Below, piece by piece: positions 1-64,000 of a DNA stretch of 64,000 bases. How positions within the stretch are numbered: position 1 is the first letter of the stretch; the number at the start of each line of letters is the position of its first letter. The stretch comes from Phyllobates terribilis (Eukaryota), in the NCBI RefSeq assembly GCF_046119375.1, contig NW_027362761.1, positions 311,426,001 through 311,490,000 of the forward strand. Reading direction: 5' to 3'. The translations under genes and the position numbers were made by a program. Below the pieces are notes generated by a model that did not search any database, was not told the DNA's origin, and saw only the letters and a program-made list of their open reading frames with translations.

Positions 1-9
1 GATTGTTTG

Positions 10-1234
10 TGTGGCGCCCCTGAGGGTACAATCACCACAGGGGTACTGCATCTCACCCAGAGGTGTGGTATCTCACTCTCAGGTAAGGATGGAGTACTGC
101 CCGGGACCCAACCACTTGCATACATTACACTCCACTTCAGAGGGCACGGCGAGATTGCTCCTAAGGAGAGCACAGTCCCTGGTCCCTAGCTGGAGGGTGG
201 AACTATGTAGTGGGTGTGGGTGGAGGAAGGAGTTTAGGGGAGCATTTCAGTAGGAGTATAAGAAGGGATGGAACCATCTAGAAGGGGTTCAGTCAGAGGA
301 GGACAGTGAGAGGAGCAGGAGCTCTGCTCAGGAGCAGAGGGCCTGAGTGAGAGAGGCCAAGGAGGTGAGACTGACTGAAGAGAGGAGAGGAGCAGGAAGG
401 AAGGCTCCAGAAGGAAAGAGGGGATCCTAGGGGTATGGGAAGTGCTGGAGGCCACCAGTACGCCCGAATCTACCAGGACGTGGAGGGATCAAGCCGCAGA
501 GGGTACCGGTCCGTAACTAGTGGGAATTGCAATATTCAGCTAGAACCCGGAGGCTTCTACACTTTCAGGGTGTAGTTGCTACAGCCGCAATTAATCGCCA
601 AAAAGGTAGCCACACAGGATCCAGGGAACTCCAGGTTGCCCGCCAAGATCTGAGGTTACCAGCTTGGGACACTGTTTGCGAGGCGCAGGGCAGGAGGGTG
701 AGAGCCAGCGCAGAAAGACGACTGAGAAAGGCACACAGAAAGGGGTCCCGTTAAGTGCTCTTGAATTACCTGATGGATTGCTGAACCCCTCCCGTGGTGA
801 ACGCAGGACGACGTGGCTGGTTATAATCTGCAGTTGTAACCAGCCAGGAGCAACATGATAATCGTGAGTAAACCCTGAAGACTGCACCCCACTGTCTCTG
901 TGAATTATTGCTGCGCCATCATCCCCTGCACCACACTGCACAACAACATCTACCTCATCCATAATCACCACAGCAACGCCCTGGAGCTTAGCTCTACCTG
1001 TGGAGAGCTGAACCAACTCTGCTGCATTACCAACAGCTCCAGAAGCGGCGGCTCCATATAGCCGCATACCACAGGTGGCGTCACGAACATTAAACATAAA
1101 AACTATAATCCTTTTCTTTAAAACCCCTTTTATTGACCGCCCTGGGTCACGGCCTGGGTCACCGCCACTGTGACATCTCCCCTAGCAATGACCGGCTCGG
1201 CTACCGAGTACCCCACAGCCCAGGGGGCGCGTCA
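10..1234 (+). mobile_element. Solo LTR, tRNA-Ser Gypsy clade
   Basis: Starts TGTGGCGCCCCTG, ends CAGGGGGCGCGTCA. 4-bp TSD TTTG at 6-9 and 1235-1238. 5' end homologous to LTRs at 3997 and 6462. Confidence 0.92.
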
Positions 1235-1382
1235 TTTGTACCAAAGCTTCCTTTTCGAGACAAAATATATATTTCAAGGAAAGGGTTGAAGAAAAAGTGA
1301 AAATGTATTGCTAGAATTTTCAGACCTTCCTTTAACTATTAGTTCTCTACTAACTGGAATAAACTGCCATTGGTTTTAGAAA

Positions 1383-1432
1383 GATAGATAGATGGATGGA
1401 TGGATGGATGGATGGATGGATGGATGGATAGA
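1383..1432. repeat. (GATA)n/(GGAT)n microsatellite
   Basis: Directly visible tetranucleotide run. Confidence 0.95.
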
Positions 1433-1485
1433 ATGTATGAGTGGATAGGTGCAAGCCATTAGAAATCTTCTATTATGGTTCTCCC

Positions 1486-1554
1486 AAAGCATTTGATACT
1501 GTACCACAGAAAAGATTAGTACTTAAAATCACAATGCTTGGACTTAGGGAAAAT
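1486..1554 (+). pseudogene. CR1-type LINE reverse transcriptase fragment
   Basis: Translates as KAFDTVPQKRLVLKITMLGLREN, matching the DFSKAFDTV.H..L..K motif of CR1/L2-clade RTs. Confidence 0.7.
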
Positions 1555-2151
1555 ATACTCTATAGACAATAGTATTGGGATTCACTAAGGATATTGAAAT
1601 TCCACATATCATTAATTCACATTAGTGTATACCACTGGAAATAGTTACAAATTAATGGGGAAAAGGAAAAGGGTGTCAGAATGTGAAGAAAATAAAACCT
1701 TTATTAATTACCATGTAAAAATATCAGTGTAAGTGCACTTATTAGAATGATTACACTCTGTCACGGCATTTGAGCACAGGTCAAGCTGCTGATTGAGCGA
1801 CAATCGTACATCCAACTATGTATATTATCATGTACGGCTATTATTTACTTATATGTCAAATTGCCAGATAGGGATATAAGCCAAAGTTCCCTTGCATTAA
1901 TTATTAGCTACTATTAAATTACTAAAGAGGGAGAGCAAGGGTTATTGCAATCTCTGTGCAAAGGCCTGCTAATGAGCTATTTGCATATCAGCATTCAGCC
2001 AGCAGAACTACTGTATATTCCAAGATTTGGTATGCTGTGAACAAAAAACAGTTCCTATGTAATAAAGCATTGACATTGTGTTATAGGACTGATAAACTTA
2101 AAAGCGAGCTGTGAGCACACTTTCACTCAAGCGTTTTATTAGTCACTGTTA

Positions 2152-2990
2152 GGCTGGGTGCCCAAGTAGCGTTTTTCAAGCGTTTATGCTGCGGAATTTC
2201 CGCAGCATAAACGCTTGTGAAACGCTAGGTAATCCGCACCCCATGGTCCCCAAGGGGATTCCGCATGTTCTATGCACATGCTGCGGATTTTTCCGCAGCG
2301 TTTATGCTGCGTACAAAAATCCGCAGCATGTCATTTCATTTTGCGGAAGCGCAGCGGAACTCCCGCCATTGACTTGCATTGAGACGCATAGAAACCGCGA
2401 CTGTACATTTGTACAAGCGGCTTCTATGCGTCTCTATGTGCGGATGGTACCCAGTTCTGGAGGAGAGGAGACTCTCTTCCAGACCTGGGTACCATTTTAC
2501 CTGTAAAAAAAGAATAAAATAACAAATAAAGTTTATACTCACCTTTCCGAAGGCTTCTCTCTGAATGCCGGCATCGCTTGAGGACCTGCGGTGACGTCAC
2601 AGTCATGTGACCGCAGGCCCTTCACCGCTCTGTCTCGCGATATGCCGGCAGCCAGGAACCAGACAGGAACGAGCGCTGCAGCCACGCCGGGGCCTCGGGG
2701 TTGAGTATAGCTTTATTTGTTTTAATTTTTACGGTTCACACTGTATAAATCCATGCTGTTTGCATGGATTTATACAGTGTGACCTAGTTGTCAAGCACTT
2801 TCCAAGTGATGCTATCGCCTGGAAAGCGCTTGTCAATCTGCATGCGGAAACGCATGTGAACCCGCATGTGGATCCGCATGTGTTTTGCAGGAAAAACGCA
2901 TGCACAATCTGCATGCGTTTTTTCTGCCAGGGAGATGCAGAAATGCTGCAGAAATTTTCTGCTTCATTTCTGCATCGTGGGCACATAGCC
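2152..2990. mobile_element. Non-autonomous MITE, PIF/Harbinger-like
   Basis: Imperfect TIR GGCTGGGTGCCCA / TGGGCACATAGCC. TTA on both flanks (2149-2151, 2991-2993). Internal palindromes such as TTTATGCTGCGGAATTTCCGCAGCATAAA. Confidence 0.7.
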
Positions 2991-3430
2991 TTATTTAATA
3001 GACACAGGCAATCACCATTTCAGCTCACTATCAGTCACTGTTACACAGCAAATAAGCCACAAAGTGGCAGATCACATAAACTTGCAGAGCATGGTCGCTG
3101 AATGTTGAGGTGTATAGGGCACAAAAGTTGTCAACACTCTTCTTGTGAAAGATCATTGTTGTAGGGCCTAGCCTATGGGAAATTGATTATTGAATGAGTA
3201 AACGATCCCGGATGTATAAGAGGAAAGGAATCAGAGATATGAGATTTGAGGAACATGGCCTATGTCTAGGGGATATGCAGGGAAAGGAATGAATAGGAAG
3301 TTGGAAGAGCCTCCTTGTATCTCAGCATAATGTTTTGATAAAGGATGGCCATGGAATTTGTTTTTTATGGCCATTCCATGGACATCCTTTATCAAAACAT
3401 GAAGGTTTTTCCAATGGCACAATAATATGG

Positions 3431-3572
3431 GGCATACAAAAGGTTAATAAAAACTGGCGAGGAGGAGACTATATTAAACCGATGTCTCGTATTGAGTCAG
3501 TGGATTTTTGAATTGGACAGTCTAAAACCAAAAGGTTTGAATAGTGAGATTGAGCTATTAGCGTTTCAGTAA
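3431..3572 (+). pseudogene. Penelope-like element GIY-YIG C-terminal relic
   Basis: GIQKVNKNWRGGDYIKPMSRIES, frameshift, then WIFELDSLKPKGLNSEIEL*. Same motif class as the end of the 22571-23572 ORF (ESQWIYELHSVAPFGLNEEL). Confidence 0.75.
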
Positions 3573-3660
3573 ATATAAGTTGGTTTCTAAATACGATTTT
3601 GAATCTATCTATACACTACCATTAGACTGGGCTATGAAAGGGTCAACTTACACTTCTAGA

Positions 3661-3706
3661 CCATTCCTGAGGAAGGAAACTGGCATTTCTGAAACGTGTT
3701 GGAAGG
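3661..3706 (+). ncRNA. Minimal type-I hammerhead ribozyme motif (PLE-associated)
   Basis: ccattc-CTGAGGA-aggaa..tttct-GAAA-cgtg-TT-ggaagg: core boxes, stem II and partial stem I. About 90 bp downstream of the Penelope relic. Confidence 0.6.
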
Positions 3707-5236
3707 AATATTGGTCCTCTCTGTGATCCATACTAGCATCAGCTACATAACGTCACGCAATGACCCTTCATTCAGGATACTTAGTAAATTAACACGTACG
3801 AGCCTCCGAAAGTATTTCCCTCAGAGCGTCTACTGCCGGCCAGGGCACCGCTCAAGTGACTCCTTTAATCAGACTGCACCTTAACTCCCGCACTATTGTA
3901 TACTCTTATATTTTGTTAGCAGAGACATCATTCTTTAAGATGCGGTTCACATATATATGTAAACACTTATATGTGCTACCTGTGTGGTATCCTATGTGTG
4001 GCGCCCCTGAGGGTTCAGTACTGCACCTCACGCAGAGGTGTGGTGTCTCTTTCTCTCAGGTAAGGAGGGAGTTCTGCCCAGAACCCCAACACCCGCATTC
4101 AACACTACACTACTCCCGGCCGGCTGGAAGGGCAAGATGCACTGTGCTTCTGCTGAGCCCTGTCCCCGGCTGGAGTGGGGGGAACCAAAGAGAGGGGGAA
4201 CCAGTAGTGGGTGAGGGTGGAGGATGCAGAACAGGGGAACACCATAATAGGAGGTATATAAAGGGAAGCCATCTTAGGGTGGCAGAGTAGTGCAGTGAAG
4301 TGAGTAGTGAGGAGTGGAGGGGAGCAGAGTCTCTTCAGGAGCTCTGCTCCAGAGTGGGGCCTGGCGAGAGAGGCCCAGGAGGGGAGCAGAGGAGGAAGGC
4401 TCCGGTAACTGAAGGGGTCCCAGGGGTACGGAAGGAGCAGGAAGCCACCCTACGCTCTAATCTGTCAAGTGACGGAGGGACCAGGCCGCAAGAAGGGAAC
4501 CCGTCCCTGGACCAGCCGTGTTACTCCAGGTCTAGGCTGGAAAAACCGGAGGCTTCTGCACTTCCATGGTGCAGTTGCCACAGTCTCACCCTAGTCACCG
4601 TGAAGGGCATCAAGTAGGTCCGGGAACTCCTGGTTGCCCAGAGGGACTTCAGAGCACCCGATCGGGACTGTGTGTGGGAAAGCGCAGGGCAGGAGGGAGA
4701 AGACCCAGCGCGAGAAGTCGGTCTAGTGAGGAAGATAAAGAAAGTGGGGTTCCGTCAAGCGCTCCTGATATACTTGAGAAAGTGCTGGACCCCTTATCTG
4801 GTAGACGCAGTGCGACGCGGGAGGCTGACACCTGTACAGTGTACCTGAGAAACTTGAACAAGAACTGTGAGTAAAACTCGGATGACTGCACTGCACTGCC
4901 TCCGTCAGTTATTTCTGCTGCGCCATCTCTCCTGCACTGCAAGCCCCAGCATCACCACCATTTGCACCTACACTACCCCGGGGGCCCGCTCCGCCTGTGG
5001 GGAGCAGAAACATCCCAGCTGCCATCCCATCACCCCCCGGAGGTCTGCAGCAGCGCCGGTAACCATTACCGGAAACCACAGGTGGCGTCACGAGACAAAC
5101 TGTACACTAAAAACGCTTTTTAAAGAGAGACCCAGAGTACGGGCCCGGGAGCCGACTGCCGTGACCTGCTAAACAAGGTAAAAGGCCCGGGCACCGAGTC
5201 CCCTATATTCCCCCTGGGTGACACAGCTCTCTTTCC

Positions 5237-5254
5237 TGGCGTCACGAACAGGAT
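5237..5254 (+). promoter_or_regulatory. Primer binding site, tRNA-Ser(CGA)
   Basis: TGGCGTCACGAACAGGAT is complementary to the vertebrate tRNA-Ser(CGA) 3' end ATCCTGTTCGTGACGCCA (recalled sequence). Confidence 0.88.
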
Positions 5255-5346
5255 TTCGTGCCCGTTGCCACCGGGTACTGTGTGCTTTATTTGAACTGTA
5301 TATTTTCACTGGATGTGGCGCCCGCCCCAGAAGAACAGGCGCCATT

Positions 5347-5847
5347 ATGTGCATACTCAAAGATAACAATATGGAACCTCCCATCGTGGGCCGGGTCCCA
5401 GAATAGCGCCAAAAACACAACCCGCCCCTTGCAACTGTGACTGTCCACATAGATGTGTCCGTCAAGGCGGGGAGGACGTCCCAGGGAGTGACCGACAGCA
5501 GGCTGCCATGGAGCCGCCCCCGAAAAGGGAGGGGAGGAGGAGAGAAGGAATGGAGACAGGGTGTGGTCTTAACCAGTCTAGACAGACCGCACCCGGCAGC
5601 CAGAATGGAAGAAAGCCAGGATGAAGCCTCCGCCTCTGGCCTGCAGCAACAGGTGCCCCCCCTCACCTTGGAGGGAGCAACAAGCAAGCTGTCCCCGGAG
5701 GATGCCGAATTCCTCCAAGCAGAGGTGCAGGAGCTGAGCCGCAGAGTCGAGGAGGAAGAGGACATGCCCCTGCAGTTCATGGCTCATGACCCGGCTGGGT
5801 CAGCCAGCGAAAATCAGGAGCACCCCTGGCGGGGATACCATCACTAA
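5347..5847 (+). pseudogene. Accessory ORF homologous to the N-terminus of the CSD protein at 34098; one in-frame TAG
   Basis: MCILKDNNMEPPIVGRVPE*RQKHNPPLATVTVHIDVSV aligns colinearly with MGVPKEGKRPPPIVGQDRKWRQKWKPPPPTETVMLEVSV. ORF-track entries 5218-5406 and 5437-5847 share one frame. Confidence 0.8.
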
Positions 5848-8334
5848 GTGAGAGTGAATGGACAAACTGTATATAATCACCCGTAAGGGTACATCTTGTT
5901 TGAGTAAGCTAAAGAGTTTTGTGTGCATAATAACCCCGTAAGGGTATACAGACTTCAGGCTGAGGACTGTGAGCAGCCAAGAACTGATCTTGTATATAGT
6001 TTGCAATTCTTAAAGTGCTCTCTATTGGTTTTATATTCGCAACCACAGACCTCAGAACAAAAACCCATTTGGCGTGGCCGAAGACGAGGTCCAGGACCTG
6101 GATCGTCTATGCCCTGCAGACACGCTCAGGGCCTACGTTGAGGGTTTTCGGATGGGTCCCTCATGCTGCTCGATTTGCACTTTTACCAGTGAGATGGACA
6201 CCCTGTTTGGGATCTCACTGCAATTTGCTTGAAAAATGTTGAAAATGTTTTACATGAGAAAATATGTAGATGTAAGTGAAAAGTTTTATATTGTTTGTAA
6301 TAATGTTACCCAGTAACGTTCAAGTAATGTGCCTCCCATAAAGGGAAGAAAAAGTTTTATGATCTTCTAAGCGAATGCATTCTAAAAATTTTGTATGTCT
6401 AAAATACCATGTTTTTGCTCAGTTCCAGCCCGCGGACATGCTGTGTTTTACCAGGGGGGAGTGTGGCGCCTCTGAGGGTTCAGTCGCCACAGAGGTACTG
6501 CACCTCACGCAGAGGTGTGGTGTCTCCTCTCAGGTAAGGAGGGAGTGCTGCCCGGAACCCCAACACCCGCATTCAACACTACACTACTCCAGGCCGACTG
6601 GAAGGGCAAGATGCACTGTGCTTCTGCTGAGCCCTGTTCCTGGCTGGAGTGGGGGGAACCAAAGAGAAGGGGAACCAGTAGTGGGTGAGGGTGGAGGATG
6701 CAGTGCAGGGGAGCACCATAATAGGAGGTATATAAAGGGAAGGCATCTTAGGGTGGCAGAGTAGTGCAGTGAAGTGAGTAGTGAGGAGTGGAGGGGAGCA
6801 GAGTCTCTTCAGGAGCTCTGCTCCAGAGTGGGGCCTGGTGAGAGAGGCCCAGGAGGGGAGCCGAGAAGGAAGGCTCCAGTAACTTAAGGGGTTCCAGGGG
6901 TACGGAAGGAGCAGGAAGCCACCCGTATGCTCTAATCTGTCAAGTGATGGAGGGACCAGGCCGCAAGAAGGGAACCGGTCCCTGGACCAGCCGTGTTACT
7001 CCAGGTCTCGGCTGGAAAACCGGAGGCTTCTGCACTTTCATGGTGCAGTTGCCACAGTCTCACCCTAGTCACCGTGAAGGGCATCAAGTAGGTCCGGGAA
7101 CTCCTGGTTGCCCAGAGGGACTTTAGAGCACCCGATCGGGACTGTGTGTGGGAAAGCGCAGGGCAGGAGGGAGAAGACCCAGCGCGAGAAGTCGGTCTAG
7201 TGAGGAACATAAAGAAAGTGGGGTTCCGTCAAGCGCTCCTGATATACTTGAGAAAGTGCTGGACCCCTTATCTGGTAGACGCAGTGCAACACGAGAGGCT
7301 GACACCTGTACAGTGTACCTGCGAAACTTGAACAAGAACTGTGAGTAAAACTCGGATGACTGCACTGCACTGCCTCCGTCAGTTATTTCTGCTGCGCCAT
7401 CTCTCCTGCACTGCAAGCCCCAGCATCACCACCATTTGCACCTACACTGCCCCGGGGGCCCGCTCCGCCTGTGGGGAGCAGAAACATCCCAGCTGCTATC
7501 CCATCACCCCTCGGAGGTCTGCAGCAGCGCCGGTAACCATTACCGGAAACTACAGGTGGTGTCACGAGACAAACTGTACACTAAAACCCCTTTTTAAAGA
7601 GAGACCCCAGAGTACGGGCCCGGGAGCCGACTGCCGTGACCTCCTAAACAAGGTAAAAGGCCTGGGTACCGAGTCCCCTATATTCCCCCTGGGTGACACA
7701 TATGTACCTTACATCTCATGCTTTAACCTCTGAATAATTAATTGTGGTTGTACCTATTTCATTTTAGCGCAAATATATTCTCATTTTAACACATGTAGAT
7801 GGATTCCCTGAGTGTAATTTGCAAAATCTGTTCATTTTTAGGGATTTCTACTGTTTTTGCAACTTAATGGTTCTGTAAATGGTGCCACAAATGATTCCAC
7901 GAAGTTCTGTGCTTCCAAAGGCAATTCCGCATGGATGGGGGGTTTTGTGGAAAATGCGCTCTGCTGTTGGTTATAGTGGTGAATCCAGATACACGTCAAT
8001 GGATTTGCAGCTTTTTATTTGTCTACGCGAAGTGTACAAACTTCTTCAGGACGAAATACGACCATTATATATACCTGGATTCACCAAATTTCCAGTGATT
8101 TAATAAATAAATTCAAAACTTATTGACCTAATTTTACCACTTGCATGAAGTACAAAGAGTCTCAAACAAACAAATTCAGAATTTCTGGGATTGGAAGAAG
8201 CATTCCAAAGTGACATGTCAGATTTGACAAATGGGACTCTGTCAGCAAGGTCGAAACAAACATTGGTGGTAAGGGGTTAAATTAGGCAATAGGCAAAAGT
8301 TATACAAAATCATATACATTACCACTCACAACAG

Positions 8335-8386
8335 ATTTGCAGGATGCAGCCTTTGCATAATAGGAGGCACAGAAATATGTTTATAA
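8335..8386 (+). promoter_or_regulatory. Ig light-chain V promoter (octamer variants plus TATA-like box)
   Basis: ATTTGCAG 8335-8342 and CTTTGCAT 8351-8358 (octamer consensus ATTTGCAT); TTTATAA 8380-8386. All 60-110 bp upstream of the leader ATG. Confidence 0.7.
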
Positions 8387-8446
8387 CAGTCACAACCCAG
8401 TGAATAAACTCATCTTAACTGTGTAGCTGTCTTCTGTCTCTTCATC

Positions 8447-8922
8447 ATGGTCATATTATTGCATAGATTTTGCTGGCTGCTCATCTTGATAGTTGGTAAG
8501 AGAAGTTTTACTTATAAAATATTAGATTGCATGAGAAACTGTGAGGATTGAAACATCATTTTTATATTACTGCCATTATAATATAAGTGTAATCCATATT
8601 TCTTCCAGAGTCCCGGGCACAGCACTCAGTGACACAGGAACCATCAATAACGATTTCTCCGGGACAAAATGTCAAAATGTCATGTACTTTAGGAGGAGGT
8701 CTAACTGTTGCCTCAAACAGGGTGATATTTTACCAACAAAAGGACAAGTCCCCCAAATATATCCTATATTATTTCACTGAGTCCAGCAACGGCAAGGGGC
8801 AAGATGTTCCGCCACGTTTTGTGGGGTCTGCCAAAAATAATATTGGGTATTTGAGTATAAATGATGTTCAGCAAGACGATGATGCTGTCTACTACTGTGC
8901 GACATGGACAGGTAGTCAGTGA
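8447..8922 (+). CDS. IGLV: Immunoglobulin light-chain V segment, lambda-like (exon 1 8447-8495, intron 8496-8608, exon 2 8609-8922)
   Basis: Leader MVILLHRFCWLLILIV, phase-1 GTAAG...TTCCAG intron. V domain QHSVTQEPSITISPGQNVKMSC...FYQQK...YYCATWTGSQ* with both Cys, YQQK and D.A.YYC. Followed by heptamer CACAGTG. Confidence 0.9.
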
Positions 8923-8961
8923 CACAGTGCCAGAAGATTATGAGGAAGTAATAAAGATATC
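8923..8961 (+). promoter_or_regulatory. Recombination signal sequence: perfect heptamer, probable 23-bp spacer, degenerate nonamer
   Basis: CACAGTG 8923-8929. Spacer contains ATGAGGAAGT, resembling V-lambda spacers. Nonamer position reads AAAGATATC (5/9 to ACAAAAACC). Confidence 0.7.
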
Positions 8962-9942
8962 TGCTAATACATTCTGTACATTATCTTCTCACATAGGACA
9001 ATTACCAGTAGTTTAATTCTGAGCAGTTTCTTATAGCTAAACTCAGGGGCTGGCTTGCAAATTTTAACTTGGGGGACAAGCACACAACAGTGGCCCATGA
9101 AACGCGGCTCACCAGTATCATATTTACCTCTAGCTGATCGATAAATTAAAGGTAACGAGGCTTTAAAAAGACAAATATTGGTGTGCTACTGGGATCACAC
9201 ACATGTACGCAATTACAGATACATTTTGCTGTCTCTAATAGCACAAGTAGGTGTTGCAGTGATCAGTCATATAAGACCATAATCTTAAAACGTGAAACTT
9301 CAGCATCCCAAATCAGAGACCTCTATAAAATTCAGCATACAGAAAACTCAACACATCAAACAAACTCTATAAAGAAACATGTTCACCAAAGATATGACAC
9401 ATCAACAAACAAACAAACAAGTCCATCAAAAGCATAATATAGAACTAGCTTACATTGTCAAATAAGACAGGATAACCACACTTCCACGTCCTTTGTCTAC
9501 CCTTATTCACACACTGAGGTCAACTTTGACACATGGTAAAGTTTTTAATATTAGACAGAGTAGGACTATCCCGAATGGGTTCACCTTGCTGTGGTGGAAT
9601 TGCTTTCATGCTATTTTTGATCAAAAACAGTGTTACTAAGTACCCTATTTTATTTAAATACACTTTTGCTTTTTATTTATTTATTTACAGCAGGGTTTAT
9701 GTTCATCATTTTGCTTCTTGTAGGTTTTTTTCTGATTTATGGCCATTGTAAGCATGCGTTTATGTGCCGCATGTATACCAACTTAAACCAAGCTCAAATT
9801 CTGTGTTTTGACACTTTCACTTCTATTGCCTCTCTGTACTACAAGCCCTTTTGGTATTTGACCTCAGACCTTCTGACCAACCTGTCTCACGGCTTGTCCG
9901 TGAGTAGTGACTCAGCGACATACCAGGCATATACAGTTTAGC

Positions 9943-10654
9943 TTAATATTTGCTGGAAATATATCTTTTAATACGCAAATAAGGGCACTTCAGTGCACCA
10001 TTGGCCTGGCCTATGCCTTGGTGTAACCTTATGTCCTTATATTTGGATATGAAAGCCAGTCCCTTGTCTTGATTGACAGCGCTCATTTAGTAAGAGCGGT
10101 AGCTGTCTAAAACCACTTTGTGTTCTGTGCTTGTGATAAGAATTGACGCTAGATGAGCACAGCAGCGCACTCCACGTGTCAGTGCGGGTGTGTACAATGT
10201 GGCTGTGGGTCCCTGATGCCAGATTCCTGCATGCCTGCAGCCGCCACTTGGAGCCCTGGAAGAGTAGCAAGCAAACTGCTTCAATGAGGAGGAGAAGGCC
10301 TTGTGATGTATGCATGCTGTCTGCTCATTCAATACCCCTCCTCTTCACTGAAGCCGTTCAAGTGGCAGCCATAGACAGACAAGAACCAGACATGAGAATG
10401 AGCCTGTAGCCACACTGATACTTAGAGCACGCTGTTGCGCTTGGCCAGTGTCAGTGCGCAAGTGCAGACTTGCAAGTTGATTTTAGACAGTACTCACGTC
10501 TACCAATGAAACGCTGTCAATAAAGACAAAAGACTGGTTTTAGTAAACAAATAAGAAGGTGTACCGGTGCACCAAAGCATAGGCAGCGTTAAGGGTGCAC
10601 CGAAGCACCCTCATTTGTATATTAAATAAAGGTAGATATTCCTGAAAATATTAA
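9943..10654. mobile_element. MITE-like element with long imperfect terminal inverted repeats
   Basis: TAAGGGCACTTCAGTGCACC (9980-9999) is inverted to GGTGCACCGAAGCACCCTCA (10594-10613); weaker symmetry continues outward to TTAA-like ends. Confidence 0.4.
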
Positions 10655-10996
10655 AGAAGCACTCCGGTATTTTTTTTTCCCCTGAATCTGTGTAAATGTT
10701 AGTGTAGTGTAATATCTGTGTGATAATATACTTACTGATCACTGTCTTTTTCAGTGTCCAGCGCCGTTTCACACCATTTCATACTCTCAGGTTGACAATG
10801 CGATCTGTGTGTGACCTGGAAGTGTCTTTAATCTAAGTCTACGGAGCGTCAGAACAAGACTCCATTGGCTCACATTGTAAAAGAGACTTCCGGCTCACAT
10901 ATAGAGCGCAGTGTCAGCCTAAGAATCCGAAACGCCATCAGGTGACTCAGAAGCGGAGCAGTGCTGGATACATGTGATCGGTGAGTATATTACTAG

Positions 10997-11035
10997 GATA
11001 TGAGTAAGAACCATGCTGGTCCGAAACGTGTCATC
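10997..11035 (+). ncRNA. Degenerate PLE hammerhead motif
   Basis: gat-aTGAGTA-a-gaacca-tgc-tggtcc-GAAA-cgtg-TC-atc; the CUGANGA box carries two substitutions. Confidence 0.4.
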
Positions 11036-11249
11036 TTTCTCTAATTGTTATGTCCCTTTTCCCTTTGAATATGTTTTTTAATTGAGTTTCATTAAATGTG
11101 AAGTTTTAAATACAATATATTTTCTTTTGGGATTACTGGATTTTTCCTATTGCTCTTATGATGTAGAGGTATAGACTCTGATTCCTTTGGGCCCCTTTTT
11201 CGTGTCTCACATATCTCAGTTTACTTAGGTAAAATACATTTTTAACATA

Positions 11250-12878
11250 CAGTACAGACCAAAAGTTTGGACACACCTTCTCATTTAAAGATTTTTATGT
11301 ATTTTCATGACTATGAGAATTGTGCATTCACACTGAAGGCATCAAAACTATGAATTAACATATGTGGAATTATATACTTAACAAAAAAGTGTGAAACAAC
11401 TGAAAATATGTCTTATATTCTTGGTTCTTCAAAGTAGCCACTTTTTGCTTTGATGACTGCTTTGCACACTCTTGGCATTCTCTTGATGAGCTTCAAGAGG
11501 TAGTCACCGGAAATGGTCTTCCAACAATCTTGAAGGAGTTCCCAGAGATGCTTAGCACTTGTTGGCCCGTTTGCCTTCACGCTGCGGTCCAGCTCACCCC
11601 AAACCATCTTGATTGGGTTCAGGTATGGTGACTGTGGAGGCCAGGTCATCTGGAATAGCACCCCATCACTCTCCTTCTTGGTCAAATAGCCCTTACACAG
11701 CCTGGAGGTGTGTTTGGGGTCATTGTCCTGTTGAAAAATTATTGATGGTCCAACTAAACGCAAACCGGATGGAATAGCATGCCGCTGCAAGATGCTGTGG
11801 TAGCCATGCTGGTTCAGTATGCTTTCAATTTTGAATAAATCCCCAACAGTGTCACCAGCAAAGCACCCCCACACCATCACACCTCCTCCTCTATGCTTGA
11901 CGGTGGGAACCAAGCATGTAGAGTCCATCCGTTCACCTTTTCTGCGTCGCACAAAGACACGGTGGTTGGAACCAAAGATCTCAAATTTGGACTCATCAGA
12001 CCAAAGCACAGATTTCCACTGGTCTAATGTCCATTCCTTGTGTTCTTTAGCCCAAACAAGTCTCTTCTGCTTGTTGCCTGTCCTTAGCAGTGGTTTCCTA
12101 GCAGCTATTTTACCATGAAGGCCTGCTGCACAAAGTCTCCTCTTAACAGTTGTTGAAGAGATGTGTCTGCTGCTAGAACTCTGTGTGGCATTGACCTGGT
12201 CTCTAATCTGAGCTGCTGTTAACCTGCAATTTCTAAGGCTGGTGACTCGGATAAACTTATCCTCAGAAGCAGAGGTGACTCTTGGTCTTCCTTTCCTGGG
12301 GCGGTCCTCATGTGAGCCAGTTTCTTTGTAGCGCTTGATTGCTTTTGCAACTGCACTTGAGGACACTTTCAAAGCTTTCCCAATTTTTCGGACTGACTGA
12401 CCTTCATTTCTTAAAATAATGATGGCCACTCGTTTTTCTTTACTTAGCTGCTTTTTTCTTGCCATAATACAATTTCTAACAGTCTATTTAGTAGGACTAT
12501 CAGCTGTGTATCCACCAGACTTCTGCACAACACAACTGATGGTCCCAACCCCATTTATAAGGCAAGAAATCCCACTTATTAAACCTGACAGGGCACACCT
12601 GTGAAGTGAAAACCATTTCGGGTGACTATCTCTTGCAGCTCATCAAGAGAATGCCAAGAGTGTGCAAAGCAGTCATCAAAGCAAAAGGTGGCTACTTTGA
12701 AGAACCTAGAATATAAGACATATTTTCAGTTGTTTCACACTTTTTTTGTTAAGTATAATTCCACATGTGTTAATTCATAGTTCTGATGCCTTCAGTGTGA
12801 ATGTACAATTTTCATAGTCATGAAAATACAGAAAAATCTTTAACTGAGAAGGTGTGTCCAAACTTTTGGTCTGTACTG
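11250..12878 (-). mobile_element. Tc1-superfamily transposon, DD38E (Intruder-type), long TIRs
   Basis: CAGTACAGACCAAAAGTTTGG termini, TA TSD at 11248-11249 and 12879-12880. TIRs over 200 bp include the transposase C-terminal coding sequence. Confidence 0.95.
11413..12465 (-). CDS. Tc1-like transposase, 350 aa, open ORF with catalytic E changed to K
   Basis: Paired-like N-terminus, WSDESKF, QDNDPKH. SPYLNPIKMVW replaces SPDLNPIE; 38 residues between the second D and the E position. Confidence 0.9.
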   Translation of the reverse strand: MARKKQLSKEKRVAIIILRNEGQSVRKIGKALKVSSSAVAKAIKRYKETGSHEDRPRKGRPRVTSASEDKFIRVTSLRNCRLTAAQIRDQVNATQSSSSRHISSTTVKRRLCAAGLHGKIAARKPLLRTGNKQKRLVWAKEHKEWTLDQWKSVLWSDESKFEIFGSNHRVFVRRRKGERMDSTCLVPTVKHRGGGVMVWGCFAGDTVGDLFKIESILNQHGYHSILQRHAIPSGLRLVGPSIIFQQDNDPKHTSRLCKGYLTKKESDGVLFQMTWPPQSPYLNPIKMVWGELDRSVKANGPTSAKHLWELLQDCWKTISGDYLLKLIKRMPRVCKAVIKAKSGYFEEPRI

Positions 12879-12958
12879 TATATCTTTATAGATTTGAGAG
12901 CTGGATTATTCTGTCATCCAAATCGCATGGCTTCAATGGTCACAAAATGTCACTTTAA

Positions 12959-13170
12959 TCCTTTTACCCCCCAAGCCTGTTTTCACTGTCATGACCAGCC
13001 CAAATTTTACTATTCTGGCCAGTGTTACTTTATGTGGTAATAACTCTGGAAAGCTTCAATGGATCCCCCTGATTCTGAGAAACTTTTTTGTAACATATTG
13101 CACTTCATGATAGTGGTAAAATTTGTTCGATACGACTTGCGTTTATTTGTGAACAATCATAAATTTGTAG
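12959..13170. mobile_element. Probable terminus of a TTAA-type (piggyBac-like) element
   Basis: TTAA at 12955-12958 followed by TCCTTTTACCCCCC; AT-rich body appears to resume near 23620 in the same style. Confidence 0.35.
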
Positions 13171-14741
13171 TATGGGAGGAAAAGACACTACATAATAGAC
13201 TTGCACACCTCCAATATAGAAAATATAAAGAAGTTTATTAGACCAAACGAAACATAATAAAAACATTTTAAAAAAAGGACCATATATTGGCCTGCAAGAC
13301 TGTCCACCACATGGCAGGTATCAAAATAATGACACAATAATTGGACAATAAAATGAGCCCCCCAATAGCATATGAATATGACGCGCCCCTGGGCCTGCTG
13401 TGTCGCGCAGCGTCTCGCGCACGGGGGCTTACCCGGAACCGGATCAGATGAGGGTTGTAGTCTCCGAGTGGCGGGGACCCGGTCCGTGCCCAGGGAGTCA
13501 AACTCAGTGTGTGGCAGTCTTGATAGATGTTATTTGAGTGTCGACTACGCCACCCGTTGATTTGCAGCTATGGAGCTGCCGCTGCAGGGCAGACCGCTGA
13601 GGCCGGTGTAGAATTGTGCAGCGTGATAGTATAACCCCCAACGGGAGGGGTATGGCCTCAGGGCAGCCGACGTGGAAGATGGGGGTAGCAGGAACCACTC
13701 AGAGACGGTGCGGTGTAATTCAGGGTCTTTACTGGTAACAACGATAGACCCTCCCGGAGTACTTGCTAACGAACGGGGCCTGGTCAGTCCTTGAGCAGAT
13801 GGGATCTCCCCTGGCCAGGCGGAGTTGTAGGCCTCCCAAACTGACTGTACTCTTCTGGCTACCTTGCTAGAAGCGGATATAAGTAGCCCACGTCCCTGAG
13901 TGTACCGTGTGGTGCTCACCCGTATGGCCGGTGACTCGGGGCCTTCTAATGGCTTCCGCTCCACGATGGCGGTGCTGGTCCCACGCGTGTGACCGTGCCT
14001 TCGGGTTTTTGGGCCAGAGGACCTGCAATCCCCTGCCGGTCGGTTTCTGCTGCTGGGTAAGAGTTAGTCCCCACAGCCTCGGACGCCGGGTCCGGTAAGA
14101 AAGCTTCTCAGTCAGGGCGAGCTCTGCAGCTGCCAGCCCCTGACTCGTAGTAGTATTGCTCCCACTGAGCTTCTGCTGTTTCTTCCTATGACTGTTTCTT
14201 GTCTCTACTCTCCTTGACTGACTAACCCTGCCTCAGCCCCGGGTTTATACAGGGGAAGTTCTTCCCCTCCCAAGACTGGGCAGGAGGTGTGGCATGCACA
14301 GGATCCCTGACCAAAGGACCTCCCACCTGCTCTCAGACATAACATTACATTACTGTGGAAACCAGACCCCTGGGGTGCCACATTCCCCCCTAGTAAAATT
14401 TAGTACTCCGGGACTAAACACATTTTTGCAAACATACCAGAGTACAACCAAAACATTATAATAAAGAGACACATAACAATGGTCACGGCGTGTCCGCAAC
14501 CGGGTGCAGTCTTTGAGGGGAAGCAAGGTGTCCATTTCACCAAAACAGGGAGACGTAACCAGGTAGGGGTCTGTCCTACCCCGAGTCCTTAACAGTCTCT
14601 AGTCCATCCTGGGTTACGCTCCAACTAATTGTACAAGGATTTCCGGTAGATCCACCAAGGATTCCTAAAAATAACTAGAAACACAAAATTATACACAAGC
14701 AACAATACACAGGTAAACATAAATAAAACAATTTATACACT

Positions 14742-17700
14742 TTAAATCCTCCAGCGTGCGGGTAACTGGCCTCTAGTGGCTCTAGTGGACCTACGGAGCT
14801 GACTGTCTGGCCCCGAACTACAGGGTGTAGGAGCTGTCAAGGGTAAACTGGGCAGCTGTCTACGAGTTCCCTGGCTCACTAGGGATATGGCAGGCTCACT
14901 GCAAGCAGAGGATTGATCCTCCTGGTCTGCGGGTGTGGGGTCTTCTGCCTCCTGGACCGGCTGTTCTTCCAGCTCTACCCGTTGCTCCGTAGGTGCTTGG
15001 GATGACGGTTGGAGGAAGGTGAGTACGGGCACCACAACTGCAGCATTGACTTGAGTCCAAGACCGAGGGAAGTCCCCGAGCACAGTACTAACCATATCTT
15101 CCCTTTCCTCTACGGGTCGATGGTCTTCTTGTTCCTCTTCAGGGTTCTTCAGTTGTTCGGGACACTTCTTCAGGTGGTCCCGGGATACAATGGCTGTGGT
15201 TTCCCCTCCGTCTTTACTGATGGTGCAGACCTTCGGGTTCTCGTGGCTTGAGGGCAGTACGGTGTACGGGTCCTTCTCCCACTGGTCGTCCAACTTGTGG
15301 AGCCGTCTTTTCCTCTTTAAGACCTGCTCTCCGGGTACCAGGGGAACGGCGGGAGCGTACTGGTTGTAAGTTTTCTCTTGTCTTTCCCTAGCCTGACAGA
15401 GACTTCGCTCCACGCTCTCCTGTACTTTCCGGTACTGTTGCTGCCTCTCTGTGTCCCAGTCTGCTTCTGGTGAAGTGTCCTCGGGTGTCAGGACTCCCAT
15501 TTCCAGGTCAACAGGTAACTTACCAGGTCTCGCCCTCATTAGGTAAGCCGGGGTACAGTTGGTGGAACCTACCGGGATGTGGTTGTATAGGTCCACCAGA
15601 TCGGGCAACTTCTCAGGCCACAGACTGCGTTCTTCCAGGGGCAACGTTTTTAGAAGATCCATTACCACCTGGTTCATTTTTTCACAAAGTCCATTAGTTT
15701 GCGGATGGTAGGGTGTCGTCCTTATCTTCCGGCAGCCATACAGATTGCAAAATTCCTGGAAGACCTCCGCTTCAAAGGCAGGTCCCTGGTCCGTCAGCAC
15801 TTGGTCCGGGTACCCGTGTGGACGGCAGAAGTGCTGCTGGAAGGCTCTAGCTGCTGATTGAGCCGTTAAGTCCTTGACGGGGACGACAACCAAGAACCGG
15901 GAGTAATGATCCACGATGGTTAACGCGTAGACGTAGCCACTTCTGCTTGGGGTCAGTTTTACATGATCCAAGGCTACCAGTTCCAATGGTTGCCGGGTGA
16001 CGATGGACTGCAGGGGAGTCTTCTGGCTGGCACGGTCCTTCCTTCTTAGGTTGCACGGGCCACAGTCTCTGCACCACTTCTCGATGGTTCCCCTCATGCC
16101 TACCCAGTGGAACCGCTCGCGCAGCAGGAACTCCAGCTTCTTCCACCCGAAGTGTCCAGCTCCGTCGTGGTATGCCTCCATCACCATGGCTGCGTCTCTT
16201 CGTGGCACCACTACTTGCCAGAGTAATTCATGCGTCCGGGAGTTAACCATTCTGCGGCACAACTTCCCTTTGTAAAGGAACAGTCGACTCTTCTCTGCCC
16301 ATAGTTGTTTGGCTTCCTCCGGAGCGTCTGGTTCAAGGCGAGCCTCCGGCCGAGTCAGCATCTCCTTCACCAGTCGGACGGCAGGGTCGCTGTCTTGCGT
16401 TTCCGCCCAGTTGTAGTGGGGTAAGGGGTTCAACGTAGCAGCCTGCTTACTCCTTACCCGGTGGGAATACTGGATAGTCCCATGACGGTGGAACGCAGGG
16501 AGTTCAACTTCTTCCAGTCCCTCCGGATCTTCTCCTCCGTCCGGCAGGTTGGGCATCCTGGACAGGGCGTCCGCATTGGTATTGGAGCGTCCTGCCCGGT
16601 ATTTGATTGTGAACTCGTAGTTGGACAGACGGGCCATCCACCTCTGCTCCAGGGCACCGAGTCTTGCCGTGTCCAGGTGTGTCAACGGGTTGTTATCCGT
16701 GTACACGGTGAACCGGGAAGAAGCGAGGTAATGCTTAAAGCGCTCGGTGACTGCCCATACCACGGCCAGGAACTCTAGCTTAAATGAGCTGTAATTCTCG
16801 GGGTTCCTTTCGGTGGGTCGCAGTTTTCGGCTGGCGTAGGCGATTACTCGTTCTTTCCCTTGCTGAATCTGGGACAGTACGGCTCCTAGCCCGATGTTAC
16901 TGGCGTCGGTGTAGAGGATAAAGGGCTGGCTATAATCCGGGTACGCCAGGATTTCGTCCCTCGTGAGGGCCATCTTCAGCTGGCGGAAGGACTCTTCTTC
17001 CAGCTCCTCCCATTTGAAGGGCGGCTTCTGGTTCTTGGCCTTCCGGGACTGGCCTATCAGGAGGTCCTGCATAGGTGCTGCCTTTTTGGTGAAACCGGGA
17101 ATAAACCTTCGGTAGTAGCCTACCAACCCGAGGAACTGCCGCACTTCTTTTACGCTGGAGGGGCTTGGCCATTCCTTAATTGCGGTGATCTTATCAGGGT
17201 CGGGATCCACTCCGTCAGTGCTCACCACGTGTCCCAGGTACTGCACCTTTGGTTTCAGGAGGTGACACTTGGAGGGTTTCACCTTTAGGCCGTAACTCGC
17301 CAGAGCCTCGAACACTTCCGCCAGGTGTTTCAGGTGGTCCTCATACGTCTTGGAATATACGATGACATCGTCCAGGTACAACAGGACCGTCTCGAAGTTT
17401 CTGTGGCCCAGACAACACTCCATTAGTCGTTGGAAGGTTCCTGGTGCGTTGCAGAGTCCGAACGGCATGCAGGTGAACTCGCTAAGTCCCATCGGGGTGG
17501 TGAATGCGGTCTTCTCCCGGTCCGCCTCTGCTACAGGAACCTGCCAGTACCCGCTAGTGAGATCCAAGGTAGAGAAGAAGTTAGCAGATCTTAAAGCAGC
17601 CAAAGACTCCTCTATCCTTGGTAAGGGGTACGCATCCTTGTGTGTGATACGGTTGATTTTCCGGTAATCTACACACATCCTCATGGTGTTGTCTTTTTTT

Positions 17701-18878
17701 CTGACTAAGACTAGTGGAGCTGCCCAGGGGCTACAGCTATCCCTGATCACCCCAGCCTCCTTCATGTCTCTAAGCATCCCCTTGGCGTGTTGGTAGTGGG
17801 CAGGGGGTACGAGTCGATACCTCTCTTTTATAGGAGGATGGTCTCCCGTGGGGATGTGGTGTTCTACCCCCTTGACTCGCCCGAAGTCTAACGGGTGTTT
17901 ACTGAACACTCTCTCGTACTCTTGAACCACCCGATAGACTCCTTGTTTCTGGTGTGCGGGAGTGGAGTCAGTACCCAGATGTAGTTGCTGACACCAGTCC
18001 TCCATGTTTTTCTTAGAGCCGTTACCTTCCTCCGGGTGAGATGGAGGCAAGGGTTCCACAGATTGTATAGAATTTTGGTTAATGGTATATAATTTGGCTA
18101 GCGTGGCATACCGGGGCAGGTACACTTCCCTCTCCCCGATATTTATTATGCGAACGGGCACCCTCCCATGGCGTACATCAACCACCCCCCGTGCTGTCAA
18201 AATGGTGGGCCTACTGTCTGAGTAAACTGGTTCTACCATTGCCTGGTAATCCCTACCTCTCAGACCAATAGCTGCCGGGCACCAAATCATCATTTCACTT
18301 TTTGGGGGCATGGCAATAGGAAAAGGGTCACACATTCTTACGCTACCAATCTCACCGCCGGAGAGTTCCACCTGTTGCCGTCGCATCAGTGCCCGGATCT
18401 CTTTCTGGAGCACCCGCTGCTCGCCGGAGCTGGCGTTCTTGGCAACCTGCTGTAAAAGGAAAATCACCTCTGCAAGACAATTTTCAATTACATTAGTTCC
18501 TAGAGTTATTTTTGGGTGACTCTCATGTTTGTCAATATCTACAATGATCAGTCCCTGTGCTGCCAGTTCGACTCTACCGATTTTGATGGTCACCTCTTTA
18601 AATCCGATCTGTGGCACGGGCTGGCCATTGCTGGCGATGATACTCAAGTCGTCGTCAGGGTAGCGGGTAATATCCGAGTCATTCCAGTACTGCTTAAAGA
18701 GCACGTACGGGATGGTGGTGACCTGTGACCCGGTGTCCAGTAGGGCACTCATGGGAATGCCATCCAGTACCACAGGCAAGACTGGACGTCCTCCCACATA
18801 TCTGTCGCGCCAGTTCGATGGGCCTGGTGATCTTTTTCCTGGGGGTTGGCCCTCTACCCCAGGTTGTGCCCGTTTAAA
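14742..18878 (-). CDS. pol: Gypsy Pol (PR-RT-RNaseH-IN), predicted -1 frameshift fusion to Gag
   Basis: LLDTGSQ protease, YLDD RT, TDAS RNase H, HHCC plus LDH/TDQG/GLCE integrase. 1351-aa ORF with no stops; frame stays open up to the slippery site. Confidence 0.95.
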   Translation of the reverse strand, partial: FKRAQPGVEGQPPGKRSPGPSNWRDRYVGGRPVLPVVLDGIPMSALLDTGSQVTTIPYVLFKQYWNDSDITRYPDDDLSIIASNGQPVPQIGFKEVTIKIGRVELAAQGLIIVDIDKHESHPKITLGTNVIENCLAEVIFLLQQVAKNASSGEQRVLQKEIRALMRRQQVELSGGEIGSVRMCDPFPIAMPPKSEMMIWCPAAIGLRGRDYQAMVEPVYSDSRPTILTARGVVDVRHGRVPVRIINIGEREVYLPRYATLAKLYTINQNSIQSVEPLPPSHPEEGNGSKKNMEDWCQQLHLGTDSTPAHQKQGVYRVVQEYERVFSKHPLDFGRVKGVEHHIPTGDHPPIKERYRLVPPAHYQHAKGMLRDMKEAGVIRDSCSPWAAPLVLVRKKDNTMRMCVDYRKINRITHKDAYPLPRIEESLAALRSANFFSTLDLTSGYWQVPVAEADREKTAFTTPMGLSEFTCMPFGLCNAPGTFQRLMECCLGHRNFETVLLYLDDVIVYSKTYEDHLKHLAEVFEALASYGLKVKPSKCHLLKPKVQYLGHVVSTDGVDPDPDKITAIKEWPSPSSVKEVRQFLGLVGYYRRFIPGFTKKAAPMQDLLIGQSRKAKNQKPPFKWEELEEESFRQLKMALTRDEILAYPDYSQPFILYTDASNIGLGAVLSQIQQGKERVIAYASRKLRPTERNPENYSSFKLEFLAVVWAVTERFKHYLASSRFTVYTDNNPLTHLDTARLGALEQRWMARLSNYEFTIKYRAGRSNTNADALSRMPNLPDGGEDPEGLEEVELPAFHRHGTIQYSHRVRSKQAATLNPLPHYNWAETQDSDPAVRLVKEMLTRPEARLEPDAPEEAKQLWAEKSRLFLYKGKLCRRMVNSRTHELLWQVVVPRRDAAMVMEAYHDGAGHFGWKKLEFLLRERFHWVGMRGTIEKWCRDCGPCNLRRKDRASQKTPLQSIVTRQPLELVALDHVKLTPSRSGYVYALTIVDHYSRFLVVVPVKDLTAQSAARAFQQHFCRPHGYPDQVLTDQGPAFEAEVFQEFCNLYGCRKIRTTPYHPQTNGLCEKMNQVVMDLLKTLPLEERSLWPEKLPDLVDLYNHIPVGSTNCTPAYLMRARPGKLPVDLEMGVLTPEDTSPEADWDTERQQQYRKVQESVERSLCQARERQEKTYNQYAPAVPLVPGEQVLKRKRRLHKLDDQWEKDPYTVLPSSHENPKVCTISKDGGETTAIVSRDHLKKCPEQLKNPEEEQEDHRPVEEREDMVSTVLGDFPRSWTQVNAAVVVPVLTFLQPSSQAPTEQRVELEEQPVQEAEDPTPADQEDQSSACSEPAISLVSQGTRRQLPSLPLTAPTPCSSGPDSQLRRSTRATRGQLPARWRI
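18820..18878 (-). promoter_or_regulatory. -1 ribosomal frameshift signal (U UUA AAC plus H-type pseudoknot)
   Basis: Heptamer 18872-18878 in Gag phase, 8-nt spacer, stem 1 CCTGGGG/CCCCAGG, loop GGGCC pairing with downstream GGCCC. Confidence 0.8.
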
Positions 18879-19834
18879 GAACAGTACCTTGCCATATGTC
18901 CGGGTTGATTGCAGCGGCGGCAGATGGGTCGTCCGTCCTCGCTGTATCGGTCACTGGGTCTTCCTCTGGCCGGTGGGGTCCTCCTTGGTTGATGCCACGG
19001 GATGTCCTCCGGTCCGGATGCCAGCTGGATCTTCCCTGGGGTGGAAGCCTGTAAAGACTGCACAGTTCGGGTTAGCGCAGCAACGCTCTTAGCTAGCTCT
19101 TGGACCTGATGGTGTAGGTCTGGAGCCGGGTCATTGTCCAAAGCCTGCGCATCAGCTCCCGCAGGCCCTGCCGACAAAGGCGCCGCCTCCTGGTGGTAAG
19201 TGATAGCAGGGCGCCTGTGGGTCACAACGCCACCCGGTGCCGGTTCTCGGAGCACCCGGATGGCTCTGTCCTTGAACTGTGCAAAGCCCAGATGGGGATC
19301 CTGTAAGGCCATTGCTCGCAACTGGGTTCGGTGGGTATTACAATATAGTCCCTCTATAAACTGTTCGGTCAACAGCCTGTCCTCGTTTCCCACTCCATCA
19401 GGGTCGGTCTGCTTAATGGCCCTCAGGGCCTCTTGTAGGTTTAGTGCATAGTCCCTTATACTCTCATGCGCTCGCTGCTTGCACCCGTAGAACCTAAGCT
19501 TAATCTCGGCTGAGGTGCGGGTATCAAAGGTGTCCTTCAGCCGGGTTAGTATCCCTGCGACAGTCTTCCTCCCAGGTGGCCAGGATTTTACTTCCCTTTT
19601 GGCTGCCCCGGTTAGTTGGGCCACCAGGATGCTCACTTTTTGCTCTTCTGTGAGGGGGTACACCTGGAAGAGGCTATCCAGCTTTTCTCTAAAGTCATGC
19701 AGGGTATGTGACTCCCCTGAGTACTGGGGTAGCCAAGCTGCTCCCGGGATATAGGGCATGGTGAAGGGCATAACTGCAGCAGCGGTAGCGCTGGCGGGGG
19801 TTGAGGCAGTGAAGCTCTCCTCCGTATCCGACAT
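18854..19834 (-). CDS. gag: Gypsy Gag, PNMA-like capsid with CCHC knuckle, 326 aa from ATG 19834
   Basis: MSDTEES...WLPQYSG...LTGAAKREV...CRRCNQPGHMARYC. Confidence 0.9.
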   Translation of the reverse strand: MSDTEESFTASTPASATAAAVMPFTMPYIPGAAWLPQYSGESHTLHDFREKLDSLFQVYPLTEEQKVSILVAQLTGAAKREVKSWPPGRKTVAGILTRLKDTFDTRTSAEIKLRFYGCKQRAHESIRDYALNLQEALRAIKQTDPDGVGNEDRLLTEQFIEGLYCNTHRTQLRAMALQDPHLGFAQFKDRAIRVLREPAPGGVVTHRRPAITYHQEAAPLSAGPAGADAQALDNDPAPDLHHQVQELAKSVAALTRTVQSLQASTPGKIQLASGPEDIPWHQPRRTPPARGRPSDRYSEDGRPICRRCNQPGHMARYCSLNGHNLG

Positions 19835-21297
19835 CTTCCTCCCCCCTAGTGGACCGTGGCCTACCTTGCGATGATCCTCTTCCGTAGGCCGTGGCTCCGC
19901 AGTGGATGGTTGAGGACCTTCCGTCGCGCTCCTGTGACGTCGGCGTCTGCTGGGCTCCTTCCAGGACCTTACGCAACGTCCGGACGTGAGGCGGGGCTTC
20001 AGTTCTCGCGGGCTTTTCGGAGTCCAGGGAGTCAAACTCAGTGTGTGGCAGTCTTGATAGATGTTATTTGAGTGTCGACTACGCCACCCGTTGATTTGCA
20101 GCTATGGAGCTGCCGCTGCAGGGCAGACCGCTGAGGCCGGTGTAGAATTGTGCAGCGTGATAGTATAACCCCCAACGGGAGGGTTATGGCCTCAGGGCAG
20201 CCGACGTGGAAGATGGGGGTAGCAGGAACCACTCAGAGACGGTGCGGTGTAATTCAGGATCTTTACTGGTAACAACGATAGACCCTCCCGGAGTACTTGC
20301 TAGCGAACGGGGCCTGGTCAGTCCTTGAGCAGATGGGATCTCCCCTGGCCAGGCGGAGTTGTAGGCCTCCCAAACTGACTGTACTCTTCTGGCTACCTTG
20401 CTAGAAGCGGATATAAGTAGCCCACGTCCCTGAGTGTACCGTGTGGTGCTCACCCGTATGGCCGGTGACTCGGGGCCTTCTAATGGCTTCCGCTCCACGA
20501 TGGCGGTGCTGGTCCCACGCGTGTGACCGTGCCTTCGGGTTTCTGGGCCAGAGGACCTGCAATCCCCTGCCGGTCGGTTTCTGCTGCTGGGTAAGAGTTA
20601 GTCCCCACAGCCTCGGACGCCGGGTCCGGTAAGAAAGCTTCTCAGTCAGGGCGAGCTCTGCAGCTGCCAGCCCCTGACTCGTAGTAGTATTGCTCCCACT
20701 GAGCTTCTGCTGTTTCTTCCTATGACTGTTTCTTGTCTCTACTCTCCTTGACTGACTAACCCTGCCTCAGCCCCGGGTTTATACAGGGGAAGTTCTTCCC
20801 CTCCCAAGACTGGGCAGGAGGTGTGGCATGCACAGGATCCCTGACCAAAGGACCTCCCACCTGCTCTCAGACATAACATTACATTACTGTGGAAACCAGA
20901 CCCCTGGGGTGCCACAAATATAATAAATAAGTAAGGTATTACATCCAGATAGTGTGGTAACACATATTTAAGAAGATTCCCTGATGAATCTGGGTAAACA
21001 AAAACTTACATGGAATGGATGGAAAATATCACATATGCAAGGCAGTAAATTACTGTTAATAAATGAAGGAACACATTTCATAACAATAATATAAATTTGA
21101 GAAACATGTCACATTCTGTGAGCCATCCACAATAAGAAGGTTATCACAAAGAAAGGTAACTATAAAACCACATTATTGGAACAATAAATCTTACGGAATA
21201 CATGATAAGCATCCCATCAGGATAATGGGTCATTACCTAAGAATGACCTGCAATTGAATGAGGGCCTGTGTAGCGTCAGGCAGAGGACAGGACGAGA

Positions 21298-21338
21298 CCC
21301 CACGCGTATCGCTGTATCACATACGGCTTCGTCAGGGG
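21298..21338 (-). ncRNA. Degenerate PLE hammerhead motif
   Basis: Minus strand ccc-CTGACGA-a-gccgtat-gtg-atacagc-GATA-cgcg-TG-ggg; GAAA box and cleavage triplet mutated. Confidence 0.5.
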
Positions 21339-21418
21339 AATGGTGTAGTTGTGCTCATCTGGTCCGTTATACATAAGTAATTACCAATGGCAGCGTGTGC
21401 TCATGTCACCGGCGTGAC

Positions 21419-21600
21419 CCGGAATCACGTGACCAGAAATGCGTCACCGGAAATGACGTGAGTCACGCCGCATCAATGGAGAAGGTCCTGCATGATAGAA
21501 GGAATACACATCCGGAATCACGTGACCGGAAATATGTAACCGGAAGTGACACGGGTAACGCCGCATCAACAGAGAAGGTCCTGGATGATAGAAGGAATGC
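21419..21600. repeat. Two-copy ~93-bp tandem duplication rich in CACGTG, CCGGAA and TGACG motifs
   Basis: CCGGAATCACGTGACC at 21419 and 21512, both followed by GCCGCATCAA..GAGAAGGTCCTG.ATGATAGAAGGAAT. Confidence 0.75.
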
Positions 21601-22570
21601 ACAGTCAATAATGATGATTCAAAGAAGCCGTTACCAAGGCAACAATACATAATACAATGCGGATGAATGATAGTATGTCAAGGTAACATAAAAACGCACA
21701 CATAGAGACAGAACCAGGCACATATCCATTGTGGTTACACATGAAGTAATCCATAACTGTTAATAACCAGTGTGTGTGTAAAACACTGGAAACCCCTCAT
21801 CGTCAAAGCTGGACACATGAAGCGAGGAAGAGCATCCCCGCAACATGCGGTCAAGGTTGACAAGGAGGGGATGGCGTTGTTAGGGGGTAAGAGCCAGGAT
21901 GTGTGACATCCTGCAATCCCCCTTATATGTGGCAACATATAGGTCTCAGGATCAAAGGACCATTTAAACAGTAGCATCATACATACATAGTCCAATAAAT
22001 GTATAAAATAATATAATTCAGGAAATCATGATTGCATCATTGGTCAACCTAAAATAGTCCCAGTCCATAAGTTATATATACAGGGAGAAAAAGAATTATT
22101 AAGAATGTAGAATAATCATATATTTGTCCAGAACACACATGTAACAGTTACAAATCATGATCCTCATATATAAGAGAGATGAGGCGGGCACAATCATCAA
22201 GAAGCCAAATTGTCCATGGCATTTCAAATATATGATATATGGATTCCTATTCAGATATCCTGTAGAGCTTCTGGTATATTGTAGAGCTGAGGAGACGTCG
22301 TGCAGGAGAAAAATATTTTTCCCCTGACAATAAATTTCTGATTCAATCAGATCACATATGATAATCAAGAAGATGCAACGAGTAAATAGACAGGCTGTAT
22401 ATCATGGAGCTATCTCGAAGTAGATGTTCCAGATATCCAAGAAAAGAGGGCTCAAAAAGTTCCTCAAGGCATCCTACTCAGGCGATGTATAGTATCCTCA
22501 AAAGATCCCTGACAAAAAATGAATGAAGAGGAGTTAGGTGGATATTTATGATAACTAAAAATAATATCAA

Positions 22571-23572
22571 CTATTGTCCCAGGAAACCTGAGAATAAAAG
22601 TTCCTCATTCAATCCAAAGGGAGCTACTGAATGTAATTCATAGATCCACTGTGACTCTATTTGCAACATTCTCCTAGTCACATTGTCCCCTCTACCCAAT
22701 CCAAGTATTTTCTGGAGACCCACTACATGTGTATCATTAAGTCGGCCCTGATGGTGTTCAAGATAGTGGGAGGCCACTGATGTAAGTGATTTCCCCTTCT
22801 TAAAATCAGCGGCTGCCAAATTGATGGTGGAAAAATGCTTTTGTATCCGTTTCCTCAACTCCTGTGAGGTTTGTCCCACATGATGACAGGGGCAAATAAT
22901 GGCGTAAATTACATTTTTCGTTTTACAATTGATGTAACTCCGGATGTCATACATTTTCTTATCCAGAGGATTAATGAATTTGTCCCGAGTGGGGTGCATA
23001 TATTGACATATATTGCAATCCCCACAAGGGAAAGAGCCATTTAATAAAATGCCCCTGTTCAGTTTGCGTGTGGGTCTCTGAAAATGACTTCTGGTCAATA
23101 TATATCTAAGATTGGGTGCCCTTCTTGCTGTCAATAGAGGGCGATCTGTTATGACTGACGATGTTTGTCGGTCCATTGTTAATACGCCCCAACGTTTGTC
23201 AAGAATGCTCCTCACCTCTTCCCATTGATCCATATAATTGGTAATGAACCGTAAATCCGTATTCTGATGTCTCTTGTTGGGGATGAGGAGAGTCTCCTGT
23301 GTTTGGGATTTAGCCCGCTGGTAGGCTCTGGAGATCACCTTCCTCGGATAGCCCCTGTTTATGAGGTGATGTGTAAGATCCTGGGCTTGGTTGCGAAAGT
23401 CTTCATCCCGAGAGCAATTGCGTCTGGTTCTCAAAAATTGTCCAACGGGAACCCCTCGTCTAGTATGTAATGGATGAAAGCTTGAAAATAGAGGAAGGTT
23501 CTTGGTAGCCGTCAGCTTGCGATATAAATCCGTCGGAATCCGATCGCCATGTAACGATATTCTGAGATCCAA
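22571..23572 (-). pseudogene. Penelope-like element, 5'-truncated (RT thumb, Zn-linker, GIY-YIG endonuclease)
   Basis: DLYRK..HP..GQFLR.RRNCS, PCGDCNIC, NVIYAIICPCHHVGQT..LRKRI.KH, ESQWIYEL..P.GLNE. Confidence 0.9.
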
Positions 23573-23619
23573 GAAAATTGCTGAGGTGGCTGGGGTAGAG
23601 TGAGTCAGAAAAGTGTTAA

Positions 23620-24680
23620 GTGCATTTGACCAAAATTTGGAAAAATTTTAAAATTTTCATTTTTATGCCCTTAAGCAAGAGAGTTATGTCACATACAATA
23701 GTTAATAAATAACATTTCCCACATGTCTACTATACAACAGCACAATTTTTTAAACATATTTTTTTTTGGTAGGAAGTTAGAAGGGTTAGAAGTTGACCAG
23801 TGATTTCTAATTTTTCCAACAAAATTTACAAAACCATTTTTTGTAGGGACCACATCACATTTGAAGTGACTTTGAGGGGCCTATTTGACAGAAAATACCC
23901 AATAATGACACCATTCTAAAAACTGCACCCCTCAATGTTATCAAAACCACATTCAAGAAGTTTATTAACCCTTCAAGTGCTTCACAATATTTAATGGAAT
24001 GTGGAAGGAAAAAATTAACATTTAACTTTTTTTCACAAACATTTTAGACCCACATTTTTTTATTTTCACAAGTGTAACAGGAGAAAATGGACCCAAAATA
24101 TGTTGTGCAATTTCTCCTGAGCACGCCGAAACCCCATATGTGGGGGAAAACTACTGTTGGGGCACACAGCAGGGATCAAAAGGGAAGGAGTGGTATTGGA
24201 TTTCATGAATGCAAAATTGGCTGCAATCGAGAGTGGACACTATGTTGCATTTGGAGAGCCCCTGATGTGCCTAAACAGTGGAAATCCCCCACACGTGACC
24301 CCATTTTGGAAACTAGATCCCACAAGGAATTTATCATGATGTGTGGGGAGCACCTTGAACCCCCAAGTGCTTCACAGAAAATTATAACGTTGAGTTGTGA
24401 AAATAAAAAATTCACATTTTTTCAACAAAAATGTTCATTTAGCCCCACATTTTTTTACTTTCTCAAAGGTAACAGGAGAAAATGAACCCCAAAATTTGTT
24501 GTGCGATTTCTCCTGAGTACGCTGATACCCCATATGTGGGGGAAAACTATTGTTTGGGCTCACGTTTTGGAATGCAAACTTTGATGAAATGGTTTGAGGG
24601 TGTCATGTCACATTTGGAGAGTATCTGATGTGCCTAAACAGTGGAAACCCCCACAAGTGACCCTATCTTGGAACTGATCA
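23620..24680. mobile_element. Non-coding body of a TTAA/piggyBac-type element with internal duplications
   Basis: Repeated blocks CCAAAAT.TGTTGTGC.ATTTCTCCTGAG...CCCCATATGTGGGGGAAAACTA and GATGTGCCTAAACAGTGGAAA.CCCCAC. Lies on the 3' side of the piggyBac transposase relic. Confidence 0.5.
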
Positions 24681-24784
24681 AGTGTTTCCTGGTATGTGAC
24701 TTTAATAATGTAGTGAATATGAATAGCGGTACCAGAGCGCCAATAACAGGGCAAAAATATTAAAAGGACTGATTTATTAATATA

Positions 24785-24828
24785 CACACAACGCATTTCG
24801 GTGGACACAGCCACCTTCATCAGGTGTG
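24785..24828 (-). ncRNA. Minimal type-I hammerhead ribozyme, best preserved copy
   Basis: Minus strand CACAC-CTGATGA-A-GGTGG-ctgtgt-CCACC-GAAA-TGCG-TT-GTGTG: perfect 5-bp stems I and II, intact core. Confidence 0.75.
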
Positions 24829-25126
24829 ACAAGCAGCAAACAATTGATCCTTATATACATTTGACTAGGTATGCAATTACTTAAAAGGGGCGGGGCCAGA
24901 TACAGAGTAATACCTCTATATTAACCCCTTGAGTTCATATATGCTCAATAAAGTAAAAAGGATTGTTATAAATTAATGCCTAATGAAGCATATAGGGCTC
25001 TTATAAAAAGGATTCGCTGTATAAAAACTTGTGAATCCTATAATCATAAATAATAATTTTTACATACAACATAAAACAATGTATAAATATAAAGTTATAA
25101 AATTACAATCAGTTTAATAATGTAGT

Positions 25127-25271
25127 GGCATACGTGAGATGTGTAGTGTGCATCAGTTTAGCTTACTTGAGGTGTGTAGTGTACATCAGGTTGGCATACG
25201 TGAGTTGTGTAGTGTATGTCAGATTGGCACACGTGAGTTTTGTAGTGTATGCCAGGTTGGCATTCATGAGT
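25127..25271. repeat. ~33-bp minisatellite, about 4.5 copies
   Basis: Unit about GGCATACGTGAGTTGTGTAGTGTATGTCAGGTT. Confidence 0.8.
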
Positions 25272-25273
25272 TA

Positions 25274-26854
<1,581 letters not shown>

Positions 26855-26874
26855 TATATAAGTCAGAAATTAAT

Positions 26875-27770
26875 TTAGTAGTCCATGGATGTGTGGTACA
26901 GTTTGAAGCATTCTTTTATACACAGGCCAGGATTTTGGGAGGCAGATGTTGCTTTGATAAGTGGTGTCCTTGTGTATCCCCCTTTTGTAACACACTCGGC
27001 ACCACTTATGCAAATTTCCTTTATTTGTGGTTTGAGGGACCTCCCTGAGGAAATGTTGGCCTGGTACAATATGACTTCATGACTTACAAAGTTAGGGCCT
27101 TGATCACTACCTCCTGGAACTGAAGGTGCGACGTACCGGTCTGGCCTGCACATTTTGATAGCACGAAAGCATTGTACATTGCCATCTGTACGATGTGCAC
27201 GGCCAGCATCTTGTATCACACCTTGACTTTTCTCATGGCACTGAACGGCTGAAGGACTTGATCAAAGAGATCAACTCCCCACATTTTCTTGTTGTACCCC
27301 AGTATACTGTCTGGTTTGGTGACCTGTGTACCTCGTACATTGGTGAGGGCGCTTCCATTACCATGTGCGGTGGTCAAGTAAAGGACATCCCTCTTGCCCT
27401 TGTACTTGACCACCAGCATGTTGTCGCTACGTTCGGCGCTGCTCTCACCCTTTCTGAGCAGCTGCCCAATTAGTGTCTTCGGGAAGCCTCTCTGATTTTT
27501 GCGGTCAGAACCACATGCTACAGCAGATTGTACAAAGAGGGACTTGAAGAGTAGAATGCTGGTATAAAAGTTATCTGCATAGAGGTGATAAACTTTAGGT
27601 GCACCAAATCCCACACAATTTTACTACTCACTCCCAGGACAGAGGGACATTCAGGGGGTTCAATCTGGGTGTCCTTCCCTTCATAAACTCTAAACCTGTA
27701 GGTGTACCCTGAGGTACTCTCGCACAGCTTGTAGTGTTTAATTCCACACCTGACGCTCTTACTGGGCAGG
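26875..27770 (-). pseudogene. piggyBac (PGBD4-like) transposase relic, 3' part
   Basis: LPSK..RCGIKHYKLCES, DNFYTS, GVDLFDQ and a degenerate C-terminal Cys-rich region; frameshifted. Confidence 0.88.
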
Positions 27771-28499
27771 TGTAGTGCCAGCGTCTCTGCCTCCTGCCTG
27801 GCAGAGACGCCCACCCCCTTACCGCGGTACAGCGTCCTCCACTCGTCTGTCTGTGTGTGCCCGAGGTGTGTGCACTGCACACAGGTCCCGGGCACTGTGC
27901 TTAGGGCGCACGTGCACATTCCCTGCTTCTTAAAGGGGCCGCACGCACCGTCCTAATATGTTCCTGGCCAGAGGACAGCTAATATTTAAGGTGCTTCCTC
28001 CAAGATGGAGGTGCCTGTGCAATGTTGAAGTTTGTATTAAACTGCCTCTCCAGTCCTCAGGTCCCCGTGCTGCCTGCCATGCCCCCCAGCCTGTCTATCA
28101 GCCGTGCCCGCCAGTCTGTATATCAGCCGTGCCCGCCAGCCTGTCTACCAGCCGTGCCTGCCAGCCTGTCTACCAACCTTGCCCGCCTGTCTGACTTCCA
28201 GCTGTGCCCGCCTGCCGAACTACCATCCATTACCGCCTGTCTTCCAGTGCTGCCAGTCCACCCACTGTGCCTGTCAGCTTCGGCTGTCGGTTCCATGGGA
28301 GTTGCCTGCTCTCGCACGAGGTCGGTCCCAGAGTGGCACCTGGTCCACCTTCCCGGTCCCTCCTTGTTTCACAGAGATAACTAAGCCACCGTGTAGCCAG
28401 GGTCGGTCCAGGTTGGCACTTAGTTACGCCCCTCTGGTCCCTCCTTGTACCATGGCACAGTGGTTCCACCATCCGGATCCGTAACAGTTTACACAGAGC

Positions 28500-29338
28500 A
28501 TGCAACCCGGTGGCTCTCAGGCTCCCTCGCTCTCTGACCTGTACCAAGAGGTCTCCTGCCAGAGATCTCAACAGGATATGATCCTGTCCTATCTGCGGAC
28601 TGTTAACTCCGGCTTGAACGCGCTGTCCATCCCAGCTGTGTCCACCTCTAACTAAGCGGCATCCGCTTCGGCAGGGCCTCAACCCAGTGGCGCTGTGACA
28701 TCCAGCTTAGAACCCCGACTATCTGCTCCACCACGCTTTGGCGGTGAAGCCACTCTATGTCGGGGCTTCATCAACCAGTGCACGCTGCACTTTGAACTCC
28801 TGGCTCATCAGTTCGCTTAAGACCAGGCTAAAGTGGCGTTTATCATGTCGCATCTCACCGGAGAGGCATTGGCGTGGCTCAACCTCCTTTGGGATAGAGG
28901 GGATCCTCTGGTGTCTAGTTTCCAGGCTTTTCTCACGGCCTTCCAGAGGGTTTTCGATGAACCCAGCCACACATCCTTGACTGCCTAATCTCTTCTTTGT
29001 CGACGCCAAGGGAGCCTCACTGTAGGCCAGTACGCTATGTGTTTCCATACCCTCACGTCTGAACTGGCCTGGAACAACGAGGCCATAGTGGCTACCTTTT
29101 GGGAGGACCTTTCTGGACAGATCAAGGATGAACTAGCCGGTCATGACATGCCCACCGCTCTGTACGACCTGGTGTCTTTGGCCTCTTTGATTGACGTCCC
29201 GTTCCAGGAGCGTTCTAAGGAGGTGATCCGTGAGAGAAAATCTCTGCGCTTTGCACCAACCTTCCAAAGGCCAGTCTCTCTACAGGCCTCCACCACGGCT
29301 TCCACCGCTGAAGCTATGCAGCTAGACCAGGTTAAGAT
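28500..29338 (+). pseudogene. gag: RTL1/Sushi-like gag relic of element A
   Basis: PPRFGGEATLCRGFINQC, AKVAFIMSHLTGEALAW, YAMCFHTLTSELAWN, EAMQLD; stops and frameshifts; cut by the hAT TIR at 29339. Confidence 0.85.
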
Positions 29339-30256
29339 TAGAGATGAGCGTTGTTCTACTCGAACTGTTCGCCAATCTCAAATTCGAGCTGTTTTGGGCG
29401 GTGTTCGAGCCGTTCGGCGAACACGAACGATTTGAGAAAAATTCGGCTGTTCGAGGTTATGTTCGATAACTGTTCGTGCACCAAAATCATAACTGGATTT
29501 TTTCTCAGTAATGATGAAAATTAATGTTAATACGCAGTTTGAGTGTACAGCGGGGTGGGGGGAGGGGCAGGGGATGGATCTCTGCAGGAATAATGAAGAT
29601 CTCCATTTTTTTTTCTCTTTCCCGCATTTACAGTGGGGAGGTGCAATCTGTCAGCCTATCAGCAGCGCACACACGGAGCGAAGTGCTTTTTTTCACACAA
29701 GCAAGGGCATGTGTCATTGGCAGTGTATATCACATGTCCTTGCCCTATAAGACCAAGCCATTTTCCCCGTCGCCACCATTTTCTCACTGCTGCAGCTGCG
29801 TGTTAGACGGCACCGCTGTTGCTGTGTGCGCTATACCTTGTTAATTTCAAGCCAATTTTCGCACAAATCTACAGATAGCTTGGGAGTAGGGAATAGTTGT
29901 GATTGCAGTCCTTTTAAGGACTAGGTTACAGCATTTCCTACGACTTTTATCAGGCAGGTCTGTGCTCTTAAATAGATAGGTTGTGGGAGTAAAGACTAAT
30001 TGTAATTGGAGTCCTTTTCAGGACTAGGTTACATCAGTTCCTATCAGTTTTTGCCAGGCAGGTCTGTGCCAGTGCTGTGCAAGTTTTTTTCACAGCATTT
30101 GGCTGAATCTAGCAAAGCTAATCCTTTTTGGCCTATTGCAGAGTGTGTTAGTCAGTGGAGTAGCCTATCTGTGTTGCAAGATATACCACCTGTGTATAGA
30201 ATACCAATTTTTTTACTGCACCTAGTGAAGTAAAATCTTTTGGGCATAGCATCATT

Positions 30257-31633
30257 CTATTAGTCCATCTATACTGACCTCCATCAGGTTGAAAATTGAA
30301 TATAATTTTTTTCTGCATCTAGCTCTGAAAAAATATTTGGCCTTCTAGCAGTGTGTGGGACTTTCTCTATTAGTCCATCTATACTGACCTCCATCAGGTT
30401 GCAAACTGAATATATTTTTTTCTGCATCTAGCTCTGAAAAAATATTGGGCTTGTAGCTGTGTGTGGGACTTGTTCTATTAATCCATCTATACAGACCTCC
30501 ATCAGATTGCAAACTGAATATAATTTTTTTCTGCATCTAGCTCTGAAAAAATATTTGGCCTTCTAGCAGTGTGTGGGACTTTCTCTATTAGTCCATCTAT
30601 ACTGACCTCCATCAGGTTGCAAATTAAAAATAATTTTTATCTGCATCTAGCTCTGAAAAAATATTTGGGCTTCTAGCTGTGTGTGAGACTTGTTCTATTA
30701 CTCCATCTATACTGACCTCCATCAGGTTGCAAATTGAATATAATTTTTTTCTGCATCTAGCTCTGAAAAAATATTGGGCTTCTAGCTGTGTGTGGGACTT
30801 GTTGTATTAGTCCATCTATACTGACCTCCATCAGGTTGCAAACTGAATATATTTTTTTCTGCATCTACCTCTGAATAAATATTGGGCTTCTAGCTGTGTG
30901 TGGGACTTGTTCTATTAATCCATCTATACAGACCTCCATCAGGTTGCAAACTGAATATAATTTTTTTCTGCATCTAGCTCTGAAAAAATATTTGGCCTTC
31001 TAGCAGTGTGTGGGACTTTCTCTATTAGTCCATCTATACTGACCTCCATCAGGTTGCAAACTGAATATAATTTTTTTCTGCATCTAGCTCTGAAAAAATA
31101 TTTGGCCTTCTAGCAGTGTGTGGGACTTTCTCTATTAGTCCATCTATACTGACCTCCATCAGGTTGCAAATTAAAAATAATTTTTATCTGCATCTAGCTC
31201 TGAAAAAATATTTGGGCTTCTAGCTGTGTGTGGGACTTGTTCTATTACTCCATCTATACTGACCTCCATCAGGTTGCAAATTGAATATAATTTTTTTCTG
31301 CATCTAGCTCTGAAAAAATATTGGGCTTCTAGCTGTGTGTGGGACTTGTTGTATTAGTCCATCTATACTGACCTCCATCAGGTTGCAAACTGAATATATT
31401 TTTTTCTGCATCTACCTCTGAAAAAATATTGGGCTTCTAGCTGTGTGTGGGACTTGTTCTATTAATCCATCTATACAGACCTCCATCAGGTTGCAAACTG
31501 AATATAATTTTTTTCTGCATCTAGCTCTGAAAAAATATTTGGCCTTCTAGCAGTGTGTGGGACTTTCTCTATTAGTCCATCTATACTGACCTCCATCAGG
31601 TTGCAAATTGAATATAATTTTTTTCTGCATCTA
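30257..31633. repeat. ~110-bp minisatellite, about 13 copies, inside the hAT
   Basis: CCATCTATAC.GACCTCCATCAGGTTGCAAA recurs every 108-110 bp. Decayed monomers also occur near 40380-40530 and 43920-43980. Confidence 0.95.
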
Positions 31634-31749
31634 ACCCAGCCAATAGTTTTGGCCTAATACCACAGTTTGGCCACTCAGCTCTGCTCGGTTCCCATCCATT
31701 GTTTTTTTGTGCAAACAACTCCAGAGTTGTGAATTAGTTAACCACCAAA

Positions 31750-32648
31750 ATGAGTGGAAAAAGGCCTGCTGCTGGTGGAAAGGGGAATAGGCGTGTTGGG
31801 AAGGGGAAAAAAGGTTGTGTCCGTGGGGTAGGTGTTAAAGCAACAGTAACATCTGCAGAAGAAAGACCATCTTCCAGCCAAACTAAAATGTCTACTTCTT
31901 TTAGCGGACAATGTGATAAGATCCCTTTCTTACGGCCACGCCAATCGCTACAAATTCCAGATGAGGCACAAAAACAGCAGGTGCTTCAACGGATATCAAG
32001 TGCTCCTTTAAGTGGGCTCTCCTCCACATCAACTTCAACATCACAAATACTCCAGTCCTCAAAGGTGTCACCCTAATCGCACTTGCTTCCTCACAGCTCC
32101 CAAATCTCCAGCTGCCCGTCTGAGTATGAGGTAGAACAGATGGTTGAGTCTGCAGAGCTGTTTACTCATACTATAGCCTGGGAATCAGAGGTCAACTCCA
32201 GCGCTTCTGTGAATCCAGACGAGGAAATGATCTGCACTGATGCCCAGAATCTTTATGAGTCGGATCCAGGACCAGACGCAGAAGGTTCTGACCATAATGT
32301 AGACCCTCATTCCCAAACTGTAACTCCTGTTGGTGGAGACAATGAGGAAGACGATGATGAGACTCAAATACCTGATTGGAGCGACAACTTTAGTTTTTTG
32401 TCAGGGCAGGAACAGGTTGGCTCTGAGGACCACGGGTGTGATAACACACAGGGTGATGATGATGAGGTTGGAGATCCCACTTACTGTCAACCCACAGTCA
32501 GCCAAGAGATGAGGTCAGCAGAGGAGGTGGAGGAAGATGCTAGTGACGACGAGGTCAGGTTGCGCCTTCCTGGACAGAGACGTAGTACTGGAAGCACGTC
32601 AACAACTGCATCCTCAAACACAACTCTGCCTCTCACCACAAGTCGTGG
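31750..32648 (+). pseudogene. hAT transposase N-terminal extension (one nonsense codon), interrupted by LTR element
   Basis: ORFs 31750-32076 and 32083+ share a frame. Removing 32649-37518 joins them in frame to 37519-40321 (about 1233 aa in total). Confidence 0.8.
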
Positions 32649-33842
32649 TGTAGCACCCTGAGGATTCGGCTGCTACAGGGGTATTGCACCTCAACCCAGA
32701 GGTGTGATATTCCACTCCCGGGTAAGGATGGAGTGTGGAACTGAGCTCGGTAGGCTGCATGCACTACACACATCCCATTTCCGGGGAGCAGACCGACGGT
32801 ACTCCCACTTGGAAATGTGCAGGTACGACCGAGTCTGTTCCTGGCTGGAGTGGGAGGGGGGTGGTACATCCCAAGTAGTGTAGGGGCAGATAGGGGGAGC
32901 AGCCTGGGTAAAGATAGGAGCTCATTGGGTGCTGGTCACCTGAGCTCACACATAGAGGGTGTATATAAGGTGGGCACCAACTAAGAACAGGGTCAGATGC
33001 AGAGAACAAGTCAGCAAGCAGAGGAGAAGAGAGACCCAGAGTGAGAGAGGAGAAGAGAGACCCAGAGGGGGAAACAGAAAAGAGGACTCCAAGAACCCAA
33101 CTTAAATCCCCGGGTGAAGAGTCGGCACAGGGTACCGGATCCCAAACTGGCGGGGGCAGAAAACACACCCTAGCCAGAGACCGGAGGCCGTGGGCAGCAT
33201 CTGCCACGGCCACCCATCACATCCACCCCGAAGGCACACCACATGAAGGGTCAGGGAACCCAAGGCCAAGGGTGTCCCAACAGAAGGCCCGAGGGAGCTG
33301 GACCTAGGTGGATCACTGGTGGGGACGGCCAGAGAACGGGACAGAAGGAGAGCTCAGGGCCACGCTCCGGACTTGTTTGGGGGTTGGCTGGATCCAGGAC
33401 CTGGTGGACGCAGCACGGCTCGGGTGGTCACTCGAAGCTGGAGTGACCAGTACAACATCTGCAGTAAGTAAACACCCTTAACTGCACAACCCGACTCTGT
33501 CTTCATTGCCGTCTGCACTGCACCACCACAACCCCCATCCTCTGCACCTGTCCCCCCTGAGGCTATACCCCTCCCGTTGGGGGTTATCCCACCAAGCTGC
33601 GCACCCACCATCAGCCTCAGCGGACCCTGCTGCAGCGGCGGCCACAGTGACCGCATCACAACGGGTGGCGTAGTCGACACAAAAGAACTCTTAATAACAT
33701 CTGTAGGACTGCCACATAACACTGAGTTTGACGCCCTGGGCACGGGCCGGGTCACAGCCGCTCGGAGACTACAACCCCCCATCTGATCCGGTGCCGGGTA
33801 TTCCCCTCAAAAAGGAATATGTCCCAGGGGGCGCGTCAACTT

Positions 33843-33860
33843 TGGCGTAGTCGGCAGGAT
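33843..33860 (+). promoter_or_regulatory. Primer binding site, tRNA-Ser(AGA/TGA)
   Basis: TGGCGTAGTCGGCAGGAT is complementary to the tRNA-Ser 3' end ATCCTGCCGACTACGCCA (recalled sequence). Confidence 0.9.
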
Positions 33861-34097
33861 TACGTGCCCGCAACACCCGGGTACTGCGGGCCTGAAGGAA
33901 AGTGCAAGTTTACCTCAAGAAGAAGTCTCCCGCCGGTTCCGGAGGGTCTACGCCATCGGACCCCATCACAGGTCGTTTCCCGCCGATTGTCCGCCATTTC
34001 CAGTTTGTTCCCGCCATCTGCAGAGTTTCCCGCCACTGGGCGACGCTTCCCGCCAAATCCGAAGATTTCCCGCCTTGGAAGAGCAGCGGACGCCATT

Positions 34098-35867
34098 ATG
34101 GGCGTGCCAAAGGAGGGCAAGAGGCCGCCTCCCATCGTGGGCCAGGACAGAAAATGGCGCCAAAAGTGGAAACCGCCCCCACCAACAGAGACTGTGATGC
34201 TAGAGGTGTCTGTCAGCGTGAAAGAACTACCCCTGGAGCTGACAGTCACCGAGTTGCCCCGGGACCGCCCTCAAAGTGGGAGGAGACGAAAGAAAAGAAC
34301 GAAGATGGGTGCCGCCTGGAGCAGTCTGGAGCGAGCGCACCCGGAGGCAGGAAGCCTGGAGAAGAGTAGCAGAGAAGCTCACCCGGAGATGGCGAGAGAG
34401 CAGAGCAGCACCGGCCCGCTGGCCAGGAGCCTGCTGGAAGAAGAGCAGAGCAGCACCGACCCGTTGGTCAGGAGCCTGCTGGAAACCACGACCCCACTAG
34501 GCCTAGTGGAGGTCCTTGCACAGCTCCCCCGAGACCGGGAGTGTGCACAGACTGCCCTGGAGAACCTCGCACAGAGGTTGGCCCGGGTACAGCGAGAGAC
34601 ATTGGCGGAGTGGAGCCGAGAGATGGCCCAGCAAACCAAGACCCGGAGCACGCCAGCCAAGATGAGGAGACAGACCGCCTCTGAGGATGGCGCGGGAGGA
34701 CCCAAGGCCGGAGACGGCGCCGAGAAGGGAGCCGAACGCATGGAGGCAGGTAAAGGGGACGTCTATACCCCAAACCGGGACACCGCTTACCTGCCCCAGC
34801 TCCCCGTCGCAGAGCCCGAAAGTCCCCCTGCTGTGCCCGAAAACGCCATGTCACCGACGCAGACTAGGCCCCAACCGGAAGCCGCCGCCGCGACCCCTGT
34901 GACGTCACGCGCCTCGACCCGGAGCGTGACAAAGCAGGAAATACCACCAGCCTGGTCGCAAGGCCTAGTACCCCCGGGCGCCGCATCACCAACAGCGCCC
35001 CCTACCTCCGCGGAGCCTCCGGCCTGGCCGCAAGGCCAGGTAGCCCAGGGCGCCGCCGTCCTAACGGTGCCCTTCACCTTCCAGGTGCCCCAGGCCTGGC
35101 CGCAAGGCCTGGGCAACCCGGGCGCCACCACCACCGCGCCCGCACCCGTAAAACCAAGGGTGCCGCGTCTGGGAGAGGACTTGTTTGCCCAGCACACGTG
35201 GCCGGACGGGCAGCCTTTCATCTGGCCCCAGAGGTATTATGAACTGGAGCACCAGAGGAGAGTTGGGGCCATGTGTGCACCCCTGATTCCGGCTCCGAAG
35301 CCCGTGAGAAGGATCTCGCCCCCGCTTGAAGAGGCCCAATTTGAGTGGGACCCCACCGGAGAAGACCTAATGGGGTTCACTCAGGAAACCAGGGCAGCTG
35401 CAGCGGAGCGTGCTGAGTGTTGCCGACAGCAGCTCGAAGAGTTTGCGAGGGAGCGGAGAGAGAGGCGGGTCCGGGAACAGCAGGCCCAAGTACGGAGTGC
35501 CGAGCAGAAGAGCCGGACCAGGAGGGACCCCCGTGCAGCGCATTGTCCCCGCACCATCGGGACAGTGATCAAGTTCAACCAGCAGCATGGGTGGGGCTTC
35601 ATCCGAGACAACAACACCCCCGGCGACGTCTTTGTCACGCGCAGAGACGTGGAGTCCCATCTGCCGGAGGGGCACAGAGGTCGTGACCTCTACATCGGAG
35701 ACGAGGTCACCTTCACCCGGCACAAGTGTGCCAAAGGACCTTACGCCCTCCACGTACACCGCCTGACGGAGGAGGAGTTGCGGTGCGAGGAGGAGGAGCA
35801 AGAGGACCCGGACGGGTCTGAAGTTACAACCAGCTACAAGCAAAGAGCAGGAGGAAGACGCCGTTGA
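34098..35867 (+). CDS. ~589-aa protein: low-complexity N-terminus, coiled coil, C-terminal cold-shock (CSD/OB-fold) domain, acidic tail
   Basis: CSD at about 35553-35765: GTVIKFNQQHGWGFI..DVFVT..GDEVTFT..AKGPYALHV. The frame is open from 33819; ATG 34098 (CGCCATTATG) was chosen by colinearity with the 5347 homolog. Confidence 0.88.
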   Translation: MGVPKEGKRPPPIVGQDRKWRQKWKPPPPTETVMLEVSVSVKELPLELTVTELPRDRPQSGRRRKKRTKMGAAWSSLERAHPEAGSLEKSSREAHPEMAREQSSTGPLARSLLEEEQSSTDPLVRSLLETTTPLGLVEVLAQLPRDRECAQTALENLAQRLARVQRETLAEWSREMAQQTKTRSTPAKMRRQTASEDGAGGPKAGDGAEKGAERMEAGKGDVYTPNRDTAYLPQLPVAEPESPPAVPENAMSPTQTRPQPEAAAATPVTSRASTRSVTKQEIPPAWSQGLVPPGAASPTAPPTSAEPPAWPQGQVAQGAAVLTVPFTFQVPQAWPQGLGNPGATTTAPAPVKPRVPRLGEDLFAQHTWPDGQPFIWPQRYYELEHQRRVGAMCAPLIPAPKPVRRISPPLEEAQFEWDPTGEDLMGFTQETRAAAAERAECCRQQLEEFARERRERRVREQQAQVRSAEQKSRTRRDPRAAHCPRTIGTVIKFNQQHGWGFIRDNNTPGDVFVTRRDVESHLPEGHRGRDLYIGDEVTFTRHKCAKGPYALHVHRLTEEELRCEEEEQEDPDGSEVTTSYKQRAGGRRR

Positions 35868-37534
35868 GTGCGGCAGAGCAGGAGATGTAGATAGTTACCC
35901 GACCGGGTACCAAAGAAACTGTTGCTACATATATATAGTCCCCGTTGGGACCAGCATGAGTGAACTGTGTACCCGTTATTCCGTATCCATACCAGGCTGA
36001 GGACTGTGAGCAGCCATTCCCTTTCCCTCCTTAACTGGCCGAGGGCTGAGAGCGGCCAACTTCCCCTGTATATAGTTGCGCTTCCTAAAGCGCCCCCTAC
36101 TGGTTTTATAGGAAAACCAGTTTTCCAGAGAGACTGTCGCACTTTACCCGGTCACACGTTGCACAGTGACCGGAGGAGAAGCAAGAAACGACGACGAGAA
36201 TGTTTTATAAGAAAGAATGTTTTATTTGCTAATATATGTTGTTTTATATGTTTATGAAAAATTTTGTATGTTTTGGTGTTTTGTCTTACAGCCCGAGGAC
36301 GTGCTGTGATTTACCAGGGGGGAATGTAGCACCCTGAGGATTCGGCTGCTACAGGGGTATTGCACCTCAACCCAGAGGTGTGATATTCCACTCCCGGGTA
36401 AGGATGGAGTGTGGAACTGAGCTCGGTAGGCTGCATGCACTACACACATCCCATTTCCGGGGAGCAGACCGACGGTACTCCCACTTGGAAATGTGCAGGT
36501 ACGACCGAGTCTGTTCCTGGCTGGAGTGGGAGGGGGGTGGTACATCCCAAGTAGTGTAGGGGCAGATAGGGGGAGCAGCCTGGGTAAAGATAGGAGCTCA
36601 TTGGGTGCTGGTCACCTGAGCTCACACATAGAGGGTGTATATAAGGTGGGCACCAACTAAGAACAGGGTCAGATGCAGAGAACAAGTCAGCAAGCAGAGG
36701 AGAAGAGAGACCCAGAGTGAGAGAGGAGAAGAGAGACCCAGAGGGGGAAACAGAAAAGAGGACTCCAAGAACCCAACTTAAATCCCCGGGTGAAGAGTCG
36801 GCACAGGGTACCGGATCCCAAACTGGCGGGAGCAGAAAACACACCCTAGCCAGAGACCGGAGGCCGTGGGCAGCATCTGCCACGGCCACCCATCACATCC
36901 ACCCCGAAGGCACACCACATGAAGGGTCAGGGAACCCAAGGCCAAGGGTGTCCCAACAGAAGGCCCGAGGGAGCTGGACCTAGGTGGATCACTGGTGGGG
37001 ACGGCCAGAGAACGGGACAGAAGGAGAGCTCAGGGCCACGCTCCGGACTTGTTTGGGGGTTGGCTGGATCCAGGACCTGGTGGACGCAGCACGGCTCGGG
37101 TGGTCACTCGAAGCTGGAGTGACCAGTACAACATCTGCAGTAAGTAAACACCCTTAACTGCACAACCCGACTCTGTCTTCATTGCCGTCTGCACTGCACC
37201 ACCACAACCCCCATCCTCTGCACCTGTCCCCCCTGAGGCTATACCCCTCCCGTTGGGGGTTATCCCACCAAGCTGCGCACCCACCATCAGCCTCAGCGGA
37301 CCCTGCTGCAGCGGCGGCCACAGTGACCGCATCACAACGGGTGGCGTAGTCGACACAAAAGAACTCTTAATAACATCTGTAGGACTGCCACATAACACTG
37401 AGTTTGACGCCCTGGGCACGGGCCGGGTCACAGCCGCTCGGAGACTACAACCCCCCATCTGATCCGGTGCCGGGTATTCCCCTCAAAAAGGAATATGTCC
37501 CAGGGGGCGCGTCAGTGGTGGCTCTTCAGGTCGC

Positions 37535-40321
37535 ATGGGTGCTAAGCCTTGCATAGCCTGGGCATTTTTTCAGATCGATAAAGATGACCCAACTCGTGTT
37601 ATCTGTAACATTTGTCAGCAAAAGCTAAGTAGAGGCCAAAAAATACATAGTTTGAGTACTTCATGCATGAACCGGCACATGGACATGAAGCATAAGTTGC
37701 AGTGGGAAGCTCAGTGTGCTACAATGCGGCCTAGCCGGCCGGGCCAACCACCGTCTGCCATATCTTGTGCATCCGCGGCCTCTTCATCCTCTGTGACTGG
37801 GGGGACAGCAGTCACACCTGTTTTGGGGCGCAGACCTGCCACCTCTTTACCCGCAACAGCCAGCGTGATTGGCAGGTCATCATTTTCTTTGGAGGTGGTA
37901 ACACCAGCTGGTGTTGAGTGCTGTCCGACATCGATAGCACCACCTTTGGATCAAGGCAACCTAACATGTCCGCCTGCATCTTCCTCACAGACCGGCAGTT
38001 TGCCGGGGACACCCTTATCAACCCCGTCTAAGCACAATAGACAGCCCTCGGTCCCTCAGATGTGGACAAGTAAAAGACCATTTCCTCCTAGCCATGAGAA
38101 AGCTAAGAGGTTGAATTTCACCATCTGCAAGCTCCTGGCTACAGAAATGCTGCCTTTCCGCCTGGTGGACACAGAGGATTTTCGAGACCTTATGTCCGTC
38201 GCAGTGCCCCAGTACCAGATGCCCAGTCGGCACTACTTCTCAAAGAAAGGTGTGCCTGCGCTCCACCAGCATGTCGCATACAACATCACCGCTTCTTTGA
38301 GAAACTCTGTGTGTGACAGGGTGCATTTCACCACAGACACTTGGACGAGTAGGCATGGACAGGGGCGTTACATGTCGCTGACTGGGCACTGGGTAACTAT
38401 GGTGACAGCAGGACAAGGGGCTGCTGTCCAAGTCTTGCCGTCCCCACGAGTTGTGCGTCAATCCTCTTTATGTCAAAGTTCCTCCACTGCTTCTGCCTCC
38501 TCAACCTCCTCTCGGTCTTCCACCTGCACCCAAAGCCTGTCTGGTCATGCCACAAGCTTTCTAACTGCGCAGAAGGGATCCTGCACATCTCCTTACTATG
38601 CTGGCAGTAGGGCTCAACGTCATCAGGCGGTTTTTACTTTGAAATGTCTGGGAAATGTGAGTCACACAGCTGAGGAGTTGTGGTCAGCTCTGGAGAACCA
38701 ATTTCATGAATGGCTGTCTCCACTGGACCTGAAACCAGGGAAGGCCGTGTGCGACAATGCTGCAAACCTGGGTGCGGCCCTTCGCCGGGGCAATGTCACA
38801 CACGTGCCTTGTATGGCTCACGTGTTGAACCTGGTTGTCCAGCAATTTTTAGCCCACTATCCCAGACTAGATGGCCTTCTGCAGAGGGCACGGTTGCTGT
38901 GTGCTCACTTCCGCCGTTCGCATCCCGCAGCTCAGCGACTTACATCTCTACAGAAGTCGTTGGGCCTGCCACTTCACCGGCTAAAATGCGATGTGCCTAC
39001 CCGGTGGAATTCAACTCTGCACATGTTGCAGCGACTGTGGCAGCACCGACAAGCCCTGGTGCAATACGTTCTGACGTATAGCCTGGGCCAACGAGATTCA
39101 GAGGTGGGGCAAATCACGCTGGAGGAGTGGTCTCAGATCAGGGACCTATGCACCCTTCTGCACAGTTTTGAAATGGCGACGAAGATGTTTAGTGCTGACG
39201 ATGCCATTATCAGCATGACTATTCCGGTGATTTACATGCTGGAGCACATGTTAAACAGAATTCGGAGTCAGGTGGTGGCACAAGAGGAGGTGGAGGAAGT
39301 AGAGGAGGAGGAGTTATATGCGGAAGGGCTAACATCTGCAAGGTCCAGACGGTCGGCAGCACCAAGGCGGCAGGCATGTGAGGGTGGGGGAGATGGTTTT
39401 ACCAGGGCGCATGGTAGCAGCCAAACTAGTGAGGAAGGTGCAGGAGCCCAGGAAGAAGTGGAGGACGAACTGATGGAAGACTCATCAGATGAGGGAGACC
39501 TTGATCACATTTCTGTTGTGCGAGGTTGGGGGGAGAGGACAGAGGAAGGAAGCATGATTGTTACCTCGCCACCAACACAACAGGGACTTGGTGCTCCTGG
39601 ATGCGCAACACACATGAGTGCCTTCTTGCTGCACTACCTGCAACATGACCCTCGAATTGTGAGAATTAGAAATAATCCTGACTACTGGGTTGCCACACTG
39701 TTAGATCCCCGGTACAAAAGTAAATTTGCAGAAATTATTCCTGCCATAGAAAGGGATGCACGCATGCAGGAGTATCAGCAGAGACTGTTGCAGAATCTTA
39801 CATGTGCTTTTCCACAAAATACCAGTGGTGCACGTAGTGAATCTCACAGTTCCAACTTGCCAACCGTGGGACCGTCAAGTGTTCAGCACTCAAACCGTAA
39901 CAGAACCACAGTATCTGCTGGTAACATGAATTTTGCGGAATCATTTCACCACTTTTTTAGCCCATCCTTTGCAAGGCCACAGGAGACAAGAAGTCTGACA
40001 CATAGTCAACGCCTAGAGACGATGGTACAGGAGTATCTCCAAGTAAACATTGAAGCCACGACTGTGTCACTGGACCCTTGCTCTTTTTGGGCTTCCAATC
40101 TGGATAAATGGCCGGAGCTAGCCACTTACGCCTTGGAGATCTTGTCATGCCCCGCAGCCAGCATTCTGTCTGAACGTGTGTTCAGCGCTGCTGGTGGTGT
40201 GCTGACAGATAAGCGCACGCGGCTCTCCACTGATAATGTAGACAGACTCACGTTCATAAAGATGAACAAATCATGGATCCGAAACGACTTTTCTACCCCT
40301 GTGTCATCCTGGGGAGAGTAA
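37535..40321 (+). CDS. hAT transposase, 928 aa (BED finger, DDE, dimerisation domain), no stops
   Basis: ICNICQ..RHMDMKH BED finger, TTDTWTS, VCDNAAN, CMAH, TRWNST, AASILSERVFSAAG, RLSTDNVDRLTFIKMN. Confidence 0.93.
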   Translation: MGAKPCIAWAFFQIDKDDPTRVICNICQQKLSRGQKIHSLSTSCMNRHMDMKHKLQWEAQCATMRPSRPGQPPSAISCASAASSSSVTGGTAVTPVLGRRPATSLPATASVIGRSSFSLEVVTPAGVECCPTSIAPPLDQGNLTCPPASSSQTGSLPGTPLSTPSKHNRQPSVPQMWTSKRPFPPSHEKAKRLNFTICKLLATEMLPFRLVDTEDFRDLMSVAVPQYQMPSRHYFSKKGVPALHQHVAYNITASLRNSVCDRVHFTTDTWTSRHGQGRYMSLTGHWVTMVTAGQGAAVQVLPSPRVVRQSSLCQSSSTASASSTSSRSSTCTQSLSGHATSFLTAQKGSCTSPYYAGSRAQRHQAVFTLKCLGNVSHTAEELWSALENQFHEWLSPLDLKPGKAVCDNAANLGAALRRGNVTHVPCMAHVLNLVVQQFLAHYPRLDGLLQRARLLCAHFRRSHPAAQRLTSLQKSLGLPLHRLKCDVPTRWNSTLHMLQRLWQHRQALVQYVLTYSLGQRDSEVGQITLEEWSQIRDLCTLLHSFEMATKMFSADDAIISMTIPVIYMLEHMLNRIRSQVVAQEEVEEVEEEELYAEGLTSARSRRSAAPRRQACEGGGDGFTRAHGSSQTSEEGAGAQEEVEDELMEDSSDEGDLDHISVVRGWGERTEEGSMIVTSPPTQQGLGAPGCATHMSAFLLHYLQHDPRIVRIRNNPDYWVATLLDPRYKSKFAEIIPAIERDARMQEYQQRLLQNLTCAFPQNTSGARSESHSSNLPTVGPSSVQHSNRNRTTVSAGNMNFAESFHHFFSPSFARPQETRSLTHSQRLETMVQEYLQVNIEATTVSLDPCSFWASNLDKWPELATYALEILSCPAASILSERVFSAAGGVLTDKRTRLSTDNVDRLTFIKMNKSWIRNDFSTPVSSWGE

Positions 40322-40539
40322 AAGCTTGATGATTGGTTAAAATCACCCTACCAACCGTTTTAAGCTTTCAAATTACTAATCATGTTTATCTGTATCTTGA
40401 CTGGAAAATAATTTGGGCTTTGTAGCAGTGTGCAGCACTGATCCTATTATCCTATTATCCCATCTATACTAAAGCTTCACCAGATTTAAAATTAAAAATA
40501 ATTTTTAGCTGCATCTAGCCCGGAAAATAATTTTGGGGC

Positions 40540-40650
40540 TCCGAGATGCGCAAGACACATAAGTGCCTTCTTGCTGCAGCATGACCCTCATATTGTCAGA
40601 ATTCGAAGTAATCATGACTACTGGGTTGCCACACTCTTAGATCCCCCAAA
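40540..40650 (+). pseudogene. Older partial copy of the same hAT transposase (continues at 42021-42090)
   Basis: Diverged duplicates of 39600-39710 and 39799-39870. Confidence 0.7.
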
Positions 40651-40699
40651 CTTTTCGATCAACCTTTTCATTTTAATAAAGACCAAAAAAATGGTCATT

Positions 40700-42020
40700 T
40701 TTGAAATTATAAGCATTAGCAGGTTGTTAGAAACTGAAATCAAACAGTTTTCAACTCAAAACTTTATTGTAGGTGATGTTACATTTTCACATAGGACCCC
40801 TTGCTCGAAAGGAGCTTCTGAACTCTCTCGTCCATTGAATTTGTCAGGTTTTGGATGGTTTCTGCTTCAATTGTTTTGCATGAGGACAGAATACCCTCCC
40901 AGAGCTGTTGCTTAGATGTGAACTGCCTCCCACCATCATAGACACTTCTTTTAATGATGCTCCAAAGGTTCTGAATGGGGTAGAGGTCAGGGGAGCATGG
41001 GGGTCACACCATAAGTTTGTCCCCTTTTATGCCCATATCAGCCAGAGATGCAGATGTTTTATGTGCAGCATGAGATGGTGCATTATCATGCAGAAAAATG
41101 ATCTTGCTGTGAAATACACGGTTCTTCTTCTTGAACCATGGCAGGAAGTGCTGTTTGAGAAAATCCACATACATTATGGAGTTCATCTTTAGCACCTTCA
41201 GGGATCCTAAAGGGGCCGACAATCTCTCTCCCCATGATTCCAGCCCAAAACATTACTCCACCTCCTCCTTGTTGGCGCTGTAGCCGTGTTTGCGTGGGGT
41301 GTTCATCAACCAGCCATCCTCCACTCCATCCATCTGGAACATCGAGCGCTGCACGGCACTCATCCGTGAACAAAACAGTTTTGAAATCAGTCTTCATGTA
41401 ATGTTTGGCCCACTGGAGCCGTTTCTGCTTGTGTGAAGTGGATAGAGGAGGTCGACAGGATGGCGTATGCACAGCTGCAAACCTCTGAAGGACCCTGCAT
41501 CTTGTTGTTCGGGGGATGTTGGAGGCACCAGCAGCTTCAAAAACTTGTCTGCTGCTATGACAAGGCTTTCTTGCCGCTGCTCTTTTAACCTGACGTAATT
41601 GCCTGTAGGAAAGAGTCCTCAATTTGCCCTTATCAGCACGCACACGTGTGTACTGTGAATCAGCTACATACTTCTTGATTGCCAAGACACTTCATCCTGA
41701 TCATCGCACAATGTTGATTGTAGTCATGCCTTGACCTAAACACTCCACAATTTGTTGCTTCTCAGCAGCCGACACATCCTTTTTCTTTCCCATTTTGGCA
41801 GAAAATGTAGGCTGCTTAATAATGTGAGAGAGCCTTCTTAAGTAGTCTTGCCTTTCATTGGACACACCTGCCAAACTAATTAGCACAGGTGTCTGCAATT
41901 GCTTACAGTGATATAAAGAGCCCTGACACACATCACCATCAATGAGTTTAACTGACAAACAAACAAATTCTTCCCTTATCACTCCTAAACACTTTTTGCA
42001 TAATAATTTGGAACGCAGTG
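40700..42020 (-). mobile_element. Tc1-like DD37E (TRT-type) transposon relic, one end missing
   Basis: MGKKKDVSAAEKQQIVECLGQG, TDECR, HDNAPSH..*PPCSPDLYPIQ (37-residue spacing). Right TIR ends GAACGCAGTG followed by TA. Confidence 0.85.
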
Positions 42021-42094
42021 TACATGTGCTTTTCCACAAAACACCAGTGGTTCACGTAGTGAATCTTACAGTTCTAACTTGCCAACCGTGGTCT

Positions 42095-43790
42095 GTATGG
42101 AATTGTTCAATAAAGGGCCCAAAATTAAGATAACATAGATGGGAGAGGTCTCTATGAATAGGAATTCCTAAGTATTTGATACCCTGTGAGGGCCAGGCAA
42201 AGGGAAAGTTGGACTGGATGGAATCCTATATGGATTTGGGGAGGGAGACATCGAGGGCCTCAGACTTCGCTGCATTGATTTTAAAATTTTACCATGTAAC
42301 AAAGTGATCTATTTCAGCCATAACAGCAGGGATGGATATATGTGATTGAGTGATATATACTAGGACATCATCAGCAAATAGAGAGCACTTGTACTCGGTG
42401 CCTCCCACCTCAATCCACCTAATATTGGGGTTATGGCGAATTGATGAGAGCAGGTGCTCCGTCACTAGGATGTATAAGAGAGGGGACAGAGGACATCCCT
42501 GCCTTGTCCCATTGGTGATTGTGAAAGGTGATGAAAATGTTCTGACGCACCCCCTGGGCCTTGGGACACCCGGAGCCGGACCCTTTTTGGTGGATGCTGG
42601 TGGTTGTAGACTTCGTGGCGGCGACCCGGTTCCGTGACTCAGGGCGGTCAAACCAGTGGCGGAACTATTTATGTGGTTTTGATGTTTAAATGTCCGACTA
42701 CGCCACCCGTGGATTGCGGTCAGAGTGAACCGCCGCTACAGGGCAGACCGCTGAGGCTGGTGTTGTGGGTGCAGCAGAGCGTAGCATAACTCCCCACGGG
42801 AGGAGTATAGCCTCAGGCAGTGTATGCGGAGGATGGGGGTGATGGTGCAGGGCAGCAGCAGTAACGACACGGAGTCAGTGATGCAGTCCAGGGCCTTTAC
42901 TCACAGTTCTTATTATCCAGACCACGTCTGCAGGTAACGGCTTCCCGCGTTGTACTGTGCTCACCAGGTGAGGGGCTCAGACAACTCCCAGATAACTTTG
43001 GAGCACTTCACAGGACCCCCTTTGTGTGTCCTTTGTCTGGCCTTTCTTACCAACACTTCTGTCCGGCTGCCTCGAGCCTCCTCTTGGTAAACTTGGCGCC
43101 AGTTTCCCTGACCCTACGTGGTGCCTTCCTAGCGGGTGTAGCGAGGGGCTGCGCCACATAAAATGTCAGAGCCTCCGGTTTCTAGCTGAGGGTCGTTTCC
43201 TGCCTCCACTAGTTCGGGGACCGGTCTCCCCCTTTGGCCTGACCCCTCCACGCAGGTGGATTCGGGCGTGCGGTGGCGACTCGCCCGTCCGCACCCCTGG
43301 GATCCCTTCATTCCTCGTTCCTGGAGCCTTCTCCGCTCCTCTTCCTTCCTTCTCCCTCTTCCAGGCCTGGGCCTCTGTTACTAGGCCCGCCTCCGGAGCA
43401 GAGCTCATGCAGAGCCCCTGCTCCCTGCCACTTCTGCTCAGACTTCTCTGCACTGAACTAAGATGGTGCCCACCTTTTATACTCCCTTCTCAATGCACCC
43501 AGGAACTGCTTCCTCCCTGCTCCTGCACTACAGGGTTCCCCTTCCTCAGTGTTCCCTCCCCCCACTCCAGCCAGGGACAGGGACTGTCGTGCCCATCTCA
43601 GGGGCATATTGGTCGCCCTGCCCCACGGCAATGTGGTGTAATGCATGCAGGTGTCGGGTCCTGATCCACACTCCATCCTTACCTGAGAGTGAGATATCAC
43701 ACCTCTGGGTGAGGTGCAATACGTCTGTAGCAACCGAGCCCTCAGGGTGCTACAGTTCCATTTATCTTCAGCCTAGGTGACGTATTGCGA
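42095..43790 (-). pseudogene. L1/Tx1-type LINE RT relic split by a solo LTR
   Basis: RLKINGT|FSSPFTITNGTRQGCPLSPLLY..SLFADDVL..KINAAKSE..IKYLGI. Confidence 0.85.
42543..43754 (-). mobile_element. Solo LTR related to the CSD-element LTR
   Basis: Minus strand starts TGTAGCACCCTGAGG and ends GGGGGTGCGTCA. TSD GTTC at 42539-42542 and 43755-43758. Confidence 0.92.
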
Positions 43791-44017
43791 TACAGGGCCG
43801 TGATTTTGGCTATAAAAGGGTCCCCTAGACCCCTACCCCAAGCTTTTTAAGAGAATCATATATGGCGTGCCAGGAGACTCTATGGAATGCTTTCTCAGCA
43901 TCCAACGAGAGTATCTAATTACAAATTTTTAACTGCATCTAGCCCAGGAAATACTTTGTGCCTAGTAGCAGTGTCTGCTAGTCAGCGGATTATCCCGGCT
44001 GTTAAGCAAGCTACACC

Positions 44018-44292
44018 ACCTGTAGTTTAGACACTTAATTTTTTCAAAGGAAATGCTTCGGGACCATGGGATACTTAGTGAAGAGCATCAGGAGGCACCC
44101 CAAGGCATAGGGGCTGGGACTGGCAGTAGGATGCCTTGCGGTGGACAGCCGAGCTCGATCCTTATAAAAGCTTTTTAACTGCAGCAGCTTTAGTGGACGC
44201 TACTGGAGCTGGAATTACCGCGGCTGCTGGCATGAGACTTGCCCTCCAATAGATCCTTGTAAATGGATTTAAAGTGTATTCATTCAAATTAG
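44018..44292 (-). pseudogene. Decayed 18S rRNA fragment (V3-V4 region)
   Basis: Contains GGAGCTGGAATTACCGCGGCTGCTGGCA (519R primer site), TAATTTTTTCAAAG and AGCTTTTTAACTGCAGCA, colinear with 18S antisense. Confidence 0.88.
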
Positions 44293-44803
44293 AGAGACAA
44301 TTTAAATTAAAAAGCTTAGAGCTGCCTCCACCACAGGGGGGCTCGCTCGACCCACCAGCGGACAGGCACCAGTATTGGGAGAGGGGGGCTGGCCGTCAGG
44401 GTTCACCGCGGCTCTGGCACAAACCCGGCGACACGGAGGTGGCACGGGCAGGAGCGGACTGAACGTGTCGGCTTCTCACTTTTTGGATTTTAGAAGGGCA
44501 TGACATGCCTATATCTGTGTCTCCCCCTCCTTTTACTCCTCCACCTCTTTTATTTTCGCATGACTATATGTACTTGTCACTTTTCCATGTGTTAGTTATG
44601 TCTTCTGAGCAGTTTGTCAGCTTTTGGACACCTTTGAAGGTGTTTTCTATGTGTTTCTATGTGTTTTTGTTTGCCTGCCATTGGTTTTAACGGTGTTCGA
44701 AGGTGTTCGACGAACAGTTCGACGAACAGTTCGGCGAACACACGGGTGTTCGACGAACCGAACCGAACTCGAACACTACGGGGGTGGCTCAACACTAGCC
44801 AAG

Positions 44804-45865
44804 ATGTCCGACGAACAGCAGAACGCCGACCTGCCGGTCAATGTCCCTGAGTTGCAACCCGCGCCCGATGATGAACAGGCCGAAGCCGCCACTCCACCTT
44901 CAGCGCCTGTAACACCTGTAATTCCTATGACTTTACTGTACATTCCTGGAGCGAAGTGGCTCCCCCAGTATAACGGCAAACCAGATACCCTGTCTGGATT
45001 CAAACGGAAGATAAGTGGTATCTTAGACATGTACTCTATGACCGGCAAACAAAGAGCAGCCGTGGTATTAGGACAACTGACTGGTGCTGCGGAACGGGAA
45101 GTGGAAATATGGTCGGCAGCAGACCAGGAGTCAGTGTCCGCAATCTTTCAAAAACTACAGACTGTCTTTGAGGACCTTACTGAGGCGGACCTCCGGATGA
45201 GGTTCTACAGCTGCTCCCAACAACCGGAGGACAATGTTCGGGACTACGCCTGGCGTCTTCAAGGGGCCCTGAGGGCTCTGAACCAGGTTAGTCCAACCAG
45301 CGTTGAAAATGAGAACAAAATGCTGAAGAAACAGTTTGTCTGGGGACTGAAGTCTCCAGAGGAGAGCAGGACAGTGCGTTGGTGGTCCCTGGATCATCCA
45401 GATGCCACCTTTGACAACCTTAAGGACATGGCTATAAAAGGACTGCAGCCCCTGGAAACAAATGCCATCCAACATTACCAGGGTGGGGCTACCCCAGGGC
45501 CTGCTTCACCTACCTTGTCCCCAGTGGCTGCTGAAGCTAAGGTTCCAGCAACATCCCCTAAAGAACTGGACAGTCTGCGCTCGGAGGTGCGTCAGTTGAG
45601 CAAAACCCTGACCACCGTGCTGAGTGCTCTGCAGCTGCGGACGGAGCCCGAGGAAGGAGGGAAAATCCTGCTAGCCGATAGCCCTGAGGATGTCCCCTGG
45701 ATACGGAGGAGGAGGAGGCCAACACTGCCCTCGCCGAGGATCAGTGAGCAGCGCCGTCCACAGAAGGACCCTGCCTGCTACCGCTGCCGCAAGACCGGAC
45801 ACCTCGCCCAGAAGTGTCCTTTAAAAGAGAAAACCCTGGGTCCGAGGGCCAACACCCAGGAGTAA
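44804..45865 (+). CDS. gag: Gag of element B, PNMA-like with CCHC knuckle, 353 aa
   Basis: MSDEQQ..WLPQYNG..LTGAAEREV..CYRCRKTGHLAQKC. Confidence 0.88.
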   Translation: MSDEQQNADLPVNVPELQPAPDDEQAEAATPPSAPVTPVIPMTLLYIPGAKWLPQYNGKPDTLSGFKRKISGILDMYSMTGKQRAAVVLGQLTGAAEREVEIWSAADQESVSAIFQKLQTVFEDLTEADLRMRFYSCSQQPEDNVRDYAWRLQGALRALNQVSPTSVENENKMLKKQFVWGLKSPEESRTVRWWSLDHPDATFDNLKDMAIKGLQPLETNAIQHYQGGATPGPASPTLSPVAAEAKVPATSPKELDSLRSEVRQLSKTLTTVLSALQLRTEPEEGGKILLADSPEDVPWIRRRRRPTLPSPRISEQRRPQKDPACYRCRKTGHLAQKCPLKEKTLGPRANTQE

Positions 45866-48800
45866 ACTCACCAGGCCCATCAGACTGGTACAACCGGTTC
45901 GTCGGAGGAAGACCTTTCCTGTCCATTGTACTGGACGGGATCCCGACACATGCCCTGCTGGACTCAGGATCTCAGGTAACCATCATGCCTGACGTCCTCT
46001 ACAAGAGGTTCTGGACCATGGACGACCTACGTCCGCCAGCTCCAAATTTGACTGTATATGCCTCAAATGGACTCCCCCTTAACCTACTAGGGGTTAGGAA
46101 TGTGACTGTAAAGGGGTGGAGAGTGGAGCTGAAGGACCAGGGGCTAATTGTAGTAGAGACTAATCCTGATGACACCAATCCGTACATGGTACTTGGCACT
46201 AACATTGTTGGTAACTGTTTGGGAGAGGTTGTGTTCTTACTCCAACAGATAGCTGACACTGCCAAACCAGGACAGAGGAGGGCACTGCAGAAGGAAATCC
46301 GAGTCCTGATTTATCAACAGCAAGTGAGGTTAACAGACGGTGAAATTGGTAACGTGCGGGTAACAGACCCCATACCCATTGTCATCCCCCCAATGAGTGA
46401 AATGCTCATCTGGTGTAGAGCTGCCATAGGTCTTAGAGGACAGAGCTACCAGGCGGTAGTAGAACCCCTTTGCTCTGAGCACAGACCCACGATCTTAACC
46501 ACCCGGGGAGTGGTAGATGTACGCAATGGGAGGGTGCCTGTCTGTCTTCTCAACTTAGGGGAAGATGAGGTCAGACTGCCACGTTATGCCACTGTTGCCA
46601 AATTACATGCTGTCAATAACAACTGCATTCATGAGGCGGAGTCCTTAACTTCACCAGACAAAGTGGAGGAAAATGACCTTGCAACCCAGGTGGAGGATTG
46701 GTGTCAACAGCTCCATGTTGGGACAGACACCACTCATGCCCATCAAAAACAGGGTGTATACCGGGTGGTTCAAGAATACTCGCAGGTGTTCAGTAAACAT
46801 CCACTAGACTTTGGGAGGATTAAGGGGGTTCAACATCATATCCCCACAGGTGACCATCCCCCAATCAAAGAACGTTACAGGCCTATACCACCAGCTCACT
46901 ACCAAAAAGTAAAAGAAATGCTGCATGACATGAGGAAGGCGGGAGTAATAAGGTATAGTTGTAGTCCATGGGCAGCTCCCATAGTGCTGGTTAGGAAAAA
47001 GGACGGGAGCATGAGAATGTGTGTAGATTACCGACAAGTAAATCGCATTACACATAAAGATGCATACCCTTTACCATGCATAGAGGAGTCCCTAGCTGCC
47101 TTAAAGTCTGCAAATTACTTTTCTACCCTTGACCTCACTAGTGGGTACTGGCAAGTAGCTGTGGCTGAGGAGGATCGGGAGAAGACGGCTTTCACTACCC
47201 CGATGGGACTCTGCGAGTTCAACAGTATGCCGTTTGGACTCCAACGCCCCCGGAACGTTCCAGAGATTGATGGAGTGCTGCCTGGGACACCGCAACTTCG
47301 AGACTGTGTTACTTTACCTGGATGATGTAATAGTGTATTCCAGAACGTACGAGGACCACTTGAAGCACCTGGCAGAGGTATTTGAGTCACTGTCCCGGTA
47401 CGGGATGAAGTTGAAGCCCTCAAAGTGCCACCTGCTCAAGAGAAAGGTACAGGACCTGGGGCACATTGTCAGTCTGGAAGGGGTAGCACCAGACCCGGAG
47501 AAAGTCACTGCCATTCAGAAGTGGCCAGAGCCGAAGAACCTCAAGGAGGTGCATCAGTTCTTGGGACTAGTAGGATACTACCGGAGGTTTGTGAAAGACT
47601 ATACTAAGAAAGCAGCCCCTCTGCAAGACCTCCTGGTAGGGCAGTCCCCCAAAGGCAAAAACCCCCTATTGCACTGGGGTAAGGAGCAAGCCGAGTCGTT
47701 TCAGGAGATGAAGGAGATCCTGACGGGTGAAGAGATCCTAGCCTACCCTGACTACAGCCAACCGTTCCTGCTGTATACAGATGCCAGCAACGAAGGGCTG
47801 GGAGCTGTCCTAAGTCAGAAGCAGAATGGCCAAGAAAAAGTGATTGCATACGCAAGCAGGAAGCTCCACCCGACTGAGAGGAACCCAGAGAACTATAGCA
47901 GCTTTAAGTTAGAGTTCCTGGCCTTGGTCTGGGCCATCACTGAAAAGTTTAAGCACTATCTGGCCTCCAGCAAGTTCACTGCCTTTACTGATAACAACCC
48001 CTTGACACATCTTGAAACAGCTAAGCTCGGGGCACTGGAACAACGATGGATGGCTCGGCTGTCAAATTACCAATTTACAATTGAATACCGAGTGGGCCGC
48101 AAGAACGCCAACGCCGATGCCCTGTCTAGGATGCCTCACCAGTCAGATACAGAAGAAGAAGTGGATGACTTGGAAGAGATAGAGCTACCTGCCTTTCACT
48201 GGAGTGGGATGATCCACGAGCAACGAGCCTCCAGGAAGCAGCATGGAAAGACGATAAACCCCCTTCCTCCCCACAGCTGGAAAGAGACCCAGGACAGTGA
48301 CCCGGTTGTCAGCCGCATCAAGGAGCTGATAACTCAAGAGGGTGCCTCACTGGAGAAAGATGCGTCTCTCCAAGCAAAGTAGCTGTGGAACGAGAGAAGC
48401 CGGTTGTTTATCTACCGTGAGAAGCTGTGCCGGAGGTACGTCAATTCAAGAACCCATGAGATGGTATGGCAGATAGTGGTCCCGAAGACAGACATCCAGA
48501 TGGTATTAGAAGCTTACCATGATCAGGCGGGGCACTTTGGCTGGAAAAAGCTAGAGACCCTGCTGAAGTGTCGATTCTACTGGGTAGGAATGCGCAGCTC
48601 CATTGAACGGTGGTGCCGAGACTGTGGACCCTGTGGCCTTAGAAGGAAAGACTACAGCAGCCAGAAGGCACCCCTGAAACCCACCAAGACGACTCGGCCC
48701 CTGGAGATCGTGGCCCTGGACCATGTCAAGCTGTTACCAGCAGGTCAGGGTACTCCTATGCTCTGACCATGGTGGATCACTACTCACGTTTCCTGGTGGT

Positions 48801-49959
48801 CGCCTCTGTCAAAGACCTGATGGCAGAGACAGCAGCAAAGACGTTTCAAGCGTATTTCTGTAGACCCCATGGTTACCCTGTGCAGGTGCTGACGGACCAA
48901 GGCCCGGCCTTTGAGGCTGAGTTGTTCAAGGAGTTCTGCCATTTGTACGGTAGTAAAAAGATAAGAACTACACCGTACCACCCACAAACCAACTGTCTCC
49001 GCGAAAAGATGAACAACATCATCATCGACCTGCTAAAAACTATACCACTTGAGGAGAGAAATCAGTGGACAGACCTACTACCTGACCTAGTGGATCTGTA
49101 CAGTCATATACCAGTCAGTTCCACCAACTGCACTCCGGCATATCTCATGCGGGCAAGGCCAGGAAAGCTGCCCATGGATCTGGAGTTTGGTGTTGTTGAG
49201 CCTGAAGCTGATATGACCACTGAAGACTGGGACAAGACCAGACAAGAGCAGTACAGAAGAGTACAAGCCTGTGTCGAGGATAGTCTTACTCGGGTGAGAG
49301 AAAAGCAGGAAGCGCACTACAACAAAAACGCACCCGCAGAACCTTTCATACCAGGTGAAACAGTATTAAAATGGAAAAGACGTAACCACAAACTTGATGA
49401 CCTGTGGGAAAAAGACCCCTACACTGTGTTACCGTCAAGATTTGACAATAAGAAGGCATGCATAATCAGTCAAGATGGAGGAAAAACATCTACCACAGTG
49501 TCCAGGGATCACCTAAAGTTGTGTCCAGACTTACTGAAACCCCAGGAAGAAGTGCCTCTCACAATCCCAGAAGAACCTAAAGAAACAGTGATCCACACTG
49601 ACATAGGAGACTTCCCAGCAGATTGGCCTCAGATAGGAGGAGCAGTAATCATCCCAGTACTCCAATTCTATGAACAGCCAGAAAACCCTCCACAGCAAGT
49701 TGAACCTGTAAGTGCTGCAGAAGAGCCAGCTCAAGAAGTATCCCCGGATGAAGGATCCCCGGTAGGAGCAGAGCAAGAGGGCCCAGCCAATGGTAGACTT
49801 GCCAGCCCAAGAGAGAGTTTAAGGCAGTTTTACAACATGGTCACACGTAGAACTGGTAGAGTAACTGAAAATACAGACACTGACACCCCACAGACCACCG
49901 CACTACGCAGATCAACACGTAGCACGCGAGGTAAACCCCCTGCTAGGTACACGCAGTAG
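45820..49959 (+). pseudogene. pol: Pol of element B (PR-RT-RH-IN), two frameshifts and one nonsense codon
   Basis: Split across ORFs 45814-47325, 47234-48382, 48404-48766 and 48769-49959. LLDSGSQ, YLDD, DAS, HHCC and DDE motifs present. Confidence 0.93.
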
Positions 49960-51692
49960 ATGGTCAAAATTTCTCAAAGTGTAGATAGTTACCCCTGGGG
50001 TATTGTGTATTAACTTGAAATGTACTGTATAATTGTGTGTTTTCATGAAAATGTATGTCTTTATTAATTTGTGCTTTGCCTATTTACTTTCTTATTTACC
50101 TAAGAACTTTGTGGCTGAGGACTATGTGCAGCCCAAAAACTGCTATTGTATATAATTGCGCTCCCTGGAGTGCCCCTTTTAGGTGACCTCAGAAGGAAAA
50201 CCTGTTGGGAGTGGCTCTCTTGGAGGTCCAACACGGGATCTTCATGCCCTGCAGCCACCCCAGGGCCTACGTAGAGGGTTTAGGACAGGTCCATCAAAAC
50301 CACCAAGTACTCTACCTTGTGGGATGGACATCCTGTATGGGAACCTCACCATAGGAGGCTTAAATTCTGAGGACACTCTGCTTTGTTATTGTTATGCAAC
50401 GTTTAAGATTCGTGCCTCCCATAAAGGGAAGATTGTTCTTATTGTTCTTGTATTGCTTATGTTTCCAAATGTTATTGTTTCATAAAATGTACTTCAGCCC
50501 GGAAGTGCTGAGCTTAACTAGGGGGGAATGTGACGCCCAGCTGTGCTTGGTATCACAGATCCTAGAAGGGTGTATTGATGGATTCCTCCACAAGAGGCCC
50601 CCATAACCATTCACACATCTCCACCTTCCACCTCAGACCACCAGAGGGAGCCCGTTAGGGATAGATAAATAGGGAAGGTGGAGCCAGGCAGCAGTTAGTC
50701 AAGAGTCGAGTTCAGTCTGGTTTTGCAGTGAGTCCAGTACAGTCTGAGAAGAGTTACCTCAGAGGACAAAGGCCTGTTCCAGCTCCTGCAATTGCTATCC
50801 TGCAGTGGAGCTTATCCAGATCAAGACTCCGTGTAGCTCAGAGAGGTGAGCTTTAGGTGTGCCGGCACCATAAGATGGGTGAAGCGCGGCAAGCTGCCGT
50901 TAGTGTGAGTAGCCTAGTGAGGGCCCGAGTAGGCCGAAGGCGAGTGGAGAGTTAGTACATAGGGGGCAGAGGAGCTTAACTAGCTCACCCCAAAGATTTT
51001 ACCGGACACCGGGTCCGAAGTTTACCGGGATCTCTACGACCCAGTAAGATATAACCGGAATCCCTGGAGAACTACAAGTCCCAGGATTGCTAAAGTGTTG
51101 ATACGTAAGAAAGCCAGGAGACACATAGGCCCCGCAAGCTGAGGAGCGTGTACTCCAAGGAAAGGCCCTACCAGAAGGTCAGCCAGATCAGGACAGAGAC
51201 AAAGTTAGCCTAGCTCCAGGCAGGTGAGAAACTTACTACGCAGAGGCAAGAAACAGGAGGCCCAAAACCCGCTCATTGGGGAGGATCCTGATATGCACCC
51301 TTCACCCTACAGTGCTCCGTGACGTGCCTGAATTTCCATCAGTAAAAGGTACTGAAGTGACTATCGTGTCTGTCCCTGTTCTTGCTCTGACCCGGCTGGG
51401 TCGCGCCTGTCCTGCATTCCCCTTCACACACTGCCCTGAGGCCTAGTTCCACCTGTGGGGAGCTATACCATCGAGCTGCCTTATCATCGGCCTCAGTGGA
51501 CTGCGCAGCGCTGGTGATCCTCACCAGAAGCCACGGGTGGCGTCACAAAATTTTTAATAAAATAAACGACCATAAACGCTTTTTAAGGAGCAACCCCCAG
51601 GGTACGGGCCCGGGAGCCGACCACCGCGACATCCCTAAAAGGCCAGGCTAAAGCCCGGGTACCGAGTCATCCCCATTCCCCTGGGCGAGTCA

Positions 51693-51910
51693 ATATCTTC
51701 CAAGATCTTCTGTACTCGTGCGTGGCAGTGTATCTGGACGACATCCTGGTGTTCTCTTCTTATCTGCCCTCGCATCATAGAGACGTTCGACAGGTACTGC
51801 AGAGGCTCAGGAAGAATCGTCTGTATGGCAAATTCGAGAAATGTATCTTTGAACAGACTTCTCTTCCCTTTCTGGGATACATAATCTCGGAGACCAGACT
51901 TAAAATGGAG
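51693..51910 (+). pseudogene. RT fragment of Sushi-like element A, deleted into its 3' LTR
   Basis: IFQDLLYSCVAVYLDDILVFS..KFEKCIF..FLGYII..LKM; junction at AAATGGA/AGATGGA microhomology. Confidence 0.85.
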
Positions 51911-52453
51911 GTGCCTGTGCAATGTTGAAGTTTGTTTGCATTAAACTGCCCCTCCAGTCCTCAGGTCCCCTGGCTGCCCACCAGCCTGTCTATCATCCGT
52001 GCCCGCCAGCCTATCAGCCGTGCCAGCCAGTCTGTCTATCAGCCGTGCCCGCCAGCCTGTCTATCAGCCGTGCCAGCCAGTCTGTCTACCAGCTGTGCCC
52101 GCCAACCTGACTACCAGCTGTGCCCGCCTGCCTGACTTTCAGCAGTGCCCGCCTTCCGAACTACCAGCCGTTACCGCCTGTCTGTCTTCCAACGCTGCCA
52201 GTCCACCCGCCGTGCCTGTCAGTTCGGTGGGAGTCGCCTACTCTCGCACGAGGTCGCTCTCAGAGTGGCATCTGGTCCACCTTCCCGGTCCCTCCTTGTT
52301 TCACAGAGATAACTAAGCCACCGTGTAGCCTTGGTTCACGCAGTCGACTAAGCCGCTGTGTAGTCAGGGCCGGTCCGGGTTGGCACTTAGTTACACCCCT
52401 CTGGTCCCTCCTTGTACCAAGGCACAGTGGTTCCATCATTTGGACCCGTAACA

Positions 52454-52960
52454 GCAGGTTCTGCAGGAATTTGAGCCTCCCCATGAAATGTATTAGGGAC
52501 TCATCCATGCAGATGTCCCATTGGGGAGTGTACACCTCAGAAACTTGTTGTTGAAGTGATCAATGTCCGGCCGAGCTTTGAAAAGTCAGTCAAAGTTGGG
52601 GTCATCTCGGGGAGTACATTGTATATTATCATTGTAATGCAAAAATTTTTGGATTGCCTAAAATCGTTTACAGGTCATAGCCATGCGGAACACTGTAGTG
52701 TTGTATAAAATATCAACACTTCAATATTGCCGAAGTTCTGGCTTCTTCACTAACCCCATGTGAAGGACCAGGCCCCAAAACGTCATAATTTCTACTGGGT
52801 CCAGTTAGAAAATGATGAAGGGCTTTTTTGTGACAAAAATTGCTGGGCGTATAAATTTGTTTCAGCCACAGGTTTACAATATCCTCAGAGAAAAAGACTT
52901 TGAAAACGTCTATTTCTATGAGGTGGTGGTGTCAAATTTGATTCCTGATTGCATCACAAA
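52454..52960 (-). pseudogene. piggyBac transposase relic, 5' part
   Basis: YTPQWDICMDESLIHFMGRLKFLQNL joins the 27770 part across the TSD. Confidence 0.85.
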
Positions 52961-53539
52961 ATCAGTAGTGATGAGTAGTGTTGAGCGAGCACTAAAATGC
53001 TCGGGTGCTCGAAGCTTGGGCCGAGCTCGCCGTGATACTTGGGTGCTCGACCCGAGCAACGAGCCCAATGTTAGTCTATGGGAGACTCGAGTATTTTTGC
53101 GGTGGCACCCCCGGCAGTCTTTTAAAAGCCTAACAAGTGCCCAAAACGATAGTGACAGCGCTCAAATGACATGGGGACAGCATGGAGATCGCCCCAGGAA
53201 GCATTTCTGACCCCCAGGTAACTGCTGTCAACAACGTGGTCAGAGGTATTAAGCCACTTTTACAGGCTCACAATAAAACGAAAGTGAAACTTTTTTCCTG
53301 TGAAATATGTTAAGGAACATCCTTTCCAGGGAAAAGACTTGTGTATAAGTTAAAATAAATGACCAAAAACAAAAATACTCCTCCACACCTTCGGCTATGT
53401 TCACAAGTAGCATTTTTTATGCGTTTTTGCACTTTTGTATTGCTTTCAACTATGACAAATGCATTCACCGGGAAAAGTCATTTTAACATTTTACAACCTT
53501 ATCTGGCCATGTGCTGTGTGACACATGCATAAAGTGCTG

Positions 53540-55040
53540 AAAAGACATGGGAACAGCATGGGGAAGACCCCTGGAAGCATCTCTGACTCCCAGGTCACTG
53601 TCTAAAAGTGTGCCCATCATAAGTGATCCTTGCCGCATCAGAAGATGCAGACTTGCAATTATCCCCATGCAAGTTCTAGTCCCAGGGCAGTGTTCAATTG
53701 TACCTCCCCCATTCCTTGCAATACAAGCGCAAGTATGCAGCCTGCCACCCACCCACCCCCAGGCTGTAATACCATACTGCTTGCTTGCTTGAACTTGAAA
53801 TTGGGCCTTTTAGGCATGTGGAGGCGGAATCTGGCCACCACGTCATGGCTGTGTTTGCGGCTTGGAATCCATACTCAGTCCCCAGCCGCCCGGCGGCCGG
53901 GTGTCCTTACTCAGTCCCCAGCCGCCCCGCGACCGAGTGTCCACACGGTCCCCAGCCGCCTGGGGGCAGTCGGGTGTCCATAAACGGTCCCCAGCCGCCC
54001 CCATTTCTCCTTGGAACATCCTCCCACATACTTTTCTTAGCCCGGCCTTCTTTAGGCAGCATTGGACGAGCCCACCAGAGAACCAGACTCCTCCGGTGGG
54101 CCCTGACTTCTCCATCGGTGGAGTTGAGAGTGCCAAGGTGAGGAGCATGATGATGATGACAGAAGTTAGCATCTGCTATGTTTTCTTTTAATGCAAGTGT
54201 AAGTGTGCAGCCTGCCACCCACCCACCCCCAGACTGCAATTCATACTGCTTGCTTGCACTTGAAATGGGGCCTTTTAGTTTAGAGGAGGCCGAAGCTGGC
54301 CACTACCTCATGGCTGCTTCGGCAGCGAGGTATCCATGCTCAGTCCCCAGCCGCCCCTATTTGTCCTGGTGTGCCTTATACATAAGATTAAGCGCGTATA
54401 CCAAAACATTACCTGTGCCCTCCCCAGTGCATTTAGTGGGAAGGAGAGCCTATTCCGCTGTAGTGTGTGCATGCCAAACCCCTGTTCATGGTACATGCGA
54501 AGATGCCTCCCACCTTGCACCTGTCGTTGCAGACTTGCAACTATCCCCATTCAAGTCCTTGTCCCAGGGCAGTGTTCAATTGTACCTCTCCCATTCCTTG
54601 CAATGCAAGCGCAAGTATGCAGCCTGCCACCCACCCACCCCCAGGCTGCAATACCATACTGCTTGCTTGCTTGCACTTTAAATTGGGCCTTTTAGGCATG
54701 TGGAGGCGGAATCTGGCCACCACGCTATGGCTGTGTCGGCGGCCTGGTATCCATACTCAGTCCCCAGCCGCCTGGTGGCCGGGTGTCCCCGCTTGCTCCC
54801 CAGCCTCCAGGGGGTGGCCGGGTGTCCATACTCGGTCCCCAGCCACCCCTATTTGTACCGGAAACCTTTCCCACACTTTTCTTAGCCTGGCCTGCTTTAG
54901 GGCAGCATTGGCCGAGCCCACCGGACTATCAGACTCCTCCGGTGGGCCCTGGCTTCTCCATCAGGGGAGTTGAGAGTGCCAAGGTGAGGAGCATGATGAG
55001 GATGATAGAAGTTAGCATCTGCTTTGTTTTGTTGTAATGC
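53540..55040. repeat. Compound repeat: about 3 diverged 410-470-bp units with embedded CTCAGTCCCCAGCCGCC minisatellites
   Basis: CAGCCTGCCACCCACCCACCCC at about 53739, 54208 and 54621. Confidence 0.8.
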
Positions 55041-55522
55041 AAGCGCATGTATGTAGTAGCGGCTAGGCCTGAGGAGGTCAGCGTTTTGGTGCATATCCTA
55101 CTTCCTCCGAGGATTGCTGAATGTTTTCCTGCTACTATCCAAGTTCTATGACTCCCGTTAAAACAAAGCTTCAGGTGATAAATGATGGATGAGGTAGTGG
55201 CAAAGGAGAAAGAGCAGGAGGAACTGGGACCATTCACATCAATATCAGGCCAGTCAACCAGATATGTCTTGTAGGATATGTTTCTGTAACAAAAGGAGCG
55301 GTTAGGCTACACAGTTATAGGGCATACAGTGAGTGCAATGCCTACCAAAAATTTCGAGGCACTCCAATGCCCCTTGGAAATGACATGGAGGTCAGAGGGC
55401 GTTAACTAAACCTTTTTTTCCATTTATAGCAACTGGGTCTCCTGTGCACTGTTGGCCTAAGCAGTGAATGGAATACTTTCCAAAAATTATGAGGTACCGC
55501 AATGCCCCTTACAAGAGCCATG

Positions 55523-56547
55523 TGTGGCACCCCAGGGGTCTGGTCACCACAGTAATAGAGATTACGTCAGAGAGCAAGTGGGAGGTTTCCTGGTCAGGAT
55601 CCCTTAAACATGCAACATCCTCCTGCCCCAGTCCTGGGAGGGGAGAATTCTGCCCTTATAAACTGGATCTGGGGTGGGGTTGAGTGAGTCAGAGAACAGA
55701 GAACAGTCAGAGTCAGAGTGAGAGCAAGGGAAAGTAACAGCAAGGAGCTCTGTAGGAGCTAGGAGCTAAAGACGAGGGGCTGGAAGCTGAGCAGAGCTCG
55801 CCCTGGCAGAAGACAATAGGAACCGGACACAGGAGTCCGAAGCTGTGAGGACTTATATATCCAGAAGCAGAAACCAGCCGGCAGGGGATTTCAGGTCCTC
55901 TGGCCATAGAAGCCCGGAGGCTCAGTCACAAGCAAGGGACCAGCACCGCCGTCGTGGAGCGGAGGCTAACAGAAGGCCCCAAGTCACCAGCCATACGGGT
56001 GAGCACTACACGGTACACTCAGGGACGTGGGCTACTTCTACCCGCTTACAGCAAGGTAGCCAGGAAGAGTGCAGACAGACGGGGAGGCCTACAACTCCAC
56101 TTGGCCAGGGGAACTCCTGCTTGCTCACAGACTGACCAGGCCTCTTATGCTAGCCAGTACTCCCGGGAGGGTCTACCTTATAATCATCAGTAAAGACCCT
56201 GAACTGCACTGCAAAGACTCTGAGTCATTCCTGCTGCGCTCGTGCACCATCACCCCCATCATCCACACTCACTGCCCTGAGGCTATACTCCTCCCGAGGG
56301 GAGTTATCCCATTTTATGCTGCGCACACAACACCAGCCTCAGCGGTCTGCCTCGCAGCGGTGGTACTCCCTGACCGCAATCCACGGGTGGCGCAGTCGGA
56401 CAATTAACCTCAAAACCTAAGAAAGATTGCCACTGGTTTGACCAGCCTGAGCCACGGGACCGGGTCACCGCCACGGAGACTGCAGACCCCAGAGACCCGG
56501 CACCGGGTATCCCACACACGTGTACACACGGCCCAGGGGGCGCGTCA
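55523..56547 (+). mobile_element. Solo LTR, tRNA-Ser Gypsy clade
   Basis: TGTGGCACCCC...GGGGGCGCGTCA; TSD CATG at 55519-55522 and 56548-56551. Confidence 0.93.
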
Positions 56548-56703
56548 CATGCAGTACAGCATATTACAAACATAAGTTCCATTATTGGGGAGTGTGTCTC
56601 CCATAGTATTTGCTTATGCTTTCCCAGCAAAAGCTGCCAAAAATTAGGACGGAGCAACTTGCAATGCCCCTTACAAGAGCCATGCAGTACAGCATATTAC
56701 AAA

Positions 56704-59700
56704 TGTGGCACCCCAGGGGTCTGGTTTCCACAGTAACAGCAATGTTATGTCTGAGAGCAGGTGGGAGGTCTCTTGGTCAGGAATCCTATGCATGCCACAC
56801 CTCCTGCCCAGTCCTGGGAGGGGAAGGACTTCCCCTATATAAACCTGGGGCTGAGGCAGGGTGAGTGAGTTCAGAGGGAGAGTGCAGCCAGGAGGGCTGA
56901 CAGGGAGCTGTGGCTCCGGCTGGGCCCAGCTCCTGGGCCATGCCAGAAGTAGAGAAGAGAAGCAGCTATGGGAAGAAACAACAGGAGCTCTGTGGGAGCA
57001 GTGTTACAAGGAGTCAGGGGCTGGCAGCTGCAGAGCTCGCCCTGACTGAGAAGATTTCTTACCGGACCCGGAGTCCGAGGCTGTGGGGACTAACTCCTAC
57101 CCAGCAGCAGAATCCGTCAGGCAGGGGATTTCAGGTCCTCTGGCCAAGAAACCCGAAGGCACGGTCACACGCATGGGACCAGCACCGCCGTCGTGGAGCG
57201 GAAGCTACTAGAAGGCCCCGAGTCACCGGCCATACGGGTGAGCACCACACGGTATACTCAGGGACGTGGGCTACTTATACCCGCCTCTAGCAAGGTAGCC
57301 AGAAGAGTACAGTTAGTTTGGGAGGCCTACAACTCCGCCTGGCCAGGGGAGATCCCATCTGCTCAAGGACTGACCAGGCCCCAATTGCTAGCCAGTACTC
57401 CGGGAGGGTCTATCTTTGTCACCAGTAAAGACCCTGAACTACACCGTACCGTCTCCGAGTGGTTCCTGCTACCCCCATCATCCACGTCGGCTGCCCTGAG
57501 GCCATACCCCTCCCGTTGGGGGTTATACCATCCCCGCTGCACCATCCTTCCACCGGCCTCAGCGGTCTGCCCTGCAGCGGCAGCTCCAAAGCTGCATTCA
57601 ACGGGTGGCGTAGTCATCCAACATCTACTGCTAATAGACTCGCCACTTAGTTTGACTCCCTGGGCACGGACCGGGTCACCGCCACGAGACTACTACCCCC
57701 ATCTGATCCGGCTCCGGGTAAGCTCCCGCGTGCGCAACGCAGCGCGACACAGGCCCAGGGGCGCGTCAACTTTTTGGCGTAGTCGGCAGGATTTCGTGCC
57801 CGCAACCACCGGGTACTGCGTGCCTGAAAAAGACTGTTCAAACTTACCTGTGGTGAAGATTCCCGCCATCCGGCGCCACCTTCCGCTTCCTTCCCGCCAT
57901 CGGTGGAGTTTTCCCGCCATTCGGCGCCATCTTCGGCCTTCTTCCCGCCAGCTGAAGATGGCCCTCACGGGGGATGAAATCCTGGCGTACCCTGATTACA
58001 GCCAGCCCTTTATCCTCTACACCGACGCAAGTAACATCGGGCTAGGAGCCGTACTGTCCCAGATCCAGCAGGGGAAAGAACGAGTAATCGCTTACGCTAG
58101 CCGAAAACTGCGATCCACCGAAAGAAACCCTGAGAATTACAGCTCATTTAAGCTAGAGTTCCTGGCAGTGGTGTGGGCAGTCACCGAACGCTTTAAGCAC
58201 TACCTCGCTTCTTCCCGGTTCACCGTGTACACGGATAACAACCCGTTGACCCACCTGGACACGGCAAGACTCGGTGCCCTAGAGCAGAGATGGATGGCCC
58301 GTCTGTCCAACTACGAGTTCACAATCAAATACCGGGCAGGACGCTCCAATACCAACGCGGACGCCCTGTCCAGGATGCCAAACCTACCGGACGTAGGAGA
58401 AGATCCAGAGGGACTGGAAGAAGTCGAACTCCCCGCGTTCCACCGTCATGGGACTATCCAGTATTCCCATCGGGTAAGGAGTAAGCAAGCCGCTACGTTT
58501 AACCCCTTGCCTCACTACAACTGGGAGGAAACGCAAGACAGTGACCCTGCCGTCCGGCTGGTGAAGGAGATGCTGACTTGGCCAGAGGCTCGCCTTGACC
58601 CAGACGCTCCGGAGGAAGCCAAGCAACTGTGGGCTGAGAAGAGTCGACTGTTCCTTTACAAGGGGAAGTTGTGCCGCAGAATGGTTAACTCCCGGACGCA
58701 TGAACTAATCTGGCAAGTAGTGGTGCCACGGAGAGACGCAGCCATGGTGATGGAAGCATACCACGACGGGGCTGGACACTTCGGATGGAAGAAGCTGGAG
58801 TTCCTGCTGTGTGGGCGGTTCCACTGGGTAGGCATGAGGGGAACCATCGAGAGGTGGTGCAGAGACTGTGGCCCGTGCAACCTAAGAAGGAAGGACCGTG
58901 CCAGCCAGAAGACTCCCCTGCAGTCCATCGTCACCCGGCAGCCGTTGGAACTGGTAGCCTTGGATCATGTAAAACTGACCCCAAGCAGAAGTGGCTACGT
59001 CTACGCGTTAACCATTGTGGATCATTACTCCCGGTTCTTGGTTGTCGTCCCCGTTAAGGACTTAACGGCTCAAACAGCAGCTAGAGCCTTCCAGCAGCAC
59101 TTCTGCCGCCCACACGGGTACCCGGACCAAGTGCTGACGGACCAGGGACCTGCCTTTGAAGCGGAGGTCTTCCAGGAATTCTGCAATCTGTATGGCTGCC
59201 GGAAGATAAGGACGACACCCTATCATCCGCAAACTAATGGACTTTGTGAGAAAATGAACCAGGTGGTAATGGATCTCCTGAAAACGTTGCCCCTGGAAGA
59301 ACGCAGTCTGTGGCCTGAGAAGCTGCCCGATCTGGTGGACCTATACAACCACATCCCGGTAGGTTCCACCAACTGTACCCCGGCTTACCTAATGAGGGCG
59401 AGACCTGGTAAGTTACCTGTTGACCTGGAAATGAGAGTCCTGACACCCGAGGACACTTCACCAGAGGCAGACTGGGACACAGAGAGGCAGCAGCAGTACC
59501 GGAAAGTACAGGAGAGCGTGGAGCGAAGTCTCTGTCAGGCTAGGGAAAGACAAGAGAAAACTTACAACCAGTATGCTCCCGCTGTTCCCCTGGTACCCGG
59601 AGAGCAGGTCTTGAAGAGGAAAAGACGGCTCCACAAGTTGGACGACCAGTGGGAGAAGGACCCGTACACCGTACTGCCCTCAAGCCACGAGAACCCGAAA

Positions 59701-61614
59701 GTCTGTACCATCAGTAAAGACGGAGGGGAGACCATAGCCATTGTATCCCGGGTTCACCTGAAGAAGTGTCCTGAACAGCTACGGAACCCTGAAGAGGAAC
59801 AAGAAGACCATCGACCCGTAGAGGAAAGGGAAGATATGGTTAGTACTGGGCTCGGAGACTTCCCTCGGTCCTGGACTCAAGTCAATGGTGCAGTTGTGGT
59901 ACCCGTCCTCACGTTCCTCCAACCAGCATCCCAAGTGCCTACGGAGCAACAGGTAGAGCTGGAAGAGCAGCCGGTCCAGGAGGCAGAAGACTCCACACAA
60001 GCAGAACAGGAGGATCAACCCTCTGCTTATAGTGAGCCTGCCGTACCCCTAGTGAGCCAAAGAGCCGGTAGACAGCTGCCCAGTTTACCCTTGACAGCTC
60101 CTACACCCTGTAGTTCAGGGCTAGACAGTCAGCTCCGTAGGTCCACTAGGGCCACTAGAGGCCAGTTACCCGCACGTTGGAGGATTTGAAGTGTATAAAT
60201 TGTTTTATTTGTGGTTACCTGTTTTTCTTGTTGCTTGTGTATAATTATGTGTTTCTAGTTATTTATAGGAGTCCTTGGTGGATTTACCGGGAATCCTTGT
60301 ACATGGTTGGAGCGTAACCTAGGAATGGACTAAAGACTGTTAAGGACTCGGGGCAGGACAGACCCCTACCTGGTTACGTCTCCCTGTTTTGGTGAAATGG
60401 ACACCTTGCTTTTCTTCAAAAACTGCACCCGGTTGCGGACACGCCGTGACCATCTTTATATGTTTTTCTTATTGTACTATTATTGTTTATACCTTGTTAT
60501 GTTTAAAAATATGTTTAGTCCCGGAGTACTAAATTTCACTAGGGGGGAATGTGGCACCCCAGGGGTCTGGTTTCCACAGTAACAGCAATGTTATGTCTGA
60601 GAGCAGGTGGGAGGTCTCTTGGTCAGGAATCCTATGCATGCCACACCTCCTGCCCAGTCCTGGGAGGGGAAGGACTTCCCCTATATAAACCTGGGGCTGA
60701 GGCAGGGTGAGTGAGTTCAGAGGGAGAGTGCAGCCAGGAGGGCTGACAGGGAGCTGTGGCTCCGGCTGGGCCCAGCTCCTGGGCCATGCCAGAAGTAGAG
60801 AAGAGAAGCCGCTATGGGAAGAAACAACAGGAGCTCTGTGGGAGCAGTGTTACAAGGAGTCAGGGGCTGGCAGCTGCAGAGCTCGCCCTGACTGAGAAGA
60901 TTTCTTACCGGACCCGGAGTCCGAGGCTGTGGGGACTAACTCCTACCCAGCAGCAGAATCCGTCAGGCAGGGGATTTCAGGTCCTCTGGCCAAGAAACCC
61001 GAAGGCACGGTCACACGCATGGGACCAGCACCGCCGTCGTGGAGCGGAAGCTACTAGAAGGCCCCGAGTCACCGGCCATACGGGTGAGCACCACACGGTA
61101 CACTCAGGGACGTGGGCTACTTATACCCGCCTCTAGCAAGGTAGCCAGAAGAGTACAGTTAGTTTGGGAGGCCTACAACTCCGCCTGGCCAGGGGAGATC
61201 CCATCTGCTCAAGGACTGACCAGGCCCCAATTGCTAGCCAGTACTCCGGGAGGGTCTATCTTTGTCACCAGTAAAGACCCTGAACTACACCGTACCGTCT
61301 CCGAGTGGTTCCTGCTACCCCCATCATCCACGTCGGCTGCCCTGAGGCCATACCCCTCCCGTTGGGGGTTATACCATCCCCGCTGCACCATCCTTCCACC
61401 GGCCTCAGCGGTCTGCCCTGCAGCGGCAGCTCCAAAGCTGCATTCAACGGGTGGCGTAGTCATCCAACATCTACTGCTAATAGACTCGCCACTTAGTTTG
61501 ACTCCCTGGGCACGGACCGGGTCACCGCCACGAGACTACTACCCCCATCTGATCCGGCTCCGGGTAAGCTCCCGCGTGCGCAACGCAGCGCGACCCAGGC
61601 CCAGGGGCGCGTCA
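56704..61614 (+). mobile_element. Internally deleted Gypsy, same family as 13379-20916; gag, PR and RT lost
   Basis: LTRs 56704-57768 and 60550-61614 (1065 bp, at least 3 differences). TSD CAAA, PBS Ser(AGA) 57775-57792, PPT 60541-60549. Confidence 0.95.
57958..60189 (+). CDS. pol: RNase H-integrase-only ORF, 743 aa
   Basis: MALTGDEILAYPDY..TDAS..HHCC..DDE, nearly identical to the C-terminal part of the 14742 Pol; no stops. Confidence 0.85.
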   Translation: MALTGDEILAYPDYSQPFILYTDASNIGLGAVLSQIQQGKERVIAYASRKLRSTERNPENYSSFKLEFLAVVWAVTERFKHYLASSRFTVYTDNNPLTHLDTARLGALEQRWMARLSNYEFTIKYRAGRSNTNADALSRMPNLPDVGEDPEGLEEVELPAFHRHGTIQYSHRVRSKQAATFNPLPHYNWEETQDSDPAVRLVKEMLTWPEARLDPDAPEEAKQLWAEKSRLFLYKGKLCRRMVNSRTHELIWQVVVPRRDAAMVMEAYHDGAGHFGWKKLEFLLCGRFHWVGMRGTIERWCRDCGPCNLRRKDRASQKTPLQSIVTRQPLELVALDHVKLTPSRSGYVYALTIVDHYSRFLVVVPVKDLTAQTAARAFQQHFCRPHGYPDQVLTDQGPAFEAEVFQEFCNLYGCRKIRTTPYHPQTNGLCEKMNQVVMDLLKTLPLEERSLWPEKLPDLVDLYNHIPVGSTNCTPAYLMRARPGKLPVDLEMRVLTPEDTSPEADWDTERQQQYRKVQESVERSLCQARERQEKTYNQYAPAVPLVPGEQVLKRKRRLHKLDDQWEKDPYTVLPSSHENPKVCTISKDGGETIAIVSRVHLKKCPEQLRNPEEEQEDHRPVEEREDMVSTGLGDFPRSWTQVNGAVVVPVLTFLQPASQVPTEQQVELEEQPVQEAEDSTQAEQEDQPSAYSEPAVPLVSQRAGRQLPSLPLTAPTPCSSGLDSQLRRSTRATRGQLPARWRI

Positions 61615-62224
61615 CAAACATAAGTCCCATTATTGGGGAGTGGGTCTCCCATAGTATTTGCTTATGCTTTCCCAGCAAAAGCTGCCAAAAATTAGGACGG
61701 AGCAACTTGCAATGCCCCTTACAAGAGCCATGCAGTACAGCATATTACAAACATAAGTCCCATTATTGGGGAGTGGGTCTCCCATAGTATTTGCTTATGC
61801 TTTCCCAGCAAAAGCTGCCAAAAATTAGGACGGAGCAACTTGCAATGCCCCTTACAAGAGCCATGCAGTACAGCATATTACAAACATAAGTCCCATTATT
61901 GGGGAGTGGGTCTCCCATAGTATTTGCTTATGCTTTCCCAGCAAAAGCTGCACTAAGTATATGGGCTTACAAACATTTACCCCTAGGGGTTATACATGAA
62001 CATACTGTATAAAGAAATTTTTTTACGGGCATCATAAATACCCTTTAAAAAAATTACGTGGGTGTTGCATCACGGTCACCCTGTTGATATGGTGGTGGAG
62101 GATGAGGATGGGGAGAAGGAGGAGGACAAGAGCAAATAGCCAAAATCAAGAAGTGTATACCCATGTGTGAATGTGAAGAGGTGCATGGAAATACACCTCC
62201 CAAAAAAAGACACTGGATTTGAGC

Positions 62225-63300
62225 TTATGTTACACTGCTGTCATTCGGTGGTGTTGAGAAGTCTGGCCCAATCCAGCCCTTGTTCATTTTTATGAACCTG
62301 TCAGCATTTTCAGTTGACAAGCGGATGCGGTTATCAGTTATAATTCCACCAGCGGCACTAAAAACCCGCTCTGATAAAACGCTAGCGGTAGGGCAGGCCA
62401 GGATCTCCAAGGCGTTGAGAGCCAATTCATTCCATGTGTCCAGCTTGGATACCCAATAATTATAAGGCACAGAGGAATCACGGAGGACATTGCTACAATC
62501 GGCAAGGTACTCCCTCAGCATCTTCCCAAGCTTTCCAGTCCTTGTGAGAGTAGCCCGCGCCTCAGGGCTTGTGCGATGGGAGGGGCTGAGAAAATTCTCC
62601 CAGAACTTTGACAGCGTTTCCCTGCCTCAGCTGGATTGGAGTTGTATCTTTCTCACCTGTACTCCTTGGTTGTCCAACAAACTGCGACCTCTGGTACTGC
62701 TCCATTTTTGTAGACCTGTCCGCCTCAGGAATAAGAGATAGAAAGTTCTCCTTGTAGTGTGGGTCTAGAAGTGTCACGAACCAGTAATGACTGTCACTCA
62801 AAATTTTGAGAACGCGAGGGTCACGGGAAAGGCAGCGTAACATAAACTCAGCCATGCGTGCCAGACTGCTAACAGGCAAGACTTTCATGTCCTCACCAAG
62901 AGGACGACTGACCATGCTCTCCTCCTCCTCCTCCTCTCTGTCCTCAGGCCATCCACGATGAACAGACAGTATGACAGTTGTGCAGGTAGTACCGTCTATA
63001 GAGCATGAAACTAGCTCCTGTTCTTCCTCCTCCTCCTCCTCCTCTTCCTCATTGTCACCCAATCCTCATTGGGATGAGATGAGGCTGGGCTGTGTGTAAT
63101 CACCCTGTATGGTTCCTTGCTCCATCTCATCGTGCTCTGCCTGCAATGCATCCTCTTTGATTGTGAGCAGAGAGCGTTTCAGAAGACAAGAGAAGCGGGA
63201 TGGTGACGCTAATTATGACATCATCGCCGCTCACCATCTTGGTGGAGTCCTCAAAGTTTTGGAGGATGGTACATATGTCTGACATCCTTGTCCACTCCTG
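62225..63300 (-). pseudogene. hAT transposase C-terminal relic
   Basis: YWFVTLLDPHYK, YWVSKLDTWNELALNALEILACPTASVLSERVFSAAGG..RLSTENADR. Confidence 0.9.
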
Positions 63301-63317
63301 AGGTTTTATGTGTGGAG

Positions 63318-63907
63318 TGTTAGAACCGTCCTGTTTGTTTTTTCCATCTTGTGTTTTGCGGTCATGTGACCATCTGCCTTTATATTCCAGCTCCGCCCTT
63401 TTGGCTGTGCTGGACTTCAGTGTTTGACTGTTTCTCTAGCCAGGTGCTTCTGTGCCTTTCTCTGTCAGTTTGCTTGGTCTTTCTGGGACCTCTAGTACCT
63501 TTTTGTCAGTTTGTCTTTTTGTGTTCTGCAACAACTTCTCTGTTTAGGAAGTGTACCATTTTTTGTCCCAGTCCTTAGTTCTTTTAGGGACTCCTCCCTT
63601 TATGCTATAGGTTTTCGTTCAGACTAGCCGAGGACTAAGGCGGGTCTGTTCACTAGGAACAGGCAGCCCGCTACATCGTAGGGATACAGCATAGTCTTAC
63701 TGTAGGGACAGCTTTCCTCTATCTTTCCTTAGTTCTTTTAGGGACTCCTCCTTTTATGCTATAGGTCTTCGCTCAGACTAGCCGAGGACTAAGGCTGGTC
63801 TGATCGCTAAGAACAGGCAGCGCGCTACATCGTAGGGATTCAGCTTAGTCTTACTGTAGGGACAGCTTTCCCCTATCTTTCCTTAGTTCATGTTACAGAT
63901 CATAACA
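63318..63907 (+). mobile_element. 5' LTR of Sushi/Tf1-like Gypsy element C, with a ~154-bp internal duplication
   Basis: TGTTAG...CATAACA, TATA-like TTTATATT at 63379. Followed by GTAAGTCCAGC and a gag-like start MVSIQDLAQRLQGLS at 63955. Confidence 0.75.
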
Positions 63908-63954
63908 GTAAGTCCAGCCCAAAAAACTAAAAGGAAAGAAATTCGGGGATCAGT

Positions 63955-64000
63955 ATGGTTTCCATCCAAGATTTGGCGCAACGCCTGCAGGGATTGTCTC
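63955..64000 (+). CDS. gag: Start of RTL1/Sushi-like gag, runs off the window
   Basis: MVSIQDLAQRLQGLS, 47 bp after the LTR end. Confidence 0.55.
   Translation, partial: MVSIQDLAQRLQGLS

What the first reader, a model, noticed from the sequence alone, without database searches (positions are those of the whole stretch)
5347..5847. Second non-autonomous LTR element carries a homolog of the CSD-protein N-terminus, implying a family
Seen: both ORFs start in CGCCATTATG and align without gaps (MCILKDNNMEPPIVG..*RQKHNPP..TVHIDVSV vs MGVPKEGKRPPPIVG..WRQKWKPP..TVMLEVSV). Later blocks also match (SLDRPHP/SLERAHP, DAEFLQAEVQELSRRV/DRECAQTALENLAQRL), and CCTCCCATCGTGGGCC is identical in both. The TAG at 5404 corresponds to TGG. 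The two elements use different LTR families and different Ser tRNA isoacceptors. Inference: the accessory ORF is an old, diversified lineage riding on several Gypsy helpers; this copy lost or never had the CSD.
Basis: partly seen in the sequence, partly recalled or inferred. Interest (0 to 1): 0.8.

Follow-up and report, generated by a model that had tools for sequence, protein, structure and literature searches.

The report
Cold-shock-protein satellite retrotransposons of frogs
This is a decayed, internally deleted copy of a frog jumping-gene family with tens of thousands of copies that has no replication genes of its own, likely borrows them from Gypsy retrotransposons, and keeps one gene under selection, for a cold-shock-domain protein that likely binds and promotes the element's own RNA.

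Summary
The homology is real (score 145; best of 5000 shuffles 84). The window copy (LTRs 3997-5225 and 6462-7700) lost the cold-shock domain (CSD): full-length relatives carry it, and this copy has an in-frame loss of about 312 codons, shared by 13 genomic copies, plus a later stop. The family is huge: 27,950 exact hits of the shared 16-mer. Of 60 position-sampled copies, 55 carry the CSD, 32 have an open frame through it, and none holds gag or pol between its repeats. The CSD and the helix before it are under purifying selection (shared N/S 19/84, singletons 21/13, p=5e-6). The flagged N-terminal block shows no such signal and looks constrained as nucleotide sequence. CSD elements share U5, the Ser primer site and the LTR termini with several gag-pol Gypsy lineages, but not U3-R; one two-LTR chimera joins a helper 5' half to a CSD 3' half. 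Diverged relatives are annotated in Dendrobatidae and Aromobatidae. Best reading: a co-packaged satellite retrotransposon whose own RNA-binding protein likely acts in cis. Ten literature searches found no description. Expression and RNA binding are untested.

The parts
3997..5225 (+). Element A 5' LTR (TATA-like box near LTR position 260, AGTAAA 355 nt before the end, so U5 is about the last 330 nt)
   Evidence: 96.8% identical to the 3' LTR over ungapped columns; TSD TATG at 3993-3996 and 7701-7704
5237..5254 (+). Element A primer binding site, complementary to tRNA-Ser(CGA)
5347..5847 (+). Broken, internally deleted CSD-family ORF (166 codons, stop at 5404-5406)
5377..5392 (+). 16-mer shared by families A and B, inside the nucleotide-constrained 5' coding block
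5744..5746 (+). Junction of the in-frame deletion (about 936 nt, 312 codons) that removed the proline-rich middle, the conserved helix and the CSD
5958..6163 (+). 3' untranslated block shared with the gag-pol element at 50113-50296 (69%) and in part with element B
6450..6461 (+). Element A polypurine tract
6462..7700 (+). Element A 3' LTR
32649..33838 (+). Element B 5' LTR (1189 of 1190 nt identical to 3' LTR; TSD GTGG)
33843..33860 (+). Element B primer binding site, complementary to tRNA-Ser(AGA/TGA); it and the next 40 nt are 93% identical to the Gypsy leader at 57773-57828
34098..35867 (+). Element B open ORF, 589 aa: disordered basic N-terminus, helix, proline-rich middle, WD-GEDLMGF motif plus 45-residue helix, CSD, acidic tail
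35328..35522 (+). WD-GEDLMGF motif and long helix, under purifying selection
35559..35759 (+). Cold-shock domain (PF00313, 34.8 bits, cut-off 27)
36325..37514 (+). Element B 3' LTR
13371..20916 (-). Gypsy gag-pol element C (gag 18854-19834, pol 14742-18752; 5' LTR end and primer site deleted); its lineage shares U5 and primer site with B-type CSD elements
44804..51692 (+). Broken Gypsy gag-pol element D; its lineage shares U5 and 3' untranslated blocks with A-type CSD elements
56702..61614 (+). Internally deleted C-family element E (leader joined to the RNase H-integrase part of pol); shows the leader shared with B

Best explanation
The window copy is a decayed deletion derivative of a non-autonomous LTR family that lacks gag and pol, is likely copied inside the particles of Ser-primed Gypsy helpers, and keeps one selected gene whose cold-shock-domain protein likely binds the RNA that made it and would protect it or steer it into those particles. 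Shown: LTRs, primer site, polypurine tract and 4-bp target duplication; no gag or pol; U5, primer site and LTR termini shared with several helper lineages while U3-R is family-specific; helper-CSD chimeras; purifying selection on the helix-CSD module; loss of that module in this copy. Inferred: co-packaging with helper RNA and U5 exchange by template switching; translation; RNA binding; action in cis; the germline as the setting.
For: Architecture: 58 of 60 position-sampled copies have a flanking direct repeat, 55 a CSD match, none gag or pol between the repeats; 36 of 38 copies with clean ends have a 4-bp duplication. Helpers lack the CSD (0 of 20). LTR split: for 40 of 40 LTRs the best U3-R match is of the same body type, cross-type identity 0.58-0.68 against a shuffled baseline of 0.62-0.63; in U5 cross-type identity is 0.69-0.91 against 0.56-0.59, and higher than same-type in 12 of 40. 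U5-primer tree interleaves the two types, 10 changes, CSD clade rejected, p-AU 7e-57. Chimera L250: two 96.5% identical LTRs with CSD-type U3-R (91%) and helper-type U5 (92%), helper leader and gag start (92%), then the CSD end. Selection: CSD dN/dS 0.08-0.23 in the 9 of 11 pairs where it could be computed; shared versus singleton N/S 19/84 versus 21/13 (p=5e-6) for the CSD and 24/69 versus 21/14 (p=7e-4) for the helix. Fold: predicted helix 22-66 plus five-strand barrel, pLDDT 82, TM 0.76-0.89 to CspA and YBX1 domains. For action in cis: CSD-less copies are few (5 of 60; 13 for this junction) and decaying, and copies with an open frame are the youngest (median LTR identity 99.8% versus 98.0%).
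Against: No run on record as RNA holds the sequence, so transcription and translation are not shown. Two RNA-contacting positions of Y-box domains (the Trp before RNP1 and the His after RNP2; roles recalled) are replaced, so binding may be weak or altered. CSD-less copies did still spread to at least 13 places and 3 of the 36 youngest copies lack the CSD, so the protein is not strictly needed in cis. The link between youth and open frame is also what plain ageing gives. The youngest B subfamily has no helper with a very close U5 in my sample (best 0.76-0.80). Some mixed LTRs (L126, L013, L007) could come from recombination after insertion. The copies were sampled from the first 20 Mb of one contig.
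Confidence: 0.55

Rival explanations
1. Two-part retrotransposon: the CSD protein acts in trans and helps the helper too, for example by displacing host Y-box proteins or silencing factors from both RNAs, so the two elements are mutualists.
For: Several helper lineages each have CSD elements with a close U5; CSD and gag elements are of similar abundance among Ser-primed elements (12 to 17 of 30; 8 to 21 of 30); the Quinta-Cereba pair is described as partly mutualistic (PMC11302176).
Against: A shared benefit should let shorter CSD-less copies take over, yet they stay rare; one helper clade of 8 rows has no CSD partner in the sample; no helper has taken the gene on board (0 of 20).
Confidence: 0.25
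2. The protein works on single-stranded DNA or at the promoter: it aids strand transfer during reverse transcription or activates the family's own U3 promoter, as Y-box proteins can bind single-stranded DNA.
For: The matched structures include CSD complexes with single-stranded DNA; U3-R is family-specific and kept across CSD subfamilies; basic stretches could be nuclear signals (inference).
Against: Helper Gag already has a zinc knuckle; a promoter effect would act in trans and favour CSD-less copies.
Confidence: 0.1
3. The ORF is a highly diverged Gag, as in 1A11, Xretpos or Quinta, with the CSD standing in for the nucleocapsid.
For: Same position as gag after the primer site; has helices and a C-terminal nucleic-acid-binding domain.
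Against: Profile comparison with helper Gag gives probability 0.3% (N-terminal half) and 0.1% (C-terminal module); no capsid or zinc-knuckle Pfam match; the model of the N-terminal half has one long helix and no capsid fold.
Confidence: 0.05
4. The ORF is a passenger kept open only by youth or by RNA-level constraint.
For: The 5' 90 codons do behave this way: shared versus singleton N/S not different (p=0.4), four-fold-site divergence about half that of the C-terminal module.
Against: Strong excess of synonymous change in the helix and CSD across lineages only 32-51% identical.
Confidence: 0.05

Closest known systems
RLG_Quinta with its helper RLG_Cereba in wheat (PMC11302176; abstract, passages and section 5 read)
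   Same: Non-autonomous LTR element with an intact ORF; shares primer site, LTR termini and the 3' part of the LTR with the helper; mosaic by recombination.
   Different: Quinta encodes Gag plus a domain of unknown function and has one helper family; here the ORF shows no Gag homology, ends in a CSD, and pairs with several helper lineages and two primer tRNAs.
Xenopus 1A11, Xretpos and lambda-olt (PMC4585706; passages read)
   Same: Frog LTR elements with an ORF and no pol.
   Different: 1A11 protein is described as Gag-like, copy numbers are tens to hundreds, no helper is named in the passages; no mention of a cold-shock domain (0 occurrences).
Extra ORF3 genes of bdelloid LTR retrotransposons (PMC5408684; abstract read)
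   Same: Non-canonical enzyme or binding domains carried by LTR elements and shared among lineages.
   Different: Those sit in autonomous gag-pol elements; here the extra gene is the only gene of a separate element.
Y-box proteins (YBX1, YBX2) and bacterial CspA cold-shock domains
   Same: Best sequence matches in the PDB are YBX1 domains (E 6.5e-5; CspA 4e-3), with the long loop after RNP2; same fold.
   Different: Only about 33% identical; GWGF in RNP1, conserved Trp and His replaced; preceded by a 45-residue helix; Foldseek ranks CspA above YBX1, so the donor is not settled.
MaLR with ERV-L, ETn with MusD, VL30 with MLV, zebrafish BHIKHARI (recalled; VL30 seen only in a search listing)
   Same: High-copy LTR elements that depend on a helper's enzymes.
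   Different: Retroviral rather than Gypsy helpers; non-coding or Gag-derived ORFs as recalled.

Membership tests
Non-autonomous partner of a Gypsy LTR retrotransposon (criteria as in PMC11302176) | Paired LTRs, primer site, polypurine tract and target duplication, no RT or integrase | tested here: met
Non-autonomous partner of a Gypsy LTR retrotransposon (criteria as in PMC11302176) | Primer site identical to the helper's | tested here: met
   Both Ser sites occur before gag and before the CSD ORF
Non-autonomous partner of a Gypsy LTR retrotransposon (criteria as in PMC11302176) | LTR termini and 3' part of the LTR conserved with the helper | tested here: met
   U5 0.69-0.91 versus baseline 0.56-0.59; termini and tract alike. 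The shared part starts near the putative polyadenylation signal, not at the TATA box as in Quinta
Non-autonomous partner of a Gypsy LTR retrotransposon (criteria as in PMC11302176) | Mobilisation by the helper's proteins | not testable with these tools
   Inferred from chimera L250 and U5 sharing
Gag-encoding non-autonomous elements (Quinta, 1A11 type) | ORF homologous to Gag (capsid, zinc knuckle) | tested here: not met
Autonomous LTR element with an extra ORF | Extra ORF inside the same LTR pair as gag-pol | tested here: not met
   0 of 60 CSD-type and 0 of 20 gag-type loci
Cold-shock domain (PF00313) | Profile match and five-strand OB fold | tested here: met
   B 34.8 bits over cut-off 27; A copies 24.0 and 25.8 bits, just under the cut-off; fold
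Cold-shock domain (PF00313) | Binding of single-stranded nucleic acid | not testable with these tools
   RNP1 and RNP2 aromatic core kept, two flanking contacts replaced
Y-box protein family | CSD groups with Y-box domains | tested here: inconclusive
   YBX1 best by sequence, CspA best by fold; a 74-column tree has almost no support and held no intact host Y-box domain

The most novel reading that the evidence does not exclude
Poison-frog genomes carry a satellite of Gypsy retrotransposons that has swapped gag-pol for a captured Y-box-like RNA-binding gene, uses that protein to load or shield its own RNA in the oocyte, and moves between helper lineages by exchanging U5 and the primer tRNA; with more than 20,000 copies it would be a main unrecognised part of these giant genomes and a case of a retroelement parasite with its own packaging or anti-masking factor.
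Probability: 0.4. Interest if true: 0.85.

Novelty: new variant of a known kind. Interest (0 to 1): 0.7.

Why it matters
Non-autonomous LTR elements are usually non-coding or keep only Gag. A family whose single gene is a selected cold-shock-domain protein, kept through lineages as little as 32% identical and paired with several helpers, gives a direct handle on how a parasite of a retrotransposon competes for packaging and how elements deal with RNA masking in amphibian eggs. At roughly 28,000 copies of about 5 kb it would be on the order of 1% of this 10.6 Gb genome before solo LTRs (estimate). It may be part of the many unclassified LTR elements reported for a poison frog (66,046 'Unknown', bioRxiv 10.1101/2023.11.06.565769), which I did not test. 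It also explains 'uncharacterized CSD proteins' in poison-frog annotations, if those prove LTR-flanked.

Tried and rejected
DNA search with the B LTR end returned nothing because common words are skipped; replaced by pattern searches. Homology of the ORF to helper Gag: none. Homology of the 5' coding block to helper leaders: 0 of 50 pairs above z=2. Stable RNA structure in the 5' coding block: z between -1.1 and 0 in 4 copies, so its constraint is not explained by folding energy. N-terminal profile against longer proteins: no hit; against P0004, P0012 and the divergent L370 element it scores at shuffle level, so the by-eye PPIVG-like likeness in P0004 and L370 is not supported; only the helix of P0002 scores above shuffles (9.1 versus 5.3 bits). 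Expression: no RNA holder listed; four runs of guessed or unknown kind cover the element as contigs, with no clear splice joint, which is no evidence either way. ESM Atlas: only generic CSD clusters under 0.9. CSD tree: 1 of 24 branches starred, donor unresolved; host CSDE1-like domains score poorly against the element profile. Complex prediction of the conserved helix with Gag was not run, so binding is untested. Earlier scan notes: none found. Literature: ten searches found no paper on a CSD-coding LTR element; the library lacks most subscription papers and Repbase or Dfam entries were not searchable.

Full report
Observation. Element A has LTRs at 3997-5225 and 6462-7700 (96.8% identical over ungapped columns), a TATG target duplication, a primer site at 5237 and a polypurine tract at 6450. 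Element B has LTRs at 32649-33838 and 36325-37514 (1189 of 1190 identical), a GTGG duplication and a 589-aa ORF with a CSD at residues 488-554. ORF A, read with X at its stop, aligns to ORF B with score 145 against a maximum of 84 in 5000 shuffles; residues 1-40 and 41-90 are each significant, the later DAEFLQ block is not (576 of 3000). The coding frame scores best of the matched frames (193 versus 104-163), but the others score well too, a first sign that the likeness is largely at DNA level. The primer sites match tRNA-Ser(CGA) for A and tRNA-Ser(AGA/TGA) for B. With the rate used in bioRxiv 10.1101/2023.11.06.565769 (2.5e-9 per site per year; passages read), A would be about 6 million years old and B under 0.2 million (estimate).

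The CSD was lost. A search of the genome with the A block gave 40 matches at 93-100% from 3056 candidates. Two of the 30 fetched have full open frames of 478 and 479 aa that end in a CSD (24.0 and 25.8 bits, just under the Pfam cut-off of 27); their C-terminal module is 48% identical to B's. The window copy lacks about 936 nt in frame at 5744-5746. The exact junction occurs in 13 places on 7 contigs; these copies are 86-91% identical to the window copy and several carry frameshifts or stops. L004 and L025 share a second in-frame junction with short microhomology. The stop at 5404 came later.

Size and shape of the family. The shared 16-mer has 27,950 exact hits (control 0), a codon pattern for the CSD's GWGFIR motif 23,168 (control 4). 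I fetched the first 60 of the 100 listed 16-mer places, all in the first 20 Mb of contig 1. Of these, 58 have a flanking direct repeat, 55 a CSD match, 32 an open frame through the CSD; pol matches in 6 loci lie outside or at the edge of the repeats, none between them. Thirty-six of 58 LTR pairs are at least 99% identical, and 36 of 38 copies with clean ends have a 4-bp duplication, often in an alternating purine-pyrimidine context. Subfamilies range down to 32% protein identity, and intermediate ones bridge A and B in the helix. More distant CSD lineages exist: L370 has 129-bp terminal repeats and the same primer site, L369 has no LTR pair that I could find.

What is selected. Over 11 pairs of natural open-frame copies, CSD dN/dS is 0.08-0.23 (9 computable) and the WD-GEDLMGF helix 0.04-0.30 (9 computable), while codons 1-90 mostly give 0.4-1 with low dS (A versus B 0.6-0.7 against 1.8-2.6 in the C-terminal module). 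Comparing shared with singleton variants in the 40-43 of 60 copies that align to B: CSD 19/84 versus 21/13 (p=5e-6), helix 24/69 versus 21/14 (p=7e-4), middle helix p=0.13, codons 17-90 p=0.4. Four-fold sites differ at 0.22-0.25 in codons 1-90 and 0.46-0.47 in the C-terminal module; 36 of 45 PPIVG-like matches in loci not chosen by the 16-mer have the same 15 nucleotides (some loci counted twice, one match spurious), while the most distant ones differ mostly at silent sites. The block keeps its frame in 53 of 53 scored copies, 7 unscored, and is predicted disordered (pLDDT 43-56 for residues 1-110, helix at 117-157). So it is probably read in frame but held mainly as a nucleotide signal; more recent exchange of 5' ends would look similar. 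Leaders of both element types are enriched for E2F-like and YY1-like words (motifs recalled; 9 leaders tested, p up to 0.05 for at least one motif in 7).

The protein. The selected module is predicted as a 45-residue helix followed by a five-strand barrel (pLDDT 82) that matches CspA, YBX1, YBX2 and Lin28 domains. By sequence the best solved matches are YBX1 (E 6.5e-5), sharing the long loop, with two recalled RNA contacts replaced. There is no detectable homology to helper Gag. A profile search of 1.84 billion proteins gave, among the best 150, five single-domain hits that stood out; their sources name Phyllobates terribilis, Ranitomeya variabilis, R. imitator and Anomaloglossus baeobatrachus (two), that is Dendrobatidae and Aromobatidae. 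P0001 is so close to B that I do not count it as independent. The LTR context of these proteins was not checked, and repeat masking makes absence from other frogs uninformative.

Helpers. A pattern for the primer site and its stem has 40,985 hits; the first 30 are 12 CSD-type, 17 gag-type and 1 other. The CGA site has 8,830 hits; the first 30 are 8 CSD-type (2 of them chimeric), 21 gag or pol and 1 unassigned. None of 20 gag-type loci has a CSD between its LTRs. All 40 LTRs examined have AGTAAA or AATAAA 342-394 nt before the end. Upstream of it, cross-type identity equals the shuffled baseline; in the last 300 nt it is 0.69-0.91. A tree of U5 plus primer site (51 of 95 rows after dropping near-identical rows and L126) mixes the two types, needs 10 changes, and rejects a CSD clade at p=7e-57. 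L250 has two matching mosaic LTRs around a helper leader and gag start joined to a CSD end, the product expected when reverse transcription starts on a helper RNA and ends on a CSD RNA (established retroelement mechanism, applied here by inference). L251 looks similar but with weaker matches.

Mechanism. The element is most simply a satellite: own promoter and body, helper-compatible U5, primer site and termini. Selection on the CSD must act during copying. Because CSD-less derivatives stay rare although they arise repeatedly, the benefit likely goes mainly to the RNA that made the protein: binding, protecting or delivering it to helper particles. High Gypsy expression in poison-frog ova (PMC6278860, passages read) makes the oocyte a plausible setting, where Y-box proteins mask mRNA (recalled). 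None of this last step is shown; a trans-acting mutualist remains a real rival.

Comparison and novelty. The pair meets the criteria given for Quinta and Cereba (PMC11302176) but the cargo is not Gag. Xenopus 1A11 and Xretpos are pol-less frog elements with a Gag-like or unrelated ORF and low copy number (PMC4585706 passages). Extra ORFs are known in autonomous rotifer elements (PMC5408684 abstract); a review of large transposons has no mention of cold-shock domains (PMC6431247 passages); the one carp passage concerns a host gene (PMC13583293). Ten searches found no description of this family. No supplementary files were read; repeat libraries in such files or in Repbase and Dfam could already hold the family without comment. 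Verdict: the flagged copy is a dead derivative, but it correctly points to an apparently undescribed, very abundant variant of non-autonomous LTR element. Interest 0.7.

Noticed in passing
window 8611-8960: Immunoglobulin V-set exon (E 1e-13) with a stop just before a CACAGTG heptamer at 8923, a 23-nt spacer and a poor nonamer; the window lies in or near an antigen-receptor V cluster.
   Followed up: partly
window 32645-37518: Element B sits inside a hAT-like transposon region; contigs of all four laid runs join across the empty site, so the insertion is recent or the target is multi-copy.
   Followed up: partly
window 5083, 33666, 57606: U5 of both CSD and gag-pol LTRs carries a 10-nt copy of the matching primer site about 150-180 nt before the real one, and it changes with the tRNA used.
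   Followed up: no
L370:1447-3411 (minus): Very divergent CSD element with 129-bp terminal repeats (97.7% identical) and the Ser(AGA/TGA) primer site, inserted in a pol gene; a TRIM-like third lineage.
   Followed up: partly
L369:3227-4123 (minus): Divergent CSD ORF that keeps the RNP2 histidine (42 bits), no LTR pair seen around it; may be closer to the donor.
   Followed up: partly
L372, L373, L374: A sub-lineage that lost the N-terminal part and keeps only the CSD, the reverse of the window copy's deletion.
   Followed up: no
L133, L139: Young subfamily (LTRs about 99% identical) lacks the first ATG; L139 is open through the CSD, so a downstream Met near residue 90-100 may be a start.
   Followed up: partly
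window 9-1214, 42550-43754, 55520-56550: Solo LTRs; the first two have CSD-type U3 starts, so solo LTRs add to the family's share of the genome.
   Followed up: no
L344-L349: Intron-less, tandem CSDE1-like multi-CSD copies interrupted by a LINE-like frame; likely processed pseudogenes.
   Followed up: no
L301-L330: 24 of 30 loci with a perfect tRNA-Ser 3' end were not called as tRNA-Ser genes; likely tRNA fragments copied by these elements' reverse transcriptase (not tested).
   Followed up: no

Follow-up and report, generated by a model that had tools for sequence, protein, structure and literature searches.

Why would an LTR retrotransposon that encodes neither gag nor pol keep a gene for a cold-shock-domain protein? 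The question is raised by one element (hereafter W) of the stretch of 64,000 nucleotides of the Phyllobates terribilis genome that was analysed here, referred to as the window. W in all likelihood belongs to a family of non-autonomous LTR retrotransposons that descends from Ty3/Gypsy elements and is present in dendrobatoid (poison and rocket) frogs. The literature searched contained no earlier description of such an element, so that a family with its own cold-shock-domain gene and without gag or pol is apparently an undescribed arrangement, as the preliminary description, made from the sequence alone, had supposed.

Structure of the element

W (32649-37514) is an intact, structurally complete LTR retrotransposon that was very recently inserted (Table 1). 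Its LTRs start with TGTAGC, end with GCGCGTCA and differ from each other at one base only (33155/36831). After in silico excision of W together with one GTGG copy, a frame of 1124 codons runs open through the insertion site; this interrupted frame is that of a hAT transposase. The primer-binding site (PBS) begins 4 nt after the 5' LTR; 0.02 matches to its 18 nt are expected per window by chance, and the antisense template oligonucleotides printed for human tRNA-Ser in PMC3299991 begin with exactly this sequence. No Pfam match to protease, reverse transcriptase (RT), RNase H, integrase, capsid or CCHC was obtained in W. The gag and pol of the window Gypsy elements, used as tblastn queries, gave no match to W either. 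W is devoid of gag and pol, yet it possesses LTR ends, PBS, conserved leader and polypurine tract (PPT), i.e. all the cis parts required for reverse transcription and integration.

The preliminary description had reported 1190-bp LTRs with one mismatch, a GTGG target site duplication (TSD), a tRNA-Ser PBS, a PPT and the lack of gag and pol, and had seen in W a non-autonomous LTR element keeping its own cold-shock-domain gene. All of this held. The ORF start that it gave, ATG 33819, did not: this codon lies inside the LTR and is followed by a probable leader of about 93 to 190 codons.

Table 1. Features of W, related elements of the window and relatives in other loci and species; residues (aa) are counted along the 682-codon frame, protein lengths from the ATG named
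Feature	Position or species	Strand	Description
5' TSD copy GTGG	32645-32648	+	pairs with 3' copy
5' LTR	32649-33838	+	1190 bp, TG..CA ends
5' leader	33839-34097	+	in-frame open, behaves as non-coding cis-acting RNA
PBS TGGCGTAGTCGGCAGGAT	33843-33860	+	18 nt including CCA, complementary to tRNA-Ser 3' end
Cold-shock-domain protein CDS (likely extent)	34098-35867	+	589 aa from ATG 34098, stop included
Alternative CDS start	ATG 34389	+	492 aa
N-terminal amphipathic helix	34536-34646	+	aa 240-276, conserved family motif D.E..L.AE.EEL.RRL
Pro/Ala-rich region, predicted disordered	34647-35381	+	aa 277-521, pLDDT <50
Long Arg/Glu/Gln-rich alpha-helix	35382-35525	+	aa 522-569, directly before cold-shock domain
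Cold-shock domain, five-stranded beta-barrel (predicted)	35550-35762	+	aa 578-648, motifs GWGFI and DVFVT
3' untranslated region	35868-36315	+	no ORF, no gag/pol remnant
PPT AGGGGGGAA	36316-36324	+	adjoins 3' LTR
3' LTR	36325-37514	+	1190 bp, repeat offset 3676
3' TSD copy GTGG	37515-37518	+	matches 5' copy
elem2	3996-7700	+	older sibling non-autonomous element, LTRs 95.4% identical
GypsyA	13379-20916	-	Ty3/Gypsy; intact gag (PNMA-like capsid and CCHC) and pol (PR-RT-RH-IN), by Pfam
elem3	56702-61614	+	internally deleted Gypsy copy, RNase H and integrase only (Pfam)
L001	P. terribilis		1247-bp LTRs 100% identical, own TSD ACAA, ORF intact
L006	P. terribilis		LTRs ~95% identical, ORF frameshifted
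L003	Anomaloglossus		LTRs 99.5% identical, TSD GGCCC, ORF intact
L005	R. variabilis		LTRs 98.7% identical
L002	R. variabilis		5' LTR rearranged
L004, L007	R. imitator		decayed

Leader and start codon

The sole ORF of W (33819-35867, 682 codons) starts within the 5' LTR and its frame passes through the PBS. Between W and the Phyllobates copy L001, the leader is 93-98% identical in nucleotides, above the LTR and the coding part. The first 93 codons of the ORF give a dN/dS of 1.18, with differences distributed 2/6/5 by codon position, and the CpG observed/expected ratio of the leader is 1.06. A leader block 3' of the PBS is common to W, elem3, elem2 and L003. The leading ~93 to 190 codons thus likely behave as an untranslated leader, the protein being shorter than 682 aa. 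Translation is expected to start at 34098 or 34389, and the former is the better candidate. The context of ATG 34098 (gccattATGg) is kept in W, L001, L006 and elem2; the gene models of relatives begin at the position equivalent to 34389.

The cold-shock domain

The ORF of W ends in a genuine cold-shock domain according to Pfam, AlphaFold and Foldseek, the fold itself being predicted by a model. Residues 581-647 match Pfam PF00313 with 34.4 bits (E=2e-8) for a gathering threshold of 27 bits, and this profile is matched by six of the eight family members. Compared with the PDB, the family profile retrieves YB-1 (3e-7, 33.5 bits) and CspA (1e-6, 31.9 bits). The domain is modelled with a pLDDT of 71-91 and was superposed by Foldseek on CspA, CspB and YB-1 with a TM-score of 0.85-0.90, the rmsd to CspA and CspB being ~2 Å; the matches in PDB and BFVD are solely cold-shock or OB-fold proteins.

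A separate AlphaFold model of an Anomaloglossus protein (P0003) has the same architecture as that of W. The N-terminal helix is predicted in both and supported by the family alignment, while the Arg/Glu/Gln-rich helix has a pLDDT of ~90 in W and up to 96 in P0003. The alignment also contains a conserved F.W....L.GF motif near the end of the Pro/Ala-rich region. Outside the cold-shock domain and the two helices both models consist of low-confidence coil, and a capsid-like fold is absent from both. Four stacking residues are known in YB-1, W65 and H87 among them (PMC7498358). The family keeps F74 and F85 and replaces Y72 by an invariant Trp; the places of W65 and H87 are taken by K, A, D or S in the former case and by T, A or N in the latter. 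Since two of the four stacking residues are not conserved, the binding mode may differ.

The probable Gypsy helper family

Without capsid, protease, RT and integrase, W must rely for its copying on Gag and Pol supplied by an autonomous Gypsy family. The helper is likely a Ty3/Gypsy family with members in the window, represented there by GypsyA and its internally deleted relative elem3, with which W has PBS, LTR ends, leader and PPT in common. The 3' LTR of GypsyA ends with GGGGCGCGTCA, an end motif also present in the LTRs of W, whose last ~300 bp are 73-77% identical to the LTRs of the window Gypsy family. The LTR start and PPT of GypsyA are near-identical to those of elem3, those of W being variants (TGTAGCACCC against TGTGGCACCCC for the LTR start), and similar PPTs are found in W, GypsyA, elem3, elem2 and L003. 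The elem3 copy, with LTRs of 1067 bp that are 99.7% identical, has at 57775 a tRNA-Ser PBS identical to that of W; its leader resembles that of W and its protein is 95.6% identical to GypsyA pol. The 5' LTR of this GypsyA copy lacks its last ~110 bp, and the PBS is missing. As this is the only gag/pol-bearing copy of the helper family in the window, no fully competent helper was seen there.

Relatives and selection

LTR-flanked relatives of W, several of them young and intact, occur in four dendrobatoid species belonging to Phyllobates, Ranitomeya (two species) and Anomaloglossus. The ORF is intact in at least five copies, which together represent the four species, with 35-87% protein identity over the helix and the cold-shock domain. 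The sibling elem2 shares with W the leader, the N-terminal helix module (5605-5844), short 3' UTR blocks (5944-6035 and 6423-6460) and the PPT; it has no cold-shock domain, and a PBS of a second type is located at 5237. No close host progenitor of the ORF was found among 1.84 billion representative proteins.

The dN/dS values were obtained from W and L001, the sole informative pair, the others being saturated. For aa 501-650 (helix and cold-shock domain) dN/dS is 0.065, with 17/16/63 differences by codon position (Fisher P=6e-29); the two halves, aa 501-575 and 576-650, give 0.058 and 0.056. The value is 0.23 for aa 191-682 (P=7e-29) and 0.36-0.55 for the Pro/Ala-rich disordered region; for aa 94-190 it is 0.50 and does not reach significance. 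Along the element, dS ranges from 0.04 to more than 1; W and L001 are therefore mosaics and these rates are not those of one clean history. Within the limits of one informative pair, the gene has been under purifying selection along lineages that were still transposing.

Proposed role of the protein

The cold-shock domain announced by the preliminary description held, as it passes the PF00313 threshold and its predicted fold superposes on CspA, CspB and YB-1. The likeness drawn to Y-box proteins needs correction: the kinship of the domain with them is not close, and its score with bacterial CspA is almost equal to that with YB-1. Three outcomes had been named as refutations, and none of them occurred. 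The first, the lack of a cold-shock HMM or fold match, is contradicted by the matches just named. The second, a single copy with dN/dS near 1, is contradicted by copies in four species and the dN/dS of 0.065 over helix and cold-shock domain; for the third, an ORF aligning to a catalogued Gypsy ORF, comparison with the gag ORFs of the window Gypsy elements gave nothing significant. The roles suggested at that time (RNA chaperoning or masking, competition for helper capsids, evasion of silencing) are hypotheses only.

The reading preferred here, somewhat more likely than not (probability of about 0.55), is that the W protein binds its own RNA and aids its entry into helper particles. Function, RNA binding, cis preference and packaging are all inferred, in the absence of experiment or expression data. 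The protein is taken to aid the element's own propagation because selection acts on the element lineage. It would bind the element RNA via the cold-shock domain, probably the very RNA from which it was translated, and would stabilise or chaperone it; the RNA-bound protein would then raise the share of the element in helper particles. For host YB-1, assembly with the Gag and RNA of MMTV has been reported (PMC4486188), as has a supporting role in the RNA metabolism and the early steps of HIV (PMC6040738).

Alternative explanations

The alternative that survives best, and remains possible, is that the ORF is a strongly derived Gag which lost its capsid, kept N-terminal and spacer-helix parts to co-assemble with helper Gag and exchanged its zinc-knuckle nucleocapsid for a cold-shock domain. 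W would then be a 'gag-only' non-autonomous element like BARE2 of barley with a swapped RNA-binding module. In favor of it, the ORF occupies the gag position directly after the leader, and the cold-shock domain could perform the nucleocapsid job. Moreover, the sole hhalign alignment of the family N-terminal module with the window gag profile pairs the D.E..L.AE.EEL.RRL helix with the gag capsid-CCHC helix (DLHHQVQELAKSV / ELDSLRSEVRQLSKTL). However, this alignment falls short of significance (probability 0.9%, E=0.064 in one single comparison), BLASTP and whole-profile hhalign against the window gag gave no match, and neither the AlphaFold models, without capsid-like fold, nor Foldseek, with cold-shock/OB-fold matches only, lend it support.

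It is unlikely, though supported by the same selection evidence as the packaging model, that the protein serves the element otherwise, by masking or stabilising its transcript in germ cells, by tuning the switch between translation and packaging or by blunting the silencing that the host directs at the element or at its helper. Y-box proteins mask or stabilise stored maternal mRNA. As in eukaryotic Y-box proteins, the loop between strands 3 and 4 of the cold-shock domain is long, and a single gap suffices to align the domain to YB-1; the long disordered region and charged helix suit an mRNP or condensate protein. Nevertheless, the identity of the domain to YB-1 is just ~33%, and the sequence offers no means of telling this role from packaging.

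That the ORF is a piece of a host gene, caught once by template switching and carried as neutral cargo of no use to the element, is very doubtful. LTR retroelements do capture host sequences, with gene capture and additional ORFs published, and no function was shown for the W protein; against this stand the low dN/dS and the strong bias to third codon positions between two young insertions that arose independently, the intact ORFs in four species and the lack of a close host progenitor. Finally, host genes (LOC143808358, LOC142258684 and others) lying by chance between LTR-like repeats and selected for a host function can be practically ruled out, although NCBI annotates several copies as protein-coding loci: each copy is at a different site with its own TSD and near-identical LTRs, W interrupts the hAT frame, PBSs and PPTs are present, several gene models are chimeric, with Harbinger or MADF parts, and some copies are frameshifted.

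Comparison with known systems

Like W, LARDs, TRIMs, the gag-only BARE2 of barley and Dasheng of rice have complete LTRs, PBS and PPT, lack pol and are mobilised in trans. W shares their dependence on an autonomous partner whose cis sequences match its own, and a family of this kind is found in the same window. LARD and TRIM interiors are non-coding and BARE2-type elements keep a recognisable gag; the interior of W, in contrast, codes for a conserved protein that is not a Gag and bears a cold-shock domain. Replication-defective retroviruses such as the acutely transforming ones, and maize Bs1, also depend on helpers and carry a foreign or novel ORF between their LTRs, in place of or beside gag-pol; additional ORFs are described in LTR elements of bdelloid rotifers (PMC5408684) and gene capture in crocodilian ERVs (PMC4299795). 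Unlike these gene-capturing retroelements, W has no recognisable host progenitor for its ORF, which is kept across diverged, still-active sublineages in four species. Its retention under purifying selection in these species points to a role in the element life cycle rather than to cargo.

With Y-box proteins (YBX1/2/3, FRGY2 of frogs) W shares the long strand-3/strand-4 loop and RNP1/RNP2-like motifs, and YB-1 is the best match of the family by sequence among solved structures. Identity to YB-1 is nonetheless limited to ~33%, with a near-equal score to CspA (33.5 vs 31.9 bits), conservation does not extend to W65 and H87, and the flanking architecture is different and family-specific.

LINE-1 ORF1p and the nucleocapsids of retroviruses and retrotransposons are nucleic-acid chaperones coating their own RNA, and the likeness of the W protein to them is functional and only proposed; no sequence or structural homology was detected by Pfam or Foldseek. 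W is of LTR type, without ORF2 or pol, and its fold is a cold-shock OB-barrel in place of the RRM plus CTD of LINE-1 ORF1p or the CCHC knuckle of nucleocapsid. Its layout is nevertheless akin to that of ORF1p, with a helix, a disordered region and a single-strand nucleic-acid-binding domain in the first ORF of the transcript. If the packaging model is correct, the W protein would be a functional analogue of nucleocapsid or LINE ORF1p built on a different RNA-binding fold.

Structure and insertion site of the element

The cold-shock-domain LTR element of the window (W) meets the structural definition of an LTR retrotransposon, with an LTR pair, a target-site duplication, a primer-binding site and a polypurine tract all present. 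Its LTRs are direct repeats of exactly 1190 bp each that begin with TGTAGC and end with GCGCGTCA, fulfilling the TG..CA criterion for LTR termini, and both flanks carry the duplication GTGG. The primer-binding site, TGGCGTAGTCGGCAGGAT, is an 18-mer located 4 bases past the 5' LTR, for which 0.02 occurrences per window are expected by chance. Antisense template oligonucleotides for human tRNA-Ser start with the same letters, 18 out of 18 (PMC3299991), and the 18-mer is therefore the complement of the tRNA 3' end including CCA. The human template was used as the reference because no tRNA gene was found in the window or in the loci of the relatives, where such genes were sought to check the site against frog tRNA. 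The polypurine tract, AGGGGGGAA, directly adjoins the 3' LTR. A motif scan of the LTR returned one TATATA and no AATAAA and was uninformative for TATA and poly(A) signals, and no known RNA family was detected within W by Rfam. W had been described, in a preliminary description made from sequence alone, as a young non-autonomous LTR element keeping its own cold-shock-domain gene. All the elements so described were found in the sequence and the main interpretation is supported, the function being still inferred.

W is a clean insertion into another transposon. In silico removal of W and of one GTGG regained an open frame of 1124 codons that continues into a hAT transposase ORF (BED finger and hAT dimerisation domain). 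Of these codons, ~190 acidic ones precede the annotated Met, and a tandem array directly precedes the interrupted ORF.

Features of W and of its surroundings in the window
Feature	Position	Strand	Description
elem2, sibling of W	3996-7700		Older non-autonomous element; LTRs about 1230 bp, 95.4% identical
elem2 ORF	5605-5844		N-terminal helix module
GypsyA, Ty3/Gypsy element	13379-20916	-	Intact 393-codon gag (PNMA-like capsid and CCHC), intact 1351-codon pol
Tandem array	30219-31720		~110-bp repeats, 10 or more copies, 64-96% identical
Interrupted hAT-type transposase gene	32077-32648 and 37519-40321		928-aa ORF from 37535
W	32649-37514		4.9 kb
W 5' LTR	32649-33838		Sole mismatch between LTRs at 33155
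W long ORF	33819-35867		682 codons
W polypurine tract	36316-36324
W 3' LTR	36325-37514
Small-subunit rRNA match	43986-44350	-	Rfam eukaryotic model, 77 bits, 365 nt against model positions 4-1116
Gypsy gag-pol	44609-49959		Frameshifted
Diverged LTR	about 55523-56703		75% similar; adjoins elem3
elem3, Gypsy copy	56702-61614		Internally deleted, RNase H and integrase only; LTRs 99.7% identical
Short tandem repeats	61596-62017		133-bp repeats; adjoin elem3

Coding capacity

W has a single long ORF. An exact look-up of its 682-residue product returned no record, Pfam recognized nothing in it besides the cold-shock domain (PF00313), and tblastn with the window's own Gypsy gag and pol revealed no gag or pol remnant inside W, only similarity in the leader. 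The ORF start previously proposed did not hold: the ATG at 33819 is located inside the LTR and its frame passes through the primer-binding site. The comparison was made with the closest relative, the Phyllobates terribilis locus L001, to which nucleotide identity is 93-98% from the LTR end to ~34300, about 90-94% in the LTR and 72-91% in the remaining ORF. Codons 1-93 show a dN/dS of 1.18 without third-position bias. Judging from the identity profile and the dN/dS, they constitute a conserved non-coding leader rather than protein. Two downstream codons may serve as the true start, yielding an ORF of 492-589 codons: the ATG at 34098 (context gccattATGg), kept in four elements, and the ATG at 34389, which corresponds in the alignment to the initial Met of gene models from relatives (MEHSS.., MEESQ.., MASGG..). 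From codon 191 onward the sequence is clearly coding (dN/dS 0.23, P=7e-29).

The protein and its cold-shock domain

The Pfam match to PF00313 covers residues 581-647 (E=2e-8, 34.4 bits for a cutoff of 27) and was recovered in 6 of 8 family members. The W protein from residue 191 and, independently, its Anomaloglossus relative P0003 were modelled by AlphaFold2 with the family alignment, and the two predicted structures agree in layout. An amphipathic N-terminal helix (W residues 240-276, family motif D.E..L.AE.EEL.RRL) is predicted to be followed by ~240 residues of Pro/Ala-rich coil of low model confidence, an Arg/Glu/Gln-rich helix of 48 residues (522-569, pLDDT about 90), a five-stranded barrel (578-648, model strands 388-458, pLDDT 71-91) and a short C-terminal tail, acidic then basic. 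The W model meets the cold-shock criterion of a five-stranded antiparallel OB-fold, and the P0003 barrel is alike. Searched with Foldseek against the PDB, the W barrel matched solely cold-shock proteins (CspA, CspB, CspC, YB-1, YBX2, CRHSP-24), with TM scores of 0.84-0.90 and rmsd of 1.7-2.2 A for the best matches (CspA, CspB and CspC). Against predicted viral structures, solely phage and giant-virus cold-shock or S1-like proteins were retrieved, and Gag was absent among them. The cold-shock fold of the W protein is regarded as certain.

With the family domain profile, YB-1 scored highest (3e-7, 33.5 bits) and CspA nearly level (1e-6, 31.9 bits), Lin28 and CARHSP1 being far lower. Alignment to YB-1 requires a single gap, and the long loop that joins strands 3 and 4 is retained. 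In YB-1, residues W65, F74, F85 and H87 stack on nucleic acid (PMC7498358). The equivalents of F74 and F85 are conserved in the W family, which also has an invariant Trp at the position of Y72. The position of W65 is occupied by K, A, D or S and that of H87 by T, A or N, neither aromatic nor His. Because only part of the stacking residues are kept, nucleic-acid binding by the W protein is likely but possibly altered; this is an inference made without binding data.

Selection and mosaic history

W and L001 are independent, very young insertions, and the differences between them therefore arose along lineages that were still transposing. The dN/dS estimates rest on this one informative pair; distant pairs, at 35-50% protein identity, were excluded for saturation of synonymous sites. 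In the charged helix and cold-shock domain, differences are distributed 17/16/63 by codon position. On this pair, the cold-shock-domain gene is under purifying selection in still-transposing lineages.

Substitutions along the ORF, W compared with L001
Codons	Region	dN	dS	dN/dS	Support
1-93	Leader	0.050	0.042	1.18	Differences 2/6/5 by codon position
94-190	Uncertain	0.071	0.142	0.50	Not significant
191-290	N-terminal helix region	0.164	0.602	0.27	P=3e-6
291-500	Disordered linker	0.109-0.169	about 0.31	0.36-0.55	Sub-blocks P=0.035, P=0.0011
501-650	Charged helix and cold-shock domain	0.091	1.40	0.065	Fisher P=6e-29

Between W (33839-35867) and L001 (9184-11293), dS increases from a leader value of 0.04 to more than 1 in the domain. 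Because dS varies in this way along the element, W and L001 are recombinant mosaics of differently aged sublineages, in which the LTRs and leader are recently related and the coding parts diverged earlier. Recombination between co-packaged RNAs would yield such mosaics. It also follows from the spread of dS that diverged alleles of the gene each remained intact.

Relatives in dendrobatoid frogs

Exhaustive searching of 1.84 billion representative proteins with HMMER returned 46 hits, and those extending past the cold-shock domain came from dendrobatoid frogs only. Protein identity over the helix and domain is 35-87% among core members, and P. terribilis and R. variabilis each harbor at least two sublineages. 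In L003, a stop codon bounds the upstream side of the ORF.

Loci carrying relatives of W
Locus	Species	LTRs	Other features
L001	P. terribilis	1247 bp, 100% identical	ACAA duplication, tRNA-Ser primer-binding site as in W, ORF intact end to end
L002	R. variabilis	3' LTR full, 5' LTR rearranged	Intact ORF
L003	Anomaloglossus baeobatrachus	1284 bp, 99.5%	GGCCC duplication, different primer-binding site, intact 481-codon ORF
L004	R. imitator	No clear LTR pair	Decayed
L005	R. variabilis	98.7% identical	Open ORF, degraded domain motifs
L006	P. terribilis, second subfamily	About 95%	tRNA-Ser primer-binding site, frameshifted ORF
L007	R. imitator	No clear LTR pair	Decayed, primer-binding site present

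A second type of primer-binding site, TGGCGTCACGAACAGGAT, was found in other family members. It is also that of elem2, which shares with W the leader, the N-terminal helix module, 3' UTR blocks and the polypurine tract and is devoid of a cold-shock domain. The existence of two types suggests that modules made of LTR and primer-binding site were swapped between helper lineages.

Word-indexed protein searches for more family members added just P0001, P0048, P0049 and P0004. This yield says little about copy number because repeat-borne ORFs are mostly missing from annotated proteomes. Several of the NCBI gene models for the loci are chimeric. In the public models P0048 (L006 10001-37501) and P0049 (L007 10001-14962), the cold-shock-domain ORF is fused to Harbinger transposase or MADF exons; these models are annotation chimeras that mask the transposon origin.

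Several candidates were rejected as members. P0047, encoded at L008 (Logan run ERR14218477), P0031 and P0043 loosely resemble the family in layout and otherwise share the cold-shock domain alone; they were not counted, L008 being without nucleotide similarity to the family. The dinoflagellate proteins P0005 and P0006, which contain multiple cold-shock domains, are generic domain matches. A Pro-rich N-terminus, a helix and a cold-shock domain with VFV.RR.V were observed in L008 (384-1436), P0047, P0023 and P0031, whose sources are unidentified and in which nucleotide similarity to the frog family is absent; these may be distant relatives in other animals or convergent proteins. No cellular progenitor gene was found among the 1.84 billion representatives (frog genomes were outside this scope), where the transposon-borne frog copies were followed by weak generic cold-shock-domain hits.

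The candidate helper

GypsyA is located 12 kb from W in the same window. Its pol encodes protease, reverse transcriptase, RNase H and integrase and matches RVT_1, RNase H, rve and Integrase_H2C2. Its 5' LTR lacks the last ~110 bp and the primer-binding site is lost, so that this copy, though its genes are intact, is probably unable to move. The RNase H-integrase segment of elem3 shares 95.6% identity with GypsyA pol, and the LTRs of the two elements are about 90% identical. Within this Gypsy family, elem3 is a young non-autonomous derivative of a second type.

W and the GypsyA/elem3 family have in common the LTR end GGGGCGCGTCA, variants of the LTR start (TGTAGCACCC against TGTGGCACCCC), 73-77% identity across the final ~300 bp of the LTR, a conserved block past the primer-binding site and polypurine tracts that resemble each other; W and elem3 also have the 18-nt tRNA-Ser primer-binding site in exactly the same form. 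These are the parts that integrase, reverse transcriptase and packaging Gag must recognize, and the proposal of this family as helper is therefore well grounded. The helper of W is likely the GypsyA/elem3 family or a close relative, without this being proven, the GypsyA copy itself having no primer-binding site.

Elsewhere in the window, the small-subunit rRNA match, a fragment or heavily deleted copy, lies just upstream of the frameshifted Gypsy gag-pol.

Proposed function and alternatives

W comprises all the cis parts, no enzymes and a conserved cold-shock-domain gene. That the encoded protein raises the element's own transposition success is inferred. In the preferred mechanism, the protein would use its cold-shock domain and the neighboring basic helix to bind single-stranded RNA, would prefer the transcript that encoded it, and would stabilize or chaperone this RNA, enlarging its share of helper particles. 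Such a role would be akin to that of nucleocapsid or LINE ORF1p. Retroviruses use host YB-1 in assembly (PMC4486188) and RNA metabolism (PMC6040738), and by analogy such a role is plausible for an element-encoded relative.

A bolder reading is that a lineage of LTR elements devoid of Gag and Pol parasitizes an autonomous Gypsy family by means of its own cold-shock-domain RNA chaperone, which would coat the transcript in cis for delivery to helper particles. We place its probability clearly below one half.

One rival to the preferred mechanism is that the protein would instead mask mRNA, control translation or counter silencing. Another is that it is a derived Gag minus the capsid domain. The sole hint in favor is one helix alignment, itself insignificant, and neither BLASTP nor hhalign gave significant support. 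The proposals that the ORF is neutral cargo or a host gene are both disfavored by purifying selection, by the insertion within a hAT frame and by persistence across diverged sublineages.

The usual picture of non-autonomous retroelements is one of passive RNAs for which a helper provides everything. In the helper-dependent W family, strong purifying selection has preserved a single protein gene while the element transposed repeatedly in several frog lineages; the product of this gene, inferred to bind nucleic acid through a cold-shock domain, is neither a capsid nor an enzyme. Should the preferred mechanism be correct and the protein steer RNA into helper particles, it would represent a new route by which genomic parasites compete for a helper, an independent invention of the ORF1p/nucleocapsid role with a different fold, and a retroelement supplying itself with a Y-box-like activity for which some retroviruses rely on the host. 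If the bolder reading is true, it would add an LTR-element parallel to LINE ORF1p, based on a fold with no earlier link to retroelements, and a "satellite" strategy whereby the parasite puts its resources into capturing RNA and not into capsid or enzymes. The system lends itself to testing: the element is small, there are copies that combine an intact ORF with identical LTRs, and a candidate helper whose gag and pol are both intact is nearby. It may also bear on the large Gypsy-type expansion in poison-frog genomes (PMC6278860).

Comparison with known systems

No LTR retrotransposon with a cold-shock domain was described in the limited literature searched, including the paper on transposable elements of the strawberry poison frog, which is not proof that none has been. 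In structure, W belongs to the non-autonomous LTR retrotransposons and descends from Ty3/Gypsy elements. The pol criterion of Ty3/Gypsy elements (PR-RT-RH-IN order, Gypsy-type reverse transcriptase) is unmet, and because W has no pol it can be assigned to this group only as a derivative, by similarity in cis sequences. The criterion for such a derivative is met, the LTR end, primer-binding site and leader block being common with the Gypsy family, and the LTR start and polypurine tract being variants or similar.

LARDs have a non-coding interior, and TRIMs are miniature elements with LTRs of about 100-250 bp. In contrast, the interior of W holds a selected ORF of 492-589 codons and its LTRs are long, which excludes both classes. 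W cannot be considered a gag-only element either: no Gag homology was found, with no Pfam match to capsid or CCHC, no significant BLASTP or hhalign similarity to the window's gags and no capsid fold in the models. Vertebrate Y-box proteins have a cold-shock domain that is near-identical from one vertebrate to another and is joined to Y-box N- and C-terminal domains. Compared with these, the W domain is about 33% identical to human or zebrafish YB-1 and its flanks are unrelated by Pfam; the gene thus meets the definition of the domain but not that of the family. The layout of W resembles that of retroelements carrying captured genes, but its progenitor is not visible and the gene persists across active sublineages.
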